NCBI GenBank assembly: GCA_964643795.1
Contig: CAZXUC010000018.1
Location: 2,238 to 66,237 of the forward strand
Length of the DNA stretch: 64,000 nt
Origin: an uncultured Halobacteriales archaeon
GTDB lineage: Archaea > Thermoplasmatota > E2 > JACPAO01 > JAHFTW01
Direction of reading: 5' to 3'
In this document: piece by piece, positions 1 through 64,000 of the stretch
How positions within the stretch are numbered: the stretch's first letter is position 1
Layout: every line of letters begins with the position of its first letter
The notes under the pieces: generated by a model
The model's database searches: none
Told to the model about the DNA's origin: nothing
What the model saw: only the letters and a program-made list of their open reading frames with translations
Translations under genes and position numbers: made by a program

Positions 1-597
1 GACCGGCAACACGGAGTCGAGCATAGGCTGGGTTGGGTCCTCGACGTTGACGACGTGGATGCAGACGGAGCAAGCGCCCAATCCGTCCGGCGCCTCGGCG
101 CCAGGCCGCTGTTGCACGTTGAGCACCGCGTGGCGTCCATCGGGGGTGACGCGGACTTCCTGGAATCCAGAGCCGGGGGCACGATAACTTCCCAGGGGCT
201 TGATGTTGAGTGGGTCAGTGATGTCGGCGATGTTGAACCCGCCGTCGTCGTCGCCGTCGATGGCCACGAATGCCAGCGTCTTGTCGCCCGCCTCGTGCAG
301 CACGAAGTTCGCGAACCCGTTCTCCCCAAGCGTCACTCCAAGACTGGACCAGGCGACGAAGTCGATGTTGAAGGACTGCGTGTGCAGGTTCGCGTCGTTG
401 TGGTCGTGGTCCATTTCGATGGGAGCACCAATCAAGATGTCGATGACGTCGTGCAGGATGTTTCCGTCAAGGTCGACTTGGACGTTCGTCACGTGGTCCT
501 TACGATTGTCGCCTGGGCCCGGAGACGAAAGGCAACCCGCGAGGACCAGTCCGGCCGCCAACACTAGAATCCGGCGCACGACGCACCAGGAGAGCAC
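1..597 (-). CDS. Secreted lipoprotein, 3' end runs off the window. GTG start; signal peptide with lipobox LAGC.
   Basis: Reverse-strand frame is open from 597 down to 1 (translation read by hand, no stops seen; VLSWCVVRRILVLAAGLVLAGCLSSPGPGD...). Not in the ORF track, which lists no ORFs running off the window. D-rich repeats of the NIADITDPLNIKPLG type. Confidence 0.45.
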   Translation of the reverse strand, partial: MLSWCVVRRILVLAAGLVLAGCLSSPGPGDNRKDHVTNVQVDLDGNILHDVIDILIGAPIEMDHDHNDANLHTQSFNIDFVAWSSLGVTLGENGFANFVLHEAGDKTLAFVAIDGDDDGGFNIADITDPLNIKPLGSYRAPGSGFQEVRVTPDGRHAVLNVQQRPGAEAPDGLGACSVCIHVVNVEDPTQPMLDSVLPV

Positions 598-754
598 CCA
601 CTCATGACCCTTGTGCAAGGTCGGCCCACGCCACCCACCCCTCCGGCGCCACCCCGTATGGCGCCCTCATCAGGCTCATCAGGTGTCCAGGCTTCACCTC
701 AGCGTGACGGGTCAATCGCCCCATTGCGCCCAGTGCGCGTCATACGAGCACCGC

Positions 755-1006
755 GTCATGACCCGTAAGGCAGGCGAGGTGCTGCCGGCCGACTTGGTCC
801 CGTGCAAGGACTTCGAAATGTCGCAAACGTTCCAGGATTGGGCCGTGGATTCGATGCGCAAGGAAGTCCTCGGCCAAGTCTCTAAAGCAGGCCTAAACCG
901 CATGGCGATTGTGAAGGGCAAGGGGCCGGACGGCGAGGGTGGCGCGGCCGAGGCGGCCTCCACCAAACCGAGCCCGAATCAAGGCAATCAGCGGAAGAAC
1001 AAGTAG
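755..1006 (+). CDS. Hypothetical small protein, 83 aa, Lys-rich C-terminus.
   Basis: ATG at 755 within ORF 611..1006 (MTRKAGEVLPADLVPCKDFEMSQ...). Codon usage looks coding. Overlaps the 3' end of the convergent gene by 19 nt. Confidence 0.4.
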   Translation, partial: VMTRKAGEVLPADLVPCKDFEMSQTFQDWAVDSMRKEVLGQVSKAGLNRMAIVKGKGPDGEGGAAEAASTKPSPNQGNQRKNK

Positions 1007-1881
1007 ACGAGCAGGAGTGCAACGCCCCACTTGATGGCGCGTCGCACCATGCGCCTACGGTGGGCAGTGCGGATGAGGTCGCTGTCCAAGCCGCCCGCCT
1101 CGGGCGTGGACAGGTCCGGCTCCACGCCTTGGCCGATGAGCACGGGACCGCCCGCCGTCGCGGCCGAGGCCGGCGATGCTGAGGATGCGGGCGATGTCGA
1201 CGATGACGACGAAGCCTGCGACGGGGCGGGCTCGGCCGATGGATCGTATCCTGCCGGCCGCAGCCACGCGAATTTCGCACTGCTTGACCCAGACGCCGCC
1301 GGATTCGGCCCCTCCTGCTGGCCGGGGCCCTTCCACAATTCGGATTGAGATGCGGCCTCGTTCCGCCGTTCCGGTTCGGGTGGCTCCTGCAGGTCAGCCA
1401 GCAATTCATCGACGTCGCGCGCCCGCTTCGGCCCTTCCGGCTTGGCGGCGCCGCCGCGACCAGAGGCGGGCCACGGATGAGCAGAAAGGTCGGCGCGCAT
1501 GGTGTCGCCGGCCGTCGGCGTGACGGAGGCAATGCCCGGCGGCCACTCGGGGCGGGGGCCTGCGCGGCCTTGGTCCTGCAGGCTGTCGGCGTCCAGGATT
1601 ACGACGCCCAGCCTCGTCGCGGTCAAGCGGTAGCCTTCAGCGAATTGGTCGCCCGCCAGGACCGGTGTTGCTCCGATGTCCTTCGCGATGCGTCGGGCAG
1701 AACCCATCTCGGGGCCGTCGAGTCCCGCCGCGTCGCCGAAGCTGACAAGGAGATTGCCCAGCGGGCCCTCGGCGAGCATGTCGAGGACGTACTCGTTGCC
1801 GGATGAGCCCGCGACGCGCAGGTTCTCGTGCACCGTGTACCCCTTGCCGCGATAGTGCGCGGCGACACGGTTGCGATCCAT
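988..1881 (-). CDS. Hypothetical protein with a Ser/Ala/Pro-rich linker and a C-terminal TM anchor.
   Basis: ORF 988..2019, trimmed to the ATG at 1881 (MDRNRVAAHYRGKGYTVHENL...). C-terminal hydrophobic tail WGVALLLVYLFF. Confidence 0.5.
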   Translation of the reverse strand: MDRNRVAAHYRGKGYTVHENLRVAGSSGNEYVLDMLAEGPLGNLLVSFGDAAGLDGPEMGSARRIAKDIGATPVLAGDQFAEGYRLTATRLGVVILDADSLQDQGRAGPRPEWPPGIASVTPTAGDTMRADLSAHPWPASGRGGAAKPEGPKRARDVDELLADLQEPPEPERRNEAASQSELWKGPGQQEGPNPAASGSSSAKFAWLRPAGYDPSAEPAPSQASSSSSTSPASSASPASAATAGGPVLIGQGVEPDLSTPEAGGLDSDLIRTAHRRRMVRRAIKWGVALLLVYLFFR

Positions 1882-2051
1882 GGCCGCCCCACGAGGGTGC
1901 CAGGATAAATCGGTGGTGGATTGATTGTGGTGGATTGGTTGCCGGTCGCCTCCGCCGGCGGCGCCCGGCCCGGAGGTCGTGGACGACCAAAGCAACTTGT
2001 GAAAACGAAGCGGCCACAAGCGCTAAGGAGTCCCCGCGCAACTGCGGCCGC

Positions 2052-2609
2052 ATGCAACGCTTTTGGTTGTTCACGGCGGCCGTCCTCATTCCGCTTTCCG
2101 GCTGCGCCGACGACTCAGGCAGTCAGGCCGACCCGCCCGCCGATCAAGGGCCGGCTGTGATGATTCCGCTCCAGTTTGAATTCGCGGATACCGGGTTGGT
2201 GGTCGGATCAGGCCCAACGGCCACGGATGTGACTCCGCATGGGTGCACCACGTTGGATGAGGAGGGGCTCGACGTCGTCCACCACCCGTGGGAAATCCCT
2301 GGTGACGTCAATGGCACGAAGGTTTCCGTCTACAACATCACTGCCCACCTGCACATCGTGGACGAGAGCCTCCTCGATGCCGATATCTACCTGGAAGGAC
2401 CGGACGGAGATGTCCTCGGCTCGTCGGTCTTTTTCAACGTTCAAACCGGACCGGACGAATCCGTGAGCGTGGACGGCACCCTAGAGCCGGGCACGTACAA
2501 CATCGTCATCCGGGGCTGCGCAGGCCGCGGCAGCTACGAAGTCTCGGGCGAAGCCAAGATCCGCTTGCCTCCCGTCCCGACCCCCGCCATCAACGCGACG
2601 GCAGCCTAG
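2052..2609 (+). CDS. Putative lipoprotein.
   Basis: ATG at 2052 inside ORF 1803..2609. Signal peptide MQRFWLFTAAVLIPLSGC with a lipobox Cys. Confidence 0.55.
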   Translation: MQRFWLFTAAVLIPLSGCADDSGSQADPPADQGPAVMIPLQFEFADTGLVVGSGPTATDVTPHGCTTLDEEGLDVVHHPWEIPGDVNGTKVSVYNITAHLHIVDESLLDADIYLEGPDGDVLGSSVFFNVQTGPDESVSVDGTLEPGTYNIVIRGCAGRGSYEVSGEAKIRLPPVPTPAINATAA

Positions 2610-2676
2610 GCACCAACCCTTTCGCGCAATGGTTTCCCGCCCCCAACCTTCTTAGGACTCCCTCCGGTCGCCCGCT

Positions 2677-5598
2677 GTGCCGGAGTGGGACCTCGAAGCC
2701 ATCACTGCGAAATGGCAGGAGCGCTGGTGGCGGGAAGGCATCCATCACGCGGAGCGGCCGGTGGACGGCAAGACCTGGGATGGAACCGGCGCCAAGCCGA
2801 CCTACTTCATTCACTTCGCTTACCCCGGCATCTCCGGTTTCCTGCACGTCGGCCACATGCGGGGCTTCACCTACTCCGACGTGTTCGCGCGCTACAAGCG
2901 CATGACGGGACACCGCGTCCTCTTCCCCGCAGGCTTCCACGCCTCGGGGATTCCTGCCGTGGCGTTTGCCGCCGAAGTCAAGCGCGGGGAGAAGACCGAG
3001 TACCTGCGCGCGAACGGCTACGACGGCCCCATCGACGCCTTGACTGACCCGAAGGCGGTCGTTGCGCACTTCGCGCACGTCTATACGAACGACTACTGGA
3101 AGAAATTCGGCTTCCTCATCGACGAGCGCCGGAACTGCACGACGATCGATCCCGCATACCAACGCTTCATCCAGTGGCAGTTCCGCGCCCTCAAGGCGAA
3201 GGGATTCCTCATCGAGAAGCCCCACTACGCGCCCTTCTGCCCGGTGGCGGGGCCGGTGGCTGTTGACAAATCGGAGACCGACATCAAGCAGGGCGGCTCC
3301 GCGGAAGTGCTCGAGTTTCTGGCGCTCAAGTTCACGTTGCCCGCGGGGACCGTGTTCGACGAACCCGTCATCCTGCCGTGCGCGACGCTGCGGCCCGAGA
3401 CCGTCTTCGGCGCCACGAACATTTGGGTCCGTGCCGACCAGGAGTATTTCCTCGTCCGCGTTTGGGAGGACGGCCATGTCTCCGACAAGGACCCAAGCGA
3501 GGTCTGGTGCGTCAGTGCGCAAGGGTGCCGCAAGCTCGAGTGGCAATTCGAACGCGCCGAACCGCTGCACAAGAAAGTCCTAGGCAAGGAATTGCTGGAC
3601 GAGCTCGCGGTCGCCCCCATGACGGGCAAGCCGACGCGCGTCGTCTCTGGACATTTCGTCGACCCCCTAATCGCGACGGGGCTCGTGATGTCGGTCCCGG
3701 GGCACGCGCCTTTCGATTATGCGGCGTACAAGGATGCGGGCCTGCTCGAAACTATAGGGGAGCCGCCCAAGATCATTGACGTCGAAGGTGTCGTCGGGCT
3801 ACCAGCCCGGCTGGCCTGCCAACGACACAAGGTGACGGACCAAGGCGACCGCGCCCAGTTGGAGGCCGCTACGGAGGAAGTCTACACCGAGGAGTTCAAC
3901 AAAGGCGTCCTCAACGCGCAGTGCGGCACGTATGCGGGGCAGAAGGTGAAGGTGGTCAAAGACAAGATCAAGACGGACCTAATTGCCTCCGGTCATGCTC
4001 GCGTGCTGCGCCAATTCTCCGAACCCGTCGTAAGCCGCGCCGGGGAAATGGTGGACATCAAGCGCATCCCGGACCAGGACTTCATCCACTATGCCGACAA
4101 GCCGTGGACGGAGAAGGCCAAGGCGCACGCTGCGACGATGCAGATTTTCCCGCAGCGCTACGCGGAAGAAATGCCGAACGTCCTCGACTGGTTCGGCGAC
4201 CGCGCTTGTGTTCGCCGCGGCGCTTGGCTCGGGACGGAGTTCCCGTTCAAGCCCGGGTGGATCATCGAGCCGATCGCGGACTCGACGTTCTATCCGTGGT
4301 TCTACATCGTGAGCCGCTACGTCAAGTCCGAATGGAACCCGACGCCGGCCCACGGCGGACTCCAGGTAGAGGCCCTTACCGACGCATTCTTCGATTACGC
4401 GTTCAACGGAATCGGAAAAGCAGCCAAACCCATCTGGGATGAAGTACGAAAGGACGTCCTCTACTGGGGCCCGGTTGATCTCAACCTCGGCGGCAAGGAG
4501 CACCAGACCGTCCACTTCCCCGTCTACGTCATGATGATGGTGGCCCTCATGGAGGACCGCAAGCTGTGGCCGCGCGGTATCTTCGTCAATTGGTGGGTCA
4601 CGCAGAAGGCCGGGGCTAAGATCAGCAAATCGAAGGGCGGCGCAGAACCCATCCCAGGAGCAGCCAAACGCTACGGCGTCGACGCCATGCGCCTCTACTA
4701 TTGCCACGTCGGTTCGCCGCACGTCGACATCGAATGGGACCCAGACATTGTCCTCGATTATCGCAAGCACGTCGAGCGAATCGTCCGCGCAGCGGAGGAT
4801 GCGCTCAAGGCCGATGGCGGGGCCAGCGCCATGGACGCGTGGCTGTCGGCCGCCTTCGCGAGCGGGATGACGGCCGCCCGCGCCGCGTACGAGGAGTACG
4901 ACCTGCGCCGGGCCGCAACCGAACTCGTCTACGCCGTTCCCGAGTTGCTGCGCTGGTACCATCGCCGCGGCGGTGCCAACGGGGCGCTCCTGCGGGCCCT
5001 GGTGCAGGACTGGTCGAAGGCAATGACGCCCATGGTCCCGCACGTCGCGGAGGAAATGCATGAACGATCCGGCGCCAATACTCTCGCATCTATCGCGGCG
5101 TTCCCGTCCCCGGCTCCGGCGGATGGCATCGCACTGGCTCGCGAGGAATACCTACGCGCCGTTCTGGAGGACATCGCCACCGTGCACAAACTGTCGGGCG
5201 TCGACAAGGTCGCGTCGCTCGCGCTCTATACGACGCCATCCTGGAAACGGGGACTCGCCGCGAAGGCAGTCGCGATGGCGCAGGCCGCCGGGAAATTCCC
5301 GATGGGGCAATTCATGCAGGAAGTCATGGCCGATTCCGTCATGCGAACGCTAGGAAAATCCGTGCAAACGTACACCGGAAAACTTCCGGCGCAAGTAACG
5401 CAATTCACCGCGGCGCAACGCGCACTGCTTGCGGCCGGCGTCGACGAAGCCGACGTCTTGCGTGCCGCGGCCCCGTTCCTAGCATCCGAATTGGGCGTGG
5501 GCGAGGTCAAGGTCTGGTCGGGCGACGACGCGACGGCGCCGGACCACCCGAAGAAGGCCGTCGCGGCTCCACTCAAACCCGGCATCGCGCTAGCCTAG
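2677..5598 (+). CDS. leuS: Leucine--tRNA ligase, archaeal type.
   Basis: 973 aa, GTG start. HVGH motif (FLHVGHMRG) and KMSKS-like KISKSKGG. Archaeal LeuRS architecture. Confidence 0.95.
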   Translation: MPEWDLEAITAKWQERWWREGIHHAERPVDGKTWDGTGAKPTYFIHFAYPGISGFLHVGHMRGFTYSDVFARYKRMTGHRVLFPAGFHASGIPAVAFAAEVKRGEKTEYLRANGYDGPIDALTDPKAVVAHFAHVYTNDYWKKFGFLIDERRNCTTIDPAYQRFIQWQFRALKAKGFLIEKPHYAPFCPVAGPVAVDKSETDIKQGGSAEVLEFLALKFTLPAGTVFDEPVILPCATLRPETVFGATNIWVRADQEYFLVRVWEDGHVSDKDPSEVWCVSAQGCRKLEWQFERAEPLHKKVLGKELLDELAVAPMTGKPTRVVSGHFVDPLIATGLVMSVPGHAPFDYAAYKDAGLLETIGEPPKIIDVEGVVGLPARLACQRHKVTDQGDRAQLEAATEEVYTEEFNKGVLNAQCGTYAGQKVKVVKDKIKTDLIASGHARVLRQFSEPVVSRAGEMVDIKRIPDQDFIHYADKPWTEKAKAHAATMQIFPQRYAEEMPNVLDWFGDRACVRRGAWLGTEFPFKPGWIIEPIADSTFYPWFYIVSRYVKSEWNPTPAHGGLQVEALTDAFFDYAFNGIGKAAKPIWDEVRKDVLYWGPVDLNLGGKEHQTVHFPVYVMMMVALMEDRKLWPRGIFVNWWVTQKAGAKISKSKGGAEPIPGAAKRYGVDAMRLYYCHVGSPHVDIEWDPDIVLDYRKHVERIVRAAEDALKADGGASAMDAWLSAAFASGMTAARAAYEEYDLRRAATELVYAVPELLRWYHRRGGANGALLRALVQDWSKAMTPMVPHVAEEMHERSGANTLASIAAFPSPAPADGIALAREEYLRAVLEDIATVHKLSGVDKVASLALYTTPSWKRGLAAKAVAMAQAAGKFPMGQFMQEVMADSVMRTLGKSVQTYTGKLPAQVTQFTAAQRALLAAGVDEADVLRAAAPFLASELGVGEVKVWSGDDATAPDHPKKAVAAPLKPGIALA

Positions 5599-5821
5599 AT
5601 CGAGCACGCCTAGGCCGCGTGCGCTCCTGCGTGGACACAAGCAAGGTCCCCCTTAGACTGGAAGCCGGTGGGGTGGCCGAAGGGGCGGATTTCTCTTGCA
5701 GAACACAACCTCATCGCTCATATACTACGACGTTGCTGAAGCGTACCAATGGAGTTGACCATGGGGCCGGGCTGCGATTCCGACACGCACGATTACATCT
5801 ATTGGTGATTCCACAAGAAAC

Positions 5822-6118
5822 TCAGGTTCGAGTGGAGTCTTGTGGGGGCTGTGCCGTGCCTTCTTTGGGCGGTCCTTCTGGGGCCGGGGGCGCAGCTTCC
5901 AGGCCCTTCTTGCCGAGCATCTTGGAGTAGAATGCGTTAGGAAAACCGTGCAGCATGGCATTGAACTGCGCCACTCGAACCGGATCCCCGCCGCGCGCCG
6001 CGCGCTCGCCGGATTCAAAGCGGAAATAGAAGACGACAAACGCCACGATGTATAGTGTTCCGAGGACGTACAGGCACCAGGTCCACAGGGTCCACGCGGT
6101 CGGGTCCAGTTCCAGCAC
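5822..6118 (-). CDS. Small membrane protein, 98 aa.
   Basis: N-terminal TM helix. GTG start about 28 nt downstream of the TATA-like ttatag at 6144-6149, so possibly leaderless. Confidence 0.45.
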   Translation of the reverse strand: MLELDPTAWTLWTWCLYVLGTLYIVAFVVFYFRFESGERAARGGDPVRVAQFNAMLHGFPNAFYSKMLGKKGLEAAPPAPEGPPKEGTAQPPQDSTRT

Positions 6119-6192
6119 GTCCCTCCCCAGCGCCGGCCCACCTTATAGGGGCTGGGCCAACCCAGACGCGTGCCCGGCAATCAGCACGATGA

Positions 6193-7563
<1,371 letters not shown>

Positions 7564-7983
7564 CGAACGAAAGCACCGGAGCGCATCCCACCGGGCGCGC
7601 TCCCACATGGAACCGGGACCGGTTTCCGGTCCGTCTCGAGGTCGAAAACAGGGGGAGATTCGAACCCATACCTGGGGGGATTCGACCCCACCCACGAGCT
7701 GGAATTGCGGCGATGCAGTTCCAGGTTCTGCCGCCATGTCAGCGCGACGACATGCTCGCGGACTGCATCGACGCGAACCTCAAGGCAGGTCGCGCCGGCT
7801 CCTACGTCGTGTTGTACAAGAAGACAGCCGCGTCGGGGCTCGACTGGAAAGGCCATCCGGGATATTTGGCGGCGGCACCTGCCTTTGTCGCTAGCAGGCC
7901 CGCACCAATCCCCTCGGAAAACCACGAAACGAATCAGGAGGCATCAGCTTCAAAGCGCCCAGACCAGTCTCCGCCAGGATTCG

Positions 7984-8400
7984 ATGGCCCATACCTGGGA
8001 TGCCCATGTGGCGGAATACGTCGACTCGCCCAGCATGGTGCACCGCATCAAGGTCGGCTCCATCGTGGCAGCACGCATCCACGGCACCTTGGGCACGTAC
8101 AGGGTCCAAGTCGACACCAAGCCGAAGAAAGGCGGTGACTGCACGTGTCCCTCGGAAATCCAGCCGTGCAAGCACGTTGAGGCCCTGCGCCAGACGTGGA
8201 AGAAGAAGCCCGGTTCGTTTGCGGACGTAGACGAGTTGCTCGCGTTGGCACTCAAGGGCCGGACGAGGGCAGATCTCGTCCAGATGAGGAGGAGCATGGC
8301 GTTGGCCAGCCCATCGTCGTTGTCGGCGCTGGGCGCAGTTGGATTCGACGAGGTGGCGCCATGGGACGAGGAGGACCCGGAGGGGTACTTCGAGGAATGA
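7984..8400 (+). CDS. SWIM zinc-finger domain protein.
   Basis: CxC...CxH SWIM signature (DCTCPSEIQPCKHVEAL). ATG at 7984 in ORF 7705..8400. Its stop overlaps the next start (ATGA). Confidence 0.7.
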   Translation: MAHTWDAHVAEYVDSPSMVHRIKVGSIVAARIHGTLGTYRVQVDTKPKKGGDCTCPSEIQPCKHVEALRQTWKKKPGSFADVDELLALALKGRTRADLVQMRRSMALASPSSLSALGAVGFDEVAPWDEEDPEGYFEE

Positions 8401-8726
8401 CGCCCGCCACGAAGGCCATCAGTCCCAAGCGGCTTGCGGCGCTCATCGAGGAGGCCTGCGTCGATGCCTACAACGAGTCCGAGCAGGAGAGCGGATTCTT
8501 TTGCATGATGGAGGAACACCTTTTGGTTCCCTTCACGGCATTCGTCGTTGGAGAAGCGGTCGAGGTGACGGGGTTCGACCTGGCCGACCGCGGCATCAAG
8601 GCAATCGTGAAGCACAACAAGCAGAGCCCCCGCGTCCACCTGCTGGACCTCGATTTCGGTGACAAGCCGCCCAAGGGCATTGAGTGGGTCGAGGCCTACC
8701 GCCGCTGGGCTGACGGCGTGGGGTAG
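8397..8726 (+). CDS. Hypothetical protein translationally coupled to the SWIM gene.
   Basis: ATG at 8397 overlaps the TGA of the upstream gene. 109 aa (MTPATKAISPKRLAALIEEACVDAY...). Confidence 0.55.
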   Translation: MTPATKAISPKRLAALIEEACVDAYNESEQESGFFCMMEEHLLVPFTAFVVGEAVEVTGFDLADRGIKAIVKHNKQSPRVHLLDLDFGDKPPKGIEWVEAYRRWADGVG

Positions 8727-8923
8727 GAGCCTGGGCGCGCCGTGCGCCCGGACCGCCGGGTACCGGCCCCTATGGCACTATTTAAAGACGGCCCTGCCGG
8801 CTCCTGTAGAACGTGTTTGCAAAGACCTATTGCCAGCCGCGCCGCATTACCAACCAACACATTGCTTCGACCTAGGCTAACCTTGAAGTCAAGGCTTCCC
8901 TGCGAGAATCCTACCGAGGACGT

Positions 8924-9586
8924 GTGACAAACTCCATGCCCATCGACGTTCCACCGCAGTTCCGGCCTTCCCTCGATGTGCTGGGCACTCTAGGGGAGGT
9001 GAAATGGAGGAAGTTCACCGGCGTATTGTCCAAAGCCAAGGCCGCGTACAGCCCAAGTGGAATGGTCGCCCCAATTGCAGATGCACTTGGAAGCACGAAA
9101 GAGGACGCCGGCAAACTTCTCACGCTCGTTTTGAACACGTATGGCGATGCAGAGCAGCTAGGTATGGCCCATGAGGCGGCGGCGCGCGAAGTGGCTGGCC
9201 TAGCCCCTAGCCATGCCAAGTGGAACGCGAAGGAGCGGAAACGCCTAGTCGACCGGCTACAGGATTTGTATGACGACAAGTATTCCTTGGGCGTCACGGC
9301 CAAGGCCTTGTCCGTTCTACTGGACGTTGACCGGAGCTATTGCTCGTCGCGCGTACTGACCGACGCCAGGCCAATTTTCAGAGGAGTCGAGGATCCCCGT
9401 CCCTCCGCGATGGCTGTGATACACACGTTGAGAATCACCGCCCATGTTGATGACAAGATGACGGATTTCTACGTCACGCTCACTCCGCGACAACTCGACG
9501 CATTGACAGCCGACGTACGCCGAGCTCGCACAAAGGAACGGAACCTCATGAAGGCAATCACGGAATTGCCTTGGTTGCAAGAGTGA
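8924..9586 (+). CDS. Hypothetical protein, first gene of the low-GC island.
   Basis: ORF of 220 aa in a region whose sampled GC is 45-58%, against 66-68% in the flanks. Confidence 0.5.
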   Translation: MTNSMPIDVPPQFRPSLDVLGTLGEVKWRKFTGVLSKAKAAYSPSGMVAPIADALGSTKEDAGKLLTLVLNTYGDAEQLGMAHEAAAREVAGLAPSHAKWNAKERKRLVDRLQDLYDDKYSLGVTAKALSVLLDVDRSYCSSRVLTDARPIFRGVEDPRPSAMAVIHTLRITAHVDDKMTDFYVTLTPRQLDALTADVRRARTKERNLMKAITELPWLQE

Positions 9587-9591
9587 TTGAC

Positions 9592-10218
9592 ATGCCTGTG
9601 GAAATTCACGTTGTGGAAAATGGCAAGGATTCCAAGTCAGCCAAAGAAACCAGACTTCGGCAATGGAACAAGGCGGAATGCTTCGCCTACCCAACCGAGT
9701 CGCATAGCGAGGTCGACCGCCGCGCCGCGAGCCACGCGATTGAAGACGCGCTCCTTCGTCGGTATTCTATCATTTTCTCCCGTCTGCAACCGAAGGAAAC
9801 GGAAACGCGAGATTGGTCGGCAGATTTTGCTCATCACGCGGTCGGCTGGACGCACGACGACATCGAGGGTTTCGTCTCTCCGTACAAGAGCATGCTGGAG
9901 TTGAAAGAGGGGTGGGACGGGGAACGGGCGCCGCGAATCGCACGGCGCACCTTCACCAAGGCCAAGGACCTCCTCTCGGTCCTGGTAAGCGCGTTGGACC
10001 AGCGGCACAAGACGCTCTGCGCACCTGAACTGCATGCCACGCGGCGAGGCGACATCGACATGATGTGGGCGAAAGAGGATTCCTTTCTGGTAATCACGGT
10101 CGCTGCCGAGGCGAGCGATCCATACTGGGTCCTCGGTAGCCGGAAGGGCGCGAAGGCCCATAACCAGCTCGACGTTTCGGATGTCGATCCCCTGATTCTG
10201 GAATACATCGGCCGCTAG
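9592..10218 (+). CDS. Hypothetical protein, second gene of the low-GC island.
   Basis: ATG at 9592, 5 nt after the upstream stop. ORF 9571..10218. Confidence 0.5.
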   Translation: MPVEIHVVENGKDSKSAKETRLRQWNKAECFAYPTESHSEVDRRAASHAIEDALLRRYSIIFSRLQPKETETRDWSADFAHHAVGWTHDDIEGFVSPYKSMLELKEGWDGERAPRIARRTFTKAKDLLSVLVSALDQRHKTLCAPELHATRRGDIDMMWAKEDSFLVITVAAEASDPYWVLGSRKGAKAHNQLDVSDVDPLILEYIGR

Positions 10219-10226
10219 GTTTCGGG

Positions 10227-10727
10227 ATGACCGCGCTTGATCTGCAGGACTGCTTGTTCCATCGGTACGTTGCACCAGCTAGCAAAAAAGATGCCCCGCG
10301 GACCAACTGGCCATGGCCTTCAATGAGCACTTTCAAGGTCGACCCTGATGGAGTGTCGTTCGACGACGGCAGAACATGGGATGCAAACCACGTTCGAGCC
10401 CACATTGGGACGCTGCCGCAGGTCAAGGATCCTTCCAAGGCGCGAGACGCGGACACCTATGGATTGACCGTGATTTCCCGCAAGAGACTGGCCCAACATT
10501 TCAAACGGGCCTACAAAATCAGGCGCAAGCCGACGAAGGCTGTAGGGAACATGCCAGCCAATCCTGCCCATACCCTGGTGGTGCCGCCGATTGGCTATCA
10601 CGAGACCCTTGTTCGCTCAGACCTTTGGACCGTTTCTCAGGGCTACGAACCGCCGCCCACGCTGAAGATTCCGGACTCGGCATGGGCGCGTTGGGAAGAC
10701 ATTGCCTTCAAGCGAGCAGCCAACTGA
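10227..10727 (+). CDS. Hypothetical protein, third gene of the low-GC island.
   Basis: 166-aa ORF, 8 nt after the upstream stop. Confidence 0.5.
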   Translation: MTALDLQDCLFHRYVAPASKKDAPRTNWPWPSMSTFKVDPDGVSFDDGRTWDANHVRAHIGTLPQVKDPSKARDADTYGLTVISRKRLAQHFKRAYKIRRKPTKAVGNMPANPAHTLVVPPIGYHETLVRSDLWTVSQGYEPPPTLKIPDSAWARWEDIAFKRAAN

Positions 10728-10790
10728 GTTATCCTGAGTCCGTGGCTCGGTGGTCGCGGGGCGTAGGCTGAGCGACCTCGCCACACGAAA

Positions 10791-11204
10791 GTGAATCGAG
10801 GCTGGACCCACGACTTTAAGAAGCATCATTACCCATGGGTAACTATGTGGCCGAACGAGTACGACTCGAACCATGAGTACCAGTTGGCCCTCGAAATCCG
10901 TGGCCGAGGCGCCACAAGGCAACTCAAAGCCCTCGTGGCCCTGATGGGCCACGCCTTGAGCCGCCCGGAATTGGCCAAGCGCATCCAAGGCAAGGGTTCG
11001 CCCGCCACCGTGACGAAGACCATTCGCGGCCTGGACAACAAGGGCCTCGTCCGCCTGGGCCTGATGGCGGACCTCAAGACGCAACGCATCGAGTTGTCCG
11101 CCCTGGGCGCCCGAGTCCTGCTCGTTAGCCAGCAGCTGCTTCCTGATGCGTACCGCCTGGAAGTCACGCATCGCGCGATGCATCAGCCCTCGGCCAAGAC
11201 TTGA
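10791..11204 (+). CDS. Winged-helix (MarR-like) transcriptional regulator.
   Basis: HTH-like stretch SPATVTKTIRGLDNKGLVRLG. Last gene of the low-GC island. Confidence 0.5.
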   Translation: MNRGWTHDFKKHHYPWVTMWPNEYDSNHEYQLALEIRGRGATRQLKALVALMGHALSRPELAKRIQGKGSPATVTKTIRGLDNKGLVRLGLMADLKTQRIELSALGARVLLVSQQLLPDAYRLEVTHRAMHQPSAKT

Positions 11205-11312
11205 GCGACCAAATCTACGAGGACTTCCAACCCAACCGCGCGTAAGGCAAGCAGAAGCGTCGTGAGAAAACGGCAAGGGCGGCTTCAAGAGCGCCACTCC
11301 GCTCGGCGACAC

Positions 11313-12122
11313 GTGGAGCTTCCGCTCTTCCACGTCGACGCGTTCACGGACAAACCGTTCGGCGGCAATACGGCGAGCGTCTGCCTCTTGCCCGGCGGCG
11401 TACGGCCGAAGGATTCCTGGATGCAATCCGTCGCGCTCGAGATGAACCACTCCGAGACGGCGTTCGTGCAACCGGAGCCCGGCGGCTTCCATCTGCGCTG
11501 GTTCACGCCCGCGAAAGAAGTGGACCTGTGCGGGCATGCCACGCTTGCGAGTTCCCACGTGCTGTGGCAGGAGGGCATCGTGCGCAAGGACCAACCCGTC
11601 AAGTTCCGCACGCTGAACGGCACGCTCACGTGCCGCTCCACGCCGACCGGGATTGCGATGGATTTCCCCGCCGACAAGGCGAAACCCGCCAAGGCGCCGG
11701 CGGGCCTGTGGTCCGCTCTCGGCATCACGCCCGCGAAAATCCTCCGCGACCGCCTGGATTTCCTCATCACCCTGGAGGACGAGGCAGCCGTGCACAAGAT
11801 CGCACCCGACTTTTCGGCGCTGCGCAAGATATCGCAGGTCCGCGGGTTCATCGCCACAGCACCCGCCAAGGCGAAGGACGACTACGTGTGCCGTTACTTC
11901 GCGCCGGCCTTCGGCATCGACGAGGACCCCGCGACTGGCTCAATCCAATGCACACTTGGCCCCTATTGGTCCAAGAAACTCGGGAAGCAGGAACTGACGA
12001 TGCGCCAACTCTCGAGGCGCGGGGGCGCTATGCGCGTCCGGCCAGAAGGTGCTGGCGTCATCTTGACCGGGAACGCCGTGACGACAATGAAAGGGACACT
12101 GACGGCGTCGGCTCAGCCGTAG
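11313..12122 (+). CDS. PhzF-family phenazine-biosynthesis-like isomerase.
   Basis: ELPLFHVDAFTDKPFGGNTASV is a PhzF N-terminal signature. A GTG start at 11313 is preferred over the ORF start at 11262. Confidence 0.85.
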   Translation: MELPLFHVDAFTDKPFGGNTASVCLLPGGVRPKDSWMQSVALEMNHSETAFVQPEPGGFHLRWFTPAKEVDLCGHATLASSHVLWQEGIVRKDQPVKFRTLNGTLTCRSTPTGIAMDFPADKAKPAKAPAGLWSALGITPAKILRDRLDFLITLEDEAAVHKIAPDFSALRKISQVRGFIATAPAKAKDDYVCRYFAPAFGIDEDPATGSIQCTLGPYWSKKLGKQELTMRQLSRRGGAMRVRPEGAGVILTGNAVTTMKGTLTASAQP

Positions 12123-12442
12123 CCGTGGAACGACGCGTCGACGGAGATGCCCAAACTGCTCGTGTATGCGACATGCTCCAGTCGTGCCGCGAGCGCCTCG
12201 ACTTGGTCGAGGACTTTGGCGACTTCGGGGTCGCTGAGGCGGTAGAATTGGTTTCGCCCGGCGCGGCGCACGGCGACGAGGCCCGCGTCGCGCAGTGTGC
12301 CGAGGTGGTGGCTGACGTTGCTCTGTTCGTCCGCCAACTTGGTGACCAGGTCGTTCACCGTCTTCTCGCCTTGGCGCAGCGCGTCGAGGATGGCGTGGCG
12401 CGTCTCCTCGCTTACCAGACGAAGGAGTGCCACCGAATCCAT
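12113..12442 (-). CDS. ArsR/SmtB-family metalloregulator.
   Basis: 109 aa, HTH (TVNDLVTKLADEQSNVSHHLGTLRDAGLV). Downstream of and co-oriented with the ZIP transporter. Confidence 0.85.
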   Translation of the reverse strand: MDSVALLRLVSEETRHAILDALRQGEKTVNDLVTKLADEQSNVSHHLGTLRDAGLVAVRRAGRNQFYRLSDPEVAKVLDQVEALAARLEHVAYTSSLGISVDASFHGYG

Positions 12443-12515
12443 GGTGACGCAGGGCCCGGCACGGTCTTGGAGGTTGCGCTGTGACCGACGGACGACCCCA
12501 CGCCAGCCTGTCTGG

Positions 12516-12577
12516 CCGCGGAATCAAGGAATCCAGGGAACCTGGTTTCCCCTGATTCCGTGGATTCCGCGGCTCGG
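12516..12577. repeat. Palindromic repeat R-E, copy 1 (CCGCGGAATC...GATTCCGCGGCTCGG).
   Basis: Near-identical ends shared with 32166..32211. Internal GGAATCC/CCTGG palindrome. Confidence 0.6.
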
Positions 12578-12597
12578 TCGCGTGGACGGGCCGGGCT

Positions 12598-13428
12598 TCA
12601 ATGCGTGTGGCCCGCTTCCCCGCCGCCGAGTATTCCCGCTTCTTCCAGCGCGAGGACGCCGTACATCAGGCCGAGGCCGATGACGAAGAAGAACAGGATG
12701 GCCCACGCGTCGCGCCCCTTCGTGTGATGGTGCAACTCGGGGATCAAGTCGGCGGCCGCGATGTAGACGAAGGCGCCGGCGATGAGCGGCAGACCGAACA
12801 TCTCGATGGTCTCCGGGTCGACGGGCAAGGCGAGGACGATGACCGCGCCGAGGACCGCGAGCAGGGCGGAGCCGAAGTTGAACATCAGGGCGCGCGCCCG
12901 GGACATGCCCGCACGCAGGAGGACCGCGAAGTCGCCGAGTTCTTGGGGCACTTCGTGGATGACGACGGCGATTGTTGTGGCCACGCCGACGGCCGAGTCG
13001 ACGAGGAAGGCCGTCGCGATGACTGCGCCGTCGAGGAAGTTGTGGATAGCATCCCCAATGAGGTTGGTCCATGCATACGGGGCGACCACGCCGGCTTTGC
13101 CGGCATGGTCGTGCATGTGGTGGGCTTCGTCGACGCGCTCAACGTGGGCGTGACGGGAGCGCAGGCCGACCTCCAGCGCAAAGAAGACGAGGAACCCGCC
13201 GACGATCCACAGTCCCATCGTCGCGAGGCCGATGTCATCCCAGAGGTGGGTGGCCTCTGGCAGCACGTGGAAGAACGAGTCTCCCACAAGCGTCCCGGCC
13301 GCGACGGCGACGAGGGCAAGCAGGAAGCGGTGGCTGCGGAGGCCGGGCACGCTGAGGGCCAACGCGCCGAGGAGGCTGACGATGCTCACGACCGAGACGG
13401 CGAGGAGCGTGCTGACCCAGGGGTCCAT
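12598..13428 (-). CDS. ZIP-family zinc/iron permease (ZupT-like).
   Basis: Multi-TM protein with HNFLDG and HEVPQELGDF motifs. Confidence 0.9.
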   Translation of the reverse strand: MDPWVSTLLAVSVVSIVSLLGALALSVPGLRSHRFLLALVAVAAGTLVGDSFFHVLPEATHLWDDIGLATMGLWIVGGFLVFFALEVGLRSRHAHVERVDEAHHMHDHAGKAGVVAPYAWTNLIGDAIHNFLDGAVIATAFLVDSAVGVATTIAVVIHEVPQELGDFAVLLRAGMSRARALMFNFGSALLAVLGAVIVLALPVDPETIEMFGLPLIAGAFVYIAAADLIPELHHHTKGRDAWAILFFFVIGLGLMYGVLALEEAGILGGGEAGHTH

Positions 13429-13468
13429 GCGACAGGCGACGCCCCGAGGTTGATAACTCCTTGCGCAA

Positions 13469-13478
13469 TCTTATGAAA
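13469..13478 (+). promoter_or_regulatory. TATA-like box (TCTTATGAAA) about 28 nt upstream of the nikR-like ATG (leaderless). Sits in the divergent ZIP/nikR promoter region.
   Basis: AT-rich hexamer at the canonical archaeal -26/-28 position. Confidence 0.35.
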
Positions 13479-13500
13479 CCTGCACGTCTCGGCTCGCAAC

Positions 13501-13881
13501 ATGCCCGTCGTGAGCCTGAGCCTCCCCGCCGACCTATGCGAGACGATGGACGGCGCCATCGCCGAGGGCAACTACAAGGGCCGCAGCGAATTCGCAAGGG
13601 CAGCAATCCGCGACCACTTGCAGGGCCGGCAACGGCTTGCGGGGAAACATCTGCACGGCTCCATCACCGTCCTGTATCCCCACGACAAGGAGGCGCGCAT
13701 CTCCGACGTGAGGCACGCCTTCCACGACGTCGTCTTGAGCCTCATGCACACCCACTGCGAAACCGAGACCTGCATGGACGTCTTGATTGTTGGAGGACCG
13801 CCGCACAGGATCGAGGGGCTGCGGGACACGCTGGAGAGGATGAGGGACGTTACGCGGAGCAAGCTCGTGGTGATGGCGTGA
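13501..13881 (+). CDS. nikR: NikR-like nickel-responsive regulator (ribbon-helix-helix plus metal-binding domain).
   Basis: N-terminal RHH (CETMDGAIAEGNYKGRSEFARAAIRDHL). C-terminal His/Cys cluster (HTHCETETC). Confidence 0.8.
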   Translation: MPVVSLSLPADLCETMDGAIAEGNYKGRSEFARAAIRDHLQGRQRLAGKHLHGSITVLYPHDKEARISDVRHAFHDVVLSLMHTHCETETCMDVLIVGGPPHRIEGLRDTLERMRDVTRSKLVVMA

Positions 13882-13921
13882 GGGACTCCCGGGCGAAAGG
13901 CAGATACCTGTGGAGCCCGAA

Positions 13922-14071
13922 TCATGTTCATGCCCGCGCCAGTCAAGCGCCGCCGGCCAGTCAAGCGCAGCCCGAGCGACAAGGCACGCGACGCCTTCTT
14001 CGCGGAGATGCGCGAGGTCGCGGCGCACCCGGAGCGATTCAAATGGACCCGTCTCGAGGACATCGAGTGAC
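13922..14071 (+). CDS. Possible small basic protein, 49 aa.
   Basis: ATG-initiated ORF MFMPAPVKRRRPVKRSPSDKARDAFFAEMREV... Below the ORF-track length cutoff. Weak. Confidence 0.25.
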
Positions 14072-14133
14072 GGAATCGTGACCAGAACAGGCTGACCACC
14101 GCCTTCAAGTCCCGGCACGGGCCTGCCCTCCTC

Positions 14134-14739
14134 GTGCCCAAGAAACCGACCTTCCAACCGCCTCGCATCGGCATCTCGAAGGTCTACACTCGCACCGGCG
14201 ACAAAGGCGATACGGCACTCGTCGGCGGCCAACGCGTCCCCAAAGACGATTTGCGTATCGACGCGTATGGAACGGTGGACGAACTCAACTCCTGGGTGGG
14301 AATCTGCCGGACCGCCGCCCTCGACGACCCGAAGACCAAGTCGTTCGGTCCTGCCCTCCTTCGCGTCCAACACGGCCTGTTCAACGTCGGGTCCATCATG
14401 GCGACTCTTGCCGCCGATGTCGGACCCAAGCAGCCCCGGGTGACCGCCGCCGACGTGAAGTGGCTCGAGGCCGAGATGGATGCCGCCACGGCCAAACTAT
14501 CGGCGCTCAAGTCGTTCGTCCTTCCCGGCGGTTCTCGCCTCAATTCTCTTCTGCACATCGCTCGCACGGTGTGCCGCCGCGCTGAACGCTTGGCCGTGCG
14601 CTTGCAACGCGAAGTCGGCGGCGTCGAGATGGAAGTGCGCTACCTCAATCGGCTCAGCGATGCGCTCTTCGTGTGGTCGCGTTCGGCCGCGAAGGCGCTC
14701 GGGCACGACGAAGTGTTGTGGGATCCGAACCTGGCTTGA
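14134..14739 (+). CDS. PduO-type ATP:cob(I)alamin adenosyltransferase.
   Basis: KVYTRTGDKGDTAL...DAYGTVDELNS PduO/MMAB signature. Confidence 0.9.
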   Translation: MPKKPTFQPPRIGISKVYTRTGDKGDTALVGGQRVPKDDLRIDAYGTVDELNSWVGICRTAALDDPKTKSFGPALLRVQHGLFNVGSIMATLAADVGPKQPRVTAADVKWLEAEMDAATAKLSALKSFVLPGGSRLNSLLHIARTVCRRAERLAVRLQREVGGVEMEVRYLNRLSDALFVWSRSAAKALGHDEVLWDPNLA

Positions 14740-14792
14740 TGCTGCGGTCGACTCGTGAGCAGGGCGGGGCCGCGCGCCGCAACCACCATCAT

Positions 14793-14858
14793 CCACCGAT
14801 GTCACCGATGACACCGATGCGGTGTCTCGTCGTTCGGTGACATCGGTGTCATCGGTGG
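14793..14858. terminator. Long inverted repeat / hairpin with tandem CACCGATG units, immediately after the adenosyltransferase stop.
   Basis: ccaccgatgtcaccgatgacaccgatg ... gtgacatcggtgtcatcggtgg, 17-22 bp stem. Confidence 0.4.
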
Positions 14859-14905
14859 ATTGGATGTCGAATCTTGCTGCAACCGTAGACGGTGGACGAC
14901 GCCCC

Positions 14906-15057
14906 CGTCGGCGGACTGCGGTAATCCATGTGACAGCGGTACGGGCACGCGCGCCGTCATGCAACTGGATTGCTGGCGTCACCCTCCGAAGCATTGCTCG
15001 GGGGTGGGCGCGCGATTCCGGTGGGGAACCGTATCGGTGTCATCTGCGGAAAGGTCA
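14906..15057. repeat. Repeat R-C, copy 1 (CGTCGGCGGACTGCGGTAATCCATGTGAC ... GTCATCTGCGGAAAGGTC).
   Basis: About 150 bp. Shares 29-nt and shorter identical blocks with 40345..40495. Confidence 0.6.
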
Positions 15058-15081
15058 CGGTCGGCGTGCGCGACTTTTCCC

Positions 15082-15951
15082 TTAGGTAAGGCGGCGCCGG
15101 AAAGCCCCGGCAAACGCAAGCGCCACAACGATGCCGACAAGACCGAAGGCCGGCGTGGTTGCGTGCGGGGTTCCGCTTGATTCCGCGGTCGTCGAAATCG
15201 AGGAGGATGTCGAACTCGATTCCGTCCCTGTCGCGGTCACGGACGTCGACGAAGTCGTGGCCGACGATGAGCTGGACGACGCCGGCGGCGCTGCGGTGAG
15301 CTTGATGGAGCCGAGCGGGATGATGGTCTGCGCCGCCGTGCCCGCCGCCAACGGCATGAGGTACGCAGTATCTCCCGGCGTGTAGTCAATCGACGTGTCC
15401 GCGTCGAACCACCCGATGCTGGCTGCGTTCCACGGCGCAGCGTTGGATCCGAACGCGATGAAGTCTGCGTCGGCCGCGAGCACAAACGAGCCGGCCGCGA
15501 AGCCGCCATGCGCCGCTTCAGTCGCGGTGAGGCGGACCGTCCACTGCCCCGTCCCGGATGTTGCGACGAGCCCGTTCCCGTTTCCCGTACGGATGTAGAC
15601 GTAGTCGTGCAGCGAGTAGTGGCCGTCGTTGTTCGTGTCCGCGTACATCACCTGCTCCGCCCCGGCGCCGCCGACCTGTGGATAGGGGTCTGTTTTCTCC
15701 TGAACGTCCGCGTCTGCGATTTCCGTTCCGTAGGGCCGCTCGATGCACGGGGTGATGCGCAGGTCGAAATTCTGCGCGCCTGCGCCGGAGGTCTGTCCCA
15801 TGTCGAGGAGGAGGCAGTTATCCGTCGCATCGCCCGCGACGCCGAAGTCGGCCTCGTTGACGTTCACCGCGATGCTGGGGGCTCCCGTGTAGTGCTGGGC
15901 GGCGGCAAGGGGCAAGAGGAAGATGGCGAGCACAGAGAGGAACCGCACCAC
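15082..15951 (-). CDS. Secreted surface protein with an S/T-rich linker and a PGF-CTERM-like anchor. One DxNxDG calcium-binding-like module.
   Basis: Signal peptide. DTNNDGHYSLHDYVYI motif. C-terminus PAFGLVGIVVALAFAGAFRRRLT. Confidence 0.8.
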   Translation of the reverse strand: MVRFLSVLAIFLLPLAAAQHYTGAPSIAVNVNEADFGVAGDATDNCLLLDMGQTSGAGAQNFDLRITPCIERPYGTEIADADVQEKTDPYPQVGGAGAEQVMYADTNNDGHYSLHDYVYIRTGNGNGLVATSGTGQWTVRLTATEAAHGGFAAGSFVLAADADFIAFGSNAAPWNAASIGWFDADTSIDYTPGDTAYLMPLAAGTAAQTIIPLGSIKLTAAPPASSSSSSATTSSTSVTATGTESSSTSSSISTTAESSGTPHATTPAFGLVGIVVALAFAGAFRRRLT

Positions 15952-16098
15952 GAAGAGGGAAGGAGCCGGCCGGCCCTTAGAGACTAACGCATCGGGAACT
16001 GGAAGAGCCCGCGCAATAACAGGAAGGGGGAAAAGGAGACACGTGAGCGTCAGGGAGAGGAGGGGGAGGAGGGAGAGGCGGCGTCGGTGCGCCGCGTG

Positions 16099-18396
16099 CT
16101 AGGCCAGCCGTCGGCGAACCAACAAGCCGACCGCAAGGGCGGCCAAGAGGGCGACAACGCCGAGGCCCGGCGTATTCTCCCCAGTCGTGTCGCCAGAGAT
16201 CGGGGCCGGCTGCGTGGGCGCGGGCGTCGTCGGGGCGGGCGGCGTGGGGGTGGGCTCCACGGTCGGCGTGGGCTCGACGGGCGGCGCCGGCGGTGCGGGG
16301 GGCGCGATGTCTGCCGGCAGATTCCCAAAGAGGCGTACGCTGTAGCGCGGCACCGCCACGGGAGCTGCTCCCACGGCGAAGTAGGCCGAGTCTGTCGGCG
16401 TGAAGGAGCCACTCTGGTCTGCGTCGTAGTAGCGCAGCGACATGCCCGCCGCAGGGAAGGCCGTCACGGCGTTGCGGTACGCGACGAAGTCCGCGTCGGA
16501 GGCGAAGGCCAAGGACCCGGCCGGGTAGTCGCCGACGGGGGTGAGCCGCAGCGTCCAACTGGTCGGGGAGGTGGTCGGAAGTAGCGCCGTCGCTCCGACG
16601 CCGGCCACGACGTAGACGTCGTCGCCCGCCTTGTACTTCCCGTCGTTGTTGCGGTCGCTCCACATGAGCGTGTATCCCCCCGTGTCGGTGAGGACGGTGA
16701 CGGCCCCCTGGCGCAGGGCGACGTCGCCGTCGGAGACGAGTTCACCAGGCGACTTGCCGTTGCAGTTCGAGAGCAAGATGTCGAAGTTGGAGACGATGCC
16801 GGCGCTGATCGTGCTGTCCATGTCGGCAATCAGGCAGTCGTCCGTGGCTTCGGATCCGCCCAGGGCCACCCAGAGCAGGTCGTCCGTCACGAGGATGCCG
16901 GTCGACACGAGGGTAGGGCGGAAGTCGGCGTCGCCCAGTTTGACCTGGACGCCGGCCTTGGCCGGCTCTTGGACCCGGAGCGAGGAGGGGGGCAGGGTGG
17001 TGCCAGCGGCGGCGACGCCGCCCACGACGACGTACCACTTGGCCCCGTCGTACTCCTCGATCTCGGCCGACATCGCGGGCGTGAAGGCCAGGAGAGCGTT
17101 CTTGTAGGCGAGGTAGTCCAGGTCCGTCGCGAAGACGAACGAACCAGCCGGGCCACTTGCCGTCGGCGTCAAGCGGATGGTGAACGCGTCGATCCCAGTC
17201 GTGGCGGGCATGTTGGGCGCCGCCATGGCGGTTCCGGCGGCCATCTGGCCCATGTAGACGTAGTCGCCTGCGTCGTAGCGTCCGTTGTTGTTGACGTCGG
17301 CGAAGAGGAGGTCAACAATCTCCTGGACCGGGGTGGGCGCCTTCTCGATCACGTCGGTGTCAATGATCTTGGTCCCCGGAGCGCCTCCTGGGCCGGTCGT
17401 GATGCGGATGTCGTCGAAGTCGAGGGTGCCCGCCGAGTTCGTGCCCTTGACGTTGAAGAAGAACAAGTCGTCCGTGACGGGCGTGTCGCCAAGCGGCACG
17501 CGCCAGATGATGTCTGCGGCGGTACCCCCGGACAACGGCTTGCCTGCGCCCTTGGATGTCGGGACGAAGTCAGTTGCGCCACTGTTGACGCGGGAACCGA
17601 ACGTGTCGGTCTTGGACAAGCGCAGCGCGTAGCGGGGCGCGAAGACGTTGGCTGCAAAGCCGTCGGCGGCGGTGAAGGCACCATCCCCGTTTGAGGTCTT
17701 GAACATGAGGTAGACGCCGGTGCCCTCGAAGGCGACTGAGAACGCGAAAGGGATGCCTGGAGGCGCGCCGGGGTCGACGGCGGTAATGTCGTTTCCAAGC
17801 ACGACCACGGCGGTCTGGTAGGCTTGGTAGTCCGCGTCCGCGGGGTACGCGAAACTGCCGGCTGGGCCGGCGTCGCTCGACGTCAACCGGATCGTCCACG
17901 AGGCGAGGCCGGTGGTGGGCATGAGGACTGTCGTCCCCGTCCCGGACACGAGGAAGACTGGGTCCTTGTCCTTGAATTTCCCGTCGTGGTCCGCGTCGCC
18001 GTAGACGACGGTGGCGGCAGCCGCCAAGGCGGCGACCTTGATGCTCGAGTCCGAGTCGGACACTAGGTCGCCCGGCTTGCGGGTCTGGTACGGAGTGAGG
18101 AAGATGTCCTCGTTGTCCACGGTGTTGACGAGCGCGCCGCCGACGTTGATGCCCTTCATGTCGATGAAAAACACGTTGTCGGCCACTTCGCCGCTGACGC
18201 CGAGGTCGACCTGCAGCACCTTGAGGTGGTGGTTGTCGTCCACGTTGTCCACGCCGGCGGTCACGCCGTACGCTTTCTTGGAGAGGGGGGCGAAGTCGGC
18301 TTCCTTGTCAACTTGGCTTCCGAATTCGGCTTGTGCTAGCGGACCGGCCAAGAGGAGGGCCGCCAACAGAATTGTTCGCAAATGGATTGTTCGCAT
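16099..18396 (-). CDS. Large surface glycoprotein-like protein with four repeated DxNxDG modules and a PGF-CTERM-like anchor. Paralog of the neighbouring gene.
   Basis: Signal peptide. Repeats DADHDGKFKDKDPVF, DVNNNGRYDAGDYVYM, DRNNDGKYKAGDDVYV. C-terminus PGLGVVALLAALAVGLLVRRRLA. Confidence 0.85.
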   Translation of the reverse strand: MRTIHLRTILLAALLLAGPLAQAEFGSQVDKEADFAPLSKKAYGVTAGVDNVDDNHHLKVLQVDLGVSGEVADNVFFIDMKGINVGGALVNTVDNEDIFLTPYQTRKPGDLVSDSDSSIKVAALAAAATVVYGDADHDGKFKDKDPVFLVSGTGTTVLMPTTGLASWTIRLTSSDAGPAGSFAYPADADYQAYQTAVVVLGNDITAVDPGAPPGIPFAFSVAFEGTGVYLMFKTSNGDGAFTAADGFAANVFAPRYALRLSKTDTFGSRVNSGATDFVPTSKGAGKPLSGGTAADIIWRVPLGDTPVTDDLFFFNVKGTNSAGTLDFDDIRITTGPGGAPGTKIIDTDVIEKAPTPVQEIVDLLFADVNNNGRYDAGDYVYMGQMAAGTAMAAPNMPATTGIDAFTIRLTPTASGPAGSFVFATDLDYLAYKNALLAFTPAMSAEIEEYDGAKWYVVVGGVAAAGTTLPPSSLRVQEPAKAGVQVKLGDADFRPTLVSTGILVTDDLLWVALGGSEATDDCLIADMDSTISAGIVSNFDILLSNCNGKSPGELVSDGDVALRQGAVTVLTDTGGYTLMWSDRNNDGKYKAGDDVYVVAGVGATALLPTTSPTSWTLRLTPVGDYPAGSLAFASDADFVAYRNAVTAFPAAGMSLRYYDADQSGSFTPTDSAYFAVGAAPVAVPRYSVRLFGNLPADIAPPAPPAPPVEPTPTVEPTPTPPAPTTPAPTQPAPISGDTTGENTPGLGVVALLAALAVGLLVRRRLA

Positions 18397-18560
18397 GGGT
18401 TGTCCCGCACGGCCATCCCAGGCGTCCCGTCCTAGCCTCGACGCATTGCAAGTATTGTCGGCTCACGAGAAGACGTGGCACTATTGTGGAACTAGTGGAC
18501 CAGGCCGGGCACCAGGCACCCACGCCGGGCAGACAAGCATGAATCTCGTTAGCGCCGAAC

Positions 18561-18926
18561 TTACGGCCCAACGATCGTCTCCGCGGTCAACTTGCGCACG
18601 ACTCGGCCGTCGGCCACGATGCGGACTTGGAAGGTCATGCGTTCGCCCAGCGTGGCCTCCGGCGGTGCGGCGACTTGGAGGTACAGGACGAGCGGAATCC
18701 CTGCCATGAGTCGGAGCTTGTCCAGCCGAGTGTGTGCCGTCCAACCGGTGGCGGGTGGTTCGACATCGATGTACACGTCGCGGTAGGGTGCGAAGCGGTT
18801 CTGCAGGCGCAACTCGAACCTAGTGATGCGGCCAGGCTTGACCATTCCAGCGTTGGGCGTGATGGTTGCTTGCACTCGCGACCAGCGAGGACGTTGCGGG
18901 CGGAGCTTCAGAAGTTCGTTTGCCAT
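18561..18926 (-). CDS. Hypothetical protein upstream of the surface-protein genes.
   Basis: ORF 18561..18929, 122 aa. Confidence 0.45.
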   Translation of the reverse strand: MANELLKLRPQRPRWSRVQATITPNAGMVKPGRITRFELRLQNRFAPYRDVYIDVEPPATGWTAHTRLDKLRLMAGIPLVLYLQVAAPPEATLGERMTFQVRIVADGRVVRKLTAETIVGP

Positions 18927-19019
18927 CACGATGGACTAGAGGCGCATCACGACGAACCTTCGCACCGGAGACTCCATAGTGAAAGGTGCGACGCGGCATT
19001 CGGTCGTGCGACGGCAGCG

Positions 19020-19328
19020 TCAAGGCGGCGACGGTAACACTTCGAGCATCTCTTCGAGGAGTCGCTCGACCGCTCGCAGGTCCTTTGTCCGTCCCTTCCC
19101 CGGCTTCGTGCGCAGGGCATGGACAGCCTTGCGCATCTTCGCGATGGTCTTCAGGCTCGGCGGGCTTGGCTTGTTCTTGCCGCCAGGTGCCCGCAATGCT
19201 TTCACGACTTCCTGGAACCTCGCGTCCGTGCGCAGCTTGTACGCCTCCGCGGATTCCTTCCATGCACGTCGGGCCGCTTCGACCTCTACGGCAAGGGCCT
19301 GCGCATGTTCCACTCGCTTCGACGTCAT
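19020..19328 (-). CDS. Small basic protein coupled to the thymidylate-kinase-like pair.
   Basis: Its ATG overlaps the stop of the upstream gene (ATGA). Sequence MTSKRVEHAQALAVEVEAARRAWKES... Confidence 0.5.
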   Translation of the reverse strand: MTSKRVEHAQALAVEVEAARRAWKESAEAYKLRTDARFQEVVKALRAPGGKNKPSPPSLKTIAKMRKAVHALRTKPGKGRTKDLRAVERLLEEMLEVLPSPP

Positions 19329-20023
19329 GGCTTGGTTCCCCACGAAGCGAGAAGTCCCTGCAGTTGCGATTGCAAATGCCGGTCGACGACGCCGACGCCA
19401 CGGTTCGCGTTCACGACGTTGAAGCCATAGCGCGGGATGATCTCCTGGAACTGGTCGCGCATCTTGCGTTGGTACTTCAAGAACGATTCGTGCCAATCCC
19501 GGCTCAGGCCCAAGTCCATTCCGGATTCCCAGTAGTCGAGGTCGGGGTGGCGCTCGAGGCGCCGGTCGAGCAGGGTCTTGGCGCTGGCTTGCAAATAGAA
19601 CAACGCGTCCGGCACGATGGCCTTGGCATACACGTTCTCCACCCAGGCGGGGTCTGCGCCGCGGACAAGGTCGCGGGCCATCAGGGTGAAGATGTACCGG
19701 TCGGCGAGCACGATGGCGCCCGAGCGGAGTGCGGGGACGATCTGGTTCTCTAGTTGGTCGTAGAAGTCACTGGCATAGAACAAGCTCATCGTGCGCGGCG
19801 ACAAGGTGTTGCCACGACGGGCTTCCTCGAGTTCCGGCGCGACCAGTTCGCTGCGGCGCAGTCCGACTTCCACGACGGCGTAGCCTTCGCGCTGCAGCCA
19901 CTTGGAGAGGAGGCTAACGTGCGTTGACCGACCTGAGGAATCCTGGCCCTCGATGACGATGAGCAGGCCACCAAGGTCGGCGAGGTTGACGCCGGGCGGA
20001 GGGACACCGTAGCACGTCTTCAC
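19325..20023 (-). CDS. Thymidylate-kinase-like P-loop kinase, paralog B (P-loop Lys replaced by Arg: GRST).
   Basis: IVIEGQDSSGRST P-loop and DRY motif. Start overlaps the upstream stop. Confidence 0.8.
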   Translation of the reverse strand: MKTCYGVPPPGVNLADLGGLLIVIEGQDSSGRSTHVSLLSKWLQREGYAVVEVGLRRSELVAPELEEARRGNTLSPRTMSLFYASDFYDQLENQIVPALRSGAIVLADRYIFTLMARDLVRGADPAWVENVYAKAIVPDALFYLQASAKTLLDRRLERHPDLDYWESGMDLGLSRDWHESFLKYQRKMRDQFQEIIPRYGFNVVNANRGVGVVDRHLQSQLQGLLASWGTKP

Positions 20024-20976
20024 AATGGCACCCCGCGATACACTCGGCTGCGCCGTTGGAATCGCGCCAGATCAACGCGCTTCTTGACGACCGCCCGCAT
20101 CTCCTCCTGCATGGCATGGATCTCCCGGTTGGCGTCGATGCGTTGGAAAGCGAACTCTTCCGCCATGTCGCGATAGTGCTGCATGATGCGACCCTGGAAG
20201 ATCTTGAACGACTCCCGGATGTCCGTATGGAGTTCAAGGTCCATGCCTGCCTCGTGGAACTTGAGGTTGGGTCGGCCGCTGAGGATGCGATGCAGGCTGA
20301 CCTCGAGCGGGACGTCGTAGTAGAACGTCAAGTCGGGGACGCGGGCAAAACTGTACAGGCGACGTAGCCACTCGGGGTCGCAGCCGCGTACGCGGTCGCG
20401 CGCGAAGGCCGTGAACATGTAGCGGTCACACAAGACGATGGTGCCCGATTGCAGGCGCGGCAGGATCTGGCGTTCATATCGGTCCGCAAAATCCGTGGCG
20501 TGGATGAGGCTGAACGTCGTCGGCGTGAGAAGTTGGTCCTTCTTGCCGCGCTTGGTTGCCCCGCGCACGAGGCTCGAACTGTTCCATTCGCTGAAGAAGA
20601 CCTTGCAGCCAAGGCCGATGAGCCACTCGTGCAGGAGCCGGATCTGCGTCGATTTCCCGGAGCCGTCGACGCCTTCGACTGCGATGAGTATCCCCGGCGC
20701 GTTGTCGCCCTGCTCGGCGACGAACTCTGAGGCGGGCGCTTGGGCCGGCGTCAAGGGAGTGGCGGGTGTTGGTAGTGTGGTCGTGGGTGTTGGTAGTGGG
20801 GTGGTTGGTGTCGATGTGGAGGTTTGTGTTGATCCGGGGGTTGGCGTTGATGCGGTGGCTGCTCCCGGGCCTGACGCACCAACTGGTTGTGCCGGGGTCG
20901 CCTTGTGAAGTGGTGGTCTTCCCGCAAGCGCCTTGGGCCTGGTCGTCGCCATCGGCGTCTTGATTGCGGCCTTCAT
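20020..20976 (-). CDS. Thymidylate-kinase-like P-loop kinase, paralog A, with a P/T/A-rich N-terminal extension.
   Basis: IAVEGVDGSGKST and DRY motifs. Start chosen at MKAAIKTP to avoid the 170-nt overlap with ppx that ORF 20020..21183 would create. Confidence 0.7.
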   Translation of the reverse strand: MKAAIKTPMATTRPKALAGRPPLHKATPAQPVGASGPGAATASTPTPGSTQTSTSTPTTPLPTPTTTLPTPATPLTPAQAPASEFVAEQGDNAPGILIAVEGVDGSGKSTQIRLLHEWLIGLGCKVFFSEWNSSSLVRGATKRGKKDQLLTPTTFSLIHATDFADRYERQILPRLQSGTIVLCDRYMFTAFARDRVRGCDPEWLRRLYSFARVPDLTFYYDVPLEVSLHRILSGRPNLKFHEAGMDLELHTDIRESFKIFQGRIMQHYRDMAEEFAFQRIDANREIHAMQEEMRAVVKKRVDLARFQRRSRVYRGVPL

Positions 20977-21011
20977 CGGTTTCACGGGCGGCTTCTTGCG
21001 GGGCTTGCTGC

Positions 21012-22571
21012 TCAAGTCGACTCCTCCTTCTGTGTCTCGAGTTCCAGCCCGTAGACTGTCGTGAAGAGTCCGCCTTTTTGTTGCACGGCCCATTGCTCCA
21101 GTTCCATGTCGCCCTCGCCCGTGAGGCGGAGGCGGAGCAATTTCGGTTCGCGCAGGCACTTGACTTTGCGCACGGCTTGGCAATGCTCCCGGTCGAGGGC
21201 GTCTGCGACGCGAAGGATGCCGGACAGTCGCATCACGCGGGCTTGGTCGGCGAGGCTGAGCGCAGCGTACGGCGCATGGCTCGGCTTGGGCTCACTGCGC
21301 CGGTGGTACCGTGCGACCTGCGCCACGAGTTCCACTTCCGGTTCCGAGAAGCCCGGCAGCTCCGATTCCGAGATGAGGTAGTAGGAGTGCTTGTGGTGTT
21401 TCTTGTCGCCCACGAATCGCCCGACGTCGTGCAGGATGGCGGCGGCGTGCAGGATGGCTCGGTCAGCGGTGCCCAGGTTGTGCAGGGTGGCCAACTGGTC
21501 GAACATGGACAGGGCAAGCCGGGCCACATGAAGACCATGCGCCTGCTCAAGGTCGAACCTGCGTCCGAGGGCGAGCGCCCCGTCTTGGACTTTGGACGCG
21601 TATTTTCCAGCGCGACCGGGAGTAGCCCCTGTCGCTTCAACGAGTTGCTCGACGAGGTCGTACACGATGCCTTCCTTTAGTCCAACGTGGGGGACGTGGA
21701 TGCGGTCGACTCCTGCCAGGTGCGCGACGTGTTCGTACACATACGCAGCGGGGAGGATGACGTCGGCGCGGTCGGGGCGGAGGCCGAGTTCCTTGACGCG
21801 CTCCTTTGCGTCGAGCTTGGCGAGCCGGTCGATGGTCTTGCTGAGGTCCTTGAGCGGCATCTCGCTGACCTTCGTGTCCGGGTCGCGGAGGCCGGCGAGG
21901 CGAGCCAACTCTTCGATGTTGCCTCCCGTCGCGGCGAGGCCGGCAATCTTGCGAGACCTGCGGTTGCCGGGCAGGCGCAGCGTCTCGACGGTCTCTTGGA
22001 TGAGGCGACGGAACCGTTCGGGTTCGCCCTCCATCGCGCGGAATTCTTCGAGCAGGCGGACGGTGCCCATCGGATGCGATTCGCTCCACACGAGTCCGTC
22101 GCCGTCCACGAGGCTCACCTCGACGGAGCCGCCGCCCAGATCCATGGTGATCCAGGACCCGTCCATTTTGATGCGGCGGCGCACCGCCGCGTACACGAGC
22201 CTGGCCTCTTCGGCGCCGCTTACGACGTCGACGCGAAGGCCCGTCTCCTTCAGGATGCGTTCGAGGAAGCGACTTCGGTTGGACGCCTCACGCACGGCGC
22301 TCGTTGCGACAGCGCGCGTCTGGTAAACCTTCAAGTCTTTGAGTTGGCTCTGGAAGCCCTTCAGCGCGGCGACTGCGGCGTCCATCGTCTCCCCGTCGAT
22401 GGAGCCTTCGCGGAAGACGGACGTCCCCAGCCGCACGGTGGCGCGTTCCTCGAGCAGGTCCCGCAAGTCGCCGGCCGGAGTTGCCTCGGCGACCATGCAA
22501 CGGATGGCGTTCGATCCAATGTCGATGGCGGCGAGGCGGACGGGCCATGTTGCGCTGGTCTCTGTGGTCAC
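21012..22571 (-). CDS. ppx: Ppx/GppA exopolyphosphatase with a C-terminal HD domain.
   Basis: AAIDIGSNAIRC actin-fold N-terminus. HD motif (LHDVGRFVGDKKHHKHS). Confidence 0.9.
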   Translation of the reverse strand: MTTETSATWPVRLAAIDIGSNAIRCMVAEATPAGDLRDLLEERATVRLGTSVFREGSIDGETMDAAVAALKGFQSQLKDLKVYQTRAVATSAVREASNRSRFLERILKETGLRVDVVSGAEEARLVYAAVRRRIKMDGSWITMDLGGGSVEVSLVDGDGLVWSESHPMGTVRLLEEFRAMEGEPERFRRLIQETVETLRLPGNRRSRKIAGLAATGGNIEELARLAGLRDPDTKVSEMPLKDLSKTIDRLAKLDAKERVKELGLRPDRADVILPAAYVYEHVAHLAGVDRIHVPHVGLKEGIVYDLVEQLVEATGATPGRAGKYASKVQDGALALGRRFDLEQAHGLHVARLALSMFDQLATLHNLGTADRAILHAAAILHDVGRFVGDKKHHKHSYYLISESELPGFSEPEVELVAQVARYHRRSEPKPSHAPYAALSLADQARVMRLSGILRVADALDREHCQAVRKVKCLREPKLLRLRLTGEGDMELEQWAVQQKGGLFTTVYGLELETQKEEST

Positions 22572-22610
22572 GGCGGCCGCACTCCTCGAGGGCAGACCGG
22601 ATTTCCACTT

Positions 22611-22625
22611 TCCCTATAGAGACTA
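22611..22625. promoter_or_regulatory. CTATAGAGACT motif (inverted copy of GACTCTATAG) in the ppx/pstS divergent region.
   Basis: About 10-bp motif seen four times in the pho locus promoters. Other copies at 22725-22737, 23860-23869 and 23875-23890. Confidence 0.4.
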
Positions 22626-22724
22626 CGGCTCGTTGCACGTGTTGGCCGCCCCAGTTTGGGCGCATGCTTTGCGCGGTGGACTGTTGGGCATTCCCCTGCG
22701 GCGTGAGTCCAACGTGAGTCAATT

Positions 22725-22737
22725 GTGACTCTATAGG
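22725..22737 (+). promoter_or_regulatory. GACTCTATAGG motif (TATA-like) upstream of pstS.
   Basis: Same motif as above. Lies about 25 nt upstream of the TTG at 22759 and about 60 nt upstream of the SD-preceded ATG at 22798. Confidence 0.4.
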
Positions 22738-22797
22738 CAATGCTGAAGCGTCGCAAATTTGCCTGCAAGGTCAGCCCACATGGGTGAGGAAACAACC

Positions 22798-23787
22798 ATG
22801 ACAATGAAGCTCCCTCTGTTCGCGGTGGCCGCCATGACCACCATGCTACTGTCCGGCTGCACCAGCATGACCGGCAGTTCGACCTGCACGCCCTTCGAAG
22901 GCGCGGCCGTCACTATTGACATCGACGGCAGCTCCACCGTGTACCCCGTCTCCGAGGCCTGGGCCGAGGAATACTCCCGCTGCGCCGGCATCGAGGCCAA
23001 CGTCGCCTTCTCCGGCACCGGCGGAGGCTTCCAGCAGTTCTGCCGCGGCGAGATCGACGTCTCTGGCGCCAGCCGCCCCATCAAGACGGGCACCGGCTCC
23101 GAGACTGAGAACTGCCAGAAGGCCGGCATCACCCCCTTCGAGATCCCGGTCGCCATCGACGGGCTCGCCGTCGTCGTGAGCAAGCAGAACACCTTCGTCA
23201 CCGACCTCAAGGTGTCCGAGCTCAACCGCATGTGGACCGCCGACCCCGCCAAGCAGGTCAACAACTGGAAGGACCTGCGTTCCGAGTGGCCCGACCAGGA
23301 CATCAAGCTCTTCGGTCCCGACACCAACTCCGGCACCTTCGACTACTTCGTGGAGGTCATCGTCCACCCCTTCGACGGCAGCATCACCAAGGGCCGCAGC
23401 GACTACACGGGTGCGCCGGACGACCACGTCCTGGTCGCCGGCGTCGCCGGCACCGCCCGCGGCATGGCCTACTTCGGTCTCGCCTACGCGATAGAAGCGG
23501 CGGACAAGCTGCGCATCGTTCCCGTCATCCAGGACACCAAGGACGGCGGCAAGACCTTCATCTCCGGAGCCCAGCCCGTCATGCCCACGGCCAGCAACGT
23601 CGAGAACGGCGTCTACGCCCCCCTCTCCCGCCCGCTGTTCATGTACACGGACGGCGCTCCCACGGGCCAACTCAAGGCCTGGTTCCAGTACGGCCTTTCC
23701 CCCGAGGGCCAAGCGATCGTCTCCGAGGTCGGCTACATCAAGCTGAACGAGGCCAAGCGCACCGCGGCGCTCGCCAAGCTCGGCTAA
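22798..23787 (+). CDS. pstS: Phosphate ABC transporter substrate-binding lipoprotein.
   Basis: Signal peptide MKLPLFAVAAMTTMLLSGC. PstS-like body. ATG at 22798 preceded by GGTGAGGA. ORF 22759..23787. Confidence 0.9.
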   Translation: MTMKLPLFAVAAMTTMLLSGCTSMTGSSTCTPFEGAAVTIDIDGSSTVYPVSEAWAEEYSRCAGIEANVAFSGTGGGFQQFCRGEIDVSGASRPIKTGTGSETENCQKAGITPFEIPVAIDGLAVVVSKQNTFVTDLKVSELNRMWTADPAKQVNNWKDLRSEWPDQDIKLFGPDTNSGTFDYFVEVIVHPFDGSITKGRSDYTGAPDDHVLVAGVAGTARGMAYFGLAYAIEAADKLRIVPVIQDTKDGGKTFISGAQPVMPTASNVENGVYAPLSRPLFMYTDGAPTGQLKAWFQYGLSPEGQAIVSEVGYIKLNEAKRTAALAKLG

Positions 23788-23859
23788 GGCTCCCGGCATC
23801 CCGCCCCTCTTCCCCTTTCCTCCCTGGCACTCCTTGGGCCCCCAAACCGCTTTCATGTT

Positions 23860-23890
23860 CTCTAGAGTCAACATTAGACTCTATAGACAA
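23860..23890 (+). promoter_or_regulatory. Tandem CTCTAGAGTC / GACTCTATAG motifs between pstS and pstC, a candidate internal promoter or operator.
   Basis: Perfect palindrome CTCTAGAG followed by GACTCTATAG, about 35 nt upstream of the pstC ATG at 23921. Confidence 0.4.
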
Positions 23891-23920
23891 CTGTCATGCC
23901 GCGACGCGGCCCCTCGACCG

Positions 23921-24889
23921 ATGCCCATGGCCCCCGAATCCCTTCCCGCAGCCGCCCCTGTGCTGCACCGCGAGGGCTGGGGCTGGCACGTCTGGAAGGA
24001 ACGCGGCATCATCGCCATCATGTTTGCGGCGGCCAGTGTCGCCACCCTGGCCACGGCGGCCATCTTCCTCACCCTGATAATCAACGGCTGGGAGTTCTTC
24101 CAAGCCGTGAGCCTCAAGGAGTTCTTCACCGGCACCGACTGGGCGCCCGACTTCCCACCGCCGCGCTTCGGCAGCGTCCCGTTAGTCAAGGGCACGTTCC
24201 AGATCGCCCTCGGCGCCATCGCCATTGGCCTGCCCCTCGGCGTGGGATCGGCCTTGTTCATTTCGGAGTTCGCCGGCGCCCGCGTCCGCCGCATCCTCAA
24301 GCCCGCCATCGAGATTCTCGCTGGTATCCCCTCCATCATCTTCGGCCTCGTCGCCCTCTTCATTCTCTCCCCCCTCATCATCGACCTCTTCGGCCCCAGC
24401 AAGCTGTTCCCGGTCAGCGAGACGCCGGGCACCTTCACGGCCCTGGCCGCCATCTTGGCTTTGTCCATTATGGTCATCCCCATCATCGCCGCCATCAGTG
24501 AGGACGCCCTGCGCGCCGTCCCCATAGAACTGCGGGAAGCCAGCCTCGCCCTGGGCGCCACGAAGTGGGAAACGACGTGGAGCGTCGTGCTGCCTGCCGC
24601 CAAGTCCGGCATCACGGCCTCCGTCATCCTCGGCTTCAGCCGCGCCATCGGCGAAACCATGGTCGTCACGCTGGCCGCTGGCCTCGTCAGCAACATGAGC
24701 TGGAACCCCCTCGAGCCGACCCAGACCATCACCGCTTTCATCGCCAACCGCGCCGGCGGAGACCTTCCCACGGGCAGCATCGAGTACCTGGCCATCTTCG
24801 CCCTCGGCGCCTTGCTCTTCGTCATCACCTTCATCATCAACCTCGTCGCCGAGTACATCCTGGCTGCGCAGCGGAGGAAGTTCGCATGA
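23921..24889 (+). CDS. pstC: Phosphate ABC transporter permease.
   Basis: ATG at 23921 in ORF 23834..24889. Multi-TM ABC permease with the EAA-like loop. Confidence 0.9.
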   Translation: MPMAPESLPAAAPVLHREGWGWHVWKERGIIAIMFAAASVATLATAAIFLTLIINGWEFFQAVSLKEFFTGTDWAPDFPPPRFGSVPLVKGTFQIALGAIAIGLPLGVGSALFISEFAGARVRRILKPAIEILAGIPSIIFGLVALFILSPLIIDLFGPSKLFPVSETPGTFTALAAILALSIMVIPIIAAISEDALRAVPIELREASLALGATKWETTWSVVLPAAKSGITASVILGFSRAIGETMVVTLAAGLVSNMSWNPLEPTQTITAFIANRAGGDLPTGSIEYLAIFALGALLFVITFIINLVAEYILAAQRRKFA

Positions 24890-25758
24890 CCTCCACACTC
24901 GGCACCCTCTCCCTGCGGCGCCGCATCAAGTCCGCCATCGGCGTGGGCACCCTCGGCTTCGGCGCGTTCGGCGCGTTGGCGGTCCTTGCATGGCTTCTCG
25001 CCCTCATCGTCCAGAAGGGTGCCCCGTCCATCGACCTGCAGTTCCTGCAGGGATTCCCGTCCCGCAACGCGGCCGACGCTGGCGTCCTGCCCGCCGTCGT
25101 CGGCACGCTGCTCGTCGGCGCGGCCAGCATGCTGGTGGCAATCCCGGTGGGCATCGCCGCCGCCGTCTACCTCAACGAGTTCGCCCGCGCCACGCGCCTC
25201 ACGTCCTTCCTGCGCGCCAGCATCGCCAACCTTGCGGGCGTCCCCTCCGTGGTCTTCGGCATCCTCGGCCTGGCCCTTTTCGTCCGCGCCATGCAACTAG
25301 GCTCCAGCATCGTCTCCGCCGGCCTCACCCTGGGCCTCCTGACGCTTCCCATCGTGATCGTCGTGTCCGAGGAGGCCCTCAAGTCCGTGCCCGGCGCGAT
25401 GCGCGAGGCTGCCTACGGCCTGGGCGCGAGCCCTTGGCAGGCCGTGCGCCACCATGTCCTTCCCTACTCTCTGCCTGGCATGCTGACGGGCAGCATCCTC
25501 GCCCTCAGCCGCACGATGGGCGAGACCGCTCCGCTCATCCTCATCGGCGCTGTCGGCTTCACGGCAACGCTTCCGCAAGGCCCCAAGGACGCCTTCACGG
25601 TCCTGCCCATCCAGGCATACAGTTGGGCACCACGCCACCAGCCTGGCTTCGAGGCCATTGCGTGGGGCGCCGTCCTGATCCTCATCATCCTGGTGCTGGT
25701 GGCCAACCTCGCCGCCATCATCATGCGCGACCGCTTCCAACGCCGCTACCGGTGGTAA
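24886..25758 (+). CDS. pstA: Phosphate ABC transporter permease.
   Basis: ATG at 24886 overlaps the pstC TGA. Permease fold. Confidence 0.9.
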
Positions 25759-25759
25759 C

Positions 25760-26611
25760 ATGGCCCAAACCCTTCAGACCCAAACCAAGATGAACCACGC
25801 CTCGGCTCGCTTGCTCGTGAAGACCGCCGGCCCGCTGCCCAAGGCGGCCCCCATCATCGATCCCATCTTCACGGCGCGCGGCCTCGGCGTCCATTACGGC
25901 ACCAAGCAGGCGCTTCGGGACATCACCATCGACATCCCACAAAAACAGGTCACGGCATTCATCGGGCCGTCCGGCTGCGGCAAGTCCACGTTCCTGCGCT
26001 GCCTCAACCGCATGAACGACCTGATTCCGACTGCCAAAGTGTCGGGCGACCTGCGCTTCCGGGGCCTCGACGTCCACTCTAAGGACGTGGACCCGGTCAT
26101 GCTACGGCGCAAGGTCGGCATGGTGTTCCAGAAGCCCAACCCGTTCCCGAAGTCAATCTTCGAGAACATCGCATACGGCCTGAAGCTAGAGGGCAACCTC
26201 TCCAAGGCCGACGTCAAGGACCGCGTCATGTGGGCGCTGGAGAAGGCGAACCTCAGGGCGGAAGTTGAAGACCGACTCAATCAGCCTGGCACTGCACTTT
26301 CGGGGGGTCAACAGCAGCGCCTGTGCATCGCCCGCGCCTTGGCGGTCAAACCCGACGTCATCCTCATGGACGAGCCTTGCTCAGCCCTGGACCCGATTGC
26401 CACCTCAAAAATTGAGGACCTGATTGACGAACTGGTGAAGGAGTACACGGTCGTCATCGTCACGCACAACATGCAGCAGGCGGCGCGCGTGTCGGATCGG
26501 ACGGCGTTCTTCTACCTCGGCGACCTCATCGAGTACGATTCGACGCAGCGCATTTTCGAGAAGCCATCCAACGAGAAGACCGAGGCTTATGTCACGGGGA
26601 GGTTCGGCTGA
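25760..26611 (+). CDS. pstB: Phosphate ABC transporter ATP-binding protein.
   Basis: Walker [13 protein letters not shown] signature LSGGQQQR, Walker B ILMDEP. Confidence 0.95.
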
Positions 26612-27264
26612 TGCGCGAGAGCTTCCTTTCGCAGCTTGAGGCCCTCGACCAACATGTCGCAGACATGGCGCACCTGGCCAAGTCGATGCTCGCCGATGGT
26701 CTGGACGCACTTGAGGCCGTGGACCCTCACCTGGCAGAAACTGTCGCCGAGCGTGCCGAGGAACTGGCGAAGATGGACGAAAGCATCGAGACGGAAGCCC
26801 TCTCCTTGTTGATGCTGCAGGCGCCCGTCGCAAGGGACCTGCGCCGAATCGGAGCCATCCTGAAGATCATCACGTACCTGAACCGCATTGGGCGCTATGG
26901 CTATGACATCGCCAAGGCCACGAAGGACCTTGCCAAGGTCCCTGCCCCCCAACGGTCCAGCATCGTGACCCTGCGCCAGATGTCCGGCGACGTTGAGAAG
27001 ATGGTTGACTTGGTCTTGGCGGCCTTCCGCGAGCGGAAGGGCCCGGATGTGCGGGCCATCATGGCACTCGAAGACGACGTGGATTCCCAGCGCTACACGG
27101 TTTGGCGTGCCTGCCTCAGTTTCATGGCAGAGGAGCCCAAGACCATCGAAGCTTGTGCCCACGTCATGATGGTGGCGCGGTACTTGGAACGCTGCGGCGA
27201 CAACGTCGTCAAGATGGCTGAGAAGCTGCACTACGCCGCAACTGGCGAGCGCATCATGCTGTAA
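26611..27264 (+). CDS. phoU: Phosphate uptake regulator PhoU.
   Basis: ATG overlaps the pstB stop. Two PhoU repeats. Confidence 0.9.
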   Translation: MRESFLSQLEALDQHVADMAHLAKSMLADGLDALEAVDPHLAETVAERAEELAKMDESIETEALSLLMLQAPVARDLRRIGAILKIITYLNRIGRYGYDIAKATKDLAKVPAPQRSSIVTLRQMSGDVEKMVDLVLAAFRERKGPDVRAIMALEDDVDSQRYTVWRACLSFMAEEPKTIEACAHVMMVARYLERCGDNVVKMAEKLHYAATGERIML

Positions 27265-27532
27265 CGGCCGGGACGGTGGGGCCGAGTAAGGCCTTGCCCC
27301 CGCCGTGCGGATGGCGACCCCGGCCGTCCGCCACATGGCCCCACAAGCCTCCATCGGCCTCCATCGGCAACGCTGCCCGTATGACGTTACGAGCCGCGGA
27401 TTTGTCCAAGTCATGTTCAGCAATATGGCACCAGATTGAACATTATCGCAGTTTCCACAAAATTGCTGAACCAAGTTCTCGCATTGCTGCAAATGGCCGA
27501 ACCCTTTTATCGCGCGGTCGTTTGGCCAGTGC

Positions 27533-28765
27533 GTGGACTTCGGCCCGCTCTACAGCAACCGGACCCACCTCATGAAAGCGAGCGAAATCCGCGAGCTGCT
27601 GAAGCTTACGGAGAAGCCATCCATCATCAGCTTCGCCGGCGGTTTACCCAACCCGCAAACGTTCCCCGTCAAGGAGATTGAGGAAGCGACGAAACGCGTG
27701 CTGCGCGACCATTCCAAGCAGGCCCTGCAATACAGTACGACGGAAGGCGTCACCGTCCTACGCGAAGCCGTCGCTGAGCACCTCAAGAAGGAAGGCATGC
27801 AGGTCCACCCGGACGAGGTCATCATCACGAACGGCAGTCAACAAGGGCTCGACCTCCTAGGCCGCGTCTTCATCGACCGCGGCGACACCTTGGTGGTATC
27901 GAACCCAACGTACCTCGGCGCTTTGCAGTCGTTCAACTACTTCGGCGCCAAGTATGCGACGGCCGACTCGGACGACGACGGCCTCATCCCGGAAGCCCTC
28001 GACGAGACCCTACAGCGCCTCAAACGCCAAGGCATCCGACCGAAGTTCCTCTACCTCGTGCCCACGTTCGCAAACCCGACGGGCACCTGCATCCCCGCGA
28101 GTCGACGCAAGAGAATCCTGGAACTCGCGCACGAATACGACATCCTCGTCATTGAGGACGACCCGTACGGCAAGCTCCGCTTCGACGGTTCACCCATCCC
28201 GACGATGCATTCCATGGACAAGGGCGAAGGCCGCGTCCTCTACTTGGGCACATTCAGCAAGATCCTCGTCCCCGGCTTCCGACTCGCCTGGAGCATCGCG
28301 CCCCACGACGTGACGCGCAAGATGGTCATCTCCAAGCAATCCGTGGACCTCTGCACGAACGCCTTCACGCAATTCATCGCAGCCGACTTGCTGACAGGCG
28401 GCCTCATCGACCGCCACGTCCCCGAGATCATCAGCATGTACCGCAAGAAACGCGACCTCATGCTGAAGGGCATGACGAAGCACTTCCCCCAAGAAGGCAC
28501 ACACTGGACGCAGAGCCAGGGCGGCCTCTTCACGTGGGCAAAGATGGCGCCGCACGTCAACACCATCGAGATGCTCAAGGACGCCATCGCAAAGGACGTC
28601 GCCTACGTTCCAGGCAAATCGTTCTTCCCCGACCCGAAGGAGGGCTTCAACACGATGCGGCTCAACTTCAGCCACCCGACGGACGAGAAAATCCAAATCG
28701 GCGTCGAACGCCTCGGGGAAGTCATGTCGCGCTGGACGGCGAAGAAGACGGCCGTCGCTGCCTAG
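27533..28765 (+). CDS. PLP-dependent class I/II aminotransferase (2-aminoadipate/aromatic aminotransferase-like).
   Basis: SEIRELLKL N-terminus and GTFSKILVPGFRLAW Lys motif. GTG at 27533 is about 26 nt after TTTTAT (27505-27510). Alternative ATG at 27572. Confidence 0.85.
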   Translation: MDFGPLYSNRTHLMKASEIRELLKLTEKPSIISFAGGLPNPQTFPVKEIEEATKRVLRDHSKQALQYSTTEGVTVLREAVAEHLKKEGMQVHPDEVIITNGSQQGLDLLGRVFIDRGDTLVVSNPTYLGALQSFNYFGAKYATADSDDDGLIPEALDETLQRLKRQGIRPKFLYLVPTFANPTGTCIPASRRKRILELAHEYDILVIEDDPYGKLRFDGSPIPTMHSMDKGEGRVLYLGTFSKILVPGFRLAWSIAPHDVTRKMVISKQSVDLCTNAFTQFIAADLLTGGLIDRHVPEIISMYRKKRDLMLKGMTKHFPQEGTHWTQSQGGLFTWAKMAPHVNTIEMLKDAIAKDVAYVPGKSFFPDPKEGFNTMRLNFSHPTDEKIQIGVERLGEVMSRWTAKKTAVAA

Positions 28766-28787
28766 ATTTTACGCTGCACTGATGGCC

Positions 28788-28983
28788 GTAGTGTGGGAGG
28801 CCTGGGATTGCACAGAGATTCACAGAGCTTTGACCTCGACGCGCCGGGCACCATGCCGGTCACGCGGAGAACGCGGAAACCCGCGGAGTCCAGTTCCGCG
28901 CTGTTCCGCGCCCTCCGCGTGAAGGCCGAAGCTCGCCGACGACTCGATTCTGTGTAAATCCGTGCAATCCCAGGCCTCCAAAC
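28788..28983. repeat. MITE-like palindromic element R-A, copy 1, with 18-bp perfect TIRs GGAGGCCTGGGATTGCAC.
   Basis: Left end tagtgtgGGAGGCCTGGGATTGCACagagattcacagag. Right end is its reverse complement. Nested core CACGCGGAG...CTCCGCGTG at 28861-28921. Confidence 0.65.
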
Positions 28984-29006
28984 GCCCGGCCAACGACCTG
29001 AAACGG

Positions 29007-30605
29007 CTACTGCCGCAGCGCCCGCACGTCGTCGAGGATGGTCCGCACCGCCATCTCTTGCACGTTGCGCATCGCGGCGTCGACTTTGTAGCCGAGGATG
29101 TCCTGGCCGCGCAGCAACCCACTGAGGCGCTTGCGGTTGTAGTCCAACGCCTCCGTTGGAACCACTTGGTCAAGGATTCCGGCCGCGTCGGCGAGACCGA
29201 GGAGCAAAATCGTTGCGGCGTCCGGTGTGCCGCCGCCCGCGATGGCTCGCCGGAGGCGGTTGCGTAAGCGCTCCTGCGCGGTCGGATTCGTGACGGCGAA
29301 CGTCGAGCGGCGGAAGATGCCCATGTGCTTCCATTCGCGGGCCTCGGCGAGTCCTTTGCCGACGAGGCTTGCTTTACTGGCTCGGATGAGTCCGGGCAGT
29401 TCGCTGCCAAGGCTCTTCATCGCATCGCGGCTCGTCGTGTCCTTCATGACGCTCAACTTGTTGAGAAGCGGCGCTAGGCGGGGCGTTCCGTTGCCTTGCA
29501 CGATGAAGCGGTCGCGCTGCACCTGAAGGGCGCCGTGGTGGACGGCTTCGAGGAGAAGCGCACCAAGGAGCGCGCCGCCGACGCCGCCGGACGCCACTTT
29601 TTCGCCGCGCTCATCCCAGATTCCTTCCGCGGCGAGCAGGAGGAATGCTTCGGGGATCGGTTGCTCCGAACTGGATTTCGTCGCCTCTTCGTCGTGGACC
29701 TGAACCATCGAACCGTTGTCGCCCGAGTCGGCATCGGCGTCGGGTGAACGCCCGCGACCCTTGCGCGAGGTCCCGTCGTCATCGCGCGCGTCGGGGGCAG
29801 CATCAAGTGAGTCTAGGACGACCGGCTTGGCGCGCCGCTTCTCCAGTTCAGCGACCCAGTCGGTATTCTTGCCGGCGGCCGCGGCCTGCGTCTTCTTTGC
29901 GGGCTCGCCTTTCTTGGCCGTCTCCTTCGCGATTTCCGGCTCGAGTTTGCGGCGGTGGCCATTGGTGGGAGCGGGCTTCACTGCGACGGCCGGCTCGGAC
30001 GGCACGACTTCCGGTTCCGCTGGAGGGGAGTCTACCTCGATTGTGTTGGCGGCCTTGCCATGCAGCGCGGGTTCAGGTTTCGCGTCGACGACTGGCTTGG
30101 CCTTGGCTTGCTTGGCTGCCGCCTTCTTCGCCGCCTTTGCAGCCTTTGCCTCGGTCTTGCGCAGTTTCTTGGCGGCCTTCTCGTGCGACGCCTTCAGTTT
30201 CTTCGCCGCCTTTGCCTCCGCTGCGAGCTTCTTCTTGGCGGCCTTTGCTTCAGTCGCCTTGAGTTGCTTGGCGGCCTTGGCGTTCGTCGCCTTGTGCTTC
30301 TCGGCTGCGGCCGCGTCCACGGCCTTGTGCGCCTGCGCGGCATGGGCGTCGGTGTCCTTGTGCGCCTGCACCGGATCCGAGGATTTCGCATGGGCAGGCT
30401 TCGCCTTGGCGGCCTTGGCTTTCGCCTTCGTCGCCTTCGGGCTCGAACTCTGCTTGGCGGCTTTGGCCGGTTTGGCGGCCTTCGCGGGCTTGTGCGCTTT
30501 CGGCTCCGTTTTCGCAGCCAGGTGGGGTTTGGCCTTGGCCTTGGCGTCCTTCTTCGCGGCTTCCGCCTTCTGCTTCATCGCTGCCTTCTGGGTGCGCGTC
30601 GCCAT
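29007..30605 (-). CDS. Lys/Ala-rich (histone-H1-like) N-terminal region fused to a C-terminal GPP34/GOLPH3-like domain.
   Basis: About 200 aa of KAAK/AKAK repeats. The C-terminal segment LLLAAEGIWDERGEKVASGGVGGALLGALLLE... resembles GPP34 (PF05719). Confidence 0.75.
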   Translation of the reverse strand: MATRTQKAAMKQKAEAAKKDAKAKAKPHLAAKTEPKAHKPAKAAKPAKAAKQSSSPKATKAKAKAAKAKPAHAKSSDPVQAHKDTDAHAAQAHKAVDAAAAEKHKATNAKAAKQLKATEAKAAKKKLAAEAKAAKKLKASHEKAAKKLRKTEAKAAKAAKKAAAKQAKAKPVVDAKPEPALHGKAANTIEVDSPPAEPEVVPSEPAVAVKPAPTNGHRRKLEPEIAKETAKKGEPAKKTQAAAAGKNTDWVAELEKRRAKPVVLDSLDAAPDARDDDGTSRKGRGRSPDADADSGDNGSMVQVHDEEATKSSSEQPIPEAFLLLAAEGIWDERGEKVASGGVGGALLGALLLEAVHHGALQVQRDRFIVQGNGTPRLAPLLNKLSVMKDTTSRDAMKSLGSELPGLIRASKASLVGKGLAEAREWKHMGIFRRSTFAVTNPTAQERLRNRLRRAIAGGGTPDAATILLLGLADAAGILDQVVPTEALDYNRKRLSGLLRGQDILGYKVDAAMRNVQEMAVRTILDDVRALRQ

Positions 30606-30693
30606 GGGAGTCCCTATGGTCCCGGCGAGGCAGGGTTAGGAAGAAGAGCCCTTCGCTCGAGCGGCAATCCGCTCGACCGATTGGTCGGCCTTC

Positions 30694-30770
30694 GCCGACC
30701 GGGTGGGGGGCTCTGCCCCCCACCCTCTGCCCCCCGCCGGTGGCCCTGCGGTCCCCCGGACCCCCTTGCC
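30694..30770. repeat. G/C-rich repeat R-D, copy 2 (GCCGACCGGG...CTGCGGTCCCCCGGACCCCCTTGC).
   Basis: Shares a 25-nt block and overall architecture with 38432..38553. Confidence 0.55.
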
Positions 30771-30833
30771 AGGAGTAGGGCGGCAGCTTCAGGGAGCGCC
30801 GAACCGCAACTTCACAGTGCCACGACGGTAGAT

Positions 30834-31535
30834 TCACGCGGCCGCGAGCTTGCCAAGCAAGTCTTCCGGCCGCTCCAGCACCCAATCTGCCTCGGGCGGG
30901 ACGGGTGCGCCAGGCTTACCGTACGACGCCCACGCCGTGCGCATGCCGACCGCCTTCGCCCCGGCCATATCTTTCTCGGGCCAGTCGCCGACCATGAGGA
31001 TGGACGCCGGTGGAATGCCGAGCAGGTCGACGGCGGCGCGGAAGGGCTTCTCGTGCGGCTTGCGTTCGCCTGAATCCGTGAACGTGACGACGAACTCGAA
31101 GAAATCGACGAGCCCGGCGGCGTCGAGGCGCTGGTAGCCTTTGAGGCGGGGTGCATCCGTCACGACGCCCATGCGTATGCCGCGGCGGGAAAGTTGGATG
31201 AGCGTGCGGCGGACTCCCGCGTACGGCTCAGTGTGCAGCGTCTTCGTCTTGAGGTAGGCGTTGACGGCGGCGGCAGTGATGCGGTCAACGTGATGCTGAC
31301 TCAACCCGATCTTCTGCTGGTGGTGCTTCGTGAGGAACTGCGAAAAGACGGCGTCGCCCTCGATGTCCTGCAAGTATTCGCCGAAGAGGATGTCGCCGGC
31401 CTCGTCGGAGTTGAACGGAAACAGGGCGCCGGCTTGGATCATGGCGCGGGCGGCGGCGTCGGAGGCGGTGCGCTTCATGCGCAGAAAATCGACGAGAGTG
31501 TTGTCGAGGTCCCATAGCACTGCCTGGATGTTCAC
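30834..31535 (-). CDS. HAD-IA family hydrolase.
   Basis: Motif I VLWDLDNTL. GTG start at 31535 inside ORF 30834..32000. Upstream in-frame region looks non-coding. Confidence 0.8.
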   Translation of the reverse strand: MNIQAVLWDLDNTLVDFLRMKRTASDAAARAMIQAGALFPFNSDEAGDILFGEYLQDIEGDAVFSQFLTKHHQQKIGLSQHHVDRITAAAVNAYLKTKTLHTEPYAGVRRTLIQLSRRGIRMGVVTDAPRLKGYQRLDAAGLVDFFEFVVTFTDSGERKPHEKPFRAAVDLLGIPPASILMVGDWPEKDMAGAKAVGMRTAWASYGKPGAPVPPEADWVLERPEDLLGKLAAA

Positions 31536-32165
31536 GCGCTGCCATGATGCAGGCGGTTCAAGGCGTTGGCGACGACGTGATTCAAGGCGCTGGCGACGAA
31601 GTGGTGGCCAGCTCCGCCCCCGGCCGGCGGCAGGGGAGGCGGCGTGGTGGGCGCCTGCGTCCTTCCCGCCATGATGCAAGTGATTCCCGCAAGCAAGGCC
31701 AGCAAGTGGCGGCTTGCCAATTCGACCGCGTACTCGGCCTTGCTGACGTCGCCGTAGGAGGTCTTGGACGTGCAAGGGTCGCCCGCAACTGAACATCAGG
31801 CTGATGCAGCCGCCGAGCGCCGTGAACGCCCCCGCCCAAGCAATCACCGCTTGGCGGACCAAGATGCCGATTGCCGCCACGGCCATGAGTCCAAGCAAGA
31901 CGAAGGGCGGCGGGTAATGCTTCTGCGAGCACGTCGTCTCGGTGGGAGGGCGCGTAACGTCACCCGTACGCCGCACTCGCTCGATGCCGCCGGATCCCAA
32001 CGATCACGACGAGCCGCGGAATCCGCGGAGCCTGTCCGCGTATTCGACAGGCGCAAAAGGAAAAACTCGTTCAAGCCGCAATGTCGACGAAAATCGCCGC
32101 TTCTGCGTCGAGATTCTCCTTGGTTTCCTGTGGAAAATGGTCAAAAAGGCATTTCCCGGACAGGC

Positions 32166-32211
32166 TCCGCGGAATCTTGGGAAACCAAGTTCCCTTGATT
32201 CCGCGGCTCGG
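32166..32211. repeat. Palindromic repeat R-E, copy 2.
   Basis: CCGCGGAATCttgggaaaccaagttcccttGATTCCGCGGCTCGG, matching 12516..12577. Confidence 0.6.
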
Positions 32212-32243
32212 GCGGGCGCCGGAGGCCCGGAGAAACGAGGCCC

Positions 32244-32858
32244 TCACTTCTTCGGCGCCGCCAGCTTTCCGGTATGCCGCGCCTCGGCGATGAGGTCTTT
32301 CGCGTTCTCCACGACGTCCTTTGCGTCAAGGATGGCTTGCAGGATGACGAGCAGCAACGCGACGCCGGAGGCACCGAGCACGGCGACGGCGAGGATGCCG
32401 AGGGGGGTGCTCAGCAGGCCTCCGGGAATCTCCAGGTTCATGGCGGCGGTGCAATCTGTGCCGTCCTGCAGCGTCGCCCTTCCCGACACTTGGTACAAAC
32501 CGGAACCGTACGAAGTCCAGTTGCTTGCGTCGATGACTCCGGACTCGCTCATCGTAGGGGGATCATACGTCTCGTCGAGCAGGACTTTGCTTACCGGGCC
32601 GAAGTGCAGCGTGACGACGAGTCGCGCAATCGGTGTCGGCGACGATAGCCGGTAAGTCAAGTTTCCATCCGCCGGCAACGCAATCCTTGGCCGTTCTTCC
32701 GCCGCAAGGTCGCGGTCCTGGACGAAGATCTGGCACGGGCCGTCCACGGAAGCCGCCGCCGGGACGCTCACCGCCAGCACTGCTAGCAATGTCAGCAATG
32801 CCATGATGCATAGCCCCGCAGTGGCCCACCCAGCGGCGGGTCCCAGCCTTGCCGTCAT
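32244..32858 (-). CDS. Membrane protein with N- and C-terminal TM segments.
   Basis: ATG at 32858 (MTARLGPAAGWATAGLCIMALL...) inside ORF 32244..33083. Overlaps the upstream stop (ATGA). Confidence 0.5.
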   Translation of the reverse strand: MTARLGPAAGWATAGLCIMALLTLLAVLAVSVPAAASVDGPCQIFVQDRDLAAEERPRIALPADGNLTYRLSSPTPIARLVVTLHFGPVSKVLLDETYDPPTMSESGVIDASNWTSYGSGLYQVSGRATLQDGTDCTAAMNLEIPGGLLSTPLGILAVAVLGASGVALLLVILQAILDAKDVVENAKDLIAEARHTGKLAAPKK

Positions 32859-33277
32859 GCCGTTGCCTCCCTGGCCTGCCGCAGGACGCGGTTTGCCCAC
32901 CAGACTCCGACGCCGCGGCCAAGGGATGGCGCAACGAAGCCGAGGATGAGGCCGACGACTGCCGCGTGGAAGAAATCGTACGTCGTGAAGAAGTGCTTGC
33001 CAAGTTGTTGCAGGACGAGTTCTGCCGCGAGGTCGAAGAGGAAACCGAAGATGAGCGCCTTGACGAGGAAGACCGGACGCCACTTGAGAGGCTTCGGCAA
33101 ACCATCCGCGTCAAGTTCGATTGGCTTTCCCATCCAGTCCGACGCGCCAGGGACGGGCGACTCGGACACTGACTTCTTGTCCTCGTGGGCCGATTCGGAT
33201 TGCACGGAGCCAGCCGCGGGCGCAACGTCGTTCATAGGCGCATCTGGTTCGGTCGAATCCGGGTCCTTGGCGTCCAT
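32855..33277 (-). CDS. Small membrane protein.
   Basis: ATG at 33277 (MDAKDPDSTEP...). C-terminal TM hairpin. Confidence 0.45.
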   Translation of the reverse strand: MDAKDPDSTEPDAPMNDVAPAAGSVQSESAHEDKKSVSESPVPGASDWMGKPIELDADGLPKPLKWRPVFLVKALIFGFLFDLAAELVLQQLGKHFFTTYDFFHAAVVGLILGFVAPSLGRGVGVWWANRVLRQAREATA

Positions 33278-33333
33278 GTTATTGCCTGCAACGTACGCGC
33301 CAATGATAACCACAGCGCCGGCGTCGTCGCCGC

Positions 33334-34914
33334 TCAGAACTTTATTGCCGCACCCAATCGGGGCTCGACCGCTCGCCGTCCCAAGACGGCGCTGTAATGC
33401 TCGACGCCTTCCGTGTGGACGGGGATGATGCGCTTCGCGCCCATCGCGTCGGCCATCCAGAGCAATTCCTTCTCCGTCGCGTGCCCTGAGACGTGAGCGC
33501 CCACTTCGCGCAGCCCCCAACGGTTCAGCCACCATTGCAGGCGCGCCCGGTCGTGCACCATTTCCTCCGAGAACGGTTCCGTCTTCGAGTTGACGTAGGC
33601 TCCGCCCGGTGGGTCCAGCATTCCTGGGCCGGCCGCATATTCATGCAGTTCCGTCAGGTTCCAGATGTCAGCGAAGACGAGAAATCGGCCCGGGTCAGCC
33701 TTCACGTCGGCGCGGGTGACGGCGTTCGGATGGCTGAGGTACGGACGCTCCCAAGTTTGGTAGTCCTGCGCGACGAGGTCGGGTTGGGTGCCGCGTAGTG
33801 CATCGTTTCCGACGAGGCCCCACGATTTGCGGGGGATGTAGATGCGCACGTCGGGGTCGTCCGTGCGCGGGATCGGCGTGTCGAGTGCCTTGCTAGCTGT
33901 CGCGTCCACCATGTCGAGGAGGTAAGCCTGCTTGAGGCTCAAACACAATTTGCGACCAATCTTGCGCGCCACACGCAGGAACGTCTCGAGGCGGTCGAGG
34001 TCGCGTTGTGGGTATGCCACGAACACGTAGCCATGCTCGCCGGCCAATTGCTCGGCGATGTAGGATTCGACGCCGCCTTCAGTGTAGTCGCCGAGCGCCT
34101 TGAAGTCGTGCAGGTGCCCGTCGTGGCGCTTCTTTTCGTCGGCGACCTCCTTCGGGTTCTGCACGTTCGTGCCTTCAATGATGAGCGCGTCGACGCCGGC
34201 GCAACGCTCGACGAACCGCTCCGTCCATTGCTTGTTGCGGCCATGCATGCGCAAATCGCCGGAATACGCAATCTGGACATCGCCCTCAAGCAGGATGCCG
34301 CGAGCACCATGGATGGAGTGGTCAACGGGCATTAAATGCGCCGTGATTCCGTCCAACTCCAGCCGCGACTCGGTATGCCAAGGGCGGTGTTGCGGGGTCT
34401 CGCCCTTCTCACTGTCCCCGCTGGATGAGTACTTGACGCGAACCAGGCGGTTGTCCTGGCCCTTGCGTTTGTCCGGGCGCAGGCGGAACTGCTCGCGGAA
34501 CGTCGTGAAGTCGCTTTGATCGAACGAGCCGCCGGTCTCCTCGATGGCGCGCGCAACCGCGAACGCCGTTGGACTGGAGGCGACCGTGATGTCGGGGCGC
34601 AGGAGGGGAACCAAGCCAAGGTGGTCGATGTGGGGGTGGCTGATGAACACAGCATCGAATCGGCGCTCCTCGGCGCGGGCTCCCGATTGGCCGCGGTAAT
34701 CCTGGCGGTAAAGGCCGGGCACGTCTGGTGCCACGCCCGCGAGGAGCCAATCGGCCATTCCGTTGACCTTGCGTGGCTTGAGGAACTCCGAGAACGCCTG
34801 TCCGTATCGCTTGAATGAGATGCCGAAGTCGAGGAGGACGCGCGAGCGGCCGGAGGAGACCTCGAAGCAGTTGCCGCCAATCTCCGCCACACCACCGTGC
34901 GGGACAATCTCCAC
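33334..34914 (-). CDS. Metallo-beta-lactamase / beta-CASP family nuclease (RNase J-like).
   Basis: HPHIDH motif. 526 aa with a beta-CASP-like C-terminal region. Confidence 0.8.
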   Translation of the reverse strand: MEIVPHGGVAEIGGNCFEVSSGRSRVLLDFGISFKRYGQAFSEFLKPRKVNGMADWLLAGVAPDVPGLYRQDYRGQSGARAEERRFDAVFISHPHIDHLGLVPLLRPDITVASSPTAFAVARAIEETGGSFDQSDFTTFREQFRLRPDKRKGQDNRLVRVKYSSSGDSEKGETPQHRPWHTESRLELDGITAHLMPVDHSIHGARGILLEGDVQIAYSGDLRMHGRNKQWTERFVERCAGVDALIIEGTNVQNPKEVADEKKRHDGHLHDFKALGDYTEGGVESYIAEQLAGEHGYVFVAYPQRDLDRLETFLRVARKIGRKLCLSLKQAYLLDMVDATASKALDTPIPRTDDPDVRIYIPRKSWGLVGNDALRGTQPDLVAQDYQTWERPYLSHPNAVTRADVKADPGRFLVFADIWNLTELHEYAAGPGMLDPPGGAYVNSKTEPFSEEMVHDRARLQWWLNRWGLREVGAHVSGHATEKELLWMADAMGAKRIIPVHTEGVEHYSAVLGRRAVEPRLGAAIKF

Positions 34915-35071
34915 GAGGGGGCGACGGCCTTGGGGCTAGTAGGTTTGCCGCACGGCGCCCCGCGGGGAGTGCGAGCAGATTCCATTGAACGCGGCCCCTT
35001 CCCGGGGCCAAATCCGGCGGCACTCTTTTCTAGGTCCACGCCTCCCAAGGGACCCGTTCCTGGAAATTCGC

Positions 35072-37804
35072 ATGGTGGATGAAACAAACGAACCAGGCCC
35101 CGAACGCACCCTATTCAAGCGCACTCGGCGCGACCCGTTGCGGGGGCACCCCATCGAAGACCCTCACGGGGTCGAGGCCGCCCTCACGAAGGGCACGTTC
35201 GCTCCCCTGGAAATGCATCAACTCAACCTGCGCGCCCACCGTTTGCGCGCCATGCGGCATGAAGGCATCACGACGTTGCCGCAACTGCGCCGCAAGATTC
35301 GCATCCTGCCCCACCAAGTGAAGGCAGCCATCAAGATCCTCAACCAGATGCAGGGCCGTGGCATCCTCGCCGACGAAGTCGGTCTCGGGAAGACCATCGA
35401 GGCGGGCATCGTCATGAAGGAACTCGTCGCCCGCGGCAAGGCCAAGACCATCCTCGTCCTCACGCCCGCGTCGCTTGCTGCCCAATGGCAGGAGGAACTT
35501 TGGAACAAGTTCGGTGAGCGCTTCATCAAGCACGATGACATGGAATTCAAGGGCTTCTCCAAGCACGACCGTATCGTGGCTTCGATTGATACCGCCAAGT
35601 CAGCGCAGCATTATCCCGACATCATCGGCCGCGAATGGGACTTGTGCATCATCGACGAGGCGCATTACCTCAAGAACAAGAAGACGCAGCGTTACTCGCT
35701 TGCGGACGACATCACGGCCCGCCACGCTTTGATGCTCACGGCGACGCCCATCCAGAACAACCTCATCGAATTGTACAACCTCATCAACCTCATCAAACCG
35801 GGCCTACTGGGCACGATGCAGAATTTTGAGGAAGAGTACATCGGTGATGCGCAGGGGCGAGTCCTGCTTCACGCGACGCGGCTGCAGACGTTGCTCAAGC
35901 AGGTGCTCATCCGGAACCGTCGCTCCGAGACCGGCCTCAAATTCCCGGAACGCAAGGTCGAGACGAACCGCGTCCAAGCCTCCAAGGGCGAATACGAACT
36001 GCATCAGGCCGTATCGAACTTCATCCGCAACTACAAGCAATTCTTCGATTCGCATCTCGCGTTGATGGTGTTGGAACGTGAAGTGGCGTCTTCCGCCCCC
36101 GCCCTAGCAAAAACGCTGGGGAACATGCTGCCCAAGGTGCACGACCCTGAAGTCGCCAAGGCAATGGAGGACCTCAAGCACCTGGCCGACTCCATCAAGC
36201 GCAATGCTAAGGTCAACCTCATCGTCGACATCGCGAAGGGTACGAAGGAGAAGATGATCGTCTTCACGCAGTTCCGCGAGACGCAGGAATTGCTTGCGCG
36301 CCGCCTCAAGCTGGAGGGCATCGAGAACGTCAAGTTCCACGGCCAACTCACGCCCGGCCGCCGCCGCAAGGCGCTCGAAGAGTTTCGTGACCAGGACATC
36401 CAGGTCCTTGTCGCCACCGACTCCGGGTCCGAAGGCTTGAACTTGCAATTCTGCCACATCATGATCAATTATGATTTGCCGTGGAACCCGATGCGCGTCG
36501 AGCAACGCATCGGCCGCGTCCACCGCATCGGCCAAGAGTCGAGCAACGTCATCATCCTAAACTTGGCCGTCGCCAACACCATCGAGGACTACGTGTTGCA
36601 GGTCCTCTACGAGAAGATCAAACTATTCGAGGTCGCGATTGGTGAAATGGACCTCATCCTGAGCGACATCAACGAGGAAGGTGGCCTGGAGAAGCGCATC
36701 CTCGACATCATCCTTGAGACGAAGAACGACGAAGAGGTCCGCGACTCGCTGCAGAAGGTCGAGCGCGACGTCAAGAAGTCGAAGGAACAGGCCGAGGAGA
36801 TCAAGATGCTCGACGCATCCGTGTTCCAACAGTTCGACCTATCGACCGCGAAGGATGACGTCAAGATTGAGGACTCGGTTGACTTGGAGGCCGAAGTGCA
36901 GGATTTCGTCTCCTCGTTCCTGCGGGCAGCCTCGGGTGAAGTCGAAGTGACGGACCACATCACGACGGTCAAGCTCCCGCGCAGCTACTGGAAAAAACTC
37001 GGCGGCCTGCACACCTACACGACGGACGCGGAGACGTTCGAGGACCGCGACGGCGAAGTCGAACTCCTCAGCCTCGGCTCCAAGTTCGTGCAAGGCGTCA
37101 TGGACGTTCTGCAAGGGGAAGGTTCGGTGGGCGAAATCCGCACGGACCAAATCGATGCTCCCGTGACGCAGCTCTACTACCGCTACTTCATCGAGACGCT
37201 GCGCAGCGAAATGGAGGCCTTCGTGACGATTCACATCGCCGATGATGGCTCGCTACTCAAGGTTCAGGAAGACCTGGCCGAGGTCCCGGACGGGACGCCA
37301 GCGGCCTCGGCGCATGCCATCACGGCGGCCGAGTGGACCGAGATGCAGGAGAAGGCCCGCTTCGAAGTGGGAAACCTCCTCGTGCCTCTCTTGCAGAAGA
37401 AGCGCGAAGAGGCCGGCGAAGAGATCCGCCGCACAGAGAAACGACTCGAGCACTACTACGAGGGGCTCAAGGAGGAAATCCGCGGCGACGAGGCAAAGAT
37501 TCGCCGCAAGATGGGCGACATCCGCAACCGCCTATGGTTCACGGAGAACGGCGTCCGCGAACGCAAACTCGAGGAGCAATACCAGCAGCTCGAGGCGCAA
37601 CTGCACGATTTGACGTTCAAGAACAACCGCCGCGTCGAAGAACTCGACAAGGAATTGAAGGACCGCCTAGTACGCGAGCACGAGAAGAACGAGCCTCGCC
37701 TCATCGTCGAACTCATCGGCGCGACGCGCTTGGTCCCCGCGGCAGGGAGTGTCCGCGTGGCGGCGACGGCACGGTCACGTGAGGTCGCGGCCGTCGCCGC
37801 CTAA
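35072..37804 (+). CDS. SNF2-family DEAD/DEAH helicase with a C-terminal coiled-coil region.
   Basis: Motif I VGLGKT, motif II DEAH, helicase-C motifs. ATG at 35072 in ORF 34985..37804. Confidence 0.9.
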   Translation: MVDETNEPGPERTLFKRTRRDPLRGHPIEDPHGVEAALTKGTFAPLEMHQLNLRAHRLRAMRHEGITTLPQLRRKIRILPHQVKAAIKILNQMQGRGILADEVGLGKTIEAGIVMKELVARGKAKTILVLTPASLAAQWQEELWNKFGERFIKHDDMEFKGFSKHDRIVASIDTAKSAQHYPDIIGREWDLCIIDEAHYLKNKKTQRYSLADDITARHALMLTATPIQNNLIELYNLINLIKPGLLGTMQNFEEEYIGDAQGRVLLHATRLQTLLKQVLIRNRRSETGLKFPERKVETNRVQASKGEYELHQAVSNFIRNYKQFFDSHLALMVLEREVASSAPALAKTLGNMLPKVHDPEVAKAMEDLKHLADSIKRNAKVNLIVDIAKGTKEKMIVFTQFRETQELLARRLKLEGIENVKFHGQLTPGRRRKALEEFRDQDIQVLVATDSGSEGLNLQFCHIMINYDLPWNPMRVEQRIGRVHRIGQESSNVIILNLAVANTIEDYVLQVLYEKIKLFEVAIGEMDLILSDINEEGGLEKRILDIILETKNDEEVRDSLQKVERDVKKSKEQAEEIKMLDASVFQQFDLSTAKDDVKIEDSVDLEAEVQDFVSSFLRAASGEVEVTDHITTVKLPRSYWKKLGGLHTYTTDAETFEDRDGEVELLSLGSKFVQGVMDVLQGEGSVGEIRTDQIDAPVTQLYYRYFIETLRSEMEAFVTIHIADDGSLLKVQEDLAEVPDGTPAASAHAITAAEWTEMQEKARFEVGNLLVPLLQKKREEAGEEIRRTEKRLEHYYEGLKEEIRGDEAKIRRKMGDIRNRLWFTENGVRERKLEEQYQQLEAQLHDLTFKNNRRVEELDKELKDRLVREHEKNEPRLIVELIGATRLVPAAGSVRVAATARSREVAAVAA

Positions 37805-37824
37805 TCCTTGGTTTCGCCGGGCCC

Positions 37825-37934
37825 TAGTGTGGGAGGCCTGGGATGGCACAGATTTTCACAGAACTTGAGAGGCGGCCTTCTGCTGCGGCAAGACTAGTCT
37901 GTGGGTCTCCGTGGAATCCCAAGCCGCCCACACC
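37825..37934. repeat. MITE-like element R-A, copy 2 (short form).
   Basis: Left end tagtgtgggaggcctgggatggcacagattttcacagaac. Right end is an imperfect inverted copy (gtggaatcccaagccgcccacac). Confidence 0.6.
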
Positions 37935-37963
37935 GACGGTCGCCAGCCTGACTAGAAGCGCGT

Positions 37964-38389
37964 TCAAACGTCAACAAGCAGGACGCTGCACTTCGACTTG
38001 CGTAGGATTTTTCCCGTCCGCGACGCAAGGCCGCCCCAGCGCCCGGCCGCGCCGTGCATGACGATGAGGTCGTGACTGGCAGTCTCCTTGATGATTTCCT
38101 TCGTAACGTTGCCCTTCACCGTCTTGAACTTGATCTGCACACCGTGCTTTCGGCAACGCTTCGACGCCATGCGAAGCACTTGCAGCGTCGACGCCTCGGT
38201 GGGAAAGATTTCGTCCTCCTCGTCGTCCTCGAACTGCTTGATTAGGTCCTCGGGCGCATGCTCGAAGCCGGCTTGACGCACGACGAGGATGGTCGCTTCG
38301 AGGCCGGGCGTCTGGAGCATCTGCAACGCCTTGTCCATGCAAGCCAGGCTTCGCTCGGAGCCGTCCATCGGGAACAGGAGCCTTTTCAC
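37964..38389 (-). CDS. Universal stress protein UspA family.
   Basis: 141 aa with the Usp fold signature (LVMHGAAGRWGGLASRTGKILRKSKCSVLLV). Confidence 0.85.
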   Translation of the reverse strand: MKRLLFPMDGSERSLACMDKALQMLQTPGLEATILVVRQAGFEHAPEDLIKQFEDDEEDEIFPTEASTLQVLRMASKRCRKHGVQIKFKTVKGNVTKEIIKETASHDLIVMHGAAGRWGGLASRTGKILRKSKCSVLLVDV

Positions 38390-38431
38390 GCCAACACCAG
38401 CCGCGGCACCCTAGTGGGGGGCCTTAGTCTT

Positions 38432-38553
38432 GCCGACCGGGAGGGGCTTCGCCGCTCAACCCGAAGTGCGGGCTGCGCCCGCACGGCGAGGGGCGCTGCC
38501 CCCCGCGCCGTTCCCCGCCGCTGGGGGACCTGCGGTCCCCCAGACCCCCTTGC
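38432..38553. repeat. G/C-rich repeat R-D, copy 1, abutting the tRNA-Leu 3' end.
   Basis: CTGCGGTCCCCCAGACCCCCTTGC ends 5 nt from the tRNA. Homologous to 30694..30770. Confidence 0.55.
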
Positions 38554-38558
38554 GTCAG

Positions 38559-38642
38559 TGCAGAGGCCAGGATTCGAACCTGAGAACCACGAAGGACTGG
38601 ATCCTAAGTCCAGCGCCTTTGACCAGACTTGGCTACCTCTGC
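38559..38642 (-). tRNA. tRNA-Leu, anticodon TAG, long variable arm.
   Basis: Reverse complement folds as GCAGAGG acceptor / CTTAGGA anticodon loop (TAG) / long variable arm / GGTTCGAATCC T-arm / CCTCTGC-A. No encoded CCA. Confidence 0.85.
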
Positions 38643-38709
38643 GTGCAGGCCGCTACGCTACGAACACGATAAAGCGAACCGGAGCCACGCGCCCTGGCGC
38701 GAATTGCCC

Positions 38710-38871
38710 CTAGTGGGACTTGGCCCAGTTGTAGGAGCGTAGCTTCGCCGTCTTGCCGTAGCCGCACGACGCGCAGGTCTTCTTCTGCATGTGGTAGCTG
38801 TGGCGACCGCAGCGGCGGCAGCGCATGTGCGTGCGGCGTCCGCCGCGCTTGGAGGGGGTTCCGGTTCCCAT
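38710..38871 (-). CDS. rpl37e: 50S ribosomal protein L37e.
   Basis: [38 protein letters not shown] zinc-ribbon L37e. Start inside ORF 38710..38919. Confidence 0.9.
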
Positions 38872-38983
38872 GAGAGTCACCCAGGCGCCTTGCGGCGGCC
38901 CGTGCAGTTCGCGCGACAAGAGGGGGCTTTAATATGGTTCCGGGCGCCGTCACCGGACCGCGCGACTCTTCTGCAAACGCGCC

Positions 38984-39490
38984 TTGGCGACGGGCGTGAC
39001 TGACGAACTGCGCATCCGGCGCCGCAGCCGCCTACGCGAGAAGGAAACCAAGGGCCTGCATGAGGACATCACCGCCCGTCTCGGTGGCTCCGGCATCTGG
39101 CCGGAGGACGCGACCGTCGAGACGGCGGAATTCCTCGAACGCCAAGTCATCGTCGTGGGAAACCTCGTGCACGGCATCTACCACGAAGGGACTCCATTCC
39201 TCTCGGTGCGCGGGCTTCTTGCGTACAAGCCGCAACTGCGCTTCGTCACCGTGGACATGGGCGCCGTCAAGTTTGTCTGCAACGGGGCGGACGTCATGGC
39301 GCCCGGAATCGTCGAAGCCGACCCTGCCCTCCAGGTCGGTGACTGGTGTTGGATCCGCGACGAGCGCAACAAGCAGCCCCTCGCCGTTGGGAAAGCCCTC
39401 GTCCCGGGGACGGCCATGGTGCGCGGGAAGGGCAAAGCCGTGCAGTCCATCCATCACCTCGGCGACAAATTGTGGCTCGTCGAGAATTGA
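38984..39490 (+). CDS. PUA-domain protein of the Tma20/MCT-1 family.
   Basis: GAVKFVCNGADVMAPGI and IHHLGDKLWL match the MCT-1 PUA core. TTG or GTG start. Confidence 0.8.
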   Translation: MATGVTDELRIRRRSRLREKETKGLHEDITARLGGSGIWPEDATVETAEFLERQVIVVGNLVHGIYHEGTPFLSVRGLLAYKPQLRFVTVDMGAVKFVCNGADVMAPGIVEADPALQVGDWCWIRDERNKQPLAVGKALVPGTAMVRGKGKAVQSIHHLGDKLWLVEN

Positions 39491-39609
39491 AAGCGTGTGT
39501 TCCTGGTGAAAGGCCCGCCGCCTACCGTCTCCAGCCCACTCGAAGGACCACGAGGTAAAGTCGCTAGCCTTATCTGTGGGAACAGGAGTGGAAGGGTTGG
39601 GATGCACTA

Positions 39610-39984
39610 ATGGGATTGAAGTCTCTCTTCACGCCGCGCACGGCCACCAAGCGTTCGGACGGGGCCGACTACATCGACCTCGAGGAATACACGCAAGGCA
39701 CCGAGATGTTCGACGGCACGGCCAGCATGATGGTCCGCGTCGCGGAGATCGCGAAGTACGACGACCTGCGCGAGTACGCGAACTACGTTTACCAGGGCAA
39801 CCTCCTGCTCCTCGACTTCTCCGCCATCGCGAACGACGAGATTATTCTCCGCCGCGTCACGGGCGACTTGAAGAAGCTCGTCGCGGACATCAACGGCGAC
39901 ATCGCGGGCCTCGGCAAGACTATGCTCATCATCGCGCCGACCGGCGTCAAGATTGACCGGCATAAGGCGCGCTCGGGCCGCTAG
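39610..39984 (+). CDS. sepF: Archaeal SepF-like cell division protein.
   Basis: DUF552 core (VRVAEIAKYDDLREYANYVYQGNLLLLDFSAIANDE...GKTMLIIAPTGVKI). Confidence 0.8.
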   Translation: MGLKSLFTPRTATKRSDGADYIDLEEYTQGTEMFDGTASMMVRVAEIAKYDDLREYANYVYQGNLLLLDFSAIANDEIILRRVTGDLKKLVADINGDIAGLGKTMLIIAPTGVKIDRHKARSGR

Positions 39985-40027
39985 GCGGACGACGCTGGGC
40001 AAATTGAGATTGCGGATTTGACTCAGC

Positions 40028-40495
40028 TTCAGCTCCGCTTCCTCTTTCCGCAGATGACACAGATTTCGCAGACCGTTGCAGTCCCTTCGTACCGTTGAAC
40101 TCTGTGACCGGTCCCGACTACGCGAGCAATGCGGTAGGCCAGCGGCGCGCCGCTTCACGCGGAGGCCGCGGAAGTTCGCGGAACGACCGGTCGCAGAACG
40201 CGCAGAAACCACAGAATTCGTTTCTGCGCCTTCTGTGCGTTCTGCGACTGGGCGTCGGCGGCTCGCGGCGTGTTCCGCGTTTTCCGCGCACTCCGCGTGA
40301 AAAGGGCGAGTCCTGCTGCGATGGCAAACCGTGGACCACGCCGACGTCGGCGGACTGCGGTAATCCATGTGACCGAGGCATCGATCAACGGATCTGTTGT
40401 GCTAGCCGGATTGCTGGCGTAACCTGCCGAGCCTAGAATGGGGTCAGGCCTCCAGTCCGATGGAATACCGCATCTGCGTCATCTGCGGAAAAGTC
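40028..40495. repeat. Composite repeat-rich non-coding element with terminal inverted repeats TTTCCGCAGATGAC / GTCATCTGCGGAAA. Contains the R-B core (40156-40299) and an R-C copy (40345-40495).
   Basis: About 470-bp element inside the 587-bp sepF-ZPR1 intergenic region. Nested palindromes. Blocks shared with 28861-28921 and 14906-15057. Confidence 0.55.
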
Positions 40496-40571
40496 GTGGG
40501 TGGCGCAAACCCCCGCTCCCCAACGCTTTTTTGACACTTCACCTCGGCAGGCCACAGTGCCTACGAGCTTC

Positions 40572-41165
40572 ATGGCGGAGGCCATCTGCCCCGGTTGCGA
40601 CGGGCGCGGCCTCTCCTACACCACGGAGAACGTGGACCTGCCCTTCCTCGGCATGAGCCTGGAAGTCCTCTTGCGCTGCGAATCGTGTGGCTACCGGCAC
40701 ACGGACTTCGTGTTGACGGAGCACCGCGAACCGACGCGCTACAGTTACACGGTCCGGACCGGCGACGACATGATGGTGCGGGTCGTGCGTTCAGGATCCG
40801 GCACCATCCGCATCCCCGAGCTCGGCATCACGATCGAACCCGGTGCCGCGTCGGAGGCCTTCGTCAGCAACATCGAGGGCATCCTCGTGCGCGTCGAGCG
40901 CATCCTCGACCAGCTCCTGCGCGACGCCGAGGACGACGCGCAGCGCACACGCATCTTGGACCTCCTCGAGACGATGGGGAAAATGCGCGAGGGGCAGGCG
41001 GAGCCGGTGACGGTCATCCTGGAAGACCCGTTCGGCAACTCAGCGATTCTTGCGGAAGGCGCGACGCATGAACCCATCTCCGAGGAGGACGCTAACCGCC
41101 TCAAGTTTGGAATGGTCGTCATCGATCCGACAACGGACGCCAAGGCTGAGAAAGACCAGGACTAG
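40572..41165 (+). CDS. ZPR1-type zinc-finger protein.
   Basis: CPGCDGRG...LLRCESCGYR ZPR1 zinc ribbon. ATG at 40572 in ORF 40500..41165. Confidence 0.8.
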   Translation: MAEAICPGCDGRGLSYTTENVDLPFLGMSLEVLLRCESCGYRHTDFVLTEHREPTRYSYTVRTGDDMMVRVVRSGSGTIRIPELGITIEPGAASEAFVSNIEGILVRVERILDQLLRDAEDDAQRTRILDLLETMGKMREGQAEPVTVILEDPFGNSAILAEGATHEPISEEDANRLKFGMVVIDPTTDAKAEKDQD

Positions 41166-41202
41166 GCCACGAACACGCTGTCCAGCTCACGCGACGGCCA
41201 AA

Positions 41203-41436
41203 TCAGGCGTGTTCCTCGACTTCGTCCTTGAATTGCTCCGGGAACAGGTGCCACGCCGCCATCATGCCGAGGCCGAGACGGACGAGCATGTCACGCTCCA
41301 AGGAACGAGCTTCGTCGGGGAATTCTTTCGCAATCAGTTGCCGCATTTCGCGTTCTTGGACGGCTGTCAGTCGCCCCAGCCGCTCGGTCCCGATCAGGAT
41401 CTTGAGGCGCAGACGTTCTGGTGCGGAAAGCATCAT
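41203..41436 (-). CDS. Small hypothetical protein, 77 aa.
   Basis: Start overlaps the upstream stop (ATGA). Confidence 0.4.
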   Translation of the reverse strand: MMLSAPERLRLKILIGTERLGRLTAVQEREMRQLIAKEFPDEARSLERDMLVRLGLGMMAAWHLFPEQFKDEVEEHA

Positions 41437-41669
41437 GCGTTCAGCCTACGCGCAATAGTCGTTGCATCCTCATCCATGTTTCGCTGGAGGACCTTTGCCA
41501 ATGGTCTAAGGGCGAAGTTTTCACGCTCCAGGGTGCGGATGCGTTGTTCAAGCTCGCGCATCCGTTCGCGTTGCTGGTCGAGCTCCCGCCGAACGAGGAG
41601 GGCCACTAGGGTAAGCAGCCCACCCGTCAAGGTCACGACTAGACCGAACGCAGAAGCCGTCCAATCCAT
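41433..41669 (-). CDS. Small membrane-anchored coiled-coil protein, 78 aa.
   Basis: N-terminal TM segment then a coiled coil (LDQQRERMRELEQRIRTLERENFALR). Confidence 0.4.
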   Translation of the reverse strand: MDWTASAFGLVVTLTGGLLTLVALLVRRELDQQRERMRELEQRIRTLERENFALRPLAKVLQRNMDEDATTIARRLNA

Positions 41670-41678
41670 GAGCCAACC

Positions 41679-42644
41679 TCACGTCGACTTGAGGACACCG
41701 AGCGTCGGCTCGTAGATGAGTCCCTTGTCCATTAGGCGGTTGAGAGACTCCTCGACGTCTTCCGACGTGATGCCGCCCTTGCCTACGTCGCCGAGCACAT
41801 CGTCCCAGCGCGCGCCTTTGGCTCCCTCGAGTCGACCTACGGCGGCAATGACTTGTTGGTCAAGTGCCTCTTGGGCCGCATCGACTTCGGGGCCCTTTGC
41901 GGCTGCCACGACGGGCGCCTTCCATGCGGGCGCATCGCCCGTCGCTTGCGGTGCCGTGACGCCGCCACCCATTCCCGTGGGCTGCGGTTCGTCGCGACGC
42001 ACGACTTCGTGCACGGGCATGGCGTTGCCAGAGACGAGGTAGCCTACCGAGGTGCGCAGCATGTCGCCGAAGCGCTCGACATCCGTCAAGCCGTAGTGTT
42101 GCTGGGCAAGCATCGCGCCTTCCGCGGTCGCTTTCGGGACGCCTTGCGCTGAGAGGCTGTCGGGCGTCGCCTTCGGGTCGGCGCGCGCGAGGCGGACGGC
42201 CTTGAGGCGCTCGTTTGTGCGGCGCGCCGTGTCGAGGACCCATTGGTCACGAGTGGCTTCGTCGACGACCGAGATGGACTCGGGGCGCACGGAGACGAAG
42301 ATGGAGCCTGGCTCCGGTTCGTAACTGCGCGCCTTTCCCGTGACTGCCACGTATTGGGGAGGCTGGATCTGGCTCAACGCTTGCGCTGCTTCAGGCTGAT
42401 ACTGGCCAGCGTACACGGTGAAGACACCGGTGGGGTCGCTGATGCGGGCGCGCCACGATTCACCGGATTCTCCCACGGGTTCGACTTCGGTGCAGACGCC
42501 GACGATGTGGATGCGGTTGACCTTTGCACCGAGCGGCGTCACGAGGAAGGATGGGTCCTTCTCGCCTTGGCCCTTGATCTCGGTGCGACTGGCGTTGAAT
42601 TCTTGGGCGAAGGCCCGGTGCGCGACTTCCCGTTGGTAGGCCAT
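41679..42644 (-). CDS. RPA-associated OB-fold protein (RPAP-like, COG3390).
   Basis: OB-fold N-terminus. Translationally coupled to RPA. Confidence 0.75.
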   Translation of the reverse strand: MAYQREVAHRAFAQEFNASRTEIKGQGEKDPSFLVTPLGAKVNRIHIVGVCTEVEPVGESGESWRARISDPTGVFTVYAGQYQPEAAQALSQIQPPQYVAVTGKARSYEPEPGSIFVSVRPESISVVDEATRDQWVLDTARRTNERLKAVRLARADPKATPDSLSAQGVPKATAEGAMLAQQHYGLTDVERFGDMLRTSVGYLVSGNAMPVHEVVRRDEPQPTGMGGGVTAPQATGDAPAWKAPVVAAAKGPEVDAAQEALDQQVIAAVGRLEGAKGARWDDVLGDVGKGGITSEDVEESLNRLMDKGLIYEPTLGVLKST

Positions 42645-44032
42645 CAGACTGCCCCCTTTGTGGACGCGGCGGTCGCAGCCTTTGCGGCGGCGAGGGCGCC
42701 GGCGAGTTTCTCGGCTTCCTCTTGCACGTCTTCCGTGTGGACAGCCATGGCACGGGCGATGAGCATGATGCCGTACTCGTCACTCATGGCGTTGCCGCGC
42801 ACGGTGAAGACGCGTGCAGTCAACTTCTCCCTCAACTGGTCCCAGATGACTTCTGGGCGGAAAGCCGCCTTGGCTTCCGCGACGCACTGGTCGAGGTTCT
42901 TGTCGAGGAGCTTCTCGGTGAGTTCGCGGCCCACGATGACGCTGATGGCTCCGGTGCCATCGTCGAGGATGCCCTTGATGCGTAGGTCGGGAGTGCCTTC
43001 GACGCGGTTGTGCAAACGGCATTGACCAGCAGTGAGGACGCGGGTGCAGCCCGCCGTGCTGCAGCGGAGCACCAGGCCTGATCCCGCTCTGACTTCGAGG
43101 AGCGTCGCCGTGACGGTGACGTCGTTGCCGCCATTGCGCTCGACGATGGTCGCAAGCGGCGTGGCAGGGCGGACCGCGAGGGCTTCGAGGGCGGGGATGT
43201 CGATCGTCGCTGGCGTGACCTTCGCGTCCTGGTCGAAATTGAACTGCGGGGTGCCGCGGTAGCCGCGCACGTAGCCGCCTTCGATGGTGACGGCTTGGCC
43301 GGGCTGGAGCTGGTGGTCGTGCCAAGAAGTGAACTCGACTTGGCCCGAGGCGTCGGCGAGGACGCCGCCCCACAGTGTCTTGGGTTGCTCTTTGACGGTA
43401 ACTTGGCGGGGCGCCACCGCAAGGATGCGGCCGGAGACGCGGATGCCACGCAGGCCCTCCTTGAGGTCCGCCACGCGGGTGTCGGCGAACGTGATGGGTT
43501 GGCGCGGGATGGCTTCGGCGTCAAGCTTCTCGATTATCGTGCGGTCGCCGAAGTTGACCTGGCCTTGGCCATTGTACTCCTTCGTGTAGGCGCCCTGGAC
43601 TTCGATGACGTCGCCCTTCTCGATTCCCGTGAGGGGACGCCATGACGTGTAGGGGGCGCTGCCGGTCTCGTCGCCGAGCAGGCCCCACACGATCTGCTTG
43701 CTTTCGCCGCGTGCGACGACGTCGCGCAGGTTGATGGTGAGGACGCGCGCCTTGAGGTGGACGTTGTTCGCGTTCGCGGGCAGGTTGGCCAGGGGAATGA
43801 GGCCTTGCGGTGCCTGTGTTCCGACGGGACGGGCGCTGGCAGTCACGACGCCGTGGTGCCGGAGGATCGTCCGGATGGCTTGGTCGACGGGGACGCCGTA
43901 CTCGAGGTATTTCGCGAACTCGTCCTTGATGTCGGACTCCTTCAGTTCGGTGCCAATCTTGCTGCCGAGCGCCTTGCGAAGCGTCTCTAGGTGCGGGGCG
44001 AGGTCTTGTTCTTGCGTTGTGCTGTGCATGGT
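42644..44032 (-). CDS. rpa: Replication protein A (multi-OB-fold ssDNA-binding protein with zinc finger).
   Basis: Tandem OB folds and a CxxC...C zinc motif (CSTAGCTRVLTAGQCRLHNRVE). ATG at 44032 in ORF 42644..44137. Confidence 0.85.
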   Translation of the reverse strand, partial: TMHSTTQEQDLAPHLETLRKALGSKIGTELKESDIKDEFAKYLEYGVPVDQAIRTILRHHGVVTASARPVGTQAPQGLIPLANLPANANNVHLKARVLTINLRDVVARGESKQIVWGLLGDETGSAPYTSWRPLTGIEKGDVIEVQGAYTKEYNGQGQVNFGDRTIIEKLDAEAIPRQPITFADTRVADLKEGLRGIRVSGRILAVAPRQVTVKEQPKTLWGGVLADASGQVEFTSWHDHQLQPGQAVTIEGGYVRGYRGTPQFNFDQDAKVTPATIDIPALEALAVRPATPLATIVERNGGNDVTVTATLLEVRAGSGLVLRCSTAGCTRVLTAGQCRLHNRVEGTPDLRIKGILDDGTGAISVIVGRELTEKLLDKNLDQCVAEAKAAFRPEVIWDQLREKLTARVFTVRGNAMSDEYGIMLIARAMAVHTEDVQEEAEKLAGALAAAKAATAASTKGAV

Positions 44033-44224
44033 TTCACCAAGCGGCCAAGTAGTGCTTTTCGAGGGCCGCAGACGGGTCAAGCCAGGCCTGCACGCAAACC
44101 GCGTGGCACAGGCCAAGGTGTGCCCGATTTCACCCAACCCCCACTCGACCTTGAAGCCTGGGGGATGGGGCGGATGAAACCACTGGAGCGGCTCCAGGGG
44201 CCAGAGCGGTGTGGCAGCGCTGTG

Positions 44225-44285
44225 GCGGCGGTAGTTCGACGCCGGTTCGACGGCGGTTCGGCGCTGGTTCGGAGGTCGTTCAGCG
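44225..44285. repeat. About 11-bp imperfect tandem repeat (GGTTCGRNGNN, 5 copies) in the rpa promoter region.
   Basis: gtagttcgacgcc ggttcgacggc ggttcggcgct ggttcggaggtc gttcagcggc. Confidence 0.45.
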
Positions 44286-44771
44286 GCGGCGCAAGGCCAC
44301 GGCAGCGAGGAGGCCTAACGTAAGCAGGGGCAACGGGGCACCCGGAATGCCAGTCTTGCCGGACGTGCTGGGTCCATCCTCGTAATCCACCACGTCGCCG
44401 GCCACGACGTTCAGCGTGACGGTGTCGCTGGTCGGCTCGTCGCGCAGGGCGTAGGTGCCGGGCGCGCCCATGGGGAATTTCTCGGAATCCTGGATGTCAA
44501 CCGCTTCCACCGTGACCGAGGCTGCGTGACCGGCGAGGCTGACCGTGTGACGGACGTCGTCGTCGTTGTAGACCGAGAGCATGAACCAGTCGCCGGAGGT
44601 GAAATTGAGCTGGGACACCGACGCGATTCCGAGGTCGTCTACGTCCACGGTGAGGATGCATGGATTGGCTTCGACGCATCCGTCCTCCGCTTGGACTTGC
44701 CCTGACGCATGGGGCGCAACGACAAGCATAGACAGCACGGCGGCAAAGGGCAGGAGGGGGGACCGGCGCAT
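44280..44771 (-). CDS. Secreted protein with a PGF-CTERM-like C-terminal anchor.
   Basis: Signal peptide. C-terminus GIPGAPLPLLTLGLLAAVALRRR. Confidence 0.6.
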   Translation of the reverse strand: MRRSPLLPFAAVLSMLVVAPHASGQVQAEDGCVEANPCILTVDVDDLGIASVSQLNFTSGDWFMLSVYNDDDVRHTVSLAGHAASVTVEAVDIQDSEKFPMGAPGTYALRDEPTSDTVTLNVVAGDVVDYEDGPSTSGKTGIPGAPLPLLTLGLLAAVALRRR

Positions 44772-44914
44772 AGTTGGACCGCGGGGTGAAAACGAGGTGG
44801 AGAGGATAGGGTTTGCCCGCCCAGTAGCTGAGGGGTGCGTCCTGGGCGGGCGGTGAGGGGTAGAAAGAAAGGGGCGAAGGTTGGGAAGAGAGGAGGAGAA
44901 GTGGATGTCCCGGC

Positions 44915-45586
44915 TCAGGCTGCGGGCGACGTGGACTCGGTCTCCGAGTCGGACTCTTGCTCGGCGTCGCCCCTGCTGCCAGCGTCTTCACCGCGGTGGC
45001 GGCGTTCTTCGACGTGCTCACGCACGGCGTCCCACCGCGCATGCAAGGCGGCCAGGCGGTCGCGCAGGTGTGCCAGGCGCTCAATCATGCGGTCCTGGTG
45101 CTCCTCGATTCGGTCAATCTTTTCCTGCACGGACTCGGCGGTTTCATTGCCGGTGAAGTTGCCCGAGGCCAATTTGTCCTCAAGCATCGCTTCGCGGACC
45201 TCAAGGCGCCCGATGCGGCGCTCTAGGGCGGCGATGGCGCCGAGCATGGCGTGCGCCTCACGGCGGGCCTGGTGGGAGCGGTCTGAGAACTCCTCAAACT
45301 TCTCGCAGCGTTCCTGCTCCGATTCGTTCAGTTCGTCGGCCTGGGCGCTGCACCTGTCCGCGTACTGCTCCTTCGCGCCGTCGCGGCGCTCTTGGGCAGC
45401 TTCGCGGTGCTGCGCGGCGGTTTCGCGTTGCGCTGCAGCGCGGTCCTTGCCTTGCTCGCTCTGGGATGAGGATGAATCGGACTCGGACCCAGCGTCATGG
45501 GCAGCCACGGGGGCTGCGAGGGCGGTGGCGACGAGGAGCCCGAAGGCCAGGGCGGCCATCAGGGGTTTTCGAAGGTTCTTGGTCAT
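44915..45586 (-). CDS. Secreted coiled-coil protein.
   Basis: ATG at 45586 preceded by GGAGGA. Signal peptide then heptad-rich Glu/Arg sequence. TATA-like ATTTAAT at about 45626-45633. Confidence 0.6.
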   Translation of the reverse strand: MTKNLRKPLMAALAFGLLVATALAAPVAAHDAGSESDSSSSQSEQGKDRAAAQRETAAQHREAAQERRDGAKEQYADRCSAQADELNESEQERCEKFEEFSDRSHQARREAHAMLGAIAALERRIGRLEVREAMLEDKLASGNFTGNETAESVQEKIDRIEEHQDRMIERLAHLRDRLAALHARWDAVREHVEERRHRGEDAGSRGDAEQESDSETESTSPAA

Positions 45587-46001
45587 TGCATGTCCTCCTT
45601 GGACGGCAGACATCCGGTTGCCATGGTATTTAATGGGCTTCGTGCGGGACTCGAACGGACGGGCCAACGGGGTTACGGGACGGCGACTGAGTTGCGATTT
45701 CGGCGCGCCACGTCCTTTCGGCCCCCTGACTTGATGACGATGGTCGCCCGTGGAATCTTGGCCGGATCAACCCTGGGGGCTGGAGCCTGCTTACGCGTCA
45801 TCATGCTTGGATTGCCCCAGCGAGTACATAAGCGTACGACAGTACGTACGCGCCGATTGACACCACGAGCACGTAGAGTCCGCGTCGCCTATCTTCTGCC
45901 GCGCTTTGCATCGCCGAATCGTTGGCCCGCTCATAGTTTGGGTAAGCCGCGAGTACGTGGTCACGGTCGAGTAGGCACCCCAGACAGACACCGTCCGCGG
46001 C

Positions 46002-46538
46002 CTACCGGTTCCGCTGGCAGTTCTTCAGCAGTTCCAATGTGATGGGCACCCGTTCATCAACCGCGAGGCGCAGGCTGTGGTGCGTCGGCAGTTCGTGGCT
46101 GTAGTGCAGCGAGACGGTGACGCCGGCTTCCTTGACGGCGGTGACAACGGGAACGAAGTCGCTGTCGCCGGTAATGAGGATGGCCTTGTCGATGTTCTTC
46201 GACGGGGCAAGCCGCAAGAGGTCCACGGCTAGCTGAATGTCCACGCCCTTCTGCTTGAACTTCCCGTCCACCCTCTGCAACCGGCCCTCGCGGACCTCGA
46301 AACGGTTCAACGAGTTGAGCCGCGACGCGAACTTCTGGTAGCCCGAAAGGCGCTGGCTTTCCTCGGGCGTGGGGACTGGACTCTGCCACGGCGGACAGTG
46401 GTAGTAGTACGTCCGAAGCCGTTCATCCGGCTTGCAGATTTCGTCGGTGAACCGCTCCTAGTCGATGCGGATTCGGTCGTGAAAATCAAGAACGTGGTCG
46501 AAATAGCCGCCGTCGATGAAGACCGCCACTTTTCCCAC
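46002..46538 (-). pseudogene. NYN/LabA-like domain gene interrupted by an in-frame TAG at 46458-46460.
   Basis: ORFs 46458..46646 and 46002..46310 are in the same frame. Read-through gives a contiguous NYN domain (GKVAVFIDGGYFDHV...*...KGVDIQLAVDLL...ILITGDSDFVPVV). Confidence 0.6.
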
Positions 46539-46838
46539 ATGAGCACCAAAGGGGGAATCTAAACCCGGCATCCCGTGAGGAACGCCGGGGCGTATTCTGG
46601 GCATCCTCTCAGTTCCGCATCCGTATAAGTGTTCCTGAGTGGTCACAGGTTAGGTCTCCTGGGCCACGTGGTCGTTAGTCAGTTCCACGTCGCCGCGCTT
46701 GGCCTCGGGGCCGCCCACCTTGCTTGCGCGGGTTGCGCCCGCGCGTCCCATTTCGTGCATGGTGGCGTCGATGCGCTGGAGGGCCTTGTCGAACCGGTCC
46801 TGCGGCACGATGGCCGCCCATCTCGGACACTTGTTGGC

Positions 46839-48314
46839 CTAATCCTCGCCCATCGGCCCGTCGGAGTCGTGATGCATATGCGCCTCGGCTACGGTCGACA
46901 ACGCGGAGCGCTTTCGGCACACGCCGGACTGGATGGCGGCTTCCTTGACGGCGCGGGCCACGACGCGGCCGACGCGGGGGTGGAACGTGCTGGGGACGAT
47001 GTAGTCCGCCGACAGCTCATGCGGTTCGACTAGGCTCGCGATAGCCTTCGCCGCCGCCACTTTCATCACTTCGTTGATGTCGGTCGCGCCGGCGTCGAGC
47101 GCGCCGCGGAAGACCCCGGGGAACGCGAGGACGTTGTTGATCTGGTTGGGATAGTCACTGCGGCCTGTCGCCATTACCGCGACGGTGTCGCCTGCGTCCT
47201 CCGGCGTAATCTCGGGGTCAGGGTTCGCCATCGCGAAGACGACGGGGGATTTCGCCATCGTGAGGATGTCCGCGCGCTGCAGCAGGCCCTTCGCGCTCAG
47301 GCCGACGAATACGTCGGCACCCTTGAGGGCGTCACGCAGCGTCCCCTTCATGTTGCGCGGGTTCGTGAGGCTTGCGTACTCCAGCTTCTCGGCGTTGAGG
47401 TCTGTGCGGTCGCGCGAGACGATGCCTTTGGAATCGCATCCAATGATGTCCTTGGCGCCCGCGGCGAGCATGATCTTCGTACAGGCCGTGCCGGACGCTC
47501 CGACTCCGGACACGACGATCTTGACCTTCGAGAGGTCCTTCTTGACGACCTTGAGGGCGTTCGTCATGGCCGCAAGCATCACGATGGCGGTCCCGTGCTG
47601 GTCGTCGTGGAAGACGGGAATATCCAACTCTGCCTTGAGGCGGCGTTCGATTTCGAAGCACTGCGGGGCCGCGATGTCCTCGAGGTTGATGCCGCCAAAA
47701 GTGGGGGCGATGGCTTTGACGAAGGCGACAATCTCGTCGGCCGTGTGCACGTCGATGCAGATGGGGAACGCATCGACGCCGCCGAACTCTTTGAAGAGTT
47801 GCGCCTTGCCCTCCATCACGGGCATCGCGGCTTCGGGCCCGAGATTACCTATGCCAAGGATGGCGGAGCCGTCACTCACCACGGCGACCGTGTTCTTGCG
47901 GATGGTGAGGTTGAAGGACGCCGACTTGTCCTTCGATATCGCCCAGCAGATGCGGGCGACGCCCGGCGTGTAGGCGATGGAAAGGTCGTCCCGCGTCTTG
48001 AGCGGGAGTTTGGAGTGCGTCGTGAGTTTTCCACCAAGGTGGGCAAGGAACACGCGGTCGGATACCGCAGCGACTGTGACGCCGTCCATCGCGTCGAGGC
48101 CGTGGCGCACCTTCTCGGCGTGTTCCTCCGACGAGCAATCCACCGTGATGTCGCGGATGAGGGTAGCTCCGCCCTTCTCCGTGCGCACCATGTCGATGGC
48201 ACCGATTGAGCCGCCAATCTCGCCGATCCTCGTCAGAATCTTCGCGAGCATCCCTGGCTTGTTGTCGATTGCTAGGCGGAGCGTGATGGAGTAGGAGGCG
48301 GAAAGGTGCGGCAC
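46839..48314 (-). CDS. NAD(P)-dependent malic enzyme with an N-terminal ACT domain.
   Basis: ACT segment ITLRLAIDNKPGMLAKILTRIG. Malic enzyme Rossmann body. GTG start at 48314. The upstream in-frame part of ORF 46839..48599 is low-complexity. Confidence 0.85.
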   Translation of the reverse strand: MPHLSASYSITLRLAIDNKPGMLAKILTRIGEIGGSIGAIDMVRTEKGGATLIRDITVDCSSEEHAEKVRHGLDAMDGVTVAAVSDRVFLAHLGGKLTTHSKLPLKTRDDLSIAYTPGVARICWAISKDKSASFNLTIRKNTVAVVSDGSAILGIGNLGPEAAMPVMEGKAQLFKEFGGVDAFPICIDVHTADEIVAFVKAIAPTFGGINLEDIAAPQCFEIERRLKAELDIPVFHDDQHGTAIVMLAAMTNALKVVKKDLSKVKIVVSGVGASGTACTKIMLAAGAKDIIGCDSKGIVSRDRTDLNAEKLEYASLTNPRNMKGTLRDALKGADVFVGLSAKGLLQRADILTMAKSPVVFAMANPDPEITPEDAGDTVAVMATGRSDYPNQINNVLAFPGVFRGALDAGATDINEVMKVAAAKAIASLVEPHELSADYIVPSTFHPRVGRVVARAVKEAAIQSGVCRKRSALSTVAEAHMHHDSDGPMGED

Positions 48315-48576
48315 GGACGGCCACCAAGGGCGTTGGGGTCTTGAAGGCGACCTACTGGCGGGAGGGAGCCTGGCGGACCGGCTGCGGCTCCGCCGCGCGC
48401 TGCTGGCAGCGCTCGTTCCGCGGGTTGTCTTCGCAGTACGCGGCCGCGCGGCGTTCTGCGGCGTGGTCATTGCACTGGCGGTCGTCCGGGTTCTCGGCGC
48501 AGAAGGCACGCAGGCGGGCCTGGCGGTGGCAACGCTCCGGCGATTCAGCGTTGGCGCAGCGGGACGCGCTGTTGAT

Positions 48577-49638
48577 TCAGACCAAGCGGAGGAAGTCATC
48601 GACCGCCGCGCCGGGGCCGGCCACTTTCTTGGAGGGCATTTGCTGGCTCAAGCAGTGGATGGCACCCATCCCCCAGACTAAGTCTTGGCAAGGCAGCTTA
48701 ACGACGGGGCGGTCCTTGAAGCACTGCTGCAATCGTCGTTGCGCGATGTCGTCGGTCGGGCTTGCGAAGGTCGGCATGAGGACGGCGCCGTTCGTGATGA
48801 GGAAGTTGCCGTGGCTCGCTGGCAGGACGTTGCCTTCGTTATCGATCAGGTCCTTCGGCATCGGCAGTTCCACGATGCGAATCGACCGGTTGTGGGCGTC
48901 GGTCATGTGGCTCAACCGATGTCGGTTCTCGGCGAGGGGCTCGTAGTTGGGGTGAGCTCGGTCCTCTTCGACGCACGTGACGACGAGGCGGGGACCAACG
49001 AAGCGCGTGATGTCATCGACGTGGCCATCCGTATCGTCGCCTGCGATGCCGTCCGCGAGCCACAGGACTTTCTCGACGCCGAGGTATTCGCGCAAGTGCC
49101 TCTCGATGTCGGGCCGCGTCATGTCGTGGTTGCGGTTCTTGTTGAGCAGGCATTGTTCCGTGGTGATGAGTGTTCCTTGGCCGTCGACGTCGACGGAGCC
49201 GCCCTCCAGGACCATCTTGACGGCTGAGAGCGGGGAGCCGATTGCGTCGCCCAGTTGGTCGATGACCTTCTTGTCGCGCAAGAGTGATTCGTACTTGTTG
49301 CCCCACGCGTTGAATTCGAAGCGGACGACGATGCGGTCGCGCGTTCCCGGTTGCTTGCCGGGGCGAACGAGATAGATGGGGCCGTAATCGCGGATCCACG
49401 AGTCCTGATGGTTGACGGCGTGGAACTTGACGTTCTTGATTCCCTCGGCCTTGACGGCCTTGCTTGCGGCGGCTTCGAGGTCGGGGTGGACGACGAGGTC
49501 GACGCGTTGGTGCGGCGTGATTGCCTTCATCGCTGCTAGGAATGTTGCGCGCGCCAACGCAACGCGGTCCGGCCACGTCACTGGGTCGCGGGGCCAGACG
49601 AGCCAGACGGATTCCTGCGGCTCCCATTCGGCTGGCAT
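48577..49638 (-). CDS. aguA: Agmatine deiminase.
   Basis: MPAEWEPQESVWLVWP N-terminus. Catalytic-Cys C-terminal region (GAIHC). ATG at 49638 in ORF 48577..49704. Confidence 0.9.
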   Translation of the reverse strand: MPAEWEPQESVWLVWPRDPVTWPDRVALARATFLAAMKAITPHQRVDLVVHPDLEAAASKAVKAEGIKNVKFHAVNHQDSWIRDYGPIYLVRPGKQPGTRDRIVVRFEFNAWGNKYESLLRDKKVIDQLGDAIGSPLSAVKMVLEGGSVDVDGQGTLITTEQCLLNKNRNHDMTRPDIERHLREYLGVEKVLWLADGIAGDDTDGHVDDITRFVGPRLVVTCVEEDRAHPNYEPLAENRHRLSHMTDAHNRSIRIVELPMPKDLIDNEGNVLPASHGNFLITNGAVLMPTFASPTDDIAQRRLQQCFKDRPVVKLPCQDLVWGMGAIHCLSQQMPSKKVAGPGAAVDDFLRLV

Positions 49639-49799
49639 GCGGTAGCCCTGCTCGCGCGGGGTCGGAACGGGGCCGCGCAGCGACATGTGCACGGCAGCCT
49701 TCACGCGGGCACGATTGGCGCTTGCGACTTAACGGCGCCGCAACCCGCCCCCGCCCGGACCACCTGCCCACGCACCGCACCGGGCGCTTGCGGCCGTGA

Positions 49800-51398
49800 C
49801 TAGACCGGAAGGCCAGTGATGCCCGCGATGACCGCGGCGGCCGCCGGCCCCCCGTCGGGGCAGGCTGCGACGAGAGCGCTGCGCACCGGCCAGGCCTGCG
49901 AGGCCGCCGGCAACGTCGTGGTCGCGTTGTAGTATCCCTGGGTCCAGGCGCCCCAGGCGGACTGGCGACACATGGAGTCCACCTCGAACCACGCCTTCTG
50001 GTTGCCGTTCTGGACGCTGTACCAGGTGCCGGCGGCGTACCCGGCGATGCGGTCGGCCTCGTGGGACCAGTGGTCGGTGCCCTTGTAGCGTCCCCAGTAC
50101 GTGCCATGGCCCTCCGACATGTACGTCACCTCGGTCCGGCTTGCGCCCAGCGGCAGCGCGGCGACCTGGCCGACCTGGTCGCCCTGCAGCGTGTAGTTAG
50201 CGGCCCGGAAGAGGGCCTCGCGCATCTCGTCGATCGTAAGGACACCGTCGGCCAGGGCGCACTGCGCGTTGGCCGCGCCACAACCCGCCGTGCCCCGAGC
50301 CAGCACGCCGGCGTCCTGCGTGCGGGACTCGCCCACGAGCCGGCGCAGCTGGTACAGGGCCTCCGCGTACATGCCGGCGGTGACCGGCGTCGCGTTGCTC
50401 GTGCCGCCGAACTTTCCCTCGCCGGCCACGGTCGGTCCGGCGCCGCGCGGGTAGTCCGTACCGAGGCTTGCCACGTGCACGGGCTTGCCGGTGCCCGAAT
50501 ACGAGTAGCCCTCGCCCGAGATGGCGCCGACGACAATCGTCCAGTCGTTGCCCTTGGCGTCGTTGGCGTAAGTCGACTGGGGTGCCCGGAAGTCGTTCTG
50601 CAGGCCGTTGCCGGCCGCCCAGAAGATCTGGTGGCCGCGCTCGACGGCGACGCGGCGCGCCTCGAGGTCGGCACCCGCGTTGACTGAGTCGCGCATGGTG
50701 ACGCACTGGACTGGCAGCGGCGGCACGGACGGCGTGCACTCGCCACGTAAGGTGGAGGATTCCCAGGAGTTGCTCTGCACGTCAATCCAGTCCTGCGCCG
50801 CGGCCCACTCGGAGGCCTTGTTGCCCAAGCCGTGGACGAAGACGAGGAGGCACTCGGGGCACGTGCCGTGCAGGTTGCCGACGCTCACGGTTGCGGAGCC
50901 GAGGCCGTGGCTGTCCGGCATGAAGGCGCCGTCGCCTGCGAAGTCGACGAGGCCGATGACCTTCGTGCCGGGGATGTACGCGTAGTTCACCTTGTCCGGT
51001 TCGGAGGGCTTGAGGGTGTCCCAGGCGGCCTGGTCGGCGTCGTGCAGCTCCTGCGCGAGGCGGGAGCCGTCGTCGGGGGTGAAGTTGAGGTCGAGGCGCG
51101 TGTAGCTCGCAAACGCGGAGGCTCCGGGGAAGCCGGGGACCCATTCGGCGGGGTCAGCGGTTAGGGGGAGGTCGTCGGTGGGATCGTCGTTGCCGTGCTG
51201 CGGCAGGTACTCGGAGAGGAAGTCGAAGTGGTACGGGTTGATGCCGACGTCGATGATGGCGACCACGACGACACCGTCGTGGTTTCGGTCGGACAAGGGG
51301 GAGCCGGCGGGATCGTCGCGCGGCGTGGCGCAGCCTGACAGAAGGACGCCGACGAGGGCGACGGTGAGGGCGACGGTGAGGAACCTGGTCCGCAGCAT
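49800..51398 (-). CDS. Subtilisin-like (S8) serine protease lipoprotein.
   Basis: Asp / His (HGT) / Ser (GTSNATPVTAG) triad. Lipobox signal peptide MLRTRFLTVALTVALVGVLLSGC. Confidence 0.85.
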   Translation of the reverse strand: MLRTRFLTVALTVALVGVLLSGCATPRDDPAGSPLSDRNHDGVVVVAIIDVGINPYHFDFLSEYLPQHGNDDPTDDLPLTADPAEWVPGFPGASAFASYTRLDLNFTPDDGSRLAQELHDADQAAWDTLKPSEPDKVNYAYIPGTKVIGLVDFAGDGAFMPDSHGLGSATVSVGNLHGTCPECLLVFVHGLGNKASEWAAAQDWIDVQSNSWESSTLRGECTPSVPPLPVQCVTMRDSVNAGADLEARRVAVERGHQIFWAAGNGLQNDFRAPQSTYANDAKGNDWTIVVGAISGEGYSYSGTGKPVHVASLGTDYPRGAGPTVAGEGKFGGTSNATPVTAGMYAEALYQLRRLVGESRTQDAGVLARGTAGCGAANAQCALADGVLTIDEMREALFRAANYTLQGDQVGQVAALPLGASRTEVTYMSEGHGTYWGRYKGTDHWSHEADRIAGYAAGTWYSVQNGNQKAWFEVDSMCRQSAWGAWTQGYYNATTTLPAASQAWPVRSALVAACPDGGPAAAAVIAGITGLPV

Positions 51399-51531
51399 GC
51401 GCCGGACGTGGCGGGGCGGATTGAAAGTGTTGCGGTGGCCGGGGCGAGCGCCGTCCGGCACGTCGCGCCGGCTGCTTCGAACGCGATTGCCCCCCGGAAA
51501 TGCCCATGAAGTCGCCGGGCGTGCCTTTCCC

Positions 51532-51852
51532 ATGGCCTACGACGAGGGTCTTGCCGAACGTATCCGCGAGCTCTTGCCCAAGGCGACCGAGAAACGCATG
51601 TTCGGTGGCGTCGGCTTCATGGAGCGCGGCAACCTCGTGGTGGGAGTCCTGGGCGACGAAATGATTGCCCGCGTCGGTCCCGATGACACGGCGGCGGCCC
51701 TCAAGGAGGATGGGGTTCGCACCTTCGACTTCACCGGGAAAACGATGAAGGGCTGGGTCGTCGTCGCGCAAGAAGTCCTGCCGGAAGAGGAAGAGCTCCT
51801 AGCGTGGGTGCAACGCTGCCAGAATTTTGCCCGCACGCTGCCTGCCAAGTGA
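51532..51852 (+). CDS. TfoX N-terminal-domain protein.
   Basis: ATG at 51532 in ORF 51178..51852. MAYDEGLAERIRELL...RMFGGVGFM matches the TfoX_N fold. Confidence 0.75.
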   Translation: MAYDEGLAERIRELLPKATEKRMFGGVGFMERGNLVVGVLGDEMIARVGPDDTAAALKEDGVRTFDFTGKTMKGWVVVAQEVLPEEEELLAWVQRCQNFARTLPAK

Positions 51853-51858
51853 CTGTGC

Positions 51859-52068
51859 CTAGGGGGTCGGCGTCGGCACCATCGCCTTCCCGCAGTCAGC
51901 GCAGAACGTCGCGGATTCGGCCTGCAGTTTCTGCATGCGCTCCCTTGGCTTCAGGGGGAAGTTGGTCGCCGTATACGCCAAGGCCAGCGACGCCAAGGCC
52001 AAGCCCATCGTCGCGTAGCGGATGAGGGCCAGCCCTCCTGAGCTGACCATGCTGCCAGCGCCGAGCAT
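51859..52068 (-). CDS. Possible small membrane protein with a C-terminal CxxC.
   Basis: 69-aa ORF. TM segment then FCADCGK. Confidence 0.3.
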   Translation of the reverse strand: MLGAGSMVSSGGLALIRYATMGLALASLALAYTATNFPLKPRERMQKLQAESATFCADCGKAMVPTPTP

Positions 52069-52117
52069 GCAGCGGGACCGGCTGGCCGCTAGATGAAGGC
52101 TGGAGGCTGGCTTGGGC

Positions 52118-52346
52118 TCGACATGCGCCTCGGAGCCTTCCTGGCCGAGGGAGCACCATCATCGCGCTGCGCGAGGACAGCAAGGCCCGTGTCGTCAACA
52201 AGAACCACTTCGAGGAAGCGTTCCGCAGCGTCTGCATCTCCGTCACGGAAGAGGTCATCAAGTACTACGACCGCCTCGCCGAGCAGCTCGGCCAGACCAC
52301 CGTCAAGAAGGTCGCGACGGGCGGGGGCGGAATGGAGTTCCTTTAA
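52118..52346 (+). pseudogene. C-terminal fragment of a Cdc48/VAT-type AAA ATPase (last 65-75 aa only).
   Basis: Third-frame translation STIIALREDSKARVVNKNHFEEAFRSVCISVTEEVIKYYDRLAEQLG...MEFL* matches a Cdc48 C-terminus. No upstream ATPase body. Confidence 0.6.
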
Positions 52347-52416
52347 GGGACTGCGGTCCCAGCGGCGGGCCGTTGCGGCCGTCAAAGCTGATATCCTATC
52401 CAAGAATGGTTCTGCC

Positions 52417-53919
52417 GTGAGCGGCAGGACACGGAGGCACCGGGAGCCGGAGGCCCCGCAACCCTTCCGGCCACGCCGCGGCATCGACCTCGCGCTCCTG
52501 GGCATCCTGCTCGTCGGCATTCTCCTGCGCCTGCCGCACGCCACGGACGAGGACGGCTACTTCAAGGACTACGCCGACGAGGCGACCTACTTCACTACCG
52601 GCTACGCGCACTACCGCGGCGGCCCCGATTTCCCCTTGCCCCATGGTGGGTCAGGCCTGCCGCTCGCGCTCGAGTTCGTGCTGTGGGTCTCGGGCGTCCC
52701 AGGCGGCGACCCCGTGCCACAGCCCCATGCCGACGCAAGCTACCAGCTGACCCCGGACCAGGTGCACGCCGCACACCTCGCCTACGCCATGACCTTGGGC
52801 TTCAACCTCCTCTTCATCCTGGGCGTCTTCGCTTTGGCGGCCGGCTTGCTGGGGCGCGACAACCCTTGGTCGCTCCTGCCGCCTGCCCTCGTGGCCGTGG
52901 CGCCATACCAAGTGACGTCTAACATGCGCTTCCTCTCGGAGCCGCTGTACGCGGCCTTGGTCTGCTTCGCCATCGTGTTCGTCCTCAAGGCGAAGAAGGA
53001 TCTGGCCTACCTGTACGCCGCCGCCTTGTGCATGGCCGGTGCCCACCTGCTGCGCGTGACCGGCCTCTTCCTCATGGCCGCCCTCGCCTTGTTCGCCTGG
53101 TTCTTCCTGCGCAACCCGTACGCCACGCGGCAGAAGCACCATTGGCACGTGCTGGGATCCGTCGCCGTCTTCTTCCTGGTCTGCACGCCTTACCTGGACT
53201 GGCGCGCGGAATCGCTGCCCGGCCCCTTCGACTACGGGGTGAACGGCCGCTATTGGACCGACAACCAGTGGGATTTCTCGGACCAGTACTGGCAGACCTA
53301 CACGCCCAAGACCGGGGGCGAGAAGGAGACCATGTCCGACTACTTCGAGTCGCACAGCGTCGGCCATGCCGCCGAACGCCTGTGGCATAGCCTGTGGTGG
53401 CCCCTGCGCGACACCTTCAGCCTAAGCCCGGGATCGGAGCCCGACAAAGTCTTCTCAGGCCTGGAGACCGCGGCGGTCGCTGCGGCCTTCGGGTGGGGGC
53501 TGAGCAGGGGAAGCATCCCCGCCGGGCAGCGGTGGCTCTCGTTGACCATGTTCCTGAGCACCAACCTTCCCGTCGTCTGGGTCTACCCGACGGCCATCAA
53601 CCCGCGTTTCTTCCTGCTCCTGGCACCTATCGCCTTCGTGGTGGTCGCCGGCCAGGTCCAGGCCATCCCGCGGCCCCGCCTGCGCCTTGCCGTGGGCCTT
53701 GCGCTCCCGCTCGCCGTGCTCGGCGTGTACACGCTGCGGGTCGCGATGCCCGGCCCGGCGGTCGCCCATTGGCTTACCATGGGAGGGTGGGCGCTGTTCT
53801 GGGGCTCGTGGCCCGTCCTTGCCTGGGGCATCCTGCGCGGCCGCACGCACTGGATGGCCCGCAAGCTGCCGCCCCCGGGGCAACCGGCGGGCGCAGTCCC
53901 CGAAGCGACCGTGGCGTAA
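52417..53919 (+). CDS. GT39/GT-C family glycosyltransferase (ArnT/PMT-like multi-TM protein).
   Basis: About 500 aa, polytopic. GTG at 52417 preceded by the AT-rich aaagctgatatcctat. Paralog of 57783..59360. Confidence 0.75.
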   Translation: MSGRTRRHREPEAPQPFRPRRGIDLALLGILLVGILLRLPHATDEDGYFKDYADEATYFTTGYAHYRGGPDFPLPHGGSGLPLALEFVLWVSGVPGGDPVPQPHADASYQLTPDQVHAAHLAYAMTLGFNLLFILGVFALAAGLLGRDNPWSLLPPALVAVAPYQVTSNMRFLSEPLYAALVCFAIVFVLKAKKDLAYLYAAALCMAGAHLLRVTGLFLMAALALFAWFFLRNPYATRQKHHWHVLGSVAVFFLVCTPYLDWRAESLPGPFDYGVNGRYWTDNQWDFSDQYWQTYTPKTGGEKETMSDYFESHSVGHAAERLWHSLWWPLRDTFSLSPGSEPDKVFSGLETAAVAAAFGWGLSRGSIPAGQRWLSLTMFLSTNLPVVWVYPTAINPRFFLLLAPIAFVVVAGQVQAIPRPRLRLAVGLALPLAVLGVYTLRVAMPGPAVAHWLTMGGWALFWGSWPVLAWGILRGRTHWMARKLPPPGQPAGAVPEATVA

Positions 53920-54029
53920 CGCCCCGGCGTGTTCTGGCTCGCACCATTATTTCCCCTGGACCACTCGAAGGGCTGGGTGCACTGAATGAAGGTCTTCGAG
54001 TCCGAGCTGCGTGGCGGCGTCTTCGTGCG

Positions 54030-54275
54030 GCCGTGCTGACATGCGCGCCCAACGCGCGCGACGAGCGCCAAGCCGCCTACGAAGAATTCGGGGCCCACAT
54101 CTGGAAAACCGTCCTTGACGACGTTGAATTCCCCGACTTCGACGACAAACTCACCTACCTCCAAAACGGCCGCGGCGACTGGACCCGATGCGTCCTGCAC
54201 CCCGGCATGTCCGCCACCAACAACCCCGCCGAACAAGCCCTACGGGAACACGTCACAGCTACACGGATTGAATCC
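54030..54275 (+). mobile_element. IS66-family transposase C-terminal remnant.
   Basis: In-frame segment ...DWTRCVLHPGMSATNNPAEQALREHV... carries the NNxAExALR motif of IS66 TnpC. No DDE core and no IRs. Confidence 0.5.
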
Positions 54276-54356
54276 CCAAAGGCAAAGAGGGCGACCTTTG
54301 TCGGTGCGCACGTGCCCCGACCCGCCAAGCGTCCCGCGCAGGAGGCCGAACGTCCC

Positions 54357-55439
54357 GTGCAGGCCAACGGCCCCACCGCGGGCGGCAAGGACCTCACGAA
54401 GCCGGCGTTCCGTTCCTACCTTGTCACGGGGGGTGCCGGCTTCCTCGGCCAAGCCATCGTCCCCCGCTTGCTGGCTGGCGGGGCGCGCGTGCGCGTGCTC
54501 GACACCGCGCGCATCCCGTCCGAGTGGGAAGGGCAGGTCGAGGGCATCATCGGCGACATCCGGGACGCGGCCGCGGTCGAGGCGGCCGCCGCCGGCATGG
54601 AGTGCGTCCTGCACGGCGCCGCCGCCTTGCCCATCCACCGTTCGGCCAAACTGATCCACGGCGTCAACGTCGACGGGACGAGGAACCTGCTCGATGCCGC
54701 CGTGCGGCATCGCGCGAAATCATTCGTCTTCGTCTCCTCGACGGCCGTGTACGGCCTGCACAAGGAGCACCCCATCACGGAGGAGAACCGCATGATTCCC
54801 GTGGGACCATACGGCGAATCCAAGGTCAAGGCGGAACTCGTGTGCCAGTCCTTCCGCGACCGCCTGCACGTCGCCATCGTCCGGCCGAAGACGTTCCTCG
54901 GCCAAGGCCGCCTCGGCGTCTTCGAGATCCTCTTCGACTGGATCCATGACGGCAAGCGCATCCCCATGATCGGCAAGGGGCACAACAAGTACCAGCTCCT
55001 GGACGTCGAGGACCTCGTCGATGCCATACTCATCACCAGCGCCCACCCCAAGGGCTCCGACACGTTCAACGTCGCCGCGAACGAGTTCGGCACGTTGCGC
55101 GAGGACCTGACCCCCCTGTTCAAGGCCGCAGGGCATGAGCCACGGTTTTTGCCGACGCCGCGCCGCACCACCATCAGCGCCCTCTGGGTCCTGGACAAGC
55201 TGCGCCTCAGCCCGCTCACGAAGTGGCACTACGGCACGATGTCGAGCGACTCCTACGTCGAGACCGACAAGGCGCAACGCATTCTCGGCTGGACCCCCAA
55301 GCGCAGCAACCAGGACACCCTGCTCGCCGCCTACACGTGGTACCACGCGCACCGCGATGAAGTCAAGGCCCAAGTCGGCACGACGCACACCGTGCCCTGG
55401 AACCAGAAGATCCTGAAAGTGTTCAAGCGTCTGGCCTGA
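54357..55439 (+). CDS. NAD-dependent epimerase/dehydratase (SDR family).
   Basis: GGAGFLG Rossmann motif and YxxxK (YGESK). GTG at 54357 with GGAGG 12 nt upstream. The N-terminal part of ORF 53394..55439 is the IS remnant. Confidence 0.85.
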   Translation: MQANGPTAGGKDLTKPAFRSYLVTGGAGFLGQAIVPRLLAGGARVRVLDTARIPSEWEGQVEGIIGDIRDAAAVEAAAAGMECVLHGAAALPIHRSAKLIHGVNVDGTRNLLDAAVRHRAKSFVFVSSTAVYGLHKEHPITEENRMIPVGPYGESKVKAELVCQSFRDRLHVAIVRPKTFLGQGRLGVFEILFDWIHDGKRIPMIGKGHNKYQLLDVEDLVDAILITSAHPKGSDTFNVAANEFGTLREDLTPLFKAAGHEPRFLPTPRRTTISALWVLDKLRLSPLTKWHYGTMSSDSYVETDKAQRILGWTPKRSNQDTLLAAYTWYHAHRDEVKAQVGTTHTVPWNQKILKVFKRLA

Positions 55440-55620
55440 CCCCACGGACCTTGAGGCCAGGCGCGGCTGAATCAGCTCAATTGCAGGGAGACACGCAAAA
55501 CGTGTCCTTGCAATTGAGAGATTCAACCGTCTGCCCCCAAGATTTTCTGCTCAATCCGAGGCCCCCAACCGTTCGCCAACCAATGCAAAACCATGAAGGG
55601 CGCCAGGCCGTGGCCAATGT

Positions 55621-56610
55621 GTGCGTGACGAGCTTAGCGTCCAGGAGGCAGTACAGCCCCCGCGCCGACGTGTCAAGGCATCAGCCGTCCTCGCCGCCGT
55701 CGCCGTCGTCGTGCTCGCCGTCGCCCTGTGGCGCAGCGACCCCCGCGCCGCCGCCCGCGAGCTGGTTCGGGTCCCCCTTGGCCACATCGGCCTCGTCGTG
55801 GTCCTCGTCCTCGTCGCGTACGCCTTGCGCTTCGCCAAGTGGCACCTGTTCCTGCGCCGCCTCGGCACAGAGGTCCCTTTGGGGCGCAGTGCGGCCATCT
55901 TCACAAGCGGCCTCCTCATGGTCGTCACGCCCGCCAAGGTCGGCGAGGTGTGGAAGGCCCTCGCACTGAAGGAAACGGACGGCATCCCTGTCGCGCGCGG
56001 CCTGGGCGCCGTCGCCCTCGAACGGCTGACGGACCTTGCCGCCGTGGGCGCCCTCGCGCTTCTTGGCGCCGCCGCCCTGGGGCTTGCCCCCTGGCTCGCA
56101 GCGGGGGCCATGCTGGCCTTCACCGCCGGGGTCCTTCTCCTGCGCTGGCGCCGCCCTTGGCTCGCCCTCCTCGCGCGCCTCGAGGCCAGGCACCCCGGCT
56201 CGCGGCCCGTCGCGTTCCTGCATGCGCTCTACCTAGACACTGCGAGCCTGCTGTCCTGGTCAACCCTCGGCATCGGCGCGGTGCTTGGGCTGGTCGCGTG
56301 GGCGCTGGAGGGCCTTGCCTTGTGGGTCATCCTCGACGGCCTCGGCGTCGATGCGTCCCCCGTCTGGGCGATCGGGGTGTTCTCGGTTGGCACGCTCGCG
56401 GGCGGCCTCAGCGTCCTGCCCGGGGGCGTCGGCACCGCGGAGGCGGGGATGATCGCGCTCCTCGTCGCTGGCGGCGTCGCCTCATCGACGGCGTTCGCCG
56501 CGACGCTCCTTGTGCGCGTGCTCACGCTGGGTTTCGGGGCGACGTTGGGTGGCGTATGCTATGGCTTGTGGTCATGGCGGCGCCGCGTGGCCCTGGTTCC
56601 CTCCGCGTAA
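55621..56610 (+). CDS. Lysylphosphatidylglycerol-synthase-TM / flippase-like membrane protein (UPF0104-like).
   Basis: About 8 TM segments. Pattern typical of PF03706 proteins that accompany GT clusters. Confidence 0.65.
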   Translation: MRDELSVQEAVQPPRRRVKASAVLAAVAVVVLAVALWRSDPRAAARELVRVPLGHIGLVVVLVLVAYALRFAKWHLFLRRLGTEVPLGRSAAIFTSGLLMVVTPAKVGEVWKALALKETDGIPVARGLGAVALERLTDLAAVGALALLGAAALGLAPWLAAGAMLAFTAGVLLLRWRRPWLALLARLEARHPGSRPVAFLHALYLDTASLLSWSTLGIGAVLGLVAWALEGLALWVILDGLGVDASPVWAIGVFSVGTLAGGLSVLPGGVGTAEAGMIALLVAGGVASSTAFAATLLVRVLTLGFGATLGGVCYGLWSWRRRVALVPSA

Positions 56611-56677
56611 GGGCACGGTCGCGGTGGCGGCCCCCCACATGCGCGCCATGTCACGGAATCGCGGGGAGGACGCAAAT

Positions 56678-57547
56678 CTAGCCGAGGGCATGCAGCCACT
56701 CGTATCCCGCCTGCGGCCACCCCGCCTTCACGGCCACAATCATGGCAAGCCACAGCACCGCGTTGACGACGGTCGCGCGGTCCTTGAACACCATCTCCGC
56801 CTCATCGCCGAGGTCGCGGCGGTGCACGAGCCACGAGTAGCGGAAGACGCCGTAGATGGCGAAGGGGATGGTGAACATCATCCACGCGTCGGTGCCGAAG
56901 AAGGTGTACAGGCTGTACGCCATCAAGAGCAGCGTCGTGCTGGTCTGCATGGCCTGCTCGACGAACGGCACCGTGTATGCGCCCAGGCTGGGGCGGCTCT
57001 CGAGCGCCTTGGGGTCGTCCTGGACCAGCAGGAGCTCGTGGCGCCGCTTGGCCAGCGCGAGGTAGAGGGCGAAGAGGAACGTGCAGACGATGAGCCACTC
57101 CGTAGAGGGAACGTCGATGGCCGCGGAGCCCGCCAAGGCGCGCACGACGAAGCCGATAGCCACGGCGATGGCATCCCACAGGACGAGGCGTTTGAGCAAG
57201 CCATTGTACAGCACTTGCAGCAGCAGGTAGGCCATGCCGAGCACGATGGAGAGCGGGCCGAGCCACCACAACGCGGCGAGGGCAGCGACGGCGAGAAGCA
57301 AGCAGAGGGCGACGCCGGTGGCGGGTGAGACCTTGCCGGACGCGATGGGGCGCGCCTTCTTGCGCGGATGCATGCGGTCGCGGTCGGCATCGACGACGTC
57401 GTTGGCCGCGTACACCGACGCGGACAGCGCGCAGAACGCAGCGAAGCAGAGGAGGATCGGCGGCCAGAGCGTCGTGTTGCTGGCGTTGCCGGAGAACAGG
57501 AGGGGAATGAAGACGACGAGGTTCTTGTACCACTGGCGGGGCCGCAT
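56678..57547 (-). CDS. UbiA-family prenyltransferase, DPPR-synthase-like (decaprenyl-phosphate phosphoribosyltransferase).
   Basis: QWYKN..., ANDVVDADRDRMHPRKKARPIASG Asp-rich motifs. ATG at 57547 in ORF 56678..57955. Confidence 0.8.
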   Translation of the reverse strand: MRPRQWYKNLVVFIPLLFSGNASNTTLWPPILLCFAAFCALSASVYAANDVVDADRDRMHPRKKARPIASGKVSPATGVALCLLLAVAALAALWWLGPLSIVLGMAYLLLQVLYNGLLKRLVLWDAIAVAIGFVVRALAGSAAIDVPSTEWLIVCTFLFALYLALAKRRHELLLVQDDPKALESRPSLGAYTVPFVEQAMQTSTTLLLMAYSLYTFFGTDAWMMFTIPFAIYGVFRYSWLVHRRDLGDEAEMVFKDRATVVNAVLWLAMIVAVKAGWPQAGYEWLHALG

Positions 57548-57782
57548 CAGGCGCAGCAACGGAGGCAGGCCGCTCAACGACGCTCCAGCGGCGGCGCGTT
57601 TGAAAGGCTGACTGGTCGCGCGCTGACCATGCCGTTCTCCCGTGAAGCGTCTACAAGGGGTCCGATTGCGCCGGGCGCGGGGGCCGGTTGGAAGCCGCTT
57701 GACGCGGGTAGCTTCTTGATGGCCTCCATGGCGTCGTGGATGGCCTTGGGCCGCGGAGGCCCGCGCGGACAGCGACAGGCTC

Positions 57783-59360
57783 ATGATTGTCGCGCCGGAT
57801 GGCCTCGCGTTGGGACGCAAACGCGCCGCCGAGCGCCGCATCGAGGAGCCCGAAGGCTGGGCGCAGCGCCTGCTCCGGCCGCACATCCTCGGCCTGGGCT
57901 TGGTCCTCCTCCTAGCCGCCGCGATGCGGTTGTGGGGACTGGGCCGCGAGAGCATCTGGTGGGACGAGGCCTACTCGATCGCGTGGTCGCAGCACGACCT
58001 GGGCTGGCTGCTCGACTACCTCCGGACCTCGGACGTCCACCCGCCGGCCTACTACGCCGTGCTGCACGGCTGGGTCGTGGCGCTCGGGCCGGGCGTCGCC
58101 GAGACGCGCCTGCTCTCGGCCCTCCTCGGCCTGGCCGGAATCGCCGCGGCGTACCTCTTGGGCCGCGACATGTTCCGGCCCCGCGTCGGCGTGCTCTTCG
58201 CGCTCTTCGTGGCGGTGTCCGAGTTCCACCTGTACTACTCGCAGGAAGTCCGCAGCTACATCATGCTGTTCGCGGCCTCGGTGGTCTCCATGCACGCGTA
58301 CTGGCAGCTCTTCCACCGCCCGGACGCGCCGCGCCTGGGGTGGCGGTTCGCCTACTACGTGGCGGCCACGACGCTCCTCCTCTACACCCACTTCACCGGC
58401 GTGTTCGTCGTGGTGGCGCAGGTCGCCCACCGAGCCATCATCCTCGCCAACGCGCCCGACCGGAAGGCGTTCCTCCTGTGGGCGGCCAGCCAGGCCCTGG
58501 TCGCCGCGCTGTTCCTGCCGTGGTTCCTCGTGCTGCTGGAGCAGGCGGCCCGCGTCGAGCAGGGGTTCTGGATCCCGAAGCCGACGCTGGCGGCGGGGCA
58601 GCGGCCGCCGGACTTCTCGGTTGGAGGGACCTTCCGGCAGTTCACCGGCGGCGGCCCGCGGGCCTGGGTCGCGTGGCTGCTGGTGGGCAACGGGCTCGCG
58701 GCCTCCACGCTTGCCACCCTGAACCGCGAGCGCAACCCGGACGACTCCGAGTCGCACCGGCCGTACCCGGCCGCCAAGGTGCTGCTCCTGGTGGCGTGGC
58801 TGCTCTGCAGCGTCCTCCTCCCGTTCTTCCAGTCGATGTTGTCCCAGCCCATCTACCTGAGCCGCATCGTCATCCCGGCGCTGGCGCCGCTGTGGCTGCT
58901 GGCGGCCGTGGGCGTGGCACGGCTGCGGCTGCCGGCAGCGCAGACGGTCGCCGCTGGACTCGTGGTCGCCTTGGCGGTGCCCGGCCTGGCCGACTACTAC
59001 ACGACGGACGCCAAGGAGCGCTGGGACCTCGTGGTGGCCGCGGTGGAGGAGGGCGCCGCGCCCAATGCCACAGTCGTGCTCGTCGGCAACGCCGGGAACC
59101 CGTGGGCCGTGTACGCCGAGCGGCCGGACCTCCGCACCGTGCGCGCCGGGACGGCGCAGGAGGTCGCGAACCAGACCGCCGGCGAATCCGACGTCTGGCT
59201 GGTCTCGCGCCAGGATCCCGCCTGCGGCCAGCCGAGCCCCCTCGTGTCCGCCCTCGGGCAGGGGCGCCGTCTCGTCTCGTGCGAGCAGTACATGGCGCAG
59301 GGGCTGCGCGACTTCCCGTTGGCGGCCAACCCCCTGTACGTCCACCATTTCTCCGCGTGA
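57783..59360 (+). CDS. GT39/GT-C family glycosyltransferase, second copy.
   Basis: RLWGLGRESIWWDEAYS motif. Polytopic N-terminus and soluble C-terminal domain. Confidence 0.85.
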   Translation: MIVAPDGLALGRKRAAERRIEEPEGWAQRLLRPHILGLGLVLLLAAAMRLWGLGRESIWWDEAYSIAWSQHDLGWLLDYLRTSDVHPPAYYAVLHGWVVALGPGVAETRLLSALLGLAGIAAAYLLGRDMFRPRVGVLFALFVAVSEFHLYYSQEVRSYIMLFAASVVSMHAYWQLFHRPDAPRLGWRFAYYVAATTLLLYTHFTGVFVVVAQVAHRAIILANAPDRKAFLLWAASQALVAALFLPWFLVLLEQAARVEQGFWIPKPTLAAGQRPPDFSVGGTFRQFTGGGPRAWVAWLLVGNGLAASTLATLNRERNPDDSESHRPYPAAKVLLLVAWLLCSVLLPFFQSMLSQPIYLSRIVIPALAPLWLLAAVGVARLRLPAAQTVAAGLVVALAVPGLADYYTTDAKERWDLVVAAVEEGAAPNATVVLVGNAGNPWAVYAERPDLRTVRAGTAQEVANQTAGESDVWLVSRQDPACGQPSPLVSALGQGRRLVSCEQYMAQGLRDFPLAANPLYVHHFSA

Positions 59361-59370
59361 TGGGGCCAAA

Positions 59371-59589
59371 TCAGTGGCTGCCGGCGACCTTGGGGAACTG
59401 CCACGCCTTCCATTGCCCCTTTTTGCATTGATCGACCATCTGCCAGAACTGGTCGAAAAAGTGGCCGGAGTCCCATGGCCCGGGGCTGGCCTCGGGGTGG
59501 TACTGCATCGTGAAGATGGGGAGGCTCTCGTGCCGGACGGCTTCGACGACGCCGGAATCAAGACGTCGCTGAAGGCGGCGCGCAAACAC
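59371..59589 (-). pseudogene. carA: C-terminal fragment of a carbamoyl-phosphate synthase small subunit (GATase) gene.
   Basis: [21 protein letters not shown] matches the CarA C-terminus. No upstream N-terminal body. Confidence 0.55.
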
Positions 59590-59648
59590 AACTCGTGCTC
59601 GAGGTCGTCGTTGATGCGGTCACAGTCCGCGTCCGTGGAGCCCGTGCA

Positions 59649-59722
59649 TTGCCGGAAGAGGAAGAATTGGCGGCGTGGGTGAAGCGCTGCCAGACGTTCG
59701 CGCGGACCTTGCCTGCGAAGTG
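59649..59722 (+). pseudogene. Duplicated 3' fragment of the tfoX gene (last 24 codons).
   Basis: LPEEEELAAWVKRCQTFARTLPAK* against TfoX LPEEEELLAWVQRCQNFARTLPAK*. About 80% nucleotide identity to 51781-51852. Confidence 0.55.
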
Positions 59723-59731
59723 AAGAACACC

Positions 59732-60172
59732 CTACGTCACGACAATCTGGATTGGCTGGCTCCACACCTCGACGCCATCGACAAGGGCGCGGGCACGCAG
59801 CCAAAACGTGCCGGGCGTCCTCAACACGATTAGGTCGTTCTTGGTGCACCCGAGGTGCCGCTGATTACCGTCCGGGCTAGTGCACGGTTCGGGCGTGGAA
59901 AGCGACGTGGGTGCCGTCGAGATGTAGTAGTGTTCGAGGGTGGCCGGCTCAGCGTCGCCGGGCGTGGCCCAGACGGCCGTGTGGGTAGCATTTGCGAATC
60001 CCCCGTGATGCCCAAGTGTTCCATGGCGAGCGATTTCGTAGCTCACGCTGAACTGTTGACCTGCCTCCACTTGTTCTGGGTAATCCAGCCAGGCGATGGT
60101 TGCCACAGGGGCCTCAGTAAGGCAGCCGGACCCCAGCACGATGGCGACGACGAGCAACAAGACCACACGCAT
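59732..60172 (-). CDS. Lipoprotein, 146 aa.
   Basis: MRVVLLLVVAIVLGSGC lipobox. Shares the PGTF[WY]LRA...W motif with 62851..63705. Confidence 0.55.
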   Translation of the reverse strand: MRVVLLLVVAIVLGSGCLTEAPVATIAWLDYPEQVEAGQQFSVSYEIARHGTLGHHGGFANATHTAVWATPGDAEPATLEHYYISTAPTSLSTPEPCTSPDGNQRHLGCTKNDLIVLRTPGTFWLRARALVDGVEVWSQPIQIVVT

Positions 60173-60212
60173 GTAACACGCGAGCCGGCCCGATGCCCAA
60201 GTATGTTGGGGT

Positions 60213-61073
60213 TCAATCGTCGAGGTACCGCTGCACAAGTCCCTGGTACGCGTCGATGCGTCGGTCGCGGAAGAACGGCCAACCGCGGCGGGCCTTCTCG
60301 ATTTCGGCCATGTCAAGTTCGACGACCATGACTTCCTCCTTCTCGCCCGCTTCGGCCGCCACGATCCCCATGGGCTTCGCGACGAAACTGTGGCCCCAGA
60401 ATTCGAGTTCGCCCTCCTTGCCGACGCGGTTGACGGCCACGACGAAGCACCCGTTGGCAACGGCGTGGCTGCGTTGGATGGTGTGCCAAGCCTGGTGCTG
60501 CGTCTCCTTGTATTCCATCTCGCCCGTCCAGGTTCCGATTGCCGTCGGATAGAACAGGATGTCCGCTCCCTGCAGGGCCGTGAGTCGGGCCGCTTCCGGG
60601 TACCATTGGTCCCAGCACACTAGGGTGCCAATGCGGCCAAACTTCGTGTCGAAGACCTTGAAGCCCAAGTCGCCGGGCGCGAAGTAGAATTTCTCGTAGA
60701 AGCGCGGGTCGTCGGGGATGTGCATCTTGCGGTACTTGCCGAGGTACTTCCCATCCGCATCGAGGACGGCGGCCGTGTTGTGATACAGGCCTTTTGCGCG
60801 GCGCTCGAAGATGGAGCCGACGATGACGATGCCGTGTTGCTTCGCCTTCTGCGCGAGGGCTTCCGTGGTGGGTCCGGGGATTTCTTCAGCGAGGTCGAAG
60901 AACGCCGCGTCCTCTTCTTGGCAGAAATACGTGGAGGAGAAGAGTTCCTGCGTGCACACGACTTGCGCGCCCTTGTTGGCGGCTTGGTCGATGAGCGTGA
61001 GCTGGCGAGCCAGGTTCTCCTTCGGGTCGTCCGAGGCGTGGGTCTGGATGAGTCCGACCTTGAGCTTCGTCAT
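60213..61073 (-). CDS. aguB: N-carbamoylputrescine amidase (carbon-nitrogen hydrolase).
   Basis: CN-hydrolase Glu-Lys-Cys triad context (VCWDQWYPE). Length and sequence typical of AguB. Confidence 0.9.
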   Translation of the reverse strand: MTKLKVGLIQTHASDDPKENLARQLTLIDQAANKGAQVVCTQELFSSTYFCQEEDAAFFDLAEEIPGPTTEALAQKAKQHGIVIVGSIFERRAKGLYHNTAAVLDADGKYLGKYRKMHIPDDPRFYEKFYFAPGDLGFKVFDTKFGRIGTLVCWDQWYPEAARLTALQGADILFYPTAIGTWTGEMEYKETQHQAWHTIQRSHAVANGCFVVAVNRVGKEGELEFWGHSFVAKPMGIVAAEAGEKEEVMVVELDMAEIEKARRGWPFFRDRRIDAYQGLVQRYLDD

Positions 61074-61174
61074 TGCAGACCGTCCACCGCGTGTCAGGCT
61101 TCAGGATTTGGGTGATGGGGCGCCGCTTGGTAGTCCCTCTGCCGCTTCGAGGTCATCCCCTCCGCAATCGGGCC

Positions 61175-62089
61175 CTACACCTTCACCGCGACCTTCGCCG
61201 CCCCAAGTTCAATCGGGCGCTCAGCATCCGGCCAACTCCACTCGGACCAGGACCCCGGGTACAATGCAGCAGTACCCATTCCTGCGATCTCCAATGCCAA
61301 CACGAGGTGCGCGGAAGTGACGCCCGAACCACAATAGCAAGCGACGCGTCCCGTCTCTTGCACGCCCAGGAACGCCTCGTACTTGGCGCGCAATTCGTCG
61401 GGGGAGAGGAACATCATGCCTTGCCCGATGTTGCCGCCGAAGGGCATACTGATGGCGCCAGGGATATGGCCGGCGCGTTTGTCGACTGGCTCGACTTCGC
61501 CGCGGTACCGTTCGCCGGCCCGAGCATCGACGAGCTGGTACGCGGCGAGTTGGCCGAGTTCGGCCTCGATGCGTGTCGTGTCAATTATCGGCATGTTGCC
61601 AGGAGCGCCGGTGAACGCGATTGGCGTGCGGGGCTTCTCATGGCCGGCAGACTGCGCCAGTTTCAGCGCCTTCCACCGCGACAGGCCACCGTCGAGGACG
61701 GCTACGTTCTTGTGACCGTAGTGGCGCAGGAGCCACCACAATCGGCTCGCCCATTGGCCTGCTTGGTCATCGTAGCAGACCACCTGCGTGTCGGGGCCGA
61801 TGCCGTGTTGCCCGACGAAGCGCTGGAACGCACCGGGGATGGGGAGCGGGTGGCGGCCCTTGCGGCCGTCCCCGACGGGTCCGGATAGGTCGCGGTCGAC
61901 ATGCGCAAAATAGGCGCCGGGGATGTGCGCCTTGCCATACTCGCGCAGGCCCTTTTCGGCGTCCGCGAGGTCATATCGGCAATCGAAGACGACCCAATCG
62001 GGGTCCGCCACGTGCTCAAACGTCGTCTCACACGACACGAGGGGGGCATGGTGTTCGCGCGCCACGACGCCGCGACCGGCATCAGCCAC
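61175..62089 (-). CDS. Thiosulfate/3-mercaptopyruvate sulfurtransferase (tandem rhodanese).
   Basis: Two rhodanese domains. Active-site CYCGSGVTS. Confidence 0.85.
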   Translation of the reverse strand: MADAGRGVVAREHHAPLVSCETTFEHVADPDWVVFDCRYDLADAEKGLREYGKAHIPGAYFAHVDRDLSGPVGDGRKGRHPLPIPGAFQRFVGQHGIGPDTQVVCYDDQAGQWASRLWWLLRHYGHKNVAVLDGGLSRWKALKLAQSAGHEKPRTPIAFTGAPGNMPIIDTTRIEAELGQLAAYQLVDARAGERYRGEVEPVDKRAGHIPGAISMPFGGNIGQGMMFLSPDELRAKYEAFLGVQETGRVACYCGSGVTSAHLVLALEIAGMGTAALYPGSWSEWSWPDAERPIELGAAKVAVKV

Positions 62090-62159
62090 TTAAGGTTCGG
62101 CCCAAGGGCGCGGCTGGTGCGGGGCCGGTGTGGGCGACGACCTTGTGGCATGGTTCCGA

Positions 62160-62747
62160 CTACCGGCTCAGGTGGTAGTAGCCGCGCGTGCCCAACACGT
62201 TGGCGTTGTCACCTTGCAGCTCCACGATGACGCTCGCTGCGTTGTTCGTCTCATCGACCTCGTCCAAGGTCCCCAAACCGTCGGCCAGCGACACGAGCTC
62301 ATAGACGCCATCGGCGACGTCGGACACTTCGACGTATTGGTCCGTCAACCCGGACGTGTATAAGTCATACCAACCGACGCTTACGCCCATCGACCAGCCA
62401 GTTTCGTCCGGAACCAGACAATTCGTCTCGGCGAATTCCGTCTGCGCCGGCTCGATTTCGTCGTCCTCGATTTCGCCGACGTCCAAGAAACAGAATCCAG
62501 CCTTGTGGTGCGCCGAGACTTCCTCGCCGCGCAACCCCGTCACAGGGTCGTAGGCATGGAGGGAGAACGCAGCGAGGCCGGTGTAGTGCCAATGGCTATG
62601 CGTGAGGTGGAAGGATGCCTCTCCAACGTCGTGGTCACTGTACCCGCCGGCCCTGTCGAAGATGCGCTGTGAAAAGCGCCCCTCTCCCCCCAATGCCATG
62701 GCGCCGCGTTCGAACGCTAGGTTCACTTGCAGCGGACCTTCACCCAT
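62160..62747 (-). CDS. Lysyl-oxidase-like copper amine oxidase domain protein.
   Basis: FHLTHSHWHYTG resembles the LOX copper-binding His cluster. Confidence 0.6.
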   Translation of the reverse strand: MGEGPLQVNLAFERGAMALGGEGRFSQRIFDRAGGYSDHDVGEASFHLTHSHWHYTGLAAFSLHAYDPVTGLRGEEVSAHHKAGFCFLDVGEIEDDEIEPAQTEFAETNCLVPDETGWSMGVSVGWYDLYTSGLTDQYVEVSDVADGVYELVSLADGLGTLDEVDETNNAASVIVELQGDNANVLGTRGYYHLSR

Positions 62748-62850
62748 GTTGCCAACGGCGTTCGATAGGCGCAGGCACTTGCGGGCGCCTTGTGCATGCC
62801 ATGCGTACTTGCGGCGGTCTAGAAATCCCTTGTGCGCCCAACGTGAACGC

Positions 62851-63705
62851 CTAGGCGCTAAGTTTCACGGTAATCTTCAGGGCTTGTTTCTGGACGTCGT
62901 CCGTCTCCAATTCGTAGACGCCCGGCACCGTGAGAAGAATCTCGGCGGACGTCATTTGGGCGGGAACCGTCACCGCAGGGACGGTGGCGGGTCCGCTCAG
63001 GAAGGTGAAGACGTGGTCCTTGACGTCGTCGTTCTTGAAGGTCACCGTGTCGCCGAGGAGTATGTCCTTCTCAGCGGGCGTGGTCTCGCCCAAGAAATCG
63101 CCGGGGCTGTGGACGAACTGGTGCACGGCCCCGCTCGCCGTGACGGGTGTGACGTTAAGGCGAGTCTCGGCGCTCCAGTAGTCCTTGTAGTTGACCTCGG
63201 CGTACGCGCGGAGGTAGAACGTGCCGGGCACCGTGAAGGTCAGGTTGCCTAGGAACGTGACGGGGAGGTTATTGTGTTCCTTCTTCAACAGTTCCTGGCC
63301 AAAGGTCTCCGGCCCGGCAAGCGACGAAGCATTTGCGGCGGACGTGCGGTAGCGGATGGATGTGAGCATGCTATGCGCGCCGACCAGGCTGCCGTTGTCA
63401 AGTTCCCACGAGAAGGAGGTGGACTTGTACGCGCCGAGGCTCGCTGGGATCCCGAGGAGCCGGACGCTTGGGGGTTCCGGGCACGAGGCGTTGGCGTCGA
63501 AGCCGGCGTCATGGTGACCGGCCACGTCGGCCAGATTGATGACTTGGCCGTCCGGGCACGTGAAGGTATCCTCGTGCGCATCTCCGCCCTTCTTCGAGCA
63601 GCCGGAGAGAAGCAGCGTGAACAGGGTGGCAACGGCCAACAGTTTCTGCACGACGACGGCGAGGTTTCCTGCCTTATGGGCTTTCTGTAGGGGGGCCTGC
63701 TGCAT
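62851..63705 (-). CDS. Lipoprotein (paralogous domain to 59732..60172).
   Basis: ATG at 63705 (MQQAPLQKAHKAGNLAVVVQKLLAVATLFTLLLSGC). Lipobox. Confidence 0.6.
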   Translation of the reverse strand: MQQAPLQKAHKAGNLAVVVQKLLAVATLFTLLLSGCSKKGGDAHEDTFTCPDGQVINLADVAGHHDAGFDANASCPEPPSVRLLGIPASLGAYKSTSFSWELDNGSLVGAHSMLTSIRYRTSAANASSLAGPETFGQELLKKEHNNLPVTFLGNLTFTVPGTFYLRAYAEVNYKDYWSAETRLNVTPVTASGAVHQFVHSPGDFLGETTPAEKDILLGDTVTFKNDDVKDHVFTFLSGPATVPAVTVPAQMTSAEILLTVPGVYELETDDVQKQALKITVKLSA

Positions 63706-63910
63706 GCACGCGGAGCGCGCGGAACGCACGGAACGACTGACGTCGTCAGTTTCCGCGCGTTCCGTGCGTTCCGCGTGTCGCTGGCAGGGGTGGTCGCCGC
63801 CGCGCGGTCCTTGTTTCGTCGCGAGGAACGCCAACCCCGGCTGAAGCCCGCCGTCCGTTCAGGTCATATCCCGCCCGGCCCTCGCGCCAATCGTGACCCA
63901 AGCTCAAGGG

Positions 63911-64000
63911 ATGGCGCACCGCAAACCGTTGACCATCCCCGAGTTGGAGGAAAAGGCCCGCTTGGTTCGCGTCAACACGTTGCGTATGACGTATGGCGCC
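63911..64000 (+). CDS. Transketolase N-terminal subunit, 5' partial.
   Basis: MAHRKPLTIPELEEKARLVRVNTLRMTYGA resembles the split-transketolase N-terminus. Confidence 0.5.
   Translation, partial: MAHRKPLTIPELEEKARLVRVNTLRMTYGA

What the first reader, a model, noticed from the sequence alone, without database searches (positions are those of the whole stretch)
8727..11260. Low-GC four-gene island of unknown function ending in a winged-helix regulator
Sampled 60-nt blocks here give about 45-58% GC, against 66-68% in the flanking genes. The region holds four tightly spaced or overlapping co-directional ORFs: three proteins (220, 208 and 166 aa) with no family I can recognise, then a MarR-like wHTH protein. 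It sits between a SWIM-finger operon and a PhzF gene. The compositional break and the unknown content suggest a horizontally acquired module, for example a defence, toxin-antitoxin-like or provirus-remnant cassette.
Basis: partly seen in the sequence, partly recalled or inferred. Interest (0 to 1): 0.6.

Follow-up and report, generated by a model that had tools for sequence, protein, structure and literature searches.

The report
COMMD-like ring protein three-gene cassette
The low-GC patch is a 1.8-kb, horizontally moved three-gene cassette whose first gene encodes a prokaryotic relative of the eukaryotic COMMD (Commander) ring proteins, and comparison with relatives shows this gene always leads a tight operon with two swappable partner genes (sometimes toxin-type enzymes), which gives a testable clue to a protein family whose function in prokaryotes is unknown.

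Summary
The compositional dip is real but about half as deep as reported: 59.0% GC against a 64.5% window mean. GC3 is 0.65-0.70 against 0.81 +/- 0.07.

The unit has three genes, not four. A related contig (L002) shares exactly window 8935-10735, from the orf1 ATG to the orf3 stop, at 68% nucleotide identity, with unrelated flanks. The wHTH-like orf4 has host-like GC3 and occurs elsewhere without the cassette.

Orf1 is not an unknown. It is a prokaryotic COMMD-like protein: a profile hits PDB 9q6a at E 2.6e-37, and the top 20 Foldseek hits are all COMMD or COMMD-like. Published work (2026) shows these proteins form 8-10-mer rings and states that their prokaryotic function is unknown.

The new point is the gene context. 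In 19 of 19 non-redundant loci with enough DNA, the COMMD-like gene is followed within -41 to +23 nt by a second gene, and in 15 of 15 by a third. The partner pairs swap between unrelated families: DUF7689 (invariant Cys and two His), Fic, and orf2/orf3-type. Contexts vary and include IS elements, a primase, a ParE module, a prophage tail gene and housekeeping genes.

Most likely this is a tripartite toxin-antitoxin-like or defence-like module scaffolded by a COMMD ring. That function is inferred, not shown. Orf2 and orf3 are near-orphans, and the orf3 fold could not be modelled.

The parts
8727..8935 (+). Intergenic leader upstream of the cassette. It holds an A/T-rich TTTAAA element at 8781-8786 that could be an archaeal TATA box (inference). 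The region is not conserved with the related cassette in L002.
   Evidence: The sequence was read directly. The blastn similarity to L002 starts only at 8935. No sigma-70-like promoter was found.
8936..9586 (+). orf1: prokaryotic COMMD-like protein. It is 216 aa from the ATG at 8936, or 220 aa from an alternative GTG at 8924. It has a helical HN domain followed by a C-terminal COMM domain (three strands and a long helix). Family-conserved residues: invariant D147, R149 and H167; at least 90% conserved K127, A128, R143, T146, P150, P160, L169, R200, A201 and K204.
   Evidence: A profile of 48 relatives hits PDB 9q6a (COMMD-like MBK5214510) at E 2.6e-37 over the full length. Orf1 alone hits it at E 2.1e-6. 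The AF2 model has pLDDT 72 and the HN+COMM topology. The top 20 Foldseek PDB hits are all COMMD-like or COMMD, with the best at E 6e-9. The family has 4801 50%-identity clusters at E<=1e-3.
9592..10218 (+). orf2: 208-aa acidic protein (pI 6.1) with no known family. Its C-terminal half (about residues 90-190) belongs to a family ('g2B') that occupies the second position of COMMD-like cassettes in other loci. It is the putative adaptor or neutraliser (inferred).
   Evidence: Only one homologue was found among 5.8 billion proteins: P0011, 61% identical, in L002. An iterated HMM and alignment A3 link it to the second genes of L003, L009 and L025/26, with invariant W108, D109, G153, I155, D156 and W159. 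L034 was assigned to the same family by eye only. There is a weak hit to PADLOC PDC-M32A at E 0.005, and the L003 relative hits the same profile region at E 0.0024. Pfam, PHROGs, NCBIfam and PDB give nothing.
10227..10727 (+). orf3: 166-aa basic protein (pI 9.7), a near-orphan. It sits in the third, effector position of the cassette. It is possibly a diverged relative of the 121-132-aa third genes ('g3B') of type-B cassettes. Its activity is unknown.
   Evidence: There is one homologue only: P0012, 70% identical, in L002. There are no Pfam, PADLOC, PHROGs, NCBIfam or PDB hits. The AF2 model failed with pLDDT 35. It shares collinear short motifs with g3B (D-LF-R, G-x-S, IS, AHT-V, VR--L), but hhalign gives E 0.37, which is not significant.
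10845..11204 (+). orf4: neighbouring small basic protein with a possible wHTH. It is 119 aa as called in the public record, or 137 aa from a GTG at 10791. It is judged NOT to be part of the cassette.
   Evidence: Its GC3 is 0.78, which is host-like. It has no counterpart next to the L002 cassette. L033 carries it at 92.5% nucleotide identity with different flanks and no cassette. The HTH evidence is sub-threshold: LexA_DNA_bind at E 0.022, Fe_dep_repress at E 0.025 and PDB 4fx0 at E 0.022.

Best explanation
Window 8936-10727 is a self-contained, horizontally mobile three-gene operon. It probably sits in an archaeal genome.

Gene 1 encodes a prokaryotic COMMD-like protein. Solved homologues of this protein assemble into homo-octameric or homo-decameric rings through intertwined COMM-domain dimers, with the helical HN domains pointing outward.

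In every relative sampled, this gene leads the same tight three-gene layout. The pair of downstream genes is exchanged between unrelated families:
- g2A plus DUF7689, which has an invariant Cys and two invariant His (Cys-His hydrolase-like by eye).
- A small protein plus a Fic AMP-transferase-type enzyme.
- g2B plus g3B.
- In this window, a g2B-type orf2 plus the orphan orf3.

I infer that the ring is the constant scaffold, sensor or chaperone of a tripartite toxin-antitoxin-like or abortive-defence-like module. Gene 3 (orf3, basic) would be the effector. Gene 2 (orf2, acidic) would be its cognate adaptor or neutraliser that couples it to the ring.

What is shown: the family assignment of orf1, the operon layout and its conservation, partner swapping, the cassette boundaries and its mobility. 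What is inferred: ring formation by this particular protein, physical interaction between the three products, toxicity of orf3, and any role in defence.
For: COMMD-like identity of orf1:
- A 48-sequence profile hits PDB 9q6a at E 2.6e-37, and human COMMD7 appears at E 0.41.
- The single sequence hits 9q6a at E 2.1e-6.
- The AF2 topology has 6-7 helices followed by three strands and a long helix.
- The top 20 Foldseek hits are all COMMD-like or COMMD.
- Ring assembly of homologues is experimental (PMC13392464).

Operon layout:
- The gaps are 5 and 8 nt.
- In 19 of 19 non-redundant loci with at least 300 nt downstream, a co-directional gene 2 starts -41 to +23 nt from the COMMD stop.
- In 13 of 13 loci with at least 1.2 kb downstream, plus two further contigs, a co-directional gene 3 follows.
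- L034 shows the same layout.

Partner swapping:
- Clusters g2A, g2B, g3A and g3B show no detectable homology to each other.
- Gene 3 is DUF7689 at E 1e-26 to 1e-33, with invariant C37, H125 and H147.
- In another type, gene 3 is Fic with the motif HPYVNGNGHIGR (E 5.8e-5; it also hits PADLOC SoFic and PDC-S04).
- The Fic-type COMMD protein nests inside the DUF7689-type clade in a rough NJ tree.

Mobility:
- blastn against L002 gives a single HSP, window 8935-10735, at 68% identity, with unrelated flanks.
- GC3 is low here, and the L002 copy lies in a roughly 9-kb low-GC island.
- Contexts elsewhere include IS66, IS1595, Prim-Pol/DUF3987, a ParE module, ThiF/E2 genes and a phage tape-measure gene. 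Some copies lie between aconitase and isocitrate dehydrogenase or beside ValRS.
- Distribution is extremely patchy: orf2 and orf3 each have one homologue in 5.8 billion proteins.
Against: - No protein of the window cassette has a recognisable toxin, nuclease, antitoxin or DNA-binding domain.
- No PADLOC defence model matches significantly. The COMMD family itself has zero PADLOC hits.
- The orf3 fold could not be predicted, and its link to g3B is not statistically supported.
- The charge pattern (acidic gene 2, basic gene 3) holds for types W, B and C but not for type A.
- The published study could not predict complexes between COMMD-like proteins and their neighbours in Myxococcota, Chlamydia or Haloarcula.
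- The loci sampled are biased. Most were found through the R[VM]LTDARP motif of one subfamily, plus a handful of top-scoring representatives. Generality across all COMMD-like proteins is untested.
- No relatives were found in viral contigs or in the plasmid and phage collections.
Confidence: 0.5

Rival explanations
1. The COMMD-like cassette is a non-conflict accessory complex. The ring and its two partners would form a structural or regulatory assembly, for example one associated with membrane, nucleic acid or protein quality control, that is not toxic and has nothing to do with defence or addiction.
For: The window proteins carry no toxin or defence signature. Eukaryotic COMMD rings are scaffolds rather than parts of toxin systems, and the published work leaves the prokaryotic function open. 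Several cassettes lie between housekeeping genes.
Against: The partner genes are replaced by unrelated families while the layout is kept. One partner type is Fic, a classical toxin or effector enzyme that here lacks an evident inhibitory [ST]xxxE[GN] helix by eye. Distribution is extremely patchy, and the cassettes are linked to low GC, IS elements, a primase and a prophage. All of this is typical of conflict modules, not of conserved cellular machinery.
Confidence: 0.25
2. It is a secretion-linked effector module. As proposed for Myxococcota, where COMMD-like genes sit in VgrG/PAAR/DUF2169 (T6SS-like) islands, the ring would act as an adaptor or chaperone for an exported toxin (gene 3). Gene 2 would be the immunity or adaptor protein.
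For: A published synteny analysis links Myxococcota COMMD-like genes to T6SS-type injection machinery. T6SS islands typically encode adaptor-effector-immunity sets, and the third genes include enzyme-like domains.
Against: No VgrG, PAAR or DUF2169 gene and no other secretion gene was seen near any of the loci examined here. The host here is probably an archaeon, and T6SS is not known in archaea. Orf1-3 have no hydrophobic segment or signal-like N-terminus. The gene order (putative neutraliser before effector) is the reverse of typical polymorphic toxin-immunity pairs.
Confidence: 0.1
3. One reading: a four-gene island (three unknowns plus a MarR-like regulator that controls them), possibly a provirus remnant.
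For: All four ORFs are co-directional and close together. Orf4 has weak wHTH-type hits. One related cassette lies beside a phage tape-measure gene.
Against: Orf4 has host-like GC3. It is not next to the cassette in L002. It occurs at 92.5% nucleotide identity without the cassette in L033. No integrase, tRNA or flanking repeats lie at this site. No viral homologue of orf1 was found.
Confidence: 0.07

Closest known systems
Prokaryotic COMMD-like proteins (e.g. MBK5214510 of a Flavobacteriaceae bacterium, PDB 9q6a/9q6c/9q6d; Liu et al., Nat Commun 2026, PMC13392464; Asgard homologues in PMC12962969)
   Same: The domain plan is the same full-length HN + COMM arrangement, at about 220 aa. There is significant sequence and fold similarity. 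Orf1 keeps the conserved core motif (R143-x-L-T146-D147-x-R149-P150 and H167-T-L169) found across the 48-sequence family alignment.
   Different: The papers report single genes of unknown function. They report a T6SS-like context in Myxococcota only and do not describe a three-gene operon or toxin-type partners. Here the gene leads a conserved tripartite cassette. Ring formation by orf1 itself was not tested.
Eukaryotic COMMD1-10 heterodecameric ring of the Commander/CCC complex (PDB 8f2r, 8p0w)
   Same: The fold is the same, with Foldseek E 1e-5 to 8e-4 and probability 1.00. It offers the idea of a ring that scaffolds partner proteins.
   Different: Sequence identity is only about 10-15%. The eukaryotic ring is built from ten paralogues and binds CCDC22/CCDC93, which have no prokaryotic homologues. 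Nothing links the cassette to membrane trafficking.
Tripartite toxin-antitoxin systems (e.g. toxin-antitoxin-chaperone, TAC) and type II TA modules (named from my own knowledge)
   Same: The genes are small, tightly spaced or overlapping and co-directional. The distribution is patchy and horizontally mobile. The partner pairs are modular and swappable. A Fic-type enzyme sits in one variant.
   Different: No component is homologous to a known toxin, antitoxin or SecB-like chaperone in the window cassette. There is no DNA-binding antitoxin domain. The constant component is a COMMD ring, which is unknown in TA biology. Toxicity is untested.
Fic/Doc toxins and Fic-based defence candidates (FicT/FicA from my own knowledge; PADLOC SoFic and PDC-S04)
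   Same: The third gene of the L004/L005 cassette has the Fic motif HPYVNGNGHIGR and hits Pfam Fic and PADLOC SoFic/PDC-S04.
   Different: This applies to a sister cassette, not to the window. Window orf3 has no Fic motif.
PADLOC candidate system PDC-M32 (protein A)
   Same: Orf2 and its L003 relative both align weakly to the same C-terminal part of the PDC-M32A profile (E 0.005 and 0.0024).
   Different: The scores are far below significance, only about 45-100 residues align, and no other PDC-M32 component matches. It is a lead, not a membership.

Membership tests
Prokaryotic COMMD-like protein family (orf1) | N-terminal all-helical HN domain of about six helices | tested here: met
   The AF2 model has helices at 15-22, 25-36, 44-55, 59-79, 83-91 and 102-114 (plus 126-133). 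pLDDT is about 62-90 (mostly 77-90) over residues 1-120.
Prokaryotic COMMD-like protein family (orf1) | C-terminal COMM domain: a three-stranded antiparallel sheet followed by an extended helix | tested here: met
   Strands lie at 139-152, 160-175 and 178-186, and the helix at 188-213. Foldseek matches COMM domains, including the isolated Commd9 COMM domain 6bp6. pLDDT is lower here (62-72), as expected for a monomer model of an obligate intertwined dimer (inference).
Prokaryotic COMMD-like protein family (orf1) | Significant sequence similarity to an experimentally characterised member | tested here: met
   The hit to 9q6a_A has E 2.1e-6 for the single sequence (residues 101-211) and E 2.6e-37 for the family profile over the full length.
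Prokaryotic COMMD-like protein family (orf1) | Assembly into homo-octameric or homo-decameric rings through COMM-domain dimers | not testable with these tools
   No multimer prediction or experiment was available. Ring assembly is shown only for homologues in PMC13392464.
Eukaryotic Commander complex | Co-occurrence with CCDC22, CCDC93 and Retriever subunits | not tested
   PMC13392464 reports that these subunits have no prokaryotic homologues. The window was not searched for them. Orf1 works like a COMMD ring subunit at most and is not part of a Commander complex.
Type II or tripartite toxin-antitoxin module | Small adjacent co-directional genes forming one operon, patchily distributed and mobile | tested here: met
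   The gaps are 5 and 8 nt. The layout is conserved in all sampled loci. The cassette sits in different contexts.
Type II or tripartite toxin-antitoxin module | One gene encodes a recognisable toxin domain | tested here: not met
   Window orf1-3 have no significant Pfam, PADLOC, PHROGs, NCBIfam or PDB hit to any toxin family. Only sister cassettes carry Fic or the hydrolase-like DUF7689.
Type II or tripartite toxin-antitoxin module | Antitoxin with a DNA-binding domain that autoregulates the operon | tested here: not met
   No HTH, RHH or AbrB-type domain was detected in orf1-3. The adjacent wHTH-like orf4 is not linked to the cassette.
Type II or tripartite toxin-antitoxin module | Toxicity of one product that is neutralised by another | not testable with these tools
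   This needs expression experiments.
Known or candidate anti-phage defence systems (PADLOC-DB v2) | Significant match of the components to a system's HMMs | tested here: not met
   The best hits are orf2 to PDC-M32A at E 0.005 and orf4 to CARF_TM/Csa3 wHTH at E 0.004-0.03. The COMMD family has 0 of 48 members with a hit.
MarR-type winged-helix regulator (orf4) | Match to a wHTH family at the curated threshold | tested here: inconclusive
   LexA_DNA_bind scores 15.0 bits (cut-off 23.7) and Fe_dep_repress 15.2 bits (cut-off 26). No MarR model was hit. PDB 4fx0, a 'probable transcriptional repressor', hits at E 0.022.

The most novel reading that the evidence does not exclude
COMMD-like rings are the constant core of a previously undescribed, widespread family of tripartite conflict systems (toxin-antitoxin or anti-virus type) in bacteria and archaea. 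In these systems exchangeable adaptor/effector pairs (Fic, DUF7689, g3B/orf3-type) dock onto the ring. If so, the eukaryotic Commander scaffold would descend from a prokaryotic immune or addiction module. That would join the list of eukaryotic cell-biology parts with roots in prokaryotic conflict systems.
Probability: 0.35. Interest if true: 0.85.

Novelty: new variant of a known kind. Interest (0 to 1): 0.62.

Why it matters
Two 2026 papers established that COMMD proteins, the ring at the heart of the eukaryotic Commander trafficking complex, have bacterial and archaeal relatives that form the same rings. Both state that the prokaryotic function is unknown.

The analysis here adds a concrete genomic handle, at least for one large subfamily. 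The gene is the invariant first member of a mobile three-gene operon. Its two partners are swapped as pairs and include toxin-type enzymes.

That turns "function obscure" into a testable hypothesis: a ring-scaffolded toxin/defence module. It also nominates small, clonable cassettes for experiments, namely the window's archaeal one and the DUF7689 and Fic types.

For annotation of this window, it replaces "three unknown ORFs plus a regulator" with a defined 1.8-kb mobile cassette and a separate neighbouring gene.

Tried and rejected
- Domain searches: Pfam, PADLOC, PHROGs and NCBIfam scans of orf1-4 found nothing significant for orf1-3.
- Orf3 structure: the AF2 model from a two-sequence alignment had pLDDT 35 and was unusable, so no fold search was run on it.
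- Partner relationships: profile-profile comparison between the partner-gene clusters found no relationships. The comparison of orf3 with g3B gave collinear motifs but E 0.37, so I do not claim homology.
- Partner structures: PDB profile searches for orf2/g2B, orf3 and DUF7689 found nothing.
- HEPN reading: by eye, the truncated third genes of L027 and L030 looked HEPN-like. Pfam did not confirm this, so I dropped it.
- Mobile-element collections: searches of viral contigs, phage records, plasmid records and BFVD structures for COMMD-like or DUF7689 relatives gave no matches.
- Insertion signatures: there are no flanking direct or inverted repeats, no tRNA and no integrase at the window cassette. 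No sigma-70 promoter was found, and terminator-like sites were no more frequent than in shuffled sequence.
- Charge pattern: the acidic-antitoxin/basic-toxin pattern is not consistent across cassette types.
- Synteny in close relatives: P0163, the protein from the other NCBI genome, was not retrievable. The genome-collection scan did not contain the window's own species.
- Broad alignment scan: alignment A2 was too diverse for a metagenome scan.
- Organism identity: it could be narrowed only to "probably archaeal". The support is an archaeal-type LeuRS, a related cassette beside Rpb4/L21e/DUF655 genes, and an orf4 relative beside an HVO_A0114-type HTH gene.
Full report
**Observation**

The window is 64.5% GC overall. 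The flagged stretch 8727-11260 is 59.0%, the lowest 2.5-kb stretch in the window (0.65% of windows are as low; sd 2.4%). In 300-nt windows it runs 52-62%, against 62-67% in the flanks.

Codon position 3 is more telling. Fifty-one putative genes of the window average GC3 0.806 +/- 0.067. Orf1, orf2 and orf3 have 0.665, 0.704 and 0.653, while orf4 has 0.783 and PhzF 0.819. The four ORFs exist as described, with gaps of 5 nt between orf1 and orf2 and 8 nt between orf2 and orf3. The gap before orf4 is 63-117 nt, depending on its start. The public record calls orf4 from the ATG at 10845 (119 aa).

**Limits of the unit**

A 29-kb metagenomic contig (L002) carries homologues of orf1, orf2 and orf3 (76%, 61% and 70% amino-acid identity) in the same order. 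blastn gives one HSP, window 8935-10735 = L002 6630-8415, at 68% identity, and nothing in the flanks. The similarity runs exactly from the orf1 ATG to just past the orf3 stop.

In L002 the trio lies in a roughly 9-kb low-GC island (GC3 0.49-0.71) between genes with GC3 0.73-0.93. Archaeal marker genes (Rpb4, L21e, DUF655) lie nearby.

Orf4 is not next to the L002 trio. Conversely, contig L033 carries orf4 at 92.5% nucleotide identity with different neighbours and no cassette. The island is therefore three genes, and the wHTH-like gene is a separate neighbour. Its HTH assignment rests only on sub-threshold hits.

No tRNA, integrase or flanking repeats mark the site. The host is probably an archaeon. 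It has an archaeal-type LeuRS, L002 has an archaeal context, and an HVO_A0114-type gene sits beside the orf4 relative. This is not proven.

**What orf1 is**

Direct family scans found nothing, and the word-indexed search found only seven relatives. A profile of those seven, run against 1.84 billion cluster representatives, found 4801 proteins at E<=1e-3 and 948 at E<=1e-30. Nearly all are about 225 aa.

- A 48-sequence profile hits PDB 9q6a, 'COMMD-like protein MBK5214510', at E 2.6e-37 over the full length. Human COMMD7 appears at E 0.41.
- Orf1 alone hits 9q6a at E 2.1e-6.
- The AF2 model (pLDDT 72) shows six to seven N-terminal helices, then three long strands and a long helix. This is the HN + COMM plan.
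- All of the top 20 Foldseek PDB hits are bacterial COMMD-like or human COMMD chains, with the best at E 6e-9.
- The family has invariant D147, R149 and H167, inside a conserved R-x-L-T-D-x-R-P and H-T-L core.

Liu et al. (Nat Commun 2026, PMC13392464) showed experimentally that such proteins form homo-octamer and homo-decamer rings. They state that the prokaryotic function is unknown and found only a T6SS-like context in Myxococcota. Koestlbacher et al. (PMC12962969) report Asgard homologues, also without a function. Neither toxins nor Fic appear in the Liu paper's text, and the sections read describe no three-gene operon.

**What orf2 and orf3 are**

Each has a single homologue among 5.8 billion proteins, the one in L002. 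All three cassette proteins are soluble. Orf2 is acidic (pI 6.1) and orf3 is basic (pI 9.7).

The C-terminal half of orf2 belongs to a family I call g2B. It holds the second position in COMMD-like cassettes of L003, L009, L025/26 and L034 (the last assigned by eye). Invariant residues include W108, D109, G153, I155, D156 and W159. Orf2 and the L003 member both touch the same part of the PADLOC PDC-M32A profile, but only at E 0.005 and 0.0024.

Orf3 has no hit anywhere, and its AF2 model failed at pLDDT 35. It shares a collinear string of short motifs with the 121-132-aa third genes of the g2B cassettes. hhalign gives E 0.37, so this is only suggestive.

**Neighbourhoods of relatives**

I collected loci from genome, metagenome and assembly collections, called ORFs and clustered the neighbours. 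There are 22 non-redundant COMMD-like loci at the 90% level.

- All 19 loci with at least 300 nt downstream have a co-directional second gene starting -41 to +23 nt from the COMMD stop.
- All 13 loci with at least 1.2 kb downstream, plus the two contigs, have a co-directional third gene.
- L034 adds one more example.

The partners fall into unrelated sets:

- Type A: g2A plus DUF7689 (PF24738, E 1e-26 to 1e-33). DUF7689 has an invariant Cys in an N-C-I-x-W context and two invariant His. By eye this suggests a Cys-His hydrolase.
- Type B: g2B plus g3B.
- Type W: g2B-type orf2 plus orf3 (the window and L002).
- Type C: a 129-151-aa protein plus a Fic enzyme with the motif HPYVNGNGHIGR.
- At least four further second-gene types lie on short contigs.

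In a rough NJ tree the COMMD sequences mostly group by cassette type, and the Fic type nests inside the type-A clade. This suggests partner replacement on a conserved backbone.

The surrounding genes differ from locus to locus. They include aconitase and isocitrate dehydrogenase, ValRS, an IS66 transposase, an IS1595 transposase, a Prim-Pol/DUF3987 primase, a ParE module, ThiF plus a prokaryotic E2, and a phage tape-measure gene. In this window they are LeuRS, PurA and PhzF.

**Most likely mechanism**

Shown:

- The cassette is a constant ring-forming scaffold protein encoded first.
- It is followed by two tightly coupled genes that are exchanged as pairs.
- The whole unit moves between genomes and contexts.

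Inferred:

- The ring holds or senses, gene 2 adapts or neutralises, and gene 3 is the effector. This would be a tripartite toxin-antitoxin-like or abortive-defence-like module.

The inference rests on the architecture, on the Fic and hydrolase-like third genes in sister cassettes, on the patchy distribution and on the mobile contexts. It is not supported by any recognisable toxin, antitoxin or defence domain in the window's own proteins, nor by any PADLOC match. The published attempt to predict complexes between COMMD-like proteins and their neighbours failed in other clades. I put this reading at about 0.5.

Rivals:

- A non-conflict accessory complex, about 0.25.
- A secretion-linked adaptor/effector set, as suggested for Myxococcota, about 0.1. 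No secretion genes were seen near any locus here, and the host is probably archaeal.

**Comparison and novelty**

Orf1 meets every testable membership criterion of the prokaryotic COMMD-like family. Ring assembly could not be tested. The cassette fails the membership tests for known TA families and known defence systems, so it can only be said to look like them in layout.

The COMMD-like family is already published. The conserved three-gene operon with swappable, partly toxin-type partners is not in the two papers I could read, and searches for DUF7689 or for COMM-domain conflict systems found nothing. I therefore rate it a new variant of a known kind, with a substantial chance of being a new class of conflict system.

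**Limits**

- The loci sampled come mainly from one motif-defined subfamily, plus a handful of high-scoring representatives.
- Start codons of neighbour ORFs are mechanical calls.
- The tree is unsupported.
- No interaction or phenotype data exist.
- The empty-site test in a close relative could not be run.

Noticed in passing
window 34985-37804 (+), with tRNA-Leu at 38558-38642 (-): This is the second-lowest GC stretch of the window (57-60% at 35-37 kb). It is a 939-aa SNF2-type helicase with partial hits to DISARM DrmD, DpdE and ZorD-type defence helicases, all far below their cut-offs. Its GC3 is host-like (0.81), so the dip comes from amino-acid composition rather than codon usage. A tRNA-Leu lies about 750 nt downstream.
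   Followed up: partly
window 29007-30605 (-): A 532-aa ORF has a C-terminal GPP34 (Golgi phosphoprotein 3) domain at E 7e-20. This is another eukaryote-associated domain family in a probably archaeal contig.
   Followed up: no
window 12515-12573: A near-perfect 24-nt inverted repeat (79% complementary, 11-nt loop) lies between the ArsR-family gene (12113-12442, -) and the probable metal-transporter gene (12598-13428, -). It could be an operator or terminator of a metal-response locus. A NikR-like gene lies at 13501-13881.
   Followed up: no
L002 3046-12346: In the related archaeal contig the COMMD cassette lies in a roughly 9-kb low-GC island. On the opposite strand sits a four-gene operon (436, 180 and 121 aa, then a 261-aa RNase_T-type exonuclease). 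Several further unknown genes follow, including a 526-aa protein and a Zn-ribbon protein. This may be a variable or defence island.
   Followed up: partly
L003 7362-10339: A type-B COMMD cassette lies next to ThiF (E1-like) and Prok-E2_E genes, with small unknown genes and an HTH_3 regulator. This is a ubiquitin-like conjugation set of the kind seen in conflict islands.
   Followed up: no
L034 3384-5160 and 6211-8433: A type-B cassette sits about 1 kb from a 740-aa phage tape-measure gene (PhageMin_Tail) on the opposite strand, so some cassettes may ride on prophages. The COMMD-like protein here has a roughly 60-aa N-terminal extension, but that may just be an over-long gene call.
   Followed up: partly
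L033 1382-1760 versus window 11176/11173: The close relative of orf4 is followed by a roughly 380-nt insertion (part of a 146-aa gene) that is absent from the window. About 75 nt then match window 11173-11246. After that come DUF7718 and HVO_A0114-type HTH genes instead of PhzF. The orf4 neighbourhood is itself variable.
   Followed up: partly
L006 11182-11769, L021 1276-1923 and L024 6939-7583 (DUF7689 genes): Several DUF7689 third genes end in Trp/Leu-rich hydrophobic tails after the conserved Y-M-K-R motif. These could be a membrane anchor or simply ORF over-extension. This was not resolved.
   Followed up: no
window 7705-8726: The upstream 'SWIM operon' consists of a SWIM-like gene (public call 7984-8400, 138 aa; Pfam SWIM at 18.1 bits, below the 19.6 cut-off) overlapping a CcbP-like calcium-binding-domain gene (8361-8726; PF11535, E 1e-6). 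SWIM plus CcbP is an unusual pairing.
   Followed up: no

Follow-up and report, generated by a model that had tools for sequence, protein, structure and literature searches.

Two neighbouring genes, here called A and B, in a stretch of 64,000 nucleotides from an uncultured Thermoplasmatota archaeon (the window) raise the question of what their repeat-containing products do at the cell surface and how they are held there. The first-pass annotation had described them as paralogous secreted surface proteins, which is supported by the analysis presented here, and both open reading frames were found at the positions it gave, on the minus strand:

15082..15951, minus strand: gene B, 289 aa; signal peptide followed by a single module, a stalk rich in Ser and Thr, and a tail of PAF, hydrophobic stretch and RRR
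16099..18396, minus strand: gene A, 765 aa; signal peptide followed by three modules, a stalk rich in Pro and Thr, and a tail of PGL, hydrophobic stretch and RRR

The paralogy of the two genes was borne out by BLASTP (2e-27), with three separate regions of A each aligning with B. A 765-residue gene is also called at the position of A (GC3 of 0.87) in the Logan assembly of SRR6868923, while B is identical to the database protein P0026 and shares 48% identity with the single-module gene at the equivalent cluster position of the relative L001. The mature parts are acidic, with 84 Asp and Glu versus 42 Lys and Arg residues in A. The range of the first-pass annotation also includes a 122-aa open reading frame (18561-18929), which is unrelated to A and B and not conserved next to family genes elsewhere.

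Each module is a triplicated unit

Searches with phmmer and hmmsearch identified exactly three modules in A and one in B, with E-values between 1e-61 and 1e-72 in the comparison with the family HMM (three matches in A), which is far beyond chance. Instead of the four copies of a roughly 125-aa module proposed earlier, A thus carries three copies of about 215-240 aa; the count of four is explained by the four calcium-type loops of A, two of which are located in module 3.

17602..18324, minus strand: A module 1, residues 25-265 (241 aa); third unit with an insertion, without the Cys pair
16957..17601, minus strand: A module 2, residues 266-480 (215 aa); third-unit loop degenerate
16318..16956, minus strand: A module 3, residues 481-693 (213 aa); best conserved, with two calcium-type loops and Cys521/Cys545
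16762..16836, minus strand: Cys pair C521/C545 of A module 3 (first unit); no other Cys in A, putative disulfide
15286..15900, minus strand: B module, residues 18-222; Cys46/Cys69, without the FGSQVKLGDSDF strand

Each of these modules is an ancient triplication of a unit of about 70 aa. In hhalign comparisons, unit a matched unit b (97.2%, E 3e-11) and unit b aligned end to end with unit c (96.9%, E 1.4e-10), while units a and c matched at E 1e-3 in a register identical to that of the other pairs; the DSSP pattern of the module model likewise shows three repeats. A unit consists of a strand, a 12-residue loop, a strand, an "x-I-R-L-T" strand and finally the segment "A-G-T-x-V-x-x-D-x-D". The FGSQVKLGDSDF strand opens every module in the multi-module proteins and is missing from the B module. 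Based on sequence and DSSP, we infer that in multi-module proteins the opening FGSQVKLGDSDF segment of the next module completes the preceding third unit, and that the module probably has three-fold geometry.

The motif D.CL..DM..T..AG..NFD, previously assigned to every module, is present only in B and in A module 3; from modules 1 and 2 of A, the two Cys and the larger part of it have disappeared. Across 24 modules, both Cys were found in 13, neither in 10 and a single one in 1, and this covarying first-unit pair would form an extracellular disulfide.

A domain family confined to Thermoplasmatota

No family in Pfam or NCBIfam covers the module, neither a sequence nor a fold in the PDB matches it, and the annotated relatives are all "hypothetical", in agreement with the earlier proposal of an undescribed domain family. 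Confident models with a compact fold were obtained, the AlphaFold2 model of module 3 reaching a pLDDT of 86 and a pTM of 0.87 and the three-module model a pTM of 0.76; neither has a neighbour in PDB or BFVD (TM <=0.3). The sole Pfam match above threshold is partial and marginal: one unit of about 70 aa in A module 2 (residues 365-420) matches positions 5-67 of the 78 in the GEVED profile with 26.6 bits (gathering threshold 24.4).

A profile search among 1.84 billion representative proteins yielded 409 relatives, and all named ones belong to MAGs assigned to Thermoplasmatota or Thermoplasmata, with groundwater and sand filters as sources; the all-beta module of about 215 aa is restricted to the Thermoplasmatota lineage. 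Within the family, the number of modules ranges from 1 to 8, several tandem paralogs occur per genome, and fusions to PKD, Big_7/Big_13, Kelch, TSP_3 and fn3 domains are found. Such variable paralog numbers, together with the PKD, Big, Kelch and TSP3 fusions, suit adhesins as well as coat proteins. One family member carries the JGI name "PGF-CTERM protein".

Calcium-type loops

As had been noted before, loops of the type D-x-[ND]-x-[DNS]-G are present, four of them in A (starting at residues 134, 367, 581 and 658) and two in B (starting at residues 105 and 183). They were located by regex scan and translation, complemented by position statistics for the four loops of A:

17962..17997, minus strand: loop DADHDGKFKDKD, A residues 134-145
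17263..17298, minus strand: loop DVNNNGRYDAGD, A residues 367-378
16621..16656, minus strand: loop DRNNDGKYKAGD, A residues 581-592; pLDDT of about 91 in the module model
16390..16425, minus strand: loop DADQSGSFTPTD, A residues 658-669; from module 3, third unit
15604..15639, minus strand: loop DTNNDGHYSLHD, B residues 105-116
15370..15405, minus strand: weaker loop DADTSIDYTPGD, B residues 183-194; position 6 is Ile, not Gly

Among the b-loops (n = 21), position 1 is Asp in 20, position 3 Asn or Asp in 20, position 5 Asn or Asp in 19, and position 8 aromatic in 20 and Leu in one, while Asp occupies position 12 throughout. All 12 c-loops have Asp or Asn at positions 1 and 3, Ser, Thr or Asn at position 5 and Asp at position 12, so that Asp stands at position 12 in 33/33 family loops examined; position 9 varies between Asp, Lys, Ser and Asn. 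The suggested resemblance to EF-hand, dockerin and FG-GAP loops was recovered, though at sub-threshold level only (Pfam: GEVED, Dockerin_1, FG-GAP_3, EF-hand). Within the PDB, meaningful sequence resemblance is limited to a dockerin type I loop, and precomputed Dockerin_1 matches exist for the relatives P0005 and P0152. In the second unit, and usually also in the third, a loop of EF-hand/dockerin type appears to be retained, in which positions 1, 3, 5 and 12 would supply oxygen ligands. Judged by motif conservation, these loops would bind Ca2+ and thereby stiffen the module; A would have four such sites, and B one or two.

Export signals, stalks and glycosylation

As previously annotated, both proteins start with a hydrophobic, signal-like segment and finish with PGL (A) or PAF (B), a hydrophobic stretch and RRR. 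The S/T-rich linkers described for both hold for B (44 aa), while the 49-aa linker of A is rich in Pro and Thr instead.

18328..18396, minus strand: A signal peptide MRTIHLRTILLAALLLAGPLAQA, N-terminal hydrophobic segment with a putative cleavage site (AQA before EFGSQ)
16171..16317, minus strand: A stalk PADIAPPAPPAPPVEPTPTVEPTPTPPAPTTPAPTQPAPISGDTTGENT, 49 aa, Pro/Thr-rich, candidate for O-glycosylation
16102..16170, minus strand: A tail PGLGVVALLAALAVGLLVRRRLA, tripartite, PGF-CTERM-like but sub-threshold, hydrophobic segment at residue 741
15898..15951, minus strand: B signal peptide (M)VRFLSVLAIFLLPLAAA, N-terminal hydrophobic segment with a putative cleavage site
15154..15285, minus strand: B stalk, 44 aa, Ser/Thr-rich
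15085..15153, minus strand: B tail PAFGLVGIVVALAFAGAFRRRLT, hydrophobic segment and RRR after PAF

The term glycoprotein, which had been applied to A and B, is contradicted in the sense of N-glycans. Neither protein contains a single N-x-S/T sequon, and in 24 aligned modules (5,278 residues) none was observed versus 36 expected. This avoidance is specific: control motifs in the same modules are normal (S/T-x-N 37, N-S/T 27, N-x-x-S/T 20), and the remaining window-encoded proteins contain 36 sequons where 31 are expected. The folded modules would accordingly stay free of N-glycans, their sequons having been purged, while O-glycosylation of the linkers is plausible.

The gene neighbourhood of relatives points to the stalks as likely O-glycosylation sites. 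Three assemblies share a cluster of a tri-module gene, a single-module gene, a divergent member of about 1,030-1,200 aa and, at its end, a GT2+GtrA/DPMS_TM+PMT fusion resembling a Dol-P-Man synthase joined to a protein O-mannosyltransferase; a fourth carries the tri-module gene, the large member and a PMT_2 protein. Both the PMT fusion and the third family member are absent from this window. Between two of the assemblies, H32 and nzgw65, synteny reaches into the flanking genes, and part of it therefore reflects relatedness rather than selection. In L001, toxin-antitoxin genes lie between the paralogs.

Comparison with known systems

A and B represent a novel domain family, yet their overall design is commonplace. 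The S-layer protein of Methanosarcina consists of tandem DUF1608 beta domains of about 250 aa, a linker and a C-terminal anchor. A shares this succession of tandem beta domains, linker and anchor; however, the Pfam scan showed no DUF1608 match, the domain families are unrelated, and A has three copies, each internally triplicated. The S-layer glycoprotein of Haloferax volcanii (HVO_2072, TIGR04216) is the model ArtA/PGF-CTERM substrate, and Thr/Ser-rich stalks of its type are O-glycosylated in haloarchaea. Its overall design is that of A and B: a signal peptide, then several extracellular domains rich in beta structure, a membrane-proximal stalk and a C-terminal tripartite signal. Its domains, in contrast, show no sequence or fold similarity to those of A and B; the match to its family is confined to the tail region (E 0.009), the PGL or PAF tails of A and B fall below the HMM cut-off, and their host is not a halophile. 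Haloarchaeal S-layer glycoproteins are also N-glycosylated (PMC6098224), unlike the sequon-free A and B.

GEVED (PF20009), which was defined in fibrillar adhesins of bacteria (PMC10952558), is a stalk domain in proteins such as CshA. Similar to the A and B units, it is an extracellular beta unit with a D-x-N-x-D-G-type loop, and 8/33 isolated units match it weakly. B and most units nevertheless miss its threshold; the units end in G-T-x-V-x-x-D-x-D where GEVED has its eponymous motif, and they are archaeal and packed three per module, whereas GEVED is a single stalk domain. The pattern D-x-N/D-x-N/D-G-x-aromatic-x-x-x-D is further shared with dockerin type I/EF-hand and FG-GAP/CRTAC1 loops. 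The AlphaFold model, however, shows the loops flanked by beta-strands rather than helices, and A and B lack both the dockerin pair architecture and a propeller-level structural match.

Within the same phylum, Gaines et al. 2025 (PMC12448462) describe an unordered exterior protein layer that replaces the crystalline S-layer in cultured Thermoplasmatales, a dense coat of about 20 nm made of membrane-attached proteins. A and B could build a structure of this kind, although their lineage comprises MAGs from neutral-pH groundwater whereas Thermoplasmatales are acidophilic.

Membrane anchoring and alternative interpretations

A signal-like N-terminus is present in 137 of 156 family proteins and a hydrophobic-plus-basic tail in 127, with PGF upstream of the tail in 29 and PGL in 24. 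The tail would either be cut and replaced by a lipid through an archaeosortase-type enzyme or act as a plain transmembrane anchor. Calling both proteins typical archaeosortase A substrates was too strong, since A scores 15.4 bits against TIGR04126 (cut-off 24.5) and B has no match to this model; its tail weakly matches the tail regions of the PGF-CTERM-type models TIGR04281 (13.2 bits) and TIGR04204 (9.7 bits). This pattern would fit ordinary type I membrane proteins, in which helix and RRR form a stop-transfer anchor in the absence of archaeosortase or lipid modification, as would the variability of the P-G/A-x motif in the family (PGF, PGL, PGV, PAL, PAF), the lack of an exosortase/archaeosortase family match among the multi-TM ORFs of the window, and a literature in which no paper ties archaeosortases to Thermoplasmatota. 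We nonetheless rate this possibility as rather unlikely. P-G-x immediately precedes the helix in 98 of the 127 tails, and the same tail type recurs on a secreted, unrelated protein of 163 aa encoded in the window. The closest relatives score 19-20 bits on the PGF-CTERM model and about equally on Heimdall-CTERM (up to 22.4), values close to the threshold for a signal of 25 residues, and the JGI name mentioned above points the same way. Moreover, sorting signals this short frequently call for lineage-specific HMMs, such as those made for Methanosarcinales (PMC9723798).

Whatever the anchor, A and B could be adhesins or lectin-like binders instead of coat components, with beta modules that bind glycans, other cells or minerals, calcium loops as part of the binding sites, and stalk and tail merely presenting the modules at the surface. 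The weak Foldseek matches, mostly three-fold beta-prism lectins (banana lectin, Calsepa, Heltuba) and norovirus P domains, fit this idea, but every lectin match is insignificant (E >=0.3, TM <=0.3). GEVED, although defined in bacterial fibrillar adhesins, covers one unit of one module, ends at profile position 67/78 and is classed as a stalk rather than a binding domain. Tandem paralogs with 1 to 8 modules and diverse fusions, as well as the toxin-antitoxin genes of L001, also speak for binding functions; the pair of tri- and single-module genes, however, is strictly constant in order and size across distant genomes, which better suits a fixed structural complex, and we regard an adhesin role as unlikely. 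A far smaller chance is given to the units being diverged FG-GAP-type blades, which would make A a nine-bladed, integrin-alpha- or CRTAC1-like calcium-binding propeller. The best PDB match of the three-module model is indeed CRTAC1 (E 2e-3), followed by DPP8/9, GH74 and plexin propellers, FG-GAP_3 or FG-GAP weakly matches 6/33 units, and an FG/AG...D.D motif recurs in every unit along with a D-x-N-x-N-G loop flanked by strands. Against this, TM-scores are about 0.1 with a Foldseek probability of 0.12, all of these Pfam matches lie under the gathering threshold, and a lone module folds by itself (pTM 0.87). B and many relatives consist of one three-unit module that is unable to close a propeller, and the invariant Asp lies at position 12 (EF-hand/dockerin type), whereas position 9, the integrin-type ligand, varies.

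Overall, we consider it probable that this uncultured Thermoplasmatota archaeon exports A and B to its cell surface, where their C-termini hold them at the membrane. Judging from their sequences, they are most likely calcium-stabilised outer-layer proteins on O-glycosylated stalks. The modules of A would project from the membrane on such a stalk and, together with B and paralogs encoded elsewhere, may compose the outer protein layer of the cell, which could be either a lattice or an unordered coat.

Two adjacent paralogs built from a triplicated module

The range reported by the first-pass annotation is filled by three minus-strand ORFs:

15082-15951, minus strand: gene B, 289 aa
16099-18396, minus strand: gene A, 765 aa
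18561-18929, minus strand: ORF C, 122 aa, unrelated to A and B

A and B had been described as adjacent paralogs, and this observation is real (BLASTP 2e-27, with B aligning to three separate stretches of A, residues 58-193, 308-431 and 516-689), though the accompanying description of the repeats was in error. According to a six-frame hmmsearch, they are the only family members in the 64-kb window. B is identical to a protein in the NCBI and Logan (run SRR6868923) databases, where the adjoining called gene has 765 residues. ORF C, for which the Logan assembly has a gene call of 94 aa and which carries no signal peptide, was ruled out as a component of the system, as it shows a weak FixG_C Ig-like match (E 0.16) and is not kept beside family genes elsewhere.

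The flanking genes are unrelated to the family: thymidylate-kinase-like genes, Ppx/GppA-HD and the pst operon upstream, and cobalamin adenosyltransferase, NikR and a ZIP transporter downstream. The stretch 19325-27264 holds a tandem pair from the thymidylate-kinase family (232 aa and, depending on the start, 244-387 aa) and the Ppx/GppA-HD protein, which adjoin a pstS-pstC-pstA-pstB-phoU phosphate-uptake operon.

Modules were delimited with phmmer and MAFFT; BLASTP of A against itself returned the identity match alone. With mature B as the probe, phmmer found exactly three domains in A, and likewise in most homologs. They span residues 25-265, 266-480 and 481-693 of A, and the single module of B spans residues 18-222. 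This replaces the four modules of about 125 aa proposed for A at first, a count that goes back to the four 12-residue loops of A (residues 134, 367, 581 and 658), two of which lie in module 3. A clean MAFFT alignment was obtained from 24 excised modules and contains eight conserved blocks, FGSQVKLGDSDFxPT, TDDCFY, NFDIRLTPCxGKAAGTLVxDxDTxEK, YADVNNNGRYDxGDYVY, WTIRLT, AAGTxVFAxDxD, FDADxxxxxTxGDxxY and PxxSxRL; the FGSQ segment is missing at both ends of B. Family membership was defined by a profile match over about 215 positions with NFDIRLTP, ADVNNNGRYDxGDYVY, WTIRLT and AAGTxVFAxDxD, which was found three times in A and once in B (E 1e-61 to 1e-72).

The module alignment was cut into units a, b and c, with unit c lengthened by the first 14 residues of the next module. 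In hhalign, a matched b at 97.2% (E 3e-11) and b matched c at 96.9% (E 1.4e-10), the latter two aligning end to end; the alignment of a with c (E 1e-3) kept this register. By these profile comparisons, each module is an internal triplication of a ~70-aa unit, with nine units in A and three in B.

Relation to known families and predicted structure

The sole Pfam match is GEVED (PF20009), which was defined from fibrillar adhesins of bacteria, as a domain of their stalks (PMC10952558). It covers A residues 365-420 and positions 5-67 of the 78 in the profile, with 26.6 bits where the threshold is 24.4; for B, Pfam gave no match. Eight of 33 isolated units matched GEVED, all below threshold (first unit, 18.4 bits); further sub-threshold Pfam matches among the 33 were to Dockerin_1 (7), GspH (6), FG-GAP_3 (5) and EF-hand (1-2). 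For dockerin type I (PF00404), the first unit scanned stayed at 13.8 bits (cut-off 22.9), and a dockerin type I loop was the only meaningful resemblance of the family profile to PDB sequences (E 0.11). Dockerin type I consists of loop-plus-helix pairs, whereas the family loops are predicted to be flanked by strands. NCBIfam matches are confined to the tails of A and B. In 60 more members of the family, the Pfam domains that accompany the module are those common in surface proteins, namely Big_7, Big_13, PKD, TSP_3, Kelch and fn3, and no Pfam model covers the module itself; annotated relatives are named “hypothetical”, “PKD domain-containing”, “MYXO-CTERM domain-containing” or “PGF-CTERM protein”. 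The first-pass proposal of an undescribed domain family thus holds, the module being uncovered by Pfam and NCBIfam apart from one partial GEVED match. The architecture is of a familiar type, and the domain in it is new.

AlphaFold2 modelled module 3 from a 23-row module alignment (pLDDT 86, pTM 0.87) as an all-beta domain with short helices, in which a strand pattern is repeated three times and which is compact alone, without its neighbouring modules. The model of A residues 23-700 (14 homologs; pLDDT 79.5, pTM 0.76) suggests that the three modules are fixed relative to each other. None of the Foldseek matches reached E 0.001. Against the PDB, the module gave E 0.3 at best and TM at most 0.3, with jacalin-type beta-prism lectins recurrent, and the full-length model gave CRTAC1 and further propellers at E 2e-3 and above with TM around 0.1. 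BFVD yielded no significant match. It is established for the predicted module that it has no neighbour among solved structures; the comparison covered PDB and BFVD, so “new fold” is not established.

Calcium-type loops and a cysteine pair

A 12-residue loop resembling the EF-hand/dockerin type is kept in unit b and, in most cases, in unit c.

Conserved positions of the b-loop in family modules
Position 1: D, 20/21
Position 3: N or D, 20/21
Position 5: N or D, 19/21
Position 6: G, 16/21
Position 8: aromatic, 20/21; Leu in the remaining one
Position 12: D, 21/21

In the c-loops, D/N at position 1, D/N at position 3, S/T/N at position 5 and D at position 12 each occur in 12/12. As far as sequence goes, these loops, with their Asp at position 12, follow the ligand pattern of EF-hands and dockerins, and position 9, the integrin-type ligand, is variable. 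Since the Pfam matches of the isolated units are all below threshold, calcium binding is only a well-motivated inference.

The Cys pair of unit a occurs together in 13 of the 24 modules, is absent altogether in 10 and is reduced to a single Cys in one. In A the only cysteines are C521 and C545 (window 16762-16836), and in B C46 and C69 (window 15745-15816). Because the two are kept or lost together across modules, the pattern suggests a disulfide. The pair and the acidic character of mature A and B count as further support for an extracellular location.

C-terminal tails and other loci of the window

A ends in PGLGVVALLAALAVGLLVRRRLA and B in PAFGLVGIVVALAFAGAFRRRLT. Both were initially taken for PGF-CTERM proteins processed by archaeosortase A, of which the hydrophobic helix and the RRR stand; in place of Pro-Gly-Phe, A has PGL and B has PAF. 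On TIGR04126 (PGF_CTERM), A scores 15.4 bits against the curated cut-off of 24.5, and B is unmatched. Relatives with the C-terminus TPGFELVALVAALGAALILVRRKL reach 19-20.4 bits on this model and about the same on Heimdall-CTERM (up to 22.4 bits, cut-off 24). Abdul Halim et al. 2016 (cited in PMC12462473) state in their title that permutation of PGF stops processing in Haloferax volcanii. On these scores, membership of A and B in PGF-CTERM is not established.

A hydrophobic-plus-basic tail is present in 127 of 156 family proteins, and in 98 of these 127 a P-[GAE]-x motif lies just upstream (PGF 29, PGL 24, PGV 10, PAL 9), a pattern that fits a dedicated sorting system. At 44280-44771 (minus strand), a 163-aa secreted protein with a signal peptide has a tripartite tail of the same type, GIPGAPLPLLTLGLLAAVALRRR (MYXO-CTERM 15.6 bits, below cut-off). 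As this protein is unrelated to A and B, its tail suggests a sorting signal shared in this genome. No archaeosortase or exosortase family was matched among the multi-TM ORFs of the 64-kb window, which correspond instead to LPG_synthase_TM, UbiA, a weak PMT_2 match, ZIP and Pst permeases, and we found no literature on archaeosortases in Thermoplasmatota.

Other loci noted in the window are:

39610-39984, plus strand: 124-aa protein; JGI names members of its 90%-identity cluster “filamentous hemagglutinin family protein”, a label odd for this size
48577-51533, minus strand: Porphyromonas-type peptidyl-arginine/agmatine deiminase (E 2e-114), adjoining a 577-aa subtilase (Peptidase_S8) with an N-terminal hydrophobic segment
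52093-59360: membrane/envelope gene cluster with a 608-aa six-TM protein without Pfam match, an NAD-dependent epimerase, a member of the LPG_synthase_TM family, a UbiA prenyltransferase and a protein with seven TM segments that matches PMT_2 weakly (E 0.004)

Distribution and gene cluster in relatives

Word-index sequence searches yielded 7 and then 27 relatives; an exhaustive profile search of 1.84 billion representatives yielded 409 proteins with E-values of 1e-3 or lower, including 99 whose E-value was no higher than 1e-30. When GTDB species representatives were searched with a tight six-sequence alignment, 7/7 loci came from Thermoplasmatota or Thermoplasmata MAGs of groundwater and sand filters. 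The gene neighbourhood of a giant member of 3,505 aa is likewise archaeal.

Three assemblies (H32-bin033, SO_2017_GW1_49 and nzgw65) share a four-gene order on the same strand.

Gene order common to the three assemblies
Gene 1: tri-module protein, ~770-800 aa
Gene 2: single-module protein, ~280-290 aa
Gene 3: divergent family member, ~1,030-1,200 aa
Gene 4: fusion of GT2, GtrA/DPMS_TM and PMT/PMT_2/PMT_4TMC, 863-874 aa

The third gene lies at 13427-16531 in the H32 locus (L001) and, among other homolog loci, at 11925-15521 in L004 and 12957-16478 in L010, and is also present in L006-L008; its product carries divergent copies of the family units as well as an additional C-terminal region, and has a tail like that of the other members. 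The fusion, which combines a part resembling Dol-P-Man synthase with one resembling protein O-mannosyltransferase (PMT fusion), occupies 16589-19180 in L001, 15573-18197 in L004 and 16530-19121 in L010 (= L013 13963-16554). In a sand-filter MAG, which has a tri-module gene and a large member, a separate 561-aa PMT_2 protein ends the cluster instead (L007 6088-7773).

From this gene order and the 48% identity of B to the H32 single-module gene, the A-B pair represents the conserved core of the cluster. In the window, neither the third member nor the PMT fusion was found by tblastn and six-frame hmmsearch; the weakly PMT_2-like ORF at 57783-59360 has no similarity to the fusion. In the H32 MAG, ParE, HicB and HicA toxin-antitoxin genes (L001 4604-6561 and 9295-9755) flank and separate the two tri-module paralogs, which hints at recent duplication or a mobile context.

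Depletion of N-glycosylation sequons

A and B contain no N-x-S/T sequon. Together with 12 homologs they have 8, against 59 expected, and all 8 lie outside the modules. Across 24 modules (window 15286-18324 and homologs P0001-P0008; 5,278 residues), none was observed against 36 expected, while control motifs occur at normal levels (S/T-x-N 37, N-S/T 27, N-x-x-S/T 20). The 156 family proteins have 362, against 546-618 for the control motifs. The remaining window proteins are undepleted (36 observed, 31 expected). With normal controls and no depletion in other window proteins, the purge is specific to the N-glycosylation motif and to the family, and implies selection against N-glycans on the folded modules. 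The earlier designation as glycoproteins, in the N-linked sense, is thereby argued against. The N-sequon hallmark of archaeal S-layer glycoproteins is absent from A and B, whose sequon-free modules present the opposite case to the classical ones.

The stalk is Pro/Thr-rich in A and Ser/Thr-rich in B. Such stalks are the usual substrates of O-glycosylation, and by analogy those of A and B are probably O-glycosylated. O-mannosylation is favoured by the adjacent PMT fusion of relatives and is the most economical hypothesis, with the fusion as a candidate dedicated protein O-mannosylation enzyme. Archaeal O-glycosylation enzymes were still to be identified as of a 2018 review (PMC6098224), and our literature search found no study of an archaeal PMT.

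Interpretation and significance

The best explanation is that A and B are exported, C-terminally anchored and probably calcium-stabilised parts of the outer protein layer in an uncultured Thermoplasmatota archaeon. They would be built from an undescribed, internally triplicated module without N-glycosylation sites, and their stalks would probably be O-glycosylated. Cultured Thermoplasmatales have no S-layer and instead an unordered exterior protein layer, as PMC12448462 describes; the layer to which A and B would belong may be such a coat or a crystalline S-layer.

A role as adhesins or lectin-like binding proteins, to which the GEVED match and the recurrent jacalin-type lectins would point, is unlikely; the former is partial and the latter stay at TM 0.3 or less. 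That the tails are plain transmembrane anchors is somewhat unlikely: the sub-cut-off TIGR04126 scores speak for it, and the recurrent P-[GAE]-x motif and the like tail of an unrelated secreted protein speak against it. A propeller-type fold of A is very improbable, since the FG-GAP/integrin-alpha comparison gave at best E 0.0048 (FG-GAP_3, isolated units) and TM 0.1 (CRTAC1). Going beyond the outer-layer reading, the modules may represent a new fold, a pseudo-threefold calcium-stabilised beta domain of three GEVED-like units, forming an N-glycan-free outer coat of an uncultured groundwater Thermoplasmatota lineage, with Ser/Thr/Pro stalks O-mannosylated by the GT2-GtrA/DPMS_TM-PMT fusion at the cluster end in relatives; taken jointly, we consider this doubtful.

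The noteworthy aspects are the sequon purge, the absent structural neighbour and the linkage in relatives to a candidate O-mannosylation enzyme. This linkage points to a candidate for the archaeal O-glycosylation pathway, and the PMT fusion would, if this is true, be the first candidate machinery for archaeal protein O-glycosylation. The domain, confidently predicted, internally symmetric and without PDB neighbour, is useful for the study of fold evolution, and even if these readings fail, a correctly delimited new domain family is gained for annotation databases. For the many uncultured non-acidophilic Thermoplasmatota, the family supplies concrete candidate coat subunits.

Follow-up and report, generated by a model that had tools for sequence, protein, structure and literature searches.

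The window, that is the whole 64-kb stretch of DNA which we analyzed, contains four genes that are all encoded on the minus strand and run in the same direction from position 22571 to position 19020. As the original prediction had claimed, all four are present: ppx, coding for an exopolyphosphatase (21012–22571; 519 aa, GTG start), the genes tmkA (20020–21015) and tmkB (19325–20023; 232 aa, GTG start) for two paralogous proteins with the thymidylate kinase fold, and a gene for a small basic helical protein (19020–19328; 102 aa, pI 10.5, 23 K/R). The last three genes were thought to be linked by ATGA overlaps. Such an overlap couples the small gene to tmkB, but the junction of tmkA and tmkB reads GTGA. 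If tmkA starts at the TTG at 21015, the stop codon of ppx is in turn overlapped by the sequence TTGA.

The unit diverges from the phosphate-uptake operon pstSCAB-phoU on the plus strand (22759–27264), and this part of the prediction was verified with Pfam for every gene: pstS (22759–23787) matches PBP_like_2, the two permease genes pstC (23834–24889) and pstA (about 24886–25758, start ATG 24886) match BPD_transp_1, pstB (25760–26611) matches ABC_tran and phoU (26611–27264) matches PhoU. Between ppx and pstS lies an intergenic region of limited length (22572–22758), in which the 9-mer CTCTATAGG occurs as two mirrored exact copies, at 22613–22621 on the minus and at 22729–22737 on the plus strand; these are the only exact copies in the 64 kb. 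The same region also harbors the palindrome GAGTCA-ATTG-TGACTC. The 9-mer copies and the palindrome are candidate archaeal promoter and regulator sites. Since the ppx operon and pstSCAB-phoU share this short divergent control region, it suggests to us that phosphate uptake and polyphosphate turnover are regulated together.

The start of tmkA needs some consideration. Its open reading frame spans positions 21183–20020 on the minus strand, and an N-terminal extension of up to about 140 aa had been entertained for the start in the ORF track, TTG 21183. This is not credible, because the stretch overlaps ppx and has a GC3 of only 0.36 in the tmkA frame. Starting from TTG 21015 the protein would have 331 aa and from TTG 20754, which is the start in the public gene call, 244 aa; the kinase core is encoded at about 20694–20020. 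The shorter P/T/A-rich extension that had also been proposed is indeed coded in the sequence, its translation being uncertain. Six nucleotides upstream of TTG 21015 there is a Shine–Dalgarno sequence GGAGGAG, and GC3 in the stretch 20755–21015 is 0.80 over the first 30 codons and 0.42–0.53 across the PT part, compared with 0.73–0.94 in the PT linkers of neighboring genes. Relatives begin 6–23 residues ahead of the P-loop glycine, and close relatives have no P/T/A-rich extension. This lineage-specific stretch between the ppx stop codon and the kinase core either codes for an N-terminal extension, basic and rich in P/T/A, or is a spacer that is not translated.

Both kinases match the Pfam family Thymidylate_kin (TmkA 1e-21, TmkB 6.8e-19) and are clearly paralogs, as had been predicted; aligned across 201 aa they are 39% identical, with an E value of 4e-50. 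With canonical dTMP kinase (Tmk; PF02223, TIGR00041) they have the fold, the P-loop/DRX/lid architecture and the ATP site in common. However, canonical Tmk structures reach E values of only 1e-10 to 1e-15 with TmkA and TmkB, and they lack an insertion after the lid. This insertion is the HEAGMDL/WESGMDL segment to which attention had been drawn before; relative to E. coli Tmk it amounts to about 11 residues. It is a trait of the family, reading QEAGADI in the S. tokodaii structure 2PLR and being seen in all homologs of TmkA and TmkB (A and B subunits) which we examined. We take F74 (stacking) and R78 (to O4) of E. coli Tmk to be the thymine-binding residues; the positions aligned to them are replaced by H/F in TmkA and by Y/F in TmkB, the family consensus being HATDF and YATDF, respectively. 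On the NCBIfam dTMP-kinase equivalog TIGR00041 (curated cut-off 83.25 bits) both proteins stay below the cut-off with 80.7 bits for TmkA and 76.1 bits for TmkB, yet a Sulfolobales catalytic subunit of the family-3 polyphosphate kinase (PPK3) scores 106.4 on the same model, so that the cut-off does not cleanly exclude PPK3. By similarity neither TmkA nor TmkB groups with canonical Tmk, and we found no third Tmk within the 64-kb window. Unlike canonical tmk, tmkA and tmkB form a pair, and the gene linked to this pair is ppx, not holB or a gene of DNA metabolism.

The best match among solved structures is, for both proteins, STK_15430 of Sulfurisphaera tokodaii (2PLR, 4NZY, 4RZX, 5H70), a homolog of the catalytic PPK3 subunit which was deposited as 'probable thymidylate kinase'. 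TmkA matches it (2PLR/5H70) with an E value of 1.7e-55 and TmkB with 6.3e-34; canonical Tmks match TmkA at best with 1.6e-15, a gap of 40 orders. P-loop, DRY, lid and post-lid insertion are as in TmkA and TmkB. STK_15430 was, however, crystallized alone as a single subunit, has no N-terminal extension and is much less similar to TmkB than to TmkA, and its P-loop lysine is absent from TmkB.

In Sulfolobus acidocaldarius the genes sixA-ppx-saci_2019-saci_2020-CHAD form a single operon; Saci_2019 (cPPK3) has PPK activity and no dTMPK activity, and Saci_2020 (rPPK3) is inactive and stimulates Saci_2019 at a 1:1 ratio (PMC12995831). Together they constitute SaPPK3, a heteromeric alpha2beta2 tetramer and reversible polyphosphate:ADP kinase whose reaction favors polyP + ADP → ATP (PMC12995831, JBC 2026). 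These homologs support the earlier proposal of a polyphosphate- or nucleotide-linked function instead of a plain dTMP kinase. It remains to be weighed whether one or both kinases are genuine (d)NMP kinases, e.g. a duplicated housekeeping dTMP kinase which came to lie beside ppx by chance. The Pfam matches, the label 'dTMP kinase' of the homologs in public annotations, the TIGR00041 scores barely under the cut-off and the first publication of the S. tokodaii homolog as an unusual thymidylate kinase would all be in line with this. We nevertheless regard it as very unlikely, given that the characterized homolog Saci_2019 has no dTMPK activity and a separate protein, Saci_0893, has it, and given the replaced thymine-binding positions, the loss of the P-loop lysine in B, the far lower E value reached with the cPPK3 structure than with any canonical Tmk and the conserved association with genes for Ppx, CHAD, SixA and Pst.

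TmkA shares 50% identity (204 bits) with a Sulfolobales cPPK3, and in a neighbor-joining tree the A clade including the Sulfolobales cPPK3 sequences is monophyletic in 78 of 100 bootstraps. Its P-loop (GSGKST), the DRY motif and the A-specific basic residues are intact. Among the A subunits the P-loop lysine is present in 100/100 and the DRX arginine in 101/102 sequences, and six positions (K159, R179, R182, R248, K252, R307) are basic in at least 94% of the A subunits and in at most 54% of the B subunits. SaPPK3 has a positively charged cleft that is conserved in cPPK3 and not in rPPK3 (PMC12995831), and the A-specific basic residues would match this cleft if our mapping of residues to the cleft is right. 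TmkA is the orthologue-level match of the catalytic subunit and is predicted to be cPPK3.

TmkB is predicted to be the regulatory subunit rPPK3. The replacement of its P-loop lysine by arginine (GRST), which had been noted before, was confirmed, and it turned out to be present in 102 of 103 B subunits, including 18 of the 19 Sulfolobales rPPK3 sequences. TmkB also lacks the basic residues conserved in the A subunits. In the window TmkB is the best match of Sulfolobales rPPK3 (31%, 119 bits, vs 76 bits for TmkA); it scores, however, 136 bits against Sulfolobales cPPK3, above its 119 bits against rPPK3. The branch of the Sulfolobales rPPK3 sequences and the B clade of Bacteria and Thermoplasmata are joined in only 27 of 100 bootstraps of the neighbor-joining tree. 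TmkB and Sulfolobales rPPK3 have the same gene position and a GxGR P-loop in common, and as the tree does not link the two groups, the case for their putative orthology is made by the reciprocal match, the order of the genes and the P-loop change. The inactivity of rPPK3 has been attributed to the lost DRX arginine (PMC12995831). TmkB reads LADRYIFT at this site; the arginine is kept in all 84 B subunits from outside the Sulfolobales and is a glycine in all 19 from the Sulfolobales (84/84 vs 0/19), and the ARD motif, too, is retained in TmkB and lost in Sulfolobales rPPK3. The loss of the DRX arginine is thus seen only in the Sulfolobales loci, whereas the lysine-to-arginine change in the P-loop is common to both groups. 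As both the DRY arginine and the ARD motif are still in place, TmkB may not be inactive in the manner published for the Sulfolobus subunit.

An analogy has been drawn to two-domain class II PPK2, where a duplicated module that is itself inactive helps the active one to oligomerize (PMC12995831). Class II PPK2 (e.g. P. aeruginosa PA3455) is, like PPK3, a P-loop kinase acting on polyP, but it belongs to a different P-loop kinase family, is one fused polypeptide instead of two and uses AMP, not ADP. We found no PPK2-type match (the poly_P_AMP_trns model gave an E value of only 0.097), nor any PPK among the 20 open reading frames of the window that were scanned.

Ppx matches the Pfam families Ppx-GppA (5.1e-53), Ppx-GppA_III (3.4e-30) and HD (4.9e-11) and is of the long bacterial type, its HD domain lying at the C-terminus. 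As the Ppx/GppA family includes GppA, and the NCBIfam GppA model matches at 4e-41, the unit might act on alarmone-type nucleotides with a GppA-type pppGpp phosphohydrolase and two nucleotide kinases, and not on polyphosphate. This is highly improbable: the top NCBIfam match is the exopolyphosphatase-only model (exo_poly_only), which scores far higher than the GppA model (231.9 vs 141.5 bits), related loci adjoin polyP-specific (CHAD) and phosphate-transport genes, and polyP is the substrate of the characterized homolog.

Besides the Thermoplasmata, many bacterial phyla possess the A–B pair, with at least 588 stretches that match. In all 83 related loci A is followed in tandem by B; ppx lies directly upstream of the pair in 25 of them, and 21 loci, among them those of the three closest Thermoplasmata genomes, have the complete order ppx-A-B-small. 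Absence of the gene order from close relatives would have spoken against the earlier proposal, but it is present in the nearest ones (L001–L003) as well as in many other genomes. Recurrent neighbors are genes for CHAD and SixA (His_Phos_1) and pst/phoU; the 64-kb window itself contains no CHAD or SixA gene, beside the operon or elsewhere. The closest non-archaeal relatives are from Acidobacteriota, which points to horizontal transfer. Weak PADLOC matches to the candidate system PDC-M51B (2.5e-7, 1.3e-6) and to VakA (0.02) raise the thought that the two Tmk-like proteins belong to a system for defense against phages or for nucleotide depletion. These matches are partial and are accounted for by the common P-loop kinase fold, there are no other defense genes nearby, and the phosphate-metabolism context is conserved across phyla, which makes a role in defense extremely improbable.

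The small protein has no match in Pfam or NCBIfam, no Pfam match was obtained for 32 members of its family, and no fold match was found in the PDB. An AF2 model (pLDDT 88.6) consists of three helices. The family comprises 804 clusters in the representative library, with an invariant loop KPxKGRxKD, and the gene lies directly downstream of the rPPK3 gene in 32 of 78 loci. CHAD polyP-granule proteins (PF05235) are helical and basic as well; in the Sulfolobales CHAD is encoded after rPPK3, i.e. in the slot of the small protein, and in many bacterial loci CHAD trails the small protein. One fusion of the small protein to CHAD was found (P0335). An assignment of the small protein to CHAD itself was rejected, as hhalign against a CHAD profile from 41 loci gave a probability of 0.3%; moreover it has only about 100 aa compared with about 230 aa, lacks conserved histidines and has its own invariant motif. 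The small protein thus defines a conserved, unannotated family, and it looks like an undescribed accessory of PPK3.

Possibly the 102-aa open reading frame is no functional partner and only a conserved hitch-hiker or an unrelated small gene, e.g. a regulator of something else. It has no recognizable domain and is absent from 46 of the 78 loci with enough downstream sequence; these include all loci of the Sulfolobales, the majority of those of the Verrucomicrobiota and a part of those of the Gemmatimonadota. We consider this unlikely, though a good deal less so than the alternatives for the kinases, in view of the 4-nt overlap with the rPPK3 gene, the same position in Archaea and more than eight bacterial phyla at 20–40% identity with the loop invariant, and the existence of the CHAD fusion. 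Viewed from the small-protein side, moreover, each context that we looked at is Tmk-Tmk-small, with the Tmk pair directly upstream.

To sum up, the operon very probably serves polyphosphate metabolism and encodes a PPK3. PPK3 is already known from Sulfolobus, and the locus most likely adds a member from the Thermoplasmatota. The wide distribution of the A–B pair, the near-universal P-loop arginine of B, the restriction of the DRX arginine loss to the Sulfolobales loci and the small-protein family go beyond the main text of PMC12995831. As in SaPPK3, ppx is followed by the catalytic and then by the regulatory Tmk-fold paralog, basic residues are confined to the c subunit, the P-loop lysine of the r subunit is changed to arginine, the post-lid insertion (EAGxD) is present and the neighbors belong to phosphate metabolism. 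In contrast to SaPPK3, the r subunit has lost neither the DRY arginine nor the ARD motif, and Ppx, with 519 aa compared with 420 aa in the locus L086, is of the long bacterial type that contains an HD domain. SixA and CHAD are missing from the operon and the 102-aa basic protein takes the place after rPPK3, cPPK3 possibly carries a basic and PT-rich N-terminal extension, and the host belongs to the Thermoplasmatota.

Our own observations concern the sequence relationships, the motifs, the conserved gene order and the distribution; for activity, stoichiometry and direction of flux we rely on the Sulfolobus enzyme. By homology, TmkA would catalyze a reversible reaction in which the terminal phosphate passes from ATP to polyphosphate or from polyphosphate to ADP, using a Tmk-type ATP site (P-loop lysine, DRY arginine) and a basic cleft instead of the dTMP site. 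TmkB, with its P-loop lysine changed to arginine and the basic cleft lost, would be non-catalytic or weakly catalytic and, by analogy, make up the dimer at the center of an alpha2beta2 complex which activates cPPK3. Ppx would hydrolyze the polymer to phosphate, and if the published Sulfolobus enzyme is a guide, the flux would mainly run from polyP + ADP to ATP at low energy charge. The small protein is in our opinion most likely a dedicated accessory, an adaptor which binds polyP or the complex and works with CHAD-type granule proteins.

A further-reaching proposal, which we put forward only tentatively, is that the small protein is an unrecognized third component of the bacterial-type PPK3. 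As such an adaptor it might hand over the enzyme to CHAD-coated granules or tune the direction of the enzyme. The regulatory subunit of this clade, since it keeps the DRX arginine, may also be a working partner in binding nucleotide or polyP and not a dead scaffold. If this is true, PPK3 would in most organisms be a three-part machine unlike the Sulfolobus prototype.

The genes for ppx (22571-21012, minus strand), the two kinases and the small basic protein lie head-to-tail on the minus strand from 22571 to 19020, as the original prediction had it, and they diverge from a phosphate-uptake unit in which pstS, two permeases, pstB and phoU are found upstream of ppx in the opposite orientation. 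The ppx product (519 aa) carries Ppx-GppA, Ppx-GppA_III and HD domains in Pfam. Both tmkA (open frame 21183-20020, minus strand) and tmkB (20023-19325, minus strand; 232 aa) match Pfam Thymidylate_kin (1e-21 and 7e-19), and TmkA and TmkB are 39% identical, in keeping with the paralogy claimed for them. The last gene (19328-19020, minus strand) encodes 102 aa with a pI of 10.5 and 23 Lys/Arg. ATGA overlaps had been described at both downstream junctions; this holds for tmkB and the small gene only, the tmkA/tmkB overlap being GTGA, and all overlaps are of 4 nt. The ppx/tmkA junction would be a TTGA overlap if tmkA starts at TTG 21015.

The closest solved structure for both kinases is PDB 2PLR/5H70, STK_15430 of Sulfurisphaera tokodaii, a "probable thymidylate kinase" (E-values of 1.7e-55 for TmkA and 6.3e-34 for TmkB); canonical thymidylate kinases match the window kinases only at 1e-10 to 1e-15. 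STK_15430 is a homologue of cPPK3, the catalytic subunit of the family-3 polyphosphate kinase described by Hofmann et al. (JBC 2026, PMC12995831; preprint 10.1101/2024.08.28.610084), who also named the family (PPK3) and its regulatory subunit (rPPK3). The Sulfolobus acidocaldarius operon comprises ppx (saci_2018), sixA, saci_2019 and saci_2020, both annotated as thymidylate kinases, and a CHAD protein (PMC12995831). Saci_2019 lacks dTMP kinase activity; it can synthesize polyphosphate from ATP, and its preferred reaction is the formation of ATP from polyphosphate and ADP. Saci_2020 shows no activity by itself and raises that of Saci_2019, most strongly at a 1:1 ratio. The two assemble into an alpha2beta2 tetramer, and the true dTMP kinase of the organism is encoded by a third gene at another genomic site (PMC12995831). 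Sulfolobales loci for comparison were retrieved from hot-spring metagenomes with the 2PLR sequence, and one of them (L086) has the order SixA-ppx-cPPK3-rPPK3-CHAD, matching the published operon. Sulfolobales cPPK3 is 50% identical to TmkA (204 bits) and 36% to TmkB (136 bits), and Sulfolobales rPPK3 is 25% identical to TmkA (76 bits) and 31% to TmkB (119 bits). In a neighbor-joining tree rooted on E. coli Tmk (100 bootstraps) the TmkA-type (A) subunits formed a clade with cPPK3 in 78 replicates; the long rPPK3 branch of the Sulfolobales was united with the remaining TmkB-type (B) subunits in just 27. As this tree keeps rPPK3 apart from B, the case for a putative orthology of the two is made by their reciprocal similarity, the gene order and a common P-loop change. 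We consider it very likely that the operon is a PPK3 operon. The guess of a polyphosphate-linked function rather than that of a plain dTMP kinase is thereby supported.

That the pair should instead be housekeeping dTMP kinases is argued against by the scores on the NCBIfam equivalog, whose cut-off of 83.25 bits is reached neither by TmkA (80.7) nor by TmkB (76.1). Moreover, where E. coli Tmk has F74 and R78, which we take to be the thymine-binding residues, the alignment shows His and Phe for A and Tyr and Phe for B. This curated model fails to separate PPK3 from dTMP kinase: the Sulfolobales cPPK3 of L086 (4989-5636) scores 106.4 bits on TIGR00041 'dTMP kinase' (cut-off 83.25), and NCBIfam release 20.0 holds no PPK3 model, so that PPK3 subunits can be expected to be annotated systematically as dTMP kinase. 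A reading of the locus as a defence system was dropped, as it rested on PADLOC matches, which are weak.

The motif counts cover 103 sequences each of A and B, taken from the window, from 20 loci of the Sulfolobales and from 83 loci that a search with TmkB had retrieved. The A subunits keep the P-loop lysine (100/100) and the DRX arginine (101/102), and K159, R179, R182, R248, K252 and R307 are basic positions kept in A and not in B, which fits the positively charged cleft reported to be conserved in cPPK3 only (PMC12995831). The HEAGMDL/WESGMDL insert, which by comparison with E. coli Tmk adds about 11 residues behind the lid, proved to be common to all PPK3 subunits examined. Likewise, the replacement of the P-loop lysine by arginine noticed in TmkB turned out to be family-wide, being found in 102 of the 103 B subunits, 18 of the 19 Sulfolobales rPPK3 among them. 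The inactivity of rPPK3 has been ascribed to loss of the DRX arginine (PMC12995831). However, unlike Saci_2020-type rPPK3, TmkB retains this residue; its loss was found neither there nor in any of the 84 non-Sulfolobales B subunits, which keep DRY, and D-G-Y takes its place only in the 19 Sulfolobales B sequences. These alignments refine the hallmark of the regulatory subunit to the exchange of lysine for arginine in the P-loop, and not the loss of the DRX arginine.

Two starts of tmkA are to be considered. TTG 21015 gives 331 aa and is preceded, at a distance of six bases, by a strong Shine-Dalgarno sequence, GGAGGAG; TTG 20754 gives 244 aa, has no Shine-Dalgarno sequence and is the gene call of the public assembly. 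The start of the ORF track, TTG 21183, with its extension of about 140 aa, was ruled out by GC3 and by the overlap with ppx. In the window the TmkA kinase core lies about 320 nt beyond the ppx stop, and the cPPK3 of relatives begins 6-23 residues ahead of the P-loop glycine; the extension was not found in the three Thermoplasmata loci L001-L003. The P/T/A-rich extension originally described is thus present in the sequence, with mixed coding evidence for its translation: the first 30 codons after 21015 are coding-like (GC3 0.80), and the P/T/A-rich part has a GC3 of 0.42-0.53 and CCA and ACA codons that are rare in ppx, as compared with 0.73-0.94 in the PT linkers of neighbouring surface-protein genes. 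The stretch that would encode the P/T-rich part (20755-20913, minus strand) is C/A-rich and of low complexity, with the direct repeat ACTACCAACACCC occurring twice, and its use of CCA and ACA codons sets it apart from the genes around it. The extension would be a lineage-specific insertion, and we lean slightly towards its being translated.

A locus scan of a collection with one genome per species gave at least 599 candidate stretches, and at least 588 of them encode a TmkB relative. TmkB relatives number in the thousands, the 120 listed at the top being without source name or labelled Tmk-type or hypothetical. Among the best 80 loci of at least 588, the nearest relatives of the window are three Thermoplasmata MAGs (71-77% identity), followed by bacterial loci at 52-66% from Acidobacteriota, Gemmatimonadota, Spirochaetota, Verrucomicrobiota, Bacteroidota, Ignavibacteria, Caldisericales, Dehalococcoidales, Sumerlaeota and other groups. 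It is by its nearest relatives, at 71-79% identity, that the window was assigned to the Thermoplasmatota. One locus (L058, 5355-6270) matches cPPK3 in two frames, residues 6-231 and then 231-320, a frameshift or a MAG assembly error. The A-B tandem is present in all 83 non-Sulfolobales loci, with ppx directly upstream in 25; 21 loci, the three Thermoplasmata relatives all among them, show the complete order ppx-A-B-small. The linkage to pst is not kept in the nearest relatives and recurs in some bacterial loci. In the neighbor-joining tree the Thermoplasmata sequences are nested within a bacterial group, and the Ppx of the window is of the long, HD-bearing bacterial type; both point to an entry of the operon into the archaeal lineage by horizontal transfer, which is probably how it was acquired. 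The main text of Hofmann et al. places PPK3 in "a few bacteria" and regards it as mainly a crenarchaeal enzyme, without mention of Thermoplasmata, Acidobacteria or Verrucomicrobia (PMC12995831); the preprint (10.1101/2024.08.28.610084) mentions Acidobacteriota.

The small protein of the window had no match in Pfam, NCBIfam or PADLOC, and a single-sequence search of an index of 5.8 billion proteins returned only itself, a limitation of the word index which made a profile of homologues from the loci necessary. An iterated profile search detected, immediately 3' of rPPK3, a domain some 100 residues long in 32 of the 78 loci with sufficient downstream sequence, and none in the Sulfolobales loci; in the Verrucomicrobiota loci the greedy ORF listing downstream of rPPK3 is noisy at high GC. 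The homologues are just 18-42% identical to the window protein and share a near-invariant loop, K75-P76-x-K78-G79-R80-x-K82-D83-L84. In a 50%-identity library the family comprises 804 clusters at E <= 1e-3 and 484 at E <= 1e-10. The homologues given by the profile search are nearly all unnamed or 'hypothetical', with two stray JGI labels, and no Pfam domain was found in them; nor is any Pfam family common to the 32 members. AlphaFold2 (54-sequence alignment) predicts with confidence three helices (2-45, 59-71 and 81-97; pLDDT 88.6, pTM 0.70) with the conserved loop between the second and the third. Foldseek gave no PDB structure at E <= 0.001 (best E 1.9), and the best profile match to PDB sequences, Integrator subunit 3 at E 0.042, was judged to be chance.

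The idea that the protein is a mini-CHAD was rejected (hhalign probability 0.3%), as the two occur together, in 15 loci, and the protein does not substitute for CHAD. In one homologue (P0335) the domain is fused to CHAD, and the fusion gene is flanked by one for a Tmk and one for a SixA-type phosphatase. Four further homologues were looked up from the small-protein side. The context of three is Tmk-Tmk-small, and next comes either SixA or a metallophosphatase with CHAD behind it; ppx lies upstream in two of these, and phoU-pst and a two-component system lie alongside in one. In the fourth, the contig ends within a 285-aa upstream gene, and CHAD lies downstream of the small gene. We infer that the protein is a dedicated accessory in polyphosphate handling. 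It is rather likely a functional partner of PPK3, and that the two form a three-part machine is a tentative idea which we hold to be somewhat doubtful. Further arrangements were observed in single loci: a Bacteroidota locus (L032) has two KPxKGRxKD copies (824-1132 and 6836-7132), one beside the kinases and one about 6 kb upstream; in L081 a nucleoside 2-deoxyribosyltransferase-like gene (7123-7614; 5e-7) is inserted after the small protein; and in L107 a Metallophos phosphoesterase (5331-5996) lies between it and CHAD. L004-L013, L020, L024, L030 and L045 encode, at about 7.5-9.5 kb and 1-2 kb past the small protein, proteins of 430-680 aa with a C-terminal CHAD, which may be of the CYTH-CHAD type.

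The divergent region between ppx and pstS (22572-22758, 187 bp) contains two mirrored exact copies of CTCTATAGG, one on the minus strand (22613-22621), which precedes the ppx start codon by about 41 nt, and one on the plus strand (22729-22737), some 22 nt ahead of the first candidate start of pstS; no other exact copy occurs within the 64-kb window. The same region holds a GAGTCA-ATTG-TGACTC palindrome and, close to it, a GTGAGTC repeat. These elements may be promoter or regulator sites common to the ppx and pst operons. Just downstream of the operon, a 122-aa ORF (18561-18929, minus strand; 94 aa in the public call) has a coding-like GC3 and no match in Pfam or NCBIfam. Two secreted or surface proteins (16099-18396 and 15082-15951, both minus strand) end in a PGF-CTERM-like tail made up of a PT- or S-rich linker, P-G-L or P-A-F, a hydrophobic helix and RRRL; the larger has a GEVED domain and a weak C-terminal match to the model of the ArtA-dependent haloarchaeal S-layer glycoprotein (E 0.009). 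Such predicted surface proteins are consistent with an archaeal host. A 542-aa ORF of this archaeal contig (29007-30635, minus strand) has a C-terminal GPP34 (Golgi phosphoprotein 3) domain (7.7e-20).

PPK3 is a recent addition to the polyphosphate kinases, its description dating from 2024-2026 (PMC12995831; preprint 10.1101/2024.08.28.610084). The system of the window belongs to this published family and comes from a phylum absent from the main-text discussion of the paper, so that the locus extends PPK3 to the Thermoplasmatota. To the published picture our sequence comparisons add that PPK3 is widely distributed, that the hallmark of its regulatory subunit needs correcting, and that a family of small proteins without annotation is tightly linked to it. 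For experimenters the KPxKGRxKD protein is a concrete candidate partner of PPK3, and the findings affect the reconstruction of polyphosphate metabolism from genomic and metagenomic data, as in surveys of phosphorus cycling or when a genome is called "no PPK".
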